From NCBI GenBank assembly GCA_965649055.1, contig CBFGJG010000040.1:1-18729 (forward strand): a DNA stretch of 18,729 nucleotides. Reading direction: 5' to 3'. Positions 1-18,729 of the stretch are shown one piece after another. Made by a program: the position numbers and the translations under genes. The stretch is from a candidate division WOR-3 bacterium (GTDB taxonomy: Bacteria > Hydrothermota > UBA3072 > B12-G15). Numbering within the stretch: the first letter of the stretch is position 1; each line of letters begins with the position of its first letter. The notes under the pieces are model-generated. The model worked only from the letters and a program-made list of their open reading frames with translations, did not search any database and was not told the DNA's origin.

Positions 1-27
1 GGTAGTGCAAAAGAATTGTGATTTTTC

Positions 28-55
28 TTGATTATTTATACTATATTGATAAAAT
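28..55 (+). promoter_or_regulatory. Putative sigma70-type promoter of the efflux operon, likely leaderless transcript
   Basis: TTGATT (28-33), 16-nt spacer, extended -10 TG-A-TAAAAT (47-55). The ATG at 62 lies 6 nt after the -10 box, with no Shine-Dalgarno. Confidence 0.5.
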
Positions 56-61
56 AATTCT

Positions 62-1393
62 ATGTTTTTAATAATTTCTTTAACACTTCAAGATATAGAT
101 TCTCTTGCTTTGAAAAATGCTTCTGAGATAATAAACCTAAGAGAGCAACTCTTTTCCCTTGAAGAGGAATATAAATCTCTTCTTTTTTCATTCTCACCTT
201 CTTTATATCTTAAGGGATCTTACCCTTATCAATATGAATATTATGATGAATTGTTTTATCCTGGAAGTTCAAGTCCTATTGAATATATAGAGAAGCATTA
301 TAAAAAGATGCTCGGGATTGGAGGAGGGACAAAAGTTCCTTTCGGTGGAATGATTGATTTAAGCTTTGATTTGGATAAAATAAAAGAGGAATATAATATC
401 TATGAGGATAGGGAATACTATAAATCAGAGTTTTTAATCACTTATACCCAACCAATACTCGGTGTTTCACAGGAATGGGACAAGATAAGGGGAAAAAAGA
501 TAGAGATTGAAAAATTGAAGGTAAATATTAAAATGAAAGAGAGGGAGATTATTAAATCAGTGAGAATGAATTTTTCTGCGATTTTTTTCTATCTGATGCT
601 AAAAGATGTTATCCCTGTCATAAAGAAAAATATTGAGTATCTTCAGGATGAAATTGAGTATCTCTATAAGGAGAAAACAATAGATAAAACACATTATCTA
701 AAATCAAAAAATGAGATTTTGAACACATTTATGAAAATCTCAAATATTGAAGATGATTATAATGATGCTATGTTCGAAATAAAAAGAATAACAGGGCTTG
801 ATGATTTTCTTATAGAAAATATTTCTTTTGATTTTAAAACCTTTCCTGATACAATAATAATCCCTGATGAATATTTAGTGTTATCTGAACTTAAACTTGA
901 TAGGGAAATTTATTCAATTATGCTTTCACAGAAGAAGAGGGAACTTATACCTTCATTTAACCTTTCGCTTTCCTATGGATTCAAGGATAGAAAGGAAGAG
1001 ATTTCTGAATTGAATTTATTTAATAAAAACACTTATTATCTAAATCTTGATATGAGACTTCCATTACTTTCACCTTCGCTGTATTTTGAAATATCTTCAC
1101 TGGAGCATAGATTGAAAGGTCTTGATAAGATTATAAGGGATAAAGAAAAAGAGATTGATTTTGTAAGGGAAAAATTGATAAAAAGAAAAAATAATATTGA
1201 GAAAAGATTGACAATTATTGATAGGACAATGAGAAATACAATAGAATTGTTACATGAGGAGGATTTAAAATCCTTATCACCCGAAGAAAGAATCTCGTTT
1301 CTATTAAATACAATTGATATCCTTGGACAATATAAAAATGTAATTCAAGAATATCTTTTGATTTCAATTTATTTCAGAATGGAGGATATATGA
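62..1393 (+). CDS. TolC-family outer membrane efflux channel (divergent)
   Basis: 443 aa with two repeats of helical/coiled-coil segments plus beta-strand segments (FSPSLYLKGSY..., ITYTQPILG; LIPSFNLSLSYG..., LNLDMRLPL). First gene of an operon with an adaptor and RND permeases; ATGA overlap with the next gene. Confidence 0.75.
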   Translation: MFLIISLTLQDIDSLALKNASEIINLREQLFSLEEEYKSLLFSFSPSLYLKGSYPYQYEYYDELFYPGSSSPIEYIEKHYKKMLGIGGGTKVPFGGMIDLSFDLDKIKEEYNIYEDREYYKSEFLITYTQPILGVSQEWDKIRGKKIEIEKLKVNIKMKEREIIKSVRMNFSAIFFYLMLKDVIPVIKKNIEYLQDEIEYLYKEKTIDKTHYLKSKNEILNTFMKISNIEDDYNDAMFEIKRITGLDDFLIENISFDFKTFPDTIIIPDEYLVLSELKLDREIYSIMLSQKKRELIPSFNLSLSYGFKDRKEEISELNLFNKNTYYLNLDMRLPLLSPSLYFEISSLEHRLKGLDKIIRDKEKEIDFVREKLIKRKNNIEKRLTIIDRTMRNTIELLHEEDLKSLSPEERISFLLNTIDILGQYKNVIQEYLLISIYFRMEDI

Positions 1394-2412
1394 AGAAATT
1401 TTTTGTTATAATTGGGGCTTTTATAATAATTTCGGCGGTTCTTTTTTTTGTCTTTAAATTTAGAAAAGAAAAATTTTTAGAAAAAGAAGAGGAGATACCA
1501 CCTATAGAGGTTTCAGGATGTATTGTATCAAAAGGTGAGATTAAAGTTAGTATTGAAGGAATTGGAATAGTTTCCCCTGAAAGAAATGTTTTGTTCAAAT
1601 CACCTGTTAAAACAAATGTATTGAAGTTTTATATCTTCTCTGGAAAGAGGGTTAGAAAAGATGAGATACTTTTTAAACTTAATAATGAGAAAGAAAAGGC
1701 TGAATACGAGGATGCGAATATTGAACTTCAGAAATGTAAGAAAAAATATGAATTCATAATTGTAAGAGAAGAGATAGATTCAACACTGGCAAAAAAAGTA
1801 TCGGGATACCTTGATGCTGTAGAGAGGTTTGAAAATGCAAGAAGGATTTATGAAGCAACAGAACCAAAGGCACCATTTGATGGTTTTATTGGAGATGTTT
1901 ATGTAAGAGAAGGGGTGATTGTTGATGTAGGGGATAAAATATGCGAAATTTATGATAATAAAAAAATTATAGTTTCTGAAATACCTTTCATTGAGGGTGA
2001 AAATCTGAAAACTGGAAATTTTGTTGAGATAAGGAAATCAGATAGTGATTCAATTTTTAAAGGTGTAATAACTGGTATTGCACCTATACTGAACGAAAAA
2101 AATAGAATAGTAAAATTGTTTATAAAATCAGAATACGATTTTCCTTTAGGTTCTATCCTTAAACTTAAAATTATAAAAGAAATCTATAAAGATAAAATAA
2201 GGATTCCAAATGATGCTATTCTTATGAGAGAAGGAAGATTCCTTGTATTCAAGGTTGAACAGGGTAAGGCAAAATGGGTATGGATTGACATTGGTATAAA
2301 AGGTGATGAATGGACAGAGGTTCTAAGTGGTGTAAATTTAGGTGATACTGTTTTGACAGAGGGACATTTTACAATCGCACATGATGCAAAGGTTCAAGTT
2401 AAGATAGAATGA
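1390..2412 (+). CDS. Efflux RND transporter periplasmic adaptor (membrane fusion protein)
   Basis: N-terminal TM anchor, lipoyl/hairpin halves (SPVKTNV...G.RV.K.E.LF.L; KAPFDGFIG...V.EG..V.VGD) and the typical C-terminus IPNDAI...IGIKGDEWTEVLSGVNLGDTVLTEG. Confidence 0.9.
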   Translation: MKKFFVIIGAFIIISAVLFFVFKFRKEKFLEKEEEIPPIEVSGCIVSKGEIKVSIEGIGIVSPERNVLFKSPVKTNVLKFYIFSGKRVRKDEILFKLNNEKEKAEYEDANIELQKCKKKYEFIIVREEIDSTLAKKVSGYLDAVERFENARRIYEATEPKAPFDGFIGDVYVREGVIVDVGDKICEIYDNKKIIVSEIPFIEGENLKTGNFVEIRKSDSDSIFKGVITGIAPILNEKNRIVKLFIKSEYDFPLGSILKLKIIKEIYKDKIRIPNDAILMREGRFLVFKVEQGKAKWVWIDIGIKGDEWTEVLSGVNLGDTVLTEGHFTIAHDAKVQVKIE

Positions 2413-5207
2413 AGTTCATTGAGACATTTATAAGAAGGCCTGTTTTTACTACAATGATTTTTCTATCCCTTGTCATCCTTGGGATTATTTCATTCTTTCA
2501 ATTACCCTTTGACCTCCTTCCAGATATAACAATCCCTAAATTAACAATCCTTACAGAATTTGAAGGTGCATCACCTGAAATTATTGATGAAGAAATAACA
2601 AGAAGAATTGAGGAAAAAACAGCAGGGATAAGTGGTGTTCAGGATATAAGTTCCATATCAATTGAAGGTAAATCCATCGTAACGCTTTATTTTAGGATAG
2701 GTGAAAATCTGAAGGATGCAACATTAAGACTGAGAGAAAACCTTGATGAAACTTTCTGGATCCTACCCAACGGGACAAAAAGACCTGTAATTTTAACAAC
2801 AGGACCAACATCTTCTCCAATAATGGGGATATGGATAAAAGGTGAGAAGGAAGTTATAAATGGTATTTTACAGAAAAGGCTCGAACAGACAGATGGGGTT
2901 GGAGAAGCAAGGATTATCGGAATTCCAGAGAAGAGGATGCTTATTAAACTAAAGTCAGAGATTCTTCAGGCGTTAGATATAAGCCTTGGAGAAATTGAAT
3001 ATAGTTTGAATAAATATAATATTTCTGTCCCATTGGGAAATGTAAGGTTTGGGAATTATACATTACCCATAAGATTTTCAAAAGAGATAGATACAAAGGA
3101 AAAAATTCTGAATTTACCAATTTTAGGTGGAAGATATAAGATAAAAGATATAGCAGATGTTTTTGAAGAGGAAAAAGAAAAGAATGTTGGAATATTCTAC
3201 AATCTTAAAGAAGGCTATCTTATTGAGATTTATAAAGAATGGGGAGAGAATAGTATTAATGTATCAAATAATGTGAGAATCACATTAAAAAAACTAAAGG
3301 AGATTTATCCTGAGATAGGATATGAGATAGCATATGATGATGCAATATTTCTGAGGTCTTCTTTTAAGGAGATTTTATTTGCACTCATCTTAGGTTCAAT
3401 ACTTGCATTCCTTGCACTTTTCATATTCACAAATGATTTCAAAACACCATTTGTTCTTGCACTTGCAATTCCTATATCAATCATTTCTTCATTCTTCTTT
3501 ATTTATATATTCGGATTCAAGATAAATCTTATCACACTTGCAGGTCTTTCACTTTCAGCAGGTATGCTTGTTGATGCGTGTATAGTTGTTCTTGAAAACA
3601 TTATTTTCAGGAAAGATTCAGTAAAAGGTGCAGCAGAAGTCGGGATTGCTGTTTCAACATCTATTCTGACAAATATAGCGGTATTCTTCCCAATTGTCTA
3701 TATCCATGGAATAGCTGGAAGTATGTTAAAACCATTATCCTTCGCGGTTATTTCAACAAGTTTAGTTTCTCTATTTGTCTCATTCACATTGCTACCGTTG
3801 TTATCTTCAAAGATAAAAGGGATTACAGATGAAGGGAGTATAATTTTTAACCATCTTTTAAATAGATTTTCCAGATTTATAGAATGGGTTTATTCAAATA
3901 AAAAATACATTTATTTATTTTCAGCATTTCTTATGATTGGAGGATTTTTATCTTTTATCATTCTTCCAAAAGAGGCATTCCCGGATATAAAAAGTGATAA
4001 GGAGATAAAAATAGAATTACCTTTTGGAGTCCCTTTATATGAAACAGAAAAGGTTGTGAATGAATTATCAAAGAATCTTAGAAGGTATGGGAATATAATT
4101 TCTAAGACAGGTGATTTTGACCCTTATGGGTTTTCACACTCCGGAACAGGTGTGATAAGAGTATCTACAAAGGATGAGATAGATTATAAAAGATTTTTTT
4201 TAAACTATAATGTAAATTATTCTATCAAGGATATTAATCCAATATTTTCATATTTTGAGAATGCAGGAAAGGTAAAAATAAGAATTTTTTATAATGACTT
4301 TAATGAAGAAGAGAAAATAAGCGAGGTCTTAAAAAATGATAAAGATATAAGCATCCCTTTAGCCGAGAAGATAGATATAATTGAACTAAAAATAAATCCT
4401 TTCATATTGGAAAAATTTAATATCAATCACTCAGATGTTATAGAATTTATAAGAAGTAATTTAAAGGAAAAAGAGATTTTGAGTGTGGAAAGGGGTGAAG
4501 AGAGACTTTCTTTAAATCTTACCATTGGAGATAAGAAAAGATTTGACGAACTCCTATCGTTGAATATAAAAGGGATTAAGATATCTGAGATGGTTGATAT
4601 AAGAATGAAGAAAGTTCCAATGGGCATTGTAAGATACAACGGAAAAAGATGCGTTGAAGCAGAGACAAATCTTAAAAATTTGAGAAAACTGAAAATTCCT
4701 TTCAAATATGAACTTGGAGGAGAAATTTCTGAATACAGAAATATTTTAAAAAGTGCAATCTTTGCATTCTTGATTGCATCATTCCTCGTTTATCTGATTC
4801 TTGCCTCGTTTTATGAATCATTCCTTATCCCATTTTTAATATTCCTTGTTGTCCCTTTCTCTGTCTCAGGAGGTCTTCTCTCTTTATTCGTAACAGGAAC
4901 AAGCATAAATGTTATTTCTCTTATTGGGCTTGTGCTTTTAACAGGTTTGTGTGTTAATGATGCAATAGTTCTTATTGATTATGCTAAAAGATTAAAGATA
5001 AAAAATCCCGGAAAAGAGGCTGCAAAAAGGAGATTAAGACCTATACTTATGACAACATTAACAACTATATTTGGACTTCTACCACTTTCTTTTGGGAAAA
5101 CTTTACAGGCACCACTTGGAAGAACTGTAATAGGTGGTCTTGTTATTTCCACTTTCTTATCTTTGGTATTTATCCCTATAATTTATGATAAGATTTTTTC
5201 TAAATAG
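2409..5207 (+). CDS. RND efflux permease subunit 1 (AcrB/MdtB-like)
   Basis: N-terminal FIRRPVFTTM...LPFDLLPDI...GASPE; TM4 GMLVDACIVVLENI; C-terminal RLRPILMTTLTT and IGGLVIST; 932 aa. Confidence 0.92.
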   Translation: MKFIETFIRRPVFTTMIFLSLVILGIISFFQLPFDLLPDITIPKLTILTEFEGASPEIIDEEITRRIEEKTAGISGVQDISSISIEGKSIVTLYFRIGENLKDATLRLRENLDETFWILPNGTKRPVILTTGPTSSPIMGIWIKGEKEVINGILQKRLEQTDGVGEARIIGIPEKRMLIKLKSEILQALDISLGEIEYSLNKYNISVPLGNVRFGNYTLPIRFSKEIDTKEKILNLPILGGRYKIKDIADVFEEEKEKNVGIFYNLKEGYLIEIYKEWGENSINVSNNVRITLKKLKEIYPEIGYEIAYDDAIFLRSSFKEILFALILGSILAFLALFIFTNDFKTPFVLALAIPISIISSFFFIYIFGFKINLITLAGLSLSAGMLVDACIVVLENIIFRKDSVKGAAEVGIAVSTSILTNIAVFFPIVYIHGIAGSMLKPLSFAVISTSLVSLFVSFTLLPLLSSKIKGITDEGSIIFNHLLNRFSRFIEWVYSNKKYIYLFSAFLMIGGFLSFIILPKEAFPDIKSDKEIKIELPFGVPLYETEKVVNELSKNLRRYGNIISKTGDFDPYGFSHSGTGVIRVSTKDEIDYKRFFLNYNVNYSIKDINPIFSYFENAGKVKIRIFYNDFNEEEKISEVLKNDKDISIPLAEKIDIIELKINPFILEKFNINHSDVIEFIRSNLKEKEILSVERGEERLSLNLTIGDKKRFDELLSLNIKGIKISEMVDIRMKKVPMGIVRYNGKRCVEAETNLKNLRKLKIPFKYELGGEISEYRNILKSAIFAFLIASFLVYLILASFYESFLIPFLIFLVVPFSVSGGLLSLFVTGTSINVISLIGLVLLTGLCVNDAIVLIDYAKRLKIKNPGKEAAKRRLRPILMTTLTTIFGLLPLSFGKTLQAPLGRTVIGGLVISTFLSLVFIPIIYDKIFSK

Positions 5208-8061
5208 GCCTGTTTCTTTAACCTGTATTTATCTTATTATCCTTTTACTCGGTGCTGTATCAATCACAAGATTACCGGTAGAAAAGATTCCAGAAGTTGA
5301 ATATCCTTCAATAATCGTAAGATATATCTGGAATGGTGCATCTCCTGAAATGATGGAAAGAAGGATAACAAGCAAGGTGGAAGCAGCAGTCTATAAGTTG
5401 AAAGATGTAAGGGATGTTCTATCAAGGTCAAAAAAGGATGAATGTGAGATAGAGGTTACATTTAATAATTCAAAAGATTTAAATTATAAGAGGGTTCTGT
5501 TACTTGAAGAATTGAATAAATTGGAATTTCCTGAAGATATGGAGGGACCATTTGTTGAAGAGAATCTCCCCGAGGAATTCAGAAGAGGCCCAAATTTCAT
5601 TCTTTATATAACAGGTGATATGACATTAGAAAGATTAAGTGAACTTGCGAATGAATTTAAATTTCAGATTATGATGATAAAAGGTGTAGAGGATGTAAAT
5701 GTTTTTGGTGATGTTAAGAAGATTATAAATATAAGGATAAAGAATGAAGACTTAAATATCTATGATGTATTCAATGCACTGGACTTTAAAAAGTATAATG
5801 CGGGAAAGGTTGTAGAAAATAAAAGGGACCTGCCTCTTCAAATTATAATCAATGAAAGATTAAATGACTTATATGTTGGAGGAAAAAGGCTTGAGGATAT
5901 TTCTGAGATATACTATGAGTTAAAAGAACCTGATATTATTTCAAGGATAAATGGTAATCCACAGATAACTATAAATATATCGAGGAAAAAAACAGGTAAT
6001 ACATTTTACATAAGCAGGGTTCTAAAAAAACTAATTTCAAATTTTGAAAGAAAGAAAAATGTCAAATTAATTATTTCAAGTAATGAGGCAAGTGAAATTT
6101 TCAGGACAATAAAAGAGGTCATTTTACTTGGTATTATAAGCATCATCTCCTGTTCATTTATACTTTTTATATTTTATAGAAAGATGTTTGTCGTTTTTGT
6201 ATTCTTTATCTCCATCTTATTTTCAGCAATACTTACATTCTCAATCCTTTATTTCCTTGGGTTTTCTTTAAATTTTCTTACATTGAGCGGAATATGTCTT
6301 GGTTTTGGAATGCTTGTTGATAATTCAATTGTTGTCCTTGAAAATATATTGAGGCTTAAAGAGGAAAAGGTTAAAGATGCGGAAGAAAAAGGTGCAAAAG
6401 ATGTATTTATAGCTGTTTTTGGTGCAACATTAACAACCATAGCTGTCTATTTCCCATTTCTTTACTTCCAGGGTAAAACAAAGGTATTTTACATCCAATT
6501 TGCAGTTGCATCTACTATTTCTTTACTTTCATCAATGTTTGTCTCATTTACACTTATCCCAAGCCTATCGAGAAAGATTAAAGGAGGAAGAGAGATTAAA
6601 CATATTTATTATGAAAAAACACTGAAATTTTTATTAAAATGGAGATGGATTGTTATCACCTTAAGCATTCTTGCTGTTATTGTTTCTTTTTATTTCTTCA
6701 AAAATTATGTATATTTTGGTGAATTTTATGAATTTAGAGAAAGGAACGAATTGTTTATATATATTAGATTGCCAAGAGGCTCTGAAAGAAAAGAGGTAAT
6801 AAAGATTGTTGATAGATTTGAAGAGGAGATAAAGAAACAGGAAGGGGTTCAAGAATTTTTTACAAATATATACTCAAATCAGGGAAACATAAATGTTAAA
6901 TTTAAAAAGGGTTCAGAATGGAAAGGTGTATCTTTAAAAGAGAGGCTCGAGAACCTTTCTGTTAATTATGCAAACTGCAGGATAATAATATATGGCTTAG
7001 GTCCTGTTTTTTTCACTGGTTCATCAGGTATATCGAGTTTCCCTGAACTAACATTAAGAGGATACGATTGGTATGTTCTGAAATCTTTATCAAATATGAT
7101 ATGTGAAAAACTAAGAAAAAATCCAAGGATAGATGAGATAGATCCGAATTTTTCATACTATGGAAAACAGATGGAATACATACTAAATGTGAAGGACGAT
7201 ATATACTTTTATAATCTCAACCCTTATTATGTTTTCACTAAAATCAAGCCTTTTTATCAAAAAGAAATCGAAATAAATAACAGAATAATCCCTGTTAAAA
7301 TATTTAAAGATTCAATCATTTATATTGATAAAATCCTGAATGAAGAAGTAGATAAAGGCGTTTATTTAAGAGAGATAACTAATTTGACAGAATCTCATAC
7401 GCCACCAGAAATAGAGAGGGAAAACAGGATTTATAAGATGGATATTGCATATTTATATAAGGGACCATGGAAGTCAGCATATGAATTTAAAAAAGGATTT
7501 ATTCAGGCTATAAAACTTCCACCCGGTTTCACGCTTTCAGCAGCATCTTTTTATAGAGAGGAAGAAGGTATTAGTAAGAAGACAATAATAGTTTCTATTA
7601 TAATTTCAATATTTCTTTTATTCCTTATTCTTTCAAGCACATTTGAATCTTTAATCAACCCATTTTTGATTATTTTTTTAATCCCGTTTTCATTTATAGG
7701 GATAACAATAGTTTACATTTTTACTGGAAATACATTTGATACATCTTCCTTTGTTGGACTTATATTATTTACAGGTATAGCAGTGAATAGTGGGATAGTC
7801 TTGATAGACCATCTTTCAAAAGGTGATAATAAAGAAGATGAAATCATTAGGAGGTCTTCCCACAGGTTAAGACCTATTATGACCACTTCCTTAACAACAA
7901 TTGCAGGACTTTTTCCATTTCTGTTTCTCAAAACAGAAGGTATTCTTTTCTCAAAACTATCTTTAACAACCATTGGTGGGTTGATACTTTCCACAATCTG
8001 CAGTATTTTCATATTGCCAGTTATTTATTATTCAATAAATAAAAAATATAAAAATATTTGA
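5185..8061 (+). CDS. RND efflux permease subunit 2 (AcrB/MdtC-like paralogue)
   Basis: FLNRPVS...LPVEKIPEVEYP...GASPE; TM4 GMLVDNSIVVLENI; RLRPIMTTSLTT and IGGLILST; 958 aa; overlaps the previous gene by 23 nt. Confidence 0.92.
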   Translation: MIRFFLNRPVSLTCIYLIILLLGAVSITRLPVEKIPEVEYPSIIVRYIWNGASPEMMERRITSKVEAAVYKLKDVRDVLSRSKKDECEIEVTFNNSKDLNYKRVLLLEELNKLEFPEDMEGPFVEENLPEEFRRGPNFILYITGDMTLERLSELANEFKFQIMMIKGVEDVNVFGDVKKIINIRIKNEDLNIYDVFNALDFKKYNAGKVVENKRDLPLQIIINERLNDLYVGGKRLEDISEIYYELKEPDIISRINGNPQITINISRKKTGNTFYISRVLKKLISNFERKKNVKLIISSNEASEIFRTIKEVILLGIISIISCSFILFIFYRKMFVVFVFFISILFSAILTFSILYFLGFSLNFLTLSGICLGFGMLVDNSIVVLENILRLKEEKVKDAEEKGAKDVFIAVFGATLTTIAVYFPFLYFQGKTKVFYIQFAVASTISLLSSMFVSFTLIPSLSRKIKGGREIKHIYYEKTLKFLLKWRWIVITLSILAVIVSFYFFKNYVYFGEFYEFRERNELFIYIRLPRGSERKEVIKIVDRFEEEIKKQEGVQEFFTNIYSNQGNINVKFKKGSEWKGVSLKERLENLSVNYANCRIIIYGLGPVFFTGSSGISSFPELTLRGYDWYVLKSLSNMICEKLRKNPRIDEIDPNFSYYGKQMEYILNVKDDIYFYNLNPYYVFTKIKPFYQKEIEINNRIIPVKIFKDSIIYIDKILNEEVDKGVYLREITNLTESHTPPEIERENRIYKMDIAYLYKGPWKSAYEFKKGFIQAIKLPPGFTLSAASFYREEEGISKKTIIVSIIISIFLLFLILSSTFESLINPFLIIFLIPFSFIGITIVYIFTGNTFDTSSFVGLILFTGIAVNSGIVLIDHLSKGDNKEDEIIRRSSHRLRPIMTTSLTTIAGLFPFLFLKTEGILFSKLSLTTIGGLILSTICSIFILPVIYYSINKKYKNI

Positions 8062-8101
8062 CATTTTAAAAAAAAATGTTATCTTGATTATAAAAAAGGA
8101 G
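8058..8101 (+). promoter_or_regulatory. Putative sigma70 promoter and Shine-Dalgarno of the rpmH operon
   Basis: TTGACA (8058-8063), 16-nt spacer, TG-T-TATCTT (8077-8085); AAGGAG (8096-8101) 5 nt before ATG 8107. Confidence 0.65.
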
Positions 8102-8106
8102 TATCT

Positions 8107-8241
8107 ATGAAAAGAACATACCAACCACATAATTTAAGACGAAAGAGAACGCATGGTTTTCTTGCGAGGATGTCAAGCAAAGGTGGGAGAAAGGTTTTAA
8201 AAAGAAGAAGAGCTAAAGGAAGATGGAAGATAGCAATTTAA
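8107..8241 (+). CDS. rpmH: 50S ribosomal protein L34
   Basis: Manual translation [44 protein letters not shown] (44 aa) is a clear bL34. Too short for the ORF track; canonical position before rnpA. Confidence 0.98.
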
Positions 8242-8572
8242 AAAAAGAAGGACTTCCAAAAATTTTTAAACTTAGAACAAAAAAGGAATATAAAGAAGTC
8301 CTTGAAAATGGAAAGGTTATAAAAGGTTTTTTTTTGATTGCATCTTTCTTGAAGCGAATGAAAGAAAGTTTGGAATCCTTGTTGACAGGAATATTAAAGG
8401 TGGAGTTAAAAGGAATAAGATGAGAAGAAGGATAAGGGAGATTTATAGAAAAGAAAAATACAATTTGAAGAATGGGAAGATTGTCATAAGACTCCATAAA
8501 GAGGCACTTGATGCAAGGTTTAAAGAAATTCTTAATGAGTTTAACAGGATAAAAGGGATTATAAATGAATAA
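8223..8572 (+). CDS. rnpA: Ribonuclease P protein component, reading frame broken (most likely at T9, 8327-8335)
   Basis: The frame from 8223 gives the RnpA-like N-terminus ([21 protein letters not shown]). The -1 frame after the T run gives [41 protein letters not shown]...IINE* (stop 8570-8572), containing the RNR-type motif. One extra T would yield a 116-aa protein. Sits between rpmH and yidD. Confidence 0.9.
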
Positions 8573-8774
8573 ATTAGCCGTTTTTATAGTAGAAACATAT
8601 CAGAAGTTCGTATCCCCTTTCCTTCCACATTCCTGTAGATTTTACCCGAGTTGTTCAGAATACACAAAAGAGGCAATAATAAAAAAGGGTTTATTGAAAG
8701 GGATTGTCCTTGGTATTTACAGGATTTTAAGGTGTAATCCATTAAATAAAGGTGGTTATGACCCTGTTAAATAA
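8565..8774 (+). CDS. yidD: Membrane protein insertion efficiency factor YidD
   Basis: YQKFVSP...CRFYPSCSEY...RILRCNP...GGYDPV signature; synteny. Confidence 0.97.
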   Translation: MNKLAVFIVETYQKFVSPFLPHSCRFYPSCSEYTKEAIIKKGLLKGIVLGIYRILRCNPLNKGGYDPVK

Positions 8775-8788
8775 AAATGTGAGGTTAT

Positions 8789-10261
8789 ATGAAAAATAGA
8801 ATGTTGAATTTTATCATTGCATATATTCTGATATTTGTCCTACTTCTTCTTTATCAAAACTATGTCGTGAAGAAAAGACAACCAGTTCAGAAAACCGAAG
8901 AAGTAAAAGAAGAACAGGTAGAGCAAAAGAATATAGAGATAGTTCAGAAGACAGAAGAGGTAGGCAAAAACATAGAAGAAGTTGTTTTTGAGAATAAAAA
9001 ATTAAAGGTTGTTTTTCAAAATATAAATGGTGCTATCAAAAACATATATATTAAAGATTATAATGTTAATTTAATTGGAAAAGATTTAATTTTTATCACA
9101 TCCTATATAAAAGGTTCCCAGAGGATTTTAACTGATATACCGTATAATTATGAGATAAAAGGCGATTCTATCAGATTCTTTTATGAAGATTCACTTCTCT
9201 ATGAAAAAATATATATTTTTAATAACGATAATTATTCTATTAAATTAATTCAGAAACCTGAAACTGATTATTATTACACTGTTTTTAAGTTTGAAACAGA
9301 TGAGAAACATTCAGATAAGGATAGATTTAATGGTGCTGTGTATTCACTTGCTAAAAAGATATTCACAATTCAGGATAGAAGTTTTATAAAGACAGACAAG
9401 AAATCAATTCCAGGTATTGTTGACTGGTCTGGATATAAGACAAAGTATTTCTTCTTTGGAGTTGTTCCTGAAGATAATGGCGAAGAGGTTATTTTCGAAC
9501 GGATATCTGAGAATTCTGGAATTACAATGAAATACAGGAAAGATATAACTTTATTTGCAGGACCGCTTGAATATTACTCTTTAAAAAAGGTTAAGATTGG
9601 TCTTGAGGATGCAATCTATTTTGGTGCAAGCTGGATTAGGCCTGTTGCTAAATTGATTTTTTTCTTTATAACATTTTTGCATAAATATATAACCAATTAC
9701 GGTCTTGTTATAATAGTGCTTACAATTGTTATAACAATAATACTTTCACCAATAAATTTTCTTTCTTTCAGATCAATGAAGGCAATGAAAGATATTCAAC
9801 CGAAGATTCAGGAGCTTCAAAAGAAATACAAAGATGACCCGAAGACACTTAATACAGAAATAATGAATGTTTACAGGGAAGCAGGTGTTAATCCGTTTTC
9901 AGGTTGTCTGCCTTTATTCTTACAACTTCCTATTTTCTTTGCACTTTATGCTGTATTAAGCAGCACAATAGAACTTAAAGGTGCCCATTTTATCCTCTGG
10001 ATAAAGGACCTTTCAGCAAAAGACCCGTTCTATGTTCTACCGATACTTATGGGTATTACGATGTTCCTTCAGCAGAAATTTTTTACACCACAGACAGGCA
10101 CAGGTTCACAGGAACAGCAGAAAATGATGACATATATGATGCCAGTATTGTTCACATTCATATTCTTCAATTTCCCTTCTGGCCTTGTGCTATACTGGCT
10201 TTTATATAATATACTTTCTATGCTTTTGCAGTACTTTATGAAAAAACAAGTAGGAGGATAA
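8789..10261 (+). CDS. yidC: Membrane protein insertase YidC
   Basis: N-terminal TM, periplasmic domain, NYGLVII, QPKIQELQKKY, GVNPFSGCLP, WIKDLSAKDPFYVLP, PSGLVLYW. Confidence 0.97.
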   Translation: MKNRMLNFIIAYILIFVLLLLYQNYVVKKRQPVQKTEEVKEEQVEQKNIEIVQKTEEVGKNIEEVVFENKKLKVVFQNINGAIKNIYIKDYNVNLIGKDLIFITSYIKGSQRILTDIPYNYEIKGDSIRFFYEDSLLYEKIYIFNNDNYSIKLIQKPETDYYYTVFKFETDEKHSDKDRFNGAVYSLAKKIFTIQDRSFIKTDKKSIPGIVDWSGYKTKYFFFGVVPEDNGEEVIFERISENSGITMKYRKDITLFAGPLEYYSLKKVKIGLEDAIYFGASWIRPVAKLIFFFITFLHKYITNYGLVIIVLTIVITIILSPINFLSFRSMKAMKDIQPKIQELQKKYKDDPKTLNTEIMNVYREAGVNPFSGCLPLFLQLPIFFALYAVLSSTIELKGAHFILWIKDLSAKDPFYVLPILMGITMFLQQKFFTPQTGTGSQEQQKMMTYMMPVLFTFIFFNFPSGLVLYWLLYNILSMLLQYFMKKQVGG

Positions 10262-10858
10262 ATGGAAACATTAATTGTGGAAGGGAAAAATTTAGATGAG
10301 GCACTAAGCATCGGACTTGAAAAATTAAGCCTCACAAAGGATGATGTTGATTACAGGGTGATTCTGAATAATGATATTGTAAAAATAAAGATCTACAGAA
10401 GAAACGAGATTGAAAGGATAATTAAGGACATAGTAAAGAATTTTGTTGAGAGGTTAACTGATAAGACAGATGTTGAAATTATAAGCAAAGGAAATGCAGT
10501 CTACATTGCTAATATCTTAACAAACGAAGATGCGATTCTTATTGGTAAAAAAGGAAAGACACTTGAAGCACTGCAACATCTTATATCAAGAATGATTCAT
10601 AAATACGATAAGGATATTGAAGTGAATGTTGATGTTTCAGGATACAGAGAAAAGAGAGAGCATCTTCTAAGACAGAAGGCAATAGCATTTGCAGAAGAGG
10701 TTAAAAGAACAGGTAAACCAATTATATTCGAGGAAATGCCTGCTTATTTAAGAAGGATTATTCACATCACTTTACAAAAAGACAATTCAGTTAGAACCTA
10801 TACTATAGGTGATGGTGAATTAAAGAAAGTTGTTATTGCACCTGCTTCTAAGAAGTGA
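10262..10858 (+). CDS. jag: Jag/EloR (KhpB) RNA-binding protein
   Basis: Jag-N (EGKNLDEAL), KH domain (LIGKKGKTLEALQHL), R3H domain (RRIIH); synteny after yidC. Confidence 0.93.
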   Translation: METLIVEGKNLDEALSIGLEKLSLTKDDVDYRVILNNDIVKIKIYRRNEIERIIKDIVKNFVERLTDKTDVEIISKGNAVYIANILTNEDAILIGKKGKTLEALQHLISRMIHKYDKDIEVNVDVSGYREKREHLLRQKAIAFAEEVKRTGKPIIFEEMPAYLRRIIHITLQKDNSVRTYTIGDGELKKVVIAPASKK

Positions 10859-12208
10859 ATGGAAGATACCATTGCAGCAATCAGCACAAGTCCTGGTGTT
10901 GGTGCTATATCAATCGTAAGAGTAAGTGGTAAAGATTCTTTTAAGATAGTATCAAGAATTTTCAAAGGAAAGAAAAATCTACTTAATGTAAAAAAAAGAG
11001 ATATCATTTATGGCTGGATTATTGATAAAGAAAAAAATATTGTTGACGAAGTTCTTCTTTTTGTTATGCGAGGTCCTAATACATACACTGGTGAAGATAC
11101 AATTGAAATATCTACACATGGTGGATATTTGCCTGCAAAGAAAGTCCTTGAAGTTGTCCTTGATGCAGGTGCAAGGCTTGCAGAAAGAGGGGAATTTACA
11201 AAAAGGGCATTCTTTAATGGGAGAATAGACTTAATAAAAGCAGAGAGTATAAATGATATTGTCAGGGCAAAGACTGAAAAATCTTTGATGATAGCTGAAA
11301 GGAATCTTAAAGGTGGACTTTCAAAAAAGATAAACAGGATAAAAGAGAAACTTATTGAAACAATTTCAGACATTGAGTTATCTCTCGATTTCCCGGAAGA
11401 AGATGTTCCAAACATTGATTTTGAAAAAATAATTTCTGATTTAAACTCATTGAAAAAAGAACTTGAATCGTTGAAAGAAAGTTATAAAATTTCAAGCGCT
11501 TTAATGGAGGGTATCGATGTTGTAATTATTGGAAGACCAAATGTTGGGAAATCAAGTATTTTTAATGCAATGTTGAATGAAGAAAAGGCAATAGTAACAC
11601 CAATACCTGGAACAACAAGGGATATAATTGAAGGATGGATAGACCTTGATGGTTTTCCAGTAAGACTCCTTGATACTGCCGGATTAAGAAAAACTAAAGA
11701 TGAAGTAGAAATTATTGGAGTTGAAAGGACCTACAAGAAAATTAAAGAATCTGATTTTTTGATAGTAGTGATAGATGGTTCATCAAAATTGACAGATTAT
11801 GATAAAGAAATTATTAATAAATATAAAGATGCATTATTAGTTGTAAATAAGATTGACCTTGGAATAAATAAAGAAATTGAAGATACATTTAAAGATGTTA
11901 TTTTTACTTCTGCATTAAGTTTTCAAGGGATTGAAGAAATTTTAGAAAGGCTAAAAATAAAAATAGAAGAAAGATTCCCTGTAAATTACGGTGAAGATTT
12001 TATAACAAAGGAAAGGGAAATCTATTCTGTAAAAAAAGCAATAAATTCAATAAATAATGCATTAAAGAATATTAAGGAGAAAAGGAATCTTGAACTTATT
12101 GCATTTGAACTGAATGAATCTGTAATTGCATTGAAAGAATTGATTGGTGAAATAACATCAGAAGATATTTTAAACAGAATATTCTCTGAATTTTGCATAG
12201 GTAAATGA
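10859..12208 (+). CDS. mnmE: tRNA modification GTPase MnmE (TrmE)
   Basis: DTIAAIST, YTGED, GEFTKRAF.NG, G1 GRPNVGKSS, GTTRD, DTAG, NKID and C-terminal FCIGK. Confidence 0.98.
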   Translation: MEDTIAAISTSPGVGAISIVRVSGKDSFKIVSRIFKGKKNLLNVKKRDIIYGWIIDKEKNIVDEVLLFVMRGPNTYTGEDTIEISTHGGYLPAKKVLEVVLDAGARLAERGEFTKRAFFNGRIDLIKAESINDIVRAKTEKSLMIAERNLKGGLSKKINRIKEKLIETISDIELSLDFPEEDVPNIDFEKIISDLNSLKKELESLKESYKISSALMEGIDVVIIGRPNVGKSSIFNAMLNEEKAIVTPIPGTTRDIIEGWIDLDGFPVRLLDTAGLRKTKDEVEIIGVERTYKKIKESDFLIVVIDGSSKLTDYDKEIINKYKDALLVVNKIDLGINKEIEDTFKDVIFTSALSFQGIEEILERLKIKIEERFPVNYGEDFITKEREIYSVKKAINSINNALKNIKEKRNLELIAFELNESVIALKELIGEITSEDILNRIFSEFCIGK

Positions 12209-13227
12209 AATTAGAAGAATTTGATTATTATCTGCCAGAAGAATTGATTGCTCAGTATCCTGTTGAAAGAGGATGTTCAAGATTGCTTGTTTTAAACAGA
12301 AATACAGGTGATATTAAACACAGGAATTTTAAAGATGTAATTGAATATATTGAACCGGAAGATGTTCTGGTTCTTAATAATACAAAGGTTATTCCAGCAA
12401 GACTTTATGGTAAGAAGGAAACTGGCGGGAAGGTTGAAATTTTTATTCTTAAGAAATTGGAAGATAAAATTTATGAAGTTCTTGCTGGTCCTGGTAGGAA
12501 GGCAAAGATAGGAGATAAAATAATATTCTCGGAAAATTTTTATTGTATTATAAAAGATATAAATAAAGATTTCGGAACAAGAATAGCAGAATTTTTCGGA
12601 GAAGATATAGATGGAATGATAGAAAGATATGGGGAAATTCCATTACCACCATATATAAATAGAAAACCTGAAGATATTGATAGGATAAGGTATCAGACAG
12701 TATACGCAGAAATAAAAGGAGCGGTTGCAGCACCTACAGCAGGATTGCATTTTACTGAAGAATTGTTAGAAAAAATAAGAGAAAAAGGTGTAAAGACTGT
12801 CTTTATTACCTTACATTCAGGTCTTGGGACTTTTAGACCTGTTAAGGTTAGTGAGATTGAAAAGCATAGAATGGAACCTGAATATTTTAATGTGAGCAGG
12901 GAAACAACAGAGATAATAAATGATGCAAAATCAAGAGGGAAAAATATAATATGTGTTGGAACAACAACGATAAGGGCACTTGAATCAATTGCGGATGAAA
13001 AAGGTTTTGTGAAAGAATATGAAGGCAAGACAAATCTCTATATATATCCGCCATATAAATTTAAAGTATGTGATAAAATCATCACGAATTTTCATCTTCC
13101 TAAATCAACTTTGCTTTTACTTGTATCAGCATTTGCAGGGAAAGAGAAAATATTAAATGCATATAAAGAGGCAATAAATCTTAAATACAGATTCTTTTCC
13201 TATGGCGATGCCATGATGATAATCTAA
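12205..13227 (+). CDS. queA: S-adenosylmethionine:tRNA ribosyltransferase-isomerase QueA
   Basis: FDYYLPEELIAQYP, PLPPYI.R, RYQTVYA, VAAPTAGLHF, TNFHLPKSTL, RFFSYGDAM. Confidence 0.98.
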   Translation: MKLEEFDYYLPEELIAQYPVERGCSRLLVLNRNTGDIKHRNFKDVIEYIEPEDVLVLNNTKVIPARLYGKKETGGKVEIFILKKLEDKIYEVLAGPGRKAKIGDKIIFSENFYCIIKDINKDFGTRIAEFFGEDIDGMIERYGEIPLPPYINRKPEDIDRIRYQTVYAEIKGAVAAPTAGLHFTEELLEKIREKGVKTVFITLHSGLGTFRPVKVSEIEKHRMEPEYFNVSRETTEIINDAKSRGKNIICVGTTTIRALESIADEKGFVKEYEGKTNLYIYPPYKFKVCDKIITNFHLPKSTLLLLVSAFAGKEKILNAYKEAINLKYRFFSYGDAMMII

Positions 13228-13236
13228 ATTTTCTTA

Positions 13237-13265
13237 TTGACTATAAAAAGAATTATTATTAAACT
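13237..13265 (+). promoter_or_regulatory. Putative sigma70 promoter of cas6, likely leaderless transcript
   Basis: TTGACT (13237-13242), 17-nt spacer, TAAACT (13260-13265). ATG 13272 lies 6 nt after the -10 box; no Shine-Dalgarno. Confidence 0.55.
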
Positions 13266-13271
13266 AAAATA

Positions 13272-14030
13272 ATGAAGATAAAAATTACATTTGAACCAGT
13301 AAATAGTAAAGGAATAATACTCCCATTTGATTACAATTACTTAATTCAAGGTTTTATTTACAATAATTTAAAAAAAACGATTTCTTCAAAAATACATAAC
13401 AAAGGTTTTAATTATCAAAAAAGATCTTTTCGCCTATTTGTATTTTCACGTCTATATGGAAATTATGAAAGGATTGAAAACAGAATGAAGTTTAAGAGCA
13501 CCTGTTATTTATACATTGCATCTCCAATTATAGAAATACTTGAGTCATTTGCAACTTCAATTGTAAAAAAAAATAAAGTTAAAATAGGTGAAAATTGTGT
13601 ATATGTAAATGGAATAGAGGTTTCATTTATAAAAGACTTTTCTCAACCTGTATACATAAAAACATTATCTCCAATTACTGTATATTCAACACTTTTGACA
13701 AAAGATGGAAAAAGAAAAACCTATTATTATTCTCCTTTTGAAAATGAATTTTCAAAGCAGATTAGGGAGAATTTAATAAAAAAATATACTATCTTAAATT
13801 ATGAGAGAAATTTTGACAAAATGGATTTCAATATAAATCCTTATAAAGTTTCAAAAAATAATGAACACATAGTTCTTTATAAAAACACAGTTATAAAGGC
13901 TTGGTCAGGAATATATAGAATAGAAGGTTCAAAGGAACTCTTAGAAATTGCTTTTGATTGTGGTATAGGTTCAAAGAATAGTCAGGGTTTTGGTATGATT
14001 GAATTGTTTAAATTAAAGGAGGATAGATGA
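13272..14030 (+). CDS. cas6: CRISPR-associated endoribonuclease Cas6
   Basis: LPFDYNYLIQGFIY, H..G....RSFRLFVFSRL, TLSPITV and the C-terminal glycine-rich loop GIGSKNSQGFGMI; 252 aa. Confidence 0.95.
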   Translation: MKIKITFEPVNSKGIILPFDYNYLIQGFIYNNLKKTISSKIHNKGFNYQKRSFRLFVFSRLYGNYERIENRMKFKSTCYLYIASPIIEILESFATSIVKKNKVKIGENCVYVNGIEVSFIKDFSQPVYIKTLSPITVYSTLLTKDGKRKTYYYSPFENEFSKQIRENLIKKYTILNYERNFDKMDFNINPYKVSKNNEHIVLYKNTVIKAWSGIYRIEGSKELLEIAFDCGIGSKNSQGFGMIELFKLKEDR

Positions 14031-14485
14031 GAATATATCTTGTTCAACATGGAGAAGCGAAGAGTGAGGATGTAGACCCTGAAAGATCATTGACAGAAAA
14101 AGGTATAGAAGAGACTGAAAGGATTGCAGAAATTTTAAATAGGAAAGGGATAAAAATTTTTAAAATTTATCATAGTGGTAAAAAGAGGGCTTATCAGACT
14201 GCAAATATTTTTTCAGAAATTCTCGATGTTCCGTCTGAAAAAAGTGAAGGCTTAAATCCACTTGATGATATAAATTTATGGTTTGAGAAGATAAAAAATG
14301 AAGATAATGATATAATGATAGTAGGACATCTTCCTTTTCTTGAAAGACTTAGTTCAAAAATTCTTTGTGGGAATGAGGATTTAAAGATAGTTAAATTTAG
14401 ATACTCTTGCGTTGTATGTCTTGAAAAGACAGAACTGAATGTATTTTTTATTAAATGGTTTTTAGTCCCTGAAATAATTATTTGA
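14027..14485 (+). CDS. sixA: SixA-like histidine phosphatase
   Basis: IYLVQHGEA (RHG variant), R.LTEKG, HSGKKRAYQTA, MIVGHLPFL; 152 aa. Strong SD AAGGAGGA (14016-14023) and ATGA overlap with cas6. Confidence 0.85.
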   Translation: MRIYLVQHGEAKSEDVDPERSLTEKGIEETERIAEILNRKGIKIFKIYHSGKKRAYQTANIFSEILDVPSEKSEGLNPLDDINLWFEKIKNEDNDIMIVGHLPFLERLSSKILCGNEDLKIVKFRYSCVVCLEKTELNVFFIKWFLVPEIII

Positions 14486-14509
14486 CAAAATAAATATTTT
14501 AATTATAAT
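14482..14509 (+). promoter_or_regulatory. Consensus sigma70 promoter upstream of the small ORF/nucleotidyltransferase/cas3 genes
   Basis: Perfect TTGACA (14482-14487), 16-nt spacer, perfect TATAAT (14504-14509). Confidence 0.7.
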
Positions 14510-14525
14510 AAAAAAAGGGTAAAAA

Positions 14526-14735
14526 ATGATAATGAATAGAAAATTTCTTGAAAAATTTGAAAATGAACAAGTCAAGACAATTAAAAATAATTATTTCCAA
14601 AACTTAACAATTTTTGAGATGCTTTTAAAATATGCAAAAGAAATTAGTGGATTTAAATCCCATAATATATTATTTGAGATTAAAAATGATATTAAATATG
14701 CGAGGGCGATAAATGGAATTAAAAGAACTGATTAA
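14526..14735 (+). CDS. Small helical hypothetical protein, putative partner (antitoxin-like) of the downstream nucleotidyltransferase
   Basis: 69 aa, fills the gap after a consensus promoter and overlaps the next gene by 23 nt. The start could be 14526 or 14532. Function inferred only from the two-gene layout. Confidence 0.6.
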   Translation: MIMNRKFLEKFENEQVKTIKNNYFQNLTIFEMLLKYAKEISGFKSHNILFEIKNDIKYARAINGIKRTD

Positions 14736-15270
14736 AAACATTGTCTTGCATCTTAAAAAGGAGAAGATTGATTATATGATTATAGGTGGACAGGCAGTTT
14801 TATTGTATGGTGAACCAAGGCTCACAAAAGATATTGATATTACACTAAATATTGGGATTGAAGAATTAAATAAGATTTTAGGAATCTCAAAAATCTTAAA
14901 ATTTAAAATATTAACGAAGAATCCTATTGATTTTGTAAAAAAGACATTGGTGCTCCCAGCCTTTGATAGTAAAACTGGAATGAGAGTAGACTTTATATTT
15001 TCGTATTCTGAATATGAAAAACAAGCCATAAAAAGAGCAAAAAAAATAAAGATAAAAGGAACATTTGTGAAATTTTGTGCAATTGAAGATTTGGTGATAC
15101 ATAAGATAATTTCTGGTCGCCCAAGAGATTTAGAAGATGTGAAAATTATTTTGATGAAAAACAAATTTTTAGATGAAAAATACCTGACTAAATGGCTCAA
15201 AAGTTTTGAAGAAGTTCTTGGAGAAGATTTAATAAATAAATATAAACAAGTAAAAAAGAGTATTAAATGA
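14713..15270 (+). CDS. Pol-beta superfamily nucleotidyltransferase (DUF6036/AbiEii-like)
   Basis: YMIIGGQAVLLYGEPRLTKDIDI (GG...R.T.D.D), RVDFIF (third Asp), EDLVIHKIISGRPRDLEDV; 185 aa. Confidence 0.8.
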   Translation: MELKELIKNIVLHLKKEKIDYMIIGGQAVLLYGEPRLTKDIDITLNIGIEELNKILGISKILKFKILTKNPIDFVKKTLVLPAFDSKTGMRVDFIFSYSEYEKQAIKRAKKIKIKGTFVKFCAIEDLVIHKIISGRPRDLEDVKIILMKNKFLDEKYLTKWLKSFEEVLGEDLINKYKQVKKSIK

Positions 15271-16895
15271 TGAATAGTTGTAAAAATTTCTACATGAATT
15301 TTGGCTTTAAACCTTTTATTTATCAAGAAAGTGTATGGGATTATTTTAAAAATCTGAATTTTCCCTTTTTAATTAAGGCACCAACGGGTTCAGGTAAGAC
15401 AGAAGCAGTTATTTTCCCATTTTTGAATCAATTTTTGGAAAATAATTTTTATCTTGCTCCAAGGATGATTTATGTATTGCCAATGAGGGTTCTCGTGAAT
15501 AACATTGCTCAGAGAATAGAAAATTATGCAAAGAAAATTTCTTCAAATCTTTCAGTTGAGATCCAGCATGGTGACATTCCCAATACTCCTTTTTTTATTT
15601 CAGATATAGTTGTTACAACTCTTGACCAATTTCTTTATGGTTTTGCAAGAGCAAGTCATCAGGTTGGACATCACATTGATATGCCTGCCGGTTCTATTGC
15701 TTCTTCACTGGTAGTATTTGATGAAGCCCATATGTATAGAGATGAGTTCACATTTGCCATTATGCGTGCCTTGATGGAGATATTACATAAGAGTAATATT
15801 CCCTTTGTAGTTATGACCGCTACCATGCCTAAAAGTCTTGAAAGAAGCCTTTTTGAAAATATTGACATAGATGAAGGTAAGAAGATTGTTGGGGAGATAG
15901 ATTTAAGCTCAAGCTTAAATATAACCTTATTTGAAGAACCACTTTTTAAAGGCAATGAAGTAAATATCTCAAATGAACTTTTAGAAAAAATAAAAAACAA
16001 GAAGACGCTTATAGTCTTAAATCAAGTGAGTAGAGCTCAAATGGTTTATAAAGAAATTAAAAATATGCTTGATTTAAATGATGATGAGATTGTCTTACTT
16101 CATTCACAATTTACAAGGAAAGATAGAGAAGAACATGAAACAAGGGCACTTTCCATTATTCCTCATAAGAAGGAGAAAGAAATTATAAAACCGGAAGGAA
16201 CGGGCATAGTGGTCTCAACTCAGGTTCTTGAAGCAGGTATTGATTTTTCAGCTGAACTTTTGTTGACAGAACTTGCGCCAGCAGATTGCCTTGTTCAGAG
16301 GGCTGGAAGATGTGCGAGATATGAAGGGGAAAAGGGAGAAATGATTGTTTTCCCTGTTGAAGATGATAAAGGACATCTGCCTTACAAAAAAGAGTATTTA
16401 CCAAAAACCCTGGAGTGGTTACAAAACAATAATAATTTCAATATTAAAAACTTTAACGAGGTTTGCTCCTTTATTGATAATACCCTTGATTATCAAGCAA
16501 ATGATTATGAGGCAGCGGATACCTTAATTGATTTGTATGAGTGCGTTTTATATGCTGATATTAAACCTTTCAATATACAAGTTAGAGAGGGGAAACCCAT
16601 AACATTGGTAGTTGTTGATCTTTCAATAGGTGAAGGCAGTAAGAAAGAAGAAAGGATTAGTGATGCGATTAAGAAAACGAATATTAGGAATAATTCTATA
16701 AATCTTGACTTTAGAGTTGGATGGCAATTATTAAAAAAGGGGATTTTAAGATATAAGTTGAATTTTGACTCAGACCAAGGTTTATGGAATTTTACAGAGG
16801 CAAAAGATATATTACCTTTCAGTTATTATCTCCTTGAAAAAAGTTATTATGATGAACTTAAAGGGGTGATGCAAGATGTCGGGTATTTTATATAG
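15267..16895 (+). CDS. cas3: CRISPR-associated helicase Cas3' (no HD domain)
   Basis: Q motif (FIYQE), Walker A APTGSGKT, YVLPMRVL, TTLDQ, DEAH, MTAT, LLHSQF...DR, STQVLEAGIDF, TELAP.D.LVQRAGRCAR. No N-terminal HD domain; cas context. Confidence 0.93.
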   Translation: MMNSCKNFYMNFGFKPFIYQESVWDYFKNLNFPFLIKAPTGSGKTEAVIFPFLNQFLENNFYLAPRMIYVLPMRVLVNNIAQRIENYAKKISSNLSVEIQHGDIPNTPFFISDIVVTTLDQFLYGFARASHQVGHHIDMPAGSIASSLVVFDEAHMYRDEFTFAIMRALMEILHKSNIPFVVMTATMPKSLERSLFENIDIDEGKKIVGEIDLSSSLNITLFEEPLFKGNEVNISNELLEKIKNKKTLIVLNQVSRAQMVYKEIKNMLDLNDDEIVLLHSQFTRKDREEHETRALSIIPHKKEKEIIKPEGTGIVVSTQVLEAGIDFSAELLLTELAPADCLVQRAGRCARYEGEKGEMIVFPVEDDKGHLPYKKEYLPKTLEWLQNNNNFNIKNFNEVCSFIDNTLDYQANDYEAADTLIDLYECVLYADIKPFNIQVREGKPITLVVVDLSIGEGSKKEERISDAIKKTNIRNNSINLDFRVGWQLLKKGILRYKLNFDSDQGLWNFTEAKDILPFSYYLLEKSYYDELKGVMQDVGYFI

Positions 16896-17589
16896 TGCTC
16901 CGGAAGAAAAATATATAGAACATATTCAAAGGTGTGAAGAAAAATTTCAGATTATTTTTCCATTGTTTAAATCTACAATCTCAAGAATTATCCCAGATGG
17001 CGATTTGGAAAAAGCCTTTATTAAGATGCTTCTCTTCCATGACCTCGGAAAACTCACAAAAAAATGGCAGGATAACTTAGGAAATAGTAGAAAATTGCCT
17101 TCACATGCTCCGATTGGTGCAGCTATTCTTTATAAAATTCTTTCTGAAGATATAAGAGAGCCTTTTAGCTTTGCAGTAGCCATCCATCATACAGATAGTG
17201 GACTTCTTGGAGATAATATTGAAAGACCAGATGTTCAGGCAGTATTAGATGGTATAGTTAATTACAATGGGGAAATAATCTGGCATGAAGAGGTAAATAA
17301 ATTAGAAAATTATTTCTTCCCTGAAGAATGCAAAAATTTAACAGTAAACGATTTAAAAGAGATGGCAAGGGGGTTTAGGGTATGGGCTAAAGGAGGTGGG
17401 CTATTAGAACAGCATCAAAGAAGGCTTCAAGTATCATTGACACATCATATATTGAAATTATGTGATATTTCAGCAGCTGCTGAAAGAAAAGAATATCAAA
17501 GGAAAGACGACATAGATTATTATGGTGGCTGGTTGATGGTAGAAGAGATACACAAATATATTGAAAACATTAAACAGAGGAGTAGTTAA
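16876..17589 (+). CDS. cas3'': CRISPR-associated HD nuclease Cas3''
   Basis: YIEHI, FHDLGKL...WQ, HAPIGA, AVAIHH, LKLCD..AA..R give the Cas3-type HD motif order. Own SD-like GGGGTG (16863-16868) 7 nt before the ATG. Confidence 0.88.
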   Translation: MSGILYSAPEEKYIEHIQRCEEKFQIIFPLFKSTISRIIPDGDLEKAFIKMLLFHDLGKLTKKWQDNLGNSRKLPSHAPIGAAILYKILSEDIREPFSFAVAIHHTDSGLLGDNIERPDVQAVLDGIVNYNGEIIWHEEVNKLENYFFPEECKNLTVNDLKEMARGFRVWAKGGGLLEQHQRRLQVSLTHHILKLCDISAAAERKEYQRKDDIDYYGGWLMVEEIHKYIENIKQRSS

Positions 17590-18729
17590 ATGTCAAATGA
17601 GTTTATAGCAGAATTGCACGACATTGGAAAGCTTGCAGATAGGAATAAATTAAATCAATATCAATTAAGCGGACATACCTTTGAGAATTTTAATTTTAAT
17701 TCTCATAATATAACAACACCTGCTTCTCCTTCATGGTGGGGACAGTTCCATCATACAATAGGTTATGATGTAGATATAAATAATTGGTCTGATATCCCAG
17801 TAGAATATAGACGAGATTTATTTTTACTTATTCTTGCAGACCATTTTGCATCTTCTATTTCAAGGGTGCTGCCACAGTTAGGAAGAGGTGATCAATCGGA
17901 AGTGATTTTGAAGTTATGGAATCGTAAATTTTATGAAAATGAAAGAAAAAATGGAAAATATTGGGCTGCTTTTACAACACAAGATGAATTTAGAAGAATG
18001 TTTGAATTATTTGATCAAATAAAGTCACCTGGTGAGTTTTTAACTCAATATAAAGAGAATTTATTACTTACTCCAGAAGATAAATCTATTCCGAGAAATA
18101 TCACATCTCTTTATACTCATGTTGAATTGGTAGGGAAAATATACAGGGTTTTGAAACGGTCCGTTAAATTACAAACTGAGAATGATAAAATATCCTTAGA
18201 GTTAAACGGAAATCAGGTAAGGACTATTAATGAAGCCGAAGGTGGAAGTCGAACAACGGGAAATCTGAATATAGATAAAGGCAATTGGCAGGCAAAATTT
18301 GTAAAATGCTGGATAAAATTTCCACACTCCTTTGTAAGATTACAAGATTTAAATCTTTTATTAAGAAGGCAGCGCCTGCTTGAAACCTTTATAGAAAACT
18401 ACAAAGATTATGTAATGATTTATACCCAAGATTTTCTTTCTTTGTTCTTACCAATAGAAATTGACTTAAAAAAAATGTTTTCAGAATTTTTAGAAAACGG
18501 ATTCTTTATCGAGACTATAGAGACGATCGCTGATTTAGGTATCTTAAGCTCTAATCTTGATAAGAAATTATTAAAAGCAAGAAAAGAAAACGAAACTTCA
18601 AGATTAAGGATTTTAGAAAGAAGAGAAACGAAAGTTTATAGAAATGTTTTAATTTCTAATGGCAATGTTGAACAAATAAAACCACCAATTTGTGATATCT
18701 GTCAGGTGCAACCTGCTAAAGAAAGAATA
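17590..18729 (+). CDS. cas10: Divergent Cas10-like large subunit with N-terminal HD domain (3' truncated by window edge)
   Basis: Manual translation is open for 380 codons: MSNEFIAELHDIGKLAD...GH...FHH...LILADHFASSISR...TPEDKSIPRNITSLYTHVELVGKIYR...SFVRLQDL...YTQDFLSLFLP...PICDICQVQPA. HD at residues 10-11, later His177 and CxxC at 368-371 match type III Cas10/Csx11 architecture. ATG directly follows the cas3'' stop. Confidence 0.75.
   Translation, partial: MSNEFIAELHDIGKLADRNKLNQYQLSGHTFENFNFNSHNITTPASPSWWGQFHHTIGYDVDINNWSDIPVEYRRDLFLLILADHFASSISRVLPQLGRGDQSEVILKLWNRKFYENERKNGKYWAAFTTQDEFRRMFELFDQIKSPGEFLTQYKENLLLTPEDKSIPRNITSLYTHVELVGKIYRVLKRSVKLQTENDKISLELNGNQVRTINEAEGGSRTTGNLNIDKGNWQAKFVKCWIKFPHSFVRLQDLNLLLRRQRLLETFIENYKDYVMIYTQDFLSLFLPIEIDLKKMFSEFLENGFFIETIETIADLGILSSNLDKKLLKARKENETSRLRILERRETKVYRNVLISNGNVEQIKPPICDICQVQPAKERI

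Follow-up and report, generated by a model that had tools for sequence, protein, structure and literature searches.

Subtype III-F of the CRISPR-Cas systems carries a name, and the literature that we searched holds no bench study of it; both the source of its crRNAs and its cleavage target are at issue. In the available text of PMC7694759, its members are said to "remain to be experimentally investigated", and the available text of PMC11229360 describes the subtype as bearing an HD domain, without cyclase motifs and effectors. The cassette analysed here, taken together with its contiguous relatives, resembles the type locus of Thermotoga lettingae (Tlet_0097-Tlet_0100) in its four-gene set, recognised by profile (Cas10f, Cas5_IIIf, Cas11f and Cas7_IIIf), in the presence of the HD domain, in having neither a CARF effector nor its own Cas6, array and adaptation genes, and probably in the absence of a cyclase motif. 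However, it is not free-standing, but lies inside a type I-A operon, where its start abuts the stop of cas3''.

The surrounding operon is similar to those of type I-A, where Cas3 belongs to the surveillance complex according to the available text of PMC11127173, in its split cas3'/cas3'' genes, a large subunit matching the Cas8a profile, a Csa5-like small subunit, a Csa2-like Cas7 and a Cas5. Unlike in I-A, Cas8a and Cas11 are fused, a type III cassette separates cas3'' from cas8a, and Cas6, Cas1, Cas2 and Cas4 score best on profiles labelled I-B. In type I-D systems, Cas10d takes the place of Cas8 in a Cascade of Csc1 and Csc2, and no separate cas3'' is expected. Type I-D also has an HD-bearing large subunit of the Cas10 family encoded beside a Cas3' helicase, whereas Cas10f has Csm-like partners of its own, and a separate Cas8a Cascade and a cas3'' exist.

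Loci combining type I (mostly I-B, less often I-A) with type III are common, and share one cas1-cas2 pair and type I-like repeats, which Bernheim et al. read as a common adaptation serving diverse interference (available text of bioRxiv 10.1101/592600). In contrast to those complex loci, the type III cassette here sits within the type I interference operon, with the genes coupled; III-F goes unmentioned in the available part of that preprint. Within the literature covered by our search, we found no paper stating that III-F nests in I-A. We propose, with a probability of about 0.8, that the DNA under study is the 5' part of a composite operon, in which the cas3'/cas3'' and the cas8a (a cas11 fusion)-cas7-cas5 genes of type I-A flank a nested III-F cassette (cas10f-cas5f-cas11f-cas7f). 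Such a nested arrangement adds a further variant to the composite type I/III loci already known.

Gene content and junctions of the window

The window, that is, the whole stretch of 18,729 nucleotides analysed, is an entire contig (C40) from a candidate division WOR-3 bacterium, and holds only the first 380 residues of Cas10f. Its relevant features are collected in Table 1.

Table 1. Features at the 3' side of the window, with the evidence for each
Feature	Position	Strand	Evidence
cas6, encoding a Cas6b-type endoribonuclease and opening the cas operon	13272..14030	+	TIGR01877 1.2e-43; PF01881, PF21350; PADLOC Cas6b 1.9e-74
SixA-like phosphohistidine phosphatase gene	14027..14485	+	TIGR00249 9.2e-34, 116.5 bits (cut-off 74.5); 4-nt overlap with cas6
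Sigma-70-like consensus TTGACA-16-TATAAT, perfect	14482..14509	+	12/12 consensus positions, in the 40-nt gap before orf69
orf69, 69-aa ORF, family unassigned	14526..14735	+	23-nt overlap with the next gene
DUF6036 nucleotidyltransferase (weak AbiEii-like)	14713..15270	+	PF19502 5.7e-11; PADLOC AbiEii 6.5e-05; 4-nt overlap with cas3'
cas3' (helicase half of split Cas3)	15267..16895	+	TIGR01587 6.3e-66, 222.9 bits (cut-off 102.45); PADLOC Cas3a1 3.4e-75
cas3'' (HD nuclease half of split Cas3)	16876..17589	+	TIGR01596 2.7e-13, 50.3 bits (cut-off 43.45)
cas10f, 5' 1140 nt (type III-F large subunit), ended by the contig edge	17590..18729	+	PADLOC PDLC01558

Between cas6 and cas3', the SixA-like gene is a lineage-specific insert, absent at that position in relatives, where cas3' directly follows cas6. 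The short orf69, with zero matches in Pfam, NCBIfam and PADLOC, and the DUF6036 gene possibly form a toxin-antitoxin-type insert. The sigma-70-like element, a consensus match only, is the sole such match within 12900-18729, and this candidate promoter could drive the genes from orf69 through cas10f; no terminator-like site was found in the same interval. The motifs of Cas3' are intact in the translation (APTGSGKT, VFDEAH and QRAGRCAR), and a profile search found it to be the only Cas3' above the cut-off in the assembly.

The tight gene geometry given in the preliminary description is confirmed by the ORFs and by reading the sequence. Both halves of cas3 are on the same strand and overlap by 20 nt, the ATG of cas3'' preceding the cas3' stop (TAG, 16893-16895), with AAAGGGGTGA upstream of the overlap. 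The TAA of cas3'' (17587-17589) is followed without any gap by the ATG of cas10f, which has an AGAGGAG 8 nt upstream. Two HD nucleases are encoded back to back, as had been noticed. This abutment occurs in all eight genome loci with the order cas3'-cas3''-cas10f, and in three metagenome contigs the two genes are either directly adjacent or share 4-8 nt. The close coupling is no peculiarity of this assembly.

A chimera, with a type I locus falsely joined to a type III locus, could be suspected from the fragmentation of this metagenome bin (85 contigs) and from the break of the locus inside the III-F cassette, as also happens in genome G115. However, the junction recurs in 10 other independent assemblies, and four loci (G195, L028, L041 and L103) are contiguous through cas8a, three of them onward to cas5 (G195, L028 and L041) and L103 as far as cas6. 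We regard an assembly artefact as practically out of the question, refuted by the recurrence of the junction.

Cas10f and the probable continuation of the locus

The preliminary description took the ORF at 17590 for a Cas10 with an N-terminal HD domain, which is borne out. Although neither Pfam nor NCBIfam gave a match, PADLOC profile PDLC01558 (labelled Cas10a|Cas10f) matches with an E value of 2.5e-98, the alignment covering model positions 2-337 of 585, and otherwise PADLOC returns only a weak generic Cas10 match. The fragment is 61% identical to full-length orthologues, groups with full-length Cas10f in one clade of the tree, and is the only Cas10f match in a profile search of the assembly. 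Its HD motif is ELHDIGK (residues 8-14), where H10 and D11 do not vary among 8/8 sequences and reach 90% conservation or more in a set of 32; of 44 full-length Cas10f, 41 have an HD dipeptide around residue 10. A string search (not a structural alignment) for [GSA]G[DE][DE] found none in the six full-length clade members and scattered, unaligned occurrences in 12 of the 44, the fragment in the window being without the C-terminal half. The full-length clade relative L028 is predicted to fold as Csm1/Cas10 (Foldseek E 7e-11, prob 1.00).

Given the likeness to type I-D already mentioned, the ORF might instead be a Cas10d, in a I-D variant that keeps a separate cas3'', and the Cas3' of the window does weakly match the I-D model TIGR03158 (1.7e-09). 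Yet PADLOC gave no Cas10d match for the ORF at E values up to 0.1; its partners are Cas5_IIIf, Cas11f and Cas7_IIIf rather than Csc1/Csc2, followed by the Cas8a/Cas11-Cas7-Cas5 genes of I-A; and true I-D-like loci with Csc2 (L050 and L057) bear a III-F cassette in addition. This highly improbable identity is refuted by the PADLOC scores together with the III-F and I-A partner genes.

Beyond C40, the nested III-F/I-A locus most likely crosses some 1.9 kb that the assembly lacks and resumes at the end of another contig, C23. No overlap was found between the two contig ends. Read inward, this end of C23 encodes the C-terminal 33 residues of Cas11f, with cas7f (PDLC02150, Cas7_IIIf, 4.9e-95) next and then Cas8a+Cas11 (1.7e-96, 7.3e-63), Cas7, Cas5, Cas4, Cas1, Cas2 and a small array beside cas2 with 4-5 repeats, some of them degenerate, the repeat on the cas-gene strand ending in ATTGAAAC. 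The 469-aa large subunit joins Cas8a (PDLC01216 1.7e-96, residues 1-334) to Csa5 (PDLC00992 2.2e-31, residues 339-454); Cas7 is a Csa2-like Cas7a (PDLC00957 1.3e-39), and Cas5 scores 2.5e-11 (Cas5a 7.1e-07). The gene for Cas5_IIIf is absent from the assembly of this genome (G000), presumably because it lies in the gap. In G195, L028, L041 and L103, Cas5_IIIf, Cas11f and a single Cas7_IIIf all follow cas10f, in the same gene order and contiguously. The cassette has four genes in every contiguous clade member, with no cas6, adaptation genes or CARF effector of its own inside it.

These observations favour the second alternative of the preliminary description, a type III module interleaved in a I-A/I-B locus with one common Cas6: Cas8a/Cas11-Cas7-Cas5, cas4, cas1, cas2 and the array follow the III-F genes, contiguously in G195, L041 and L103. 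That the gene order departs from plain I-A, I-D or plain type III also holds, while the idea of an "undescribed" hybrid was overstated, the module being an already named subtype.

Recurrence of the layout and the place of Cas3

In 11 of 63 Cas10f loci (8/60 from genomes and 3/3 from metagenomes), cas10f comes immediately after a split cas3'-cas3'', and all seven rows of this order in the Cas10f tree fall into a single clade (SH-aLRT 96). The same position between cas3'' and cas8a is not specific to III-F. It is empty in three genomes with plain I-A loci (G163, G111 and G046), where cas3'' overlaps cas8a/11 by 4 nt; in G085, a III-C cassette (cmr1-cmr6-cas10c-cmr4-cmr5-cmr3) fills it; and in G050, a III-B cassette (cmr4-cmr5-cmr6-CARF) stands directly upstream of cas8a/11, on a contig that is cut. 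Elsewhere, III-F cassettes are found inside I-B and I-D-like loci, and the best-scoring relative in the phylum, G129, has a free-standing III-F.

The presence of a complete type I-A Cascade accounts for Cas3, which belongs to the I-A part, and the layout is a recurring composite, not a new kind of Cas3-using hybrid. The hybrid reading proposes that a signalling-dead type III system (III-F here, III-C in G085) nests beside cas3 to use it: after crRNA-guided binding and a nick by the HD domain of Cas10, Cas3'/Cas3'' would be loaded to shred the DNA. The III-F complex would either recruit Cas3 or hand over to it, one Cas3 would serve two surveillance complexes, or mainly the type III one, and the space between cas3'' and cas8a in this I-A family would be reserved for type III cassettes that can be plugged in and exchanged.

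The zero-nucleotide junction kept in the eight genome loci would also fit such a functional tie. Moreover, in 16 of 60 loci the cassette adjoins cas3 or is separated from it by a single gene, on either side and in I-A, I-B and I-D-like contexts; L038 and L040, with sister Cas10f proteins, keep the adjacency in different type I backbones; III-C, the other cassette seen fully inside the slot, is also a subtype without cyclase sites (available text of PMC11229360); and a 2026 paper proposes an origin from III-F for type IV, whose IV-C form acts on double-stranded DNA (available text of PMC13676074). Against it, a full Cascade follows in each contiguous example, and plain loci join cas3'' directly to cas8a. 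No insert-specific change is seen in Cas3'': its HD-domain His/Asp columns are invariant in 11 orthologues, including loci without a type III insert, and the proteins of loci with the insert share 53-74% identity with those of plain loci. For many III-F loci, cas3 is out of reach (12 loci with three genes visible on each side), and in I-B-type loci the cassette also occupies other slots, either between cas7 and cas5 or following cas6 or the adaptation genes. A Cas3-recruiting hybrid would be expected where no type I Cascade explains Cas3, and here Cas8a/11-Cas7-Cas5 lies downstream. The preliminary description had set a complete Cascade without conserved cas3-cas10 linkage, or a Cas10d or Cas8 identity of the ORF, against its hybrid: the Cascade is there, but the linkage is conserved in the 11 loci counted above, and the ORF scores as neither protein. 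We judge the hybrid reading unlikely, and the putative recruitment of Cas3 by III-F is unsupported.

The cassette could also be without activity, the type I operon simply carrying along a decaying or selfish insertion as a passenger. The function of the subtype has never been shown, as the statement quoted at the outset reflects, and some loci are damaged: cas3'' and cas10f are frameshifted in L044, and cas10f, cas7f and cas3' are split in L057. Nevertheless, the ORFs are intact in 10 of the 11 loci with the order cas3'-cas3''-cas10f, the HD residues are invariant, the tight gene coupling is conserved, and the clade, with identities of 55-80%, persists in records whose labels name different phyla, which together make a mere passenger quite unlikely.

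A possible working of the composite locus

The best reading of the nested arrangement is that of two effectors with one common Cas6, adaptation module and array. Since the genes overlap or abut, one transcript or a few would carry them all. Cas6 would cut the transcripts of the common array into crRNAs whose 5' handle, 8 nt long, derives from the repeat. The crRNAs would be loaded into two separate complexes, a I-A Cascade and a Csm-like III-F complex; we infer both this sharing of crRNAs and the independence of the two effectors. The Cascade, with the Cas3' helicase and the Cas3'' nuclease, would attack PAM-flanked double-stranded DNA. The III-F complex would pair with transcripts and switch on the HD nuclease of Cas10f, and no cyclic-oligoadenylate signal would be made, because Cas10f is probably without a cyclase motif. 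The usual RNA-cleaving step of type III may also be missing from III-F, because in a profile alignment with the III-D Cas7 8bmw_H, the loop Asp of the latter corresponds to Ser in most Cas7f. The complex may find its target through RNA or recognise DNA directly.

With no Cas6, array or adaptation genes of its own, the III-F cassette would be hosted by the type I locus, where the same spacers would serve a second defence that does not depend on a PAM. As judged from sequence, III-F most likely borrows the Cas6, spacers and adaptation genes of its type I host, and it rides inside type I operons, of I-A here and of I-B and I-D-like systems elsewhere. If the two systems do not cooperate, the locus would be one more case of the already well-known layered type I and type III defence. 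The empty and filled slots offer natural matched controls for any cooperation between Cas3 and the type III cassettes, and one I-A backbone carrying nothing, III-F or III-C between cas3'' and cas8a represents the swapping of whole effector cassettes at the level of the operon.

The contig end and its probable continuation

The window is one entire contig (C40, 18729 b) of the bin G000, which comprises 85 contigs and 2.08 Mb and is 93.8% complete. A densely packed row of plus-strand genes starts at position 13272 and runs to the contig end. Reading of the sequence bore out the two junctions of the preliminary description: cas3′ overlaps cas3″ by 20 nt, and the cas3″ stop codon abuts the next ATG (TAA-ATG at 17587-17592), with a purine-rich stretch upstream of both the cas3″ and the cas10f start. 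Walker A, DEAH and motif VI are all intact in Cas3′. The last ORF, taken there for a Cas10-like protein with an HD domain, is indeed matched by the PADLOC model 'Cas10a|Cas10f' (2.5e-98, model positions 2-337 of 585) and has an HD motif at its start; Pfam and NCBIfam scans of this ORF gave no match, and its reading as Cas10d or Cas8 is ruled out, since PADLOC gives a match to neither.

Coordinates of the features in the window and in related loci (L011 is the fetched locus on contig C23 of G000; G and L numbers denote genomes of the phylum set and fetched loci)
Feature	Location	Coordinates	Strand	Remarks
Housekeeping genes	window	62-13227	+	outer-membrane factor, RND adaptor, two AcrB-like permeases, yidD, yidC, jag, mnmE, queA
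Tandem AcrB-family RND permease genes	window	2409-8061		932 and 958 aa; overlap 23 nt
cas6	window	13272-14030	+
SixA-like phosphohistidine phosphatase	window	14027-14485	+	TIGR00249, 116.5 bits; overlaps cas6 stop by 4 nt
Sigma-70 consensus	window	14482-14509		TTGACA-16-TATAAT, 12/12
69-aa ORF (orf69)	window	14526-14735	+	overlaps DUF6036 gene by 23 nt
DUF6036 nucleotidyltransferase	window	14713-15270	+	weak AbiEii-like; overlaps cas3′ by 4 nt
cas3′	window	15267-16895	+	TIGR01587, 222.9 bits (cut-off 102.45)
cas3″	window	16876-17589	+	TIGR01596, 50.3 bits (cut-off 43.45)
cas10f	window	17590-18729	+	open-ended at contig end
429-aa PDC-S01 protein	L011 (G000:C23)	8862-10151		PADLOC, 4.1e-89; between cas4 and cas1
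Small ORF	L011 (G000:C23)	12496-12780		between cas8a/11 and cas7
YhcG/DUF1016 PD-(D/E)xK nuclease gene	L040 (G242)	8880-9941		between cas5b and cas10f of an I-B/III-F composite
Reverse-transcriptase gene	L055	4335-5246		PF00078, 4.3e-31; then cas1, after III-F cassette
Complete III-C cassette	L095 (G085:C1)	2302-9730		same I-A backbone, at the cas3″-cas8a/cas11 junction
cmr4-cmr5-cmr6 and CARF protein	L097 (G050:C40)	6480-8991		directly upstream of cas8a/11; contig cut farther upstream

The sigma-70 consensus, in the 40-nt gap that separates the SixA-like gene from orf69, is the sole perfect match within 12900-18729, a stretch in which no terminator-like site was found, and could be a candidate promoter for orf69 through cas10f. 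The SixA-like gene is not at that position in relatives, where cas3′ comes after cas6. The pair of orf69 and the DUF6036 gene may represent an insertion of toxin-antitoxin type within the cas operon; an AbiEi/AbiEii pair lies between cas4 and cas1 in G023, and two small ORFs lie between cas6 and cas3′ in L041. Among the housekeeping genes, the tandem permeases are preceded by a single gene each for an adaptor and an outer-membrane factor, which suggests a heteromeric MdtBC-like pump.

The preliminary description left it to be seen whether the genome encodes a type I Cascade, and a Cas8a/Cas11-Cas7-Cas5 set is present on contig C23. Read inward, the end of C23 encodes the last 33 residues of Cas11f, and the C-terminal ends of Cas11f from five relatives align to this tail. 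Next come Cas7_IIIf (4.9e-95), a 469-aa Cas8a+Cas11 fusion (Cas8a 1.7e-96, Cas11 7.3e-63, Csa5 2.2e-31), a 94-aa ORF, a Csa2-like Cas7, Cas5, Cas4, the PDC-S01 protein, Cas1, Cas2 and 4-5 repeats. Small ORFs occupy the cas8a/11-cas7 position in L028, L095 and L097 as well. The assembly holds one Cas10f match and one Cas3′ above cut-off, Cas5_IIIf is absent from it (shortest contig 5035 b), and the 3′ end of C40 was found to overlap no contig end. The simplest reading for G000 is that C40 joins C23 across a gap of ~1.9 kb, which would hold the remainder of cas10f, cas5f and the larger part of cas11f. The genome G115 is also broken inside its III-F cassette (cas10f-cas5f-cas11f-cas7f), C1 ending within cas5f and C49 beginning within cas7f. 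A metagenome search for an intact locus of the same organism gave relatives at 59-65% identity only and did not close the gap. In G195, a single contig carries cas3′-cas3″-cas10f-cas5_IIIf-cas11f-cas7_IIIf-cas8a/cas11-cas7-cas5-cas6-cas1-cas2-cas4. That the order in the window could be an assembly chimera was rejected, as the cas3′-cas3″-cas10f junction recurs in other loci.

Recurrence of the cas3-cas10f order and the Cas10f tree

As a lone query of genome contigs, the 380-aa Cas10f fragment found no relatives. An alignment of eight Cas10f sequences retrieved 55 loci from the species-representative genome collection, and the phylum search found Cas10f in 8 of 272 genomes, G000 among them; with three loci common to both searches, 60 are distinct. 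Genes were labelled by phmmer against proteins earlier typed by PADLOC, and refined with a Pfam scan of 96 of the 146 unlabelled neighbour ORFs (the others lay farthest from the cassettes or had already been scanned).

Split cas3′-cas3″ genes lie directly upstream of cas10f in 8 of the 60 loci (L027=G115, L028, L029, L041, the frameshifted L044, G195, G201 and G000), and a fused cas3 does so in one (L038). Four loci have cas3 directly downstream of cas7f (L032=G023, L040=G242, L050, L057), three have it one gene from the cassette (L035, L046, L063) and nine elsewhere in the fetched stretch, while in three nothing of type I but Cascade genes is visible before the contig ends. No type I gene was seen in the remaining 32, of which 12 have three genes visible on each side and the others are cut. 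A metagenome search added three loci, all with cas3′-cas3″-cas10f, one of which (L103) continues through cas8a/11-cas7-cas5-cas4-cas6. The adjacency noticed in the window thus proved recurrent, with the same order in 11 of 63 loci (60 genome and 3 metagenome). The coupling is conserved: in all eight genome loci no nucleotide separates the cas3″ stop from the cas10f ATG, and in the three metagenome contigs the two genes either abut or share 4-8 nt. In G164, the 736-aa product of a gene upstream of cas10f looked at first like a Cas3 candidate but is an MMPL transporter.

A 45-row Cas10f tree, made from the 44 proteins that reach 560 aa and the window fragment and leaving out 15 shorter or split proteins, was computed by an IQ-TREE quick search under LG+G4 with SH-aLRT as the sole support. 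All seven rows with split cas3 upstream form one clade (SH-aLRT 96), the sole monophyletic label on a tree over which the remaining contexts with type I genes are dispersed. The tree points to one origin of the I-A/III-F composite, and to several for the nesting of III-F in type I loci generally. These other contexts include I-B loci with a TM1802-type or another Cas8b (L032, L040, L038, L046, L063, L080, L073) and I-D-like loci with Csc2 (L050, L057), and the slots used are cas5-cas3, cas7-cas5, cas3-cas6 or a position after the adaptation genes. In both I-D-like loci the cassette sits between Csc2-type genes and a Cas3′ helicase gene; L057 looks decayed, since its cas10f, cas7f and cas3′ are split. 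III-F cassettes are also found free-standing (G129, L039, L045) or with cas6 alone, with or without cas1/cas2 (G164, L051, L056, L060, L061, L077). In L055, the reverse-transcriptase gene and cas1 that come after the cassette indicate an RT-linked adaptation module.

Type III cassettes in a type I-A backbone

The Cas8a profile matched 12 of the 272 phylum genomes, of which we examined eight (G000, G195 and six fetched; G052, G054, G122 and G123 were left out). In G163, G111 and G046, cas3″ overlaps the fused cas8a/11 by 4 nt, without any insert. In G085, a six-gene III-C cassette, cmr1-cmr6-cas10c-cmr4-cmr5-cmr3 (Cas10c 1.7e-215), occupies this junction, and in G050, whose contig is cut on the upstream side, the cmr genes and the CARF gene would form, in the same position, a III-B cassette able to signal. 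The same backbone with an empty, a III-C or a III-F slot indicates that whole type III cassettes are exchanged at one operon position.

Across plain, III-C-bearing and III-F-bearing loci, Cas3″ proteins share 53-74% identity (71% between the III-C-bearing one and a III-F-bearing one), with the HD-domain residues conserved throughout. This conservation, together with the cas3″/cas8a overlap in plain loci, argues that Cas3 belongs with Cas8a. The bolder idea of the preliminary description, a type III effector that recruits Cas3, is a remote possibility; co-folding of Cas10f (32-row alignment) and Cas3″ (11-row), both from L028, scored 0.00 in a run without controls, which bears neither way on binding.

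The predicted fold of the full-length L028 Cas10f, a member of the clade (32-row alignment; mean pLDDT 88.8, pTM 0.90), agrees along its whole length with Csm1/Cas10 of type III-A complexes (6ifn_A, E 7.4e-11, probability 1.00, TM ~0.5). Against PDB sequences, the Cas10f profile gave a marginal match to III-D Cas10 (1.6e-05), confined to the zinc-finger region, so that the fold search was needed to reveal the Csm1 fold. An HD dipeptide occurs near residue 10 in 41 of the 44 full-length Cas10f proteins. GGDD-like strings are found in 12 of the 44, at unaligned places, and in none of six clade members. The loop Asp of III-D Cas7 (8bmw_H) aligns to Ser in most Cas7f proteins, in a profile alignment that is uncertain in this loop; Cas7f may therefore lack the catalytic Asp and with it the cleavage of RNA.

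Both III-F and I-A are known subtypes, and composite loci in which type I and type III genes go with a single adaptation module are known as well. The III-F type locus is Tlet_0097-0100 of T. lettingae, for which DNA is the predicted target (PMC8036902, table), most III-F loci are without arrays according to a figure legend (PMC12669027, Extended Data Fig. 2), and a passage of PMC7694759 states that III-E and III-F 'remain to be experimentally investigated'. In the portions of the literature searched, which did not extend to the paper defining III-F, we found neither III-F nested inside type I interference operons nor a published account of a conserved I-A/III-F composite clade or of III-F and III-C cassettes using the same cas3″-cas8a slot, with a III-B cassette immediately upstream of cas8a on one cut contig. 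The G000 genome encodes two more type III loci, a Cmr locus of III-B on C68 (L009; cmr1-cas10b-cmr3-cmr4-cmr5-cmr6) and a Csm locus of III-A on C63 (L010) with its own cas6, a Csx1-type CARF-HEPN gene, cas1, cas2 and an array of 37-nt repeats, which brings the class 1 effector sets to four in 2.1 Mb.

Proposed working of the composite operon

From the gene content, order, coupling, recurrence and modular slot described here, we propose that the whole composite operon would be co-expressed and that Cas6 would process the array transcripts. Read on the cas strand, the array repeat ends in ATTGAAAC. A repeat-derived 5′ tag of 8 nt is present on the crRNAs of types I-A and I-B. For type III crRNAs, a tag of this length is described in PMC7192623. 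The crRNAs would load an I-A Cascade carrying Cas3′/Cas3″, in keeping with a passage that counts I-A Cas3 among the components of the surveillance complex (PMC11127173), and the same crRNAs would load a Csm-like III-F complex, with the Cas10f HD nuclease as its presumed sole output. A second effector acting on the same spacers has been proposed for pairs that combine a type I with a type III system generally (Bernheim et al., bioRxiv 10.1101/592600). For the organisms that carry the composite, the benefit would be a second effector that follows different target rules with the same spacers.
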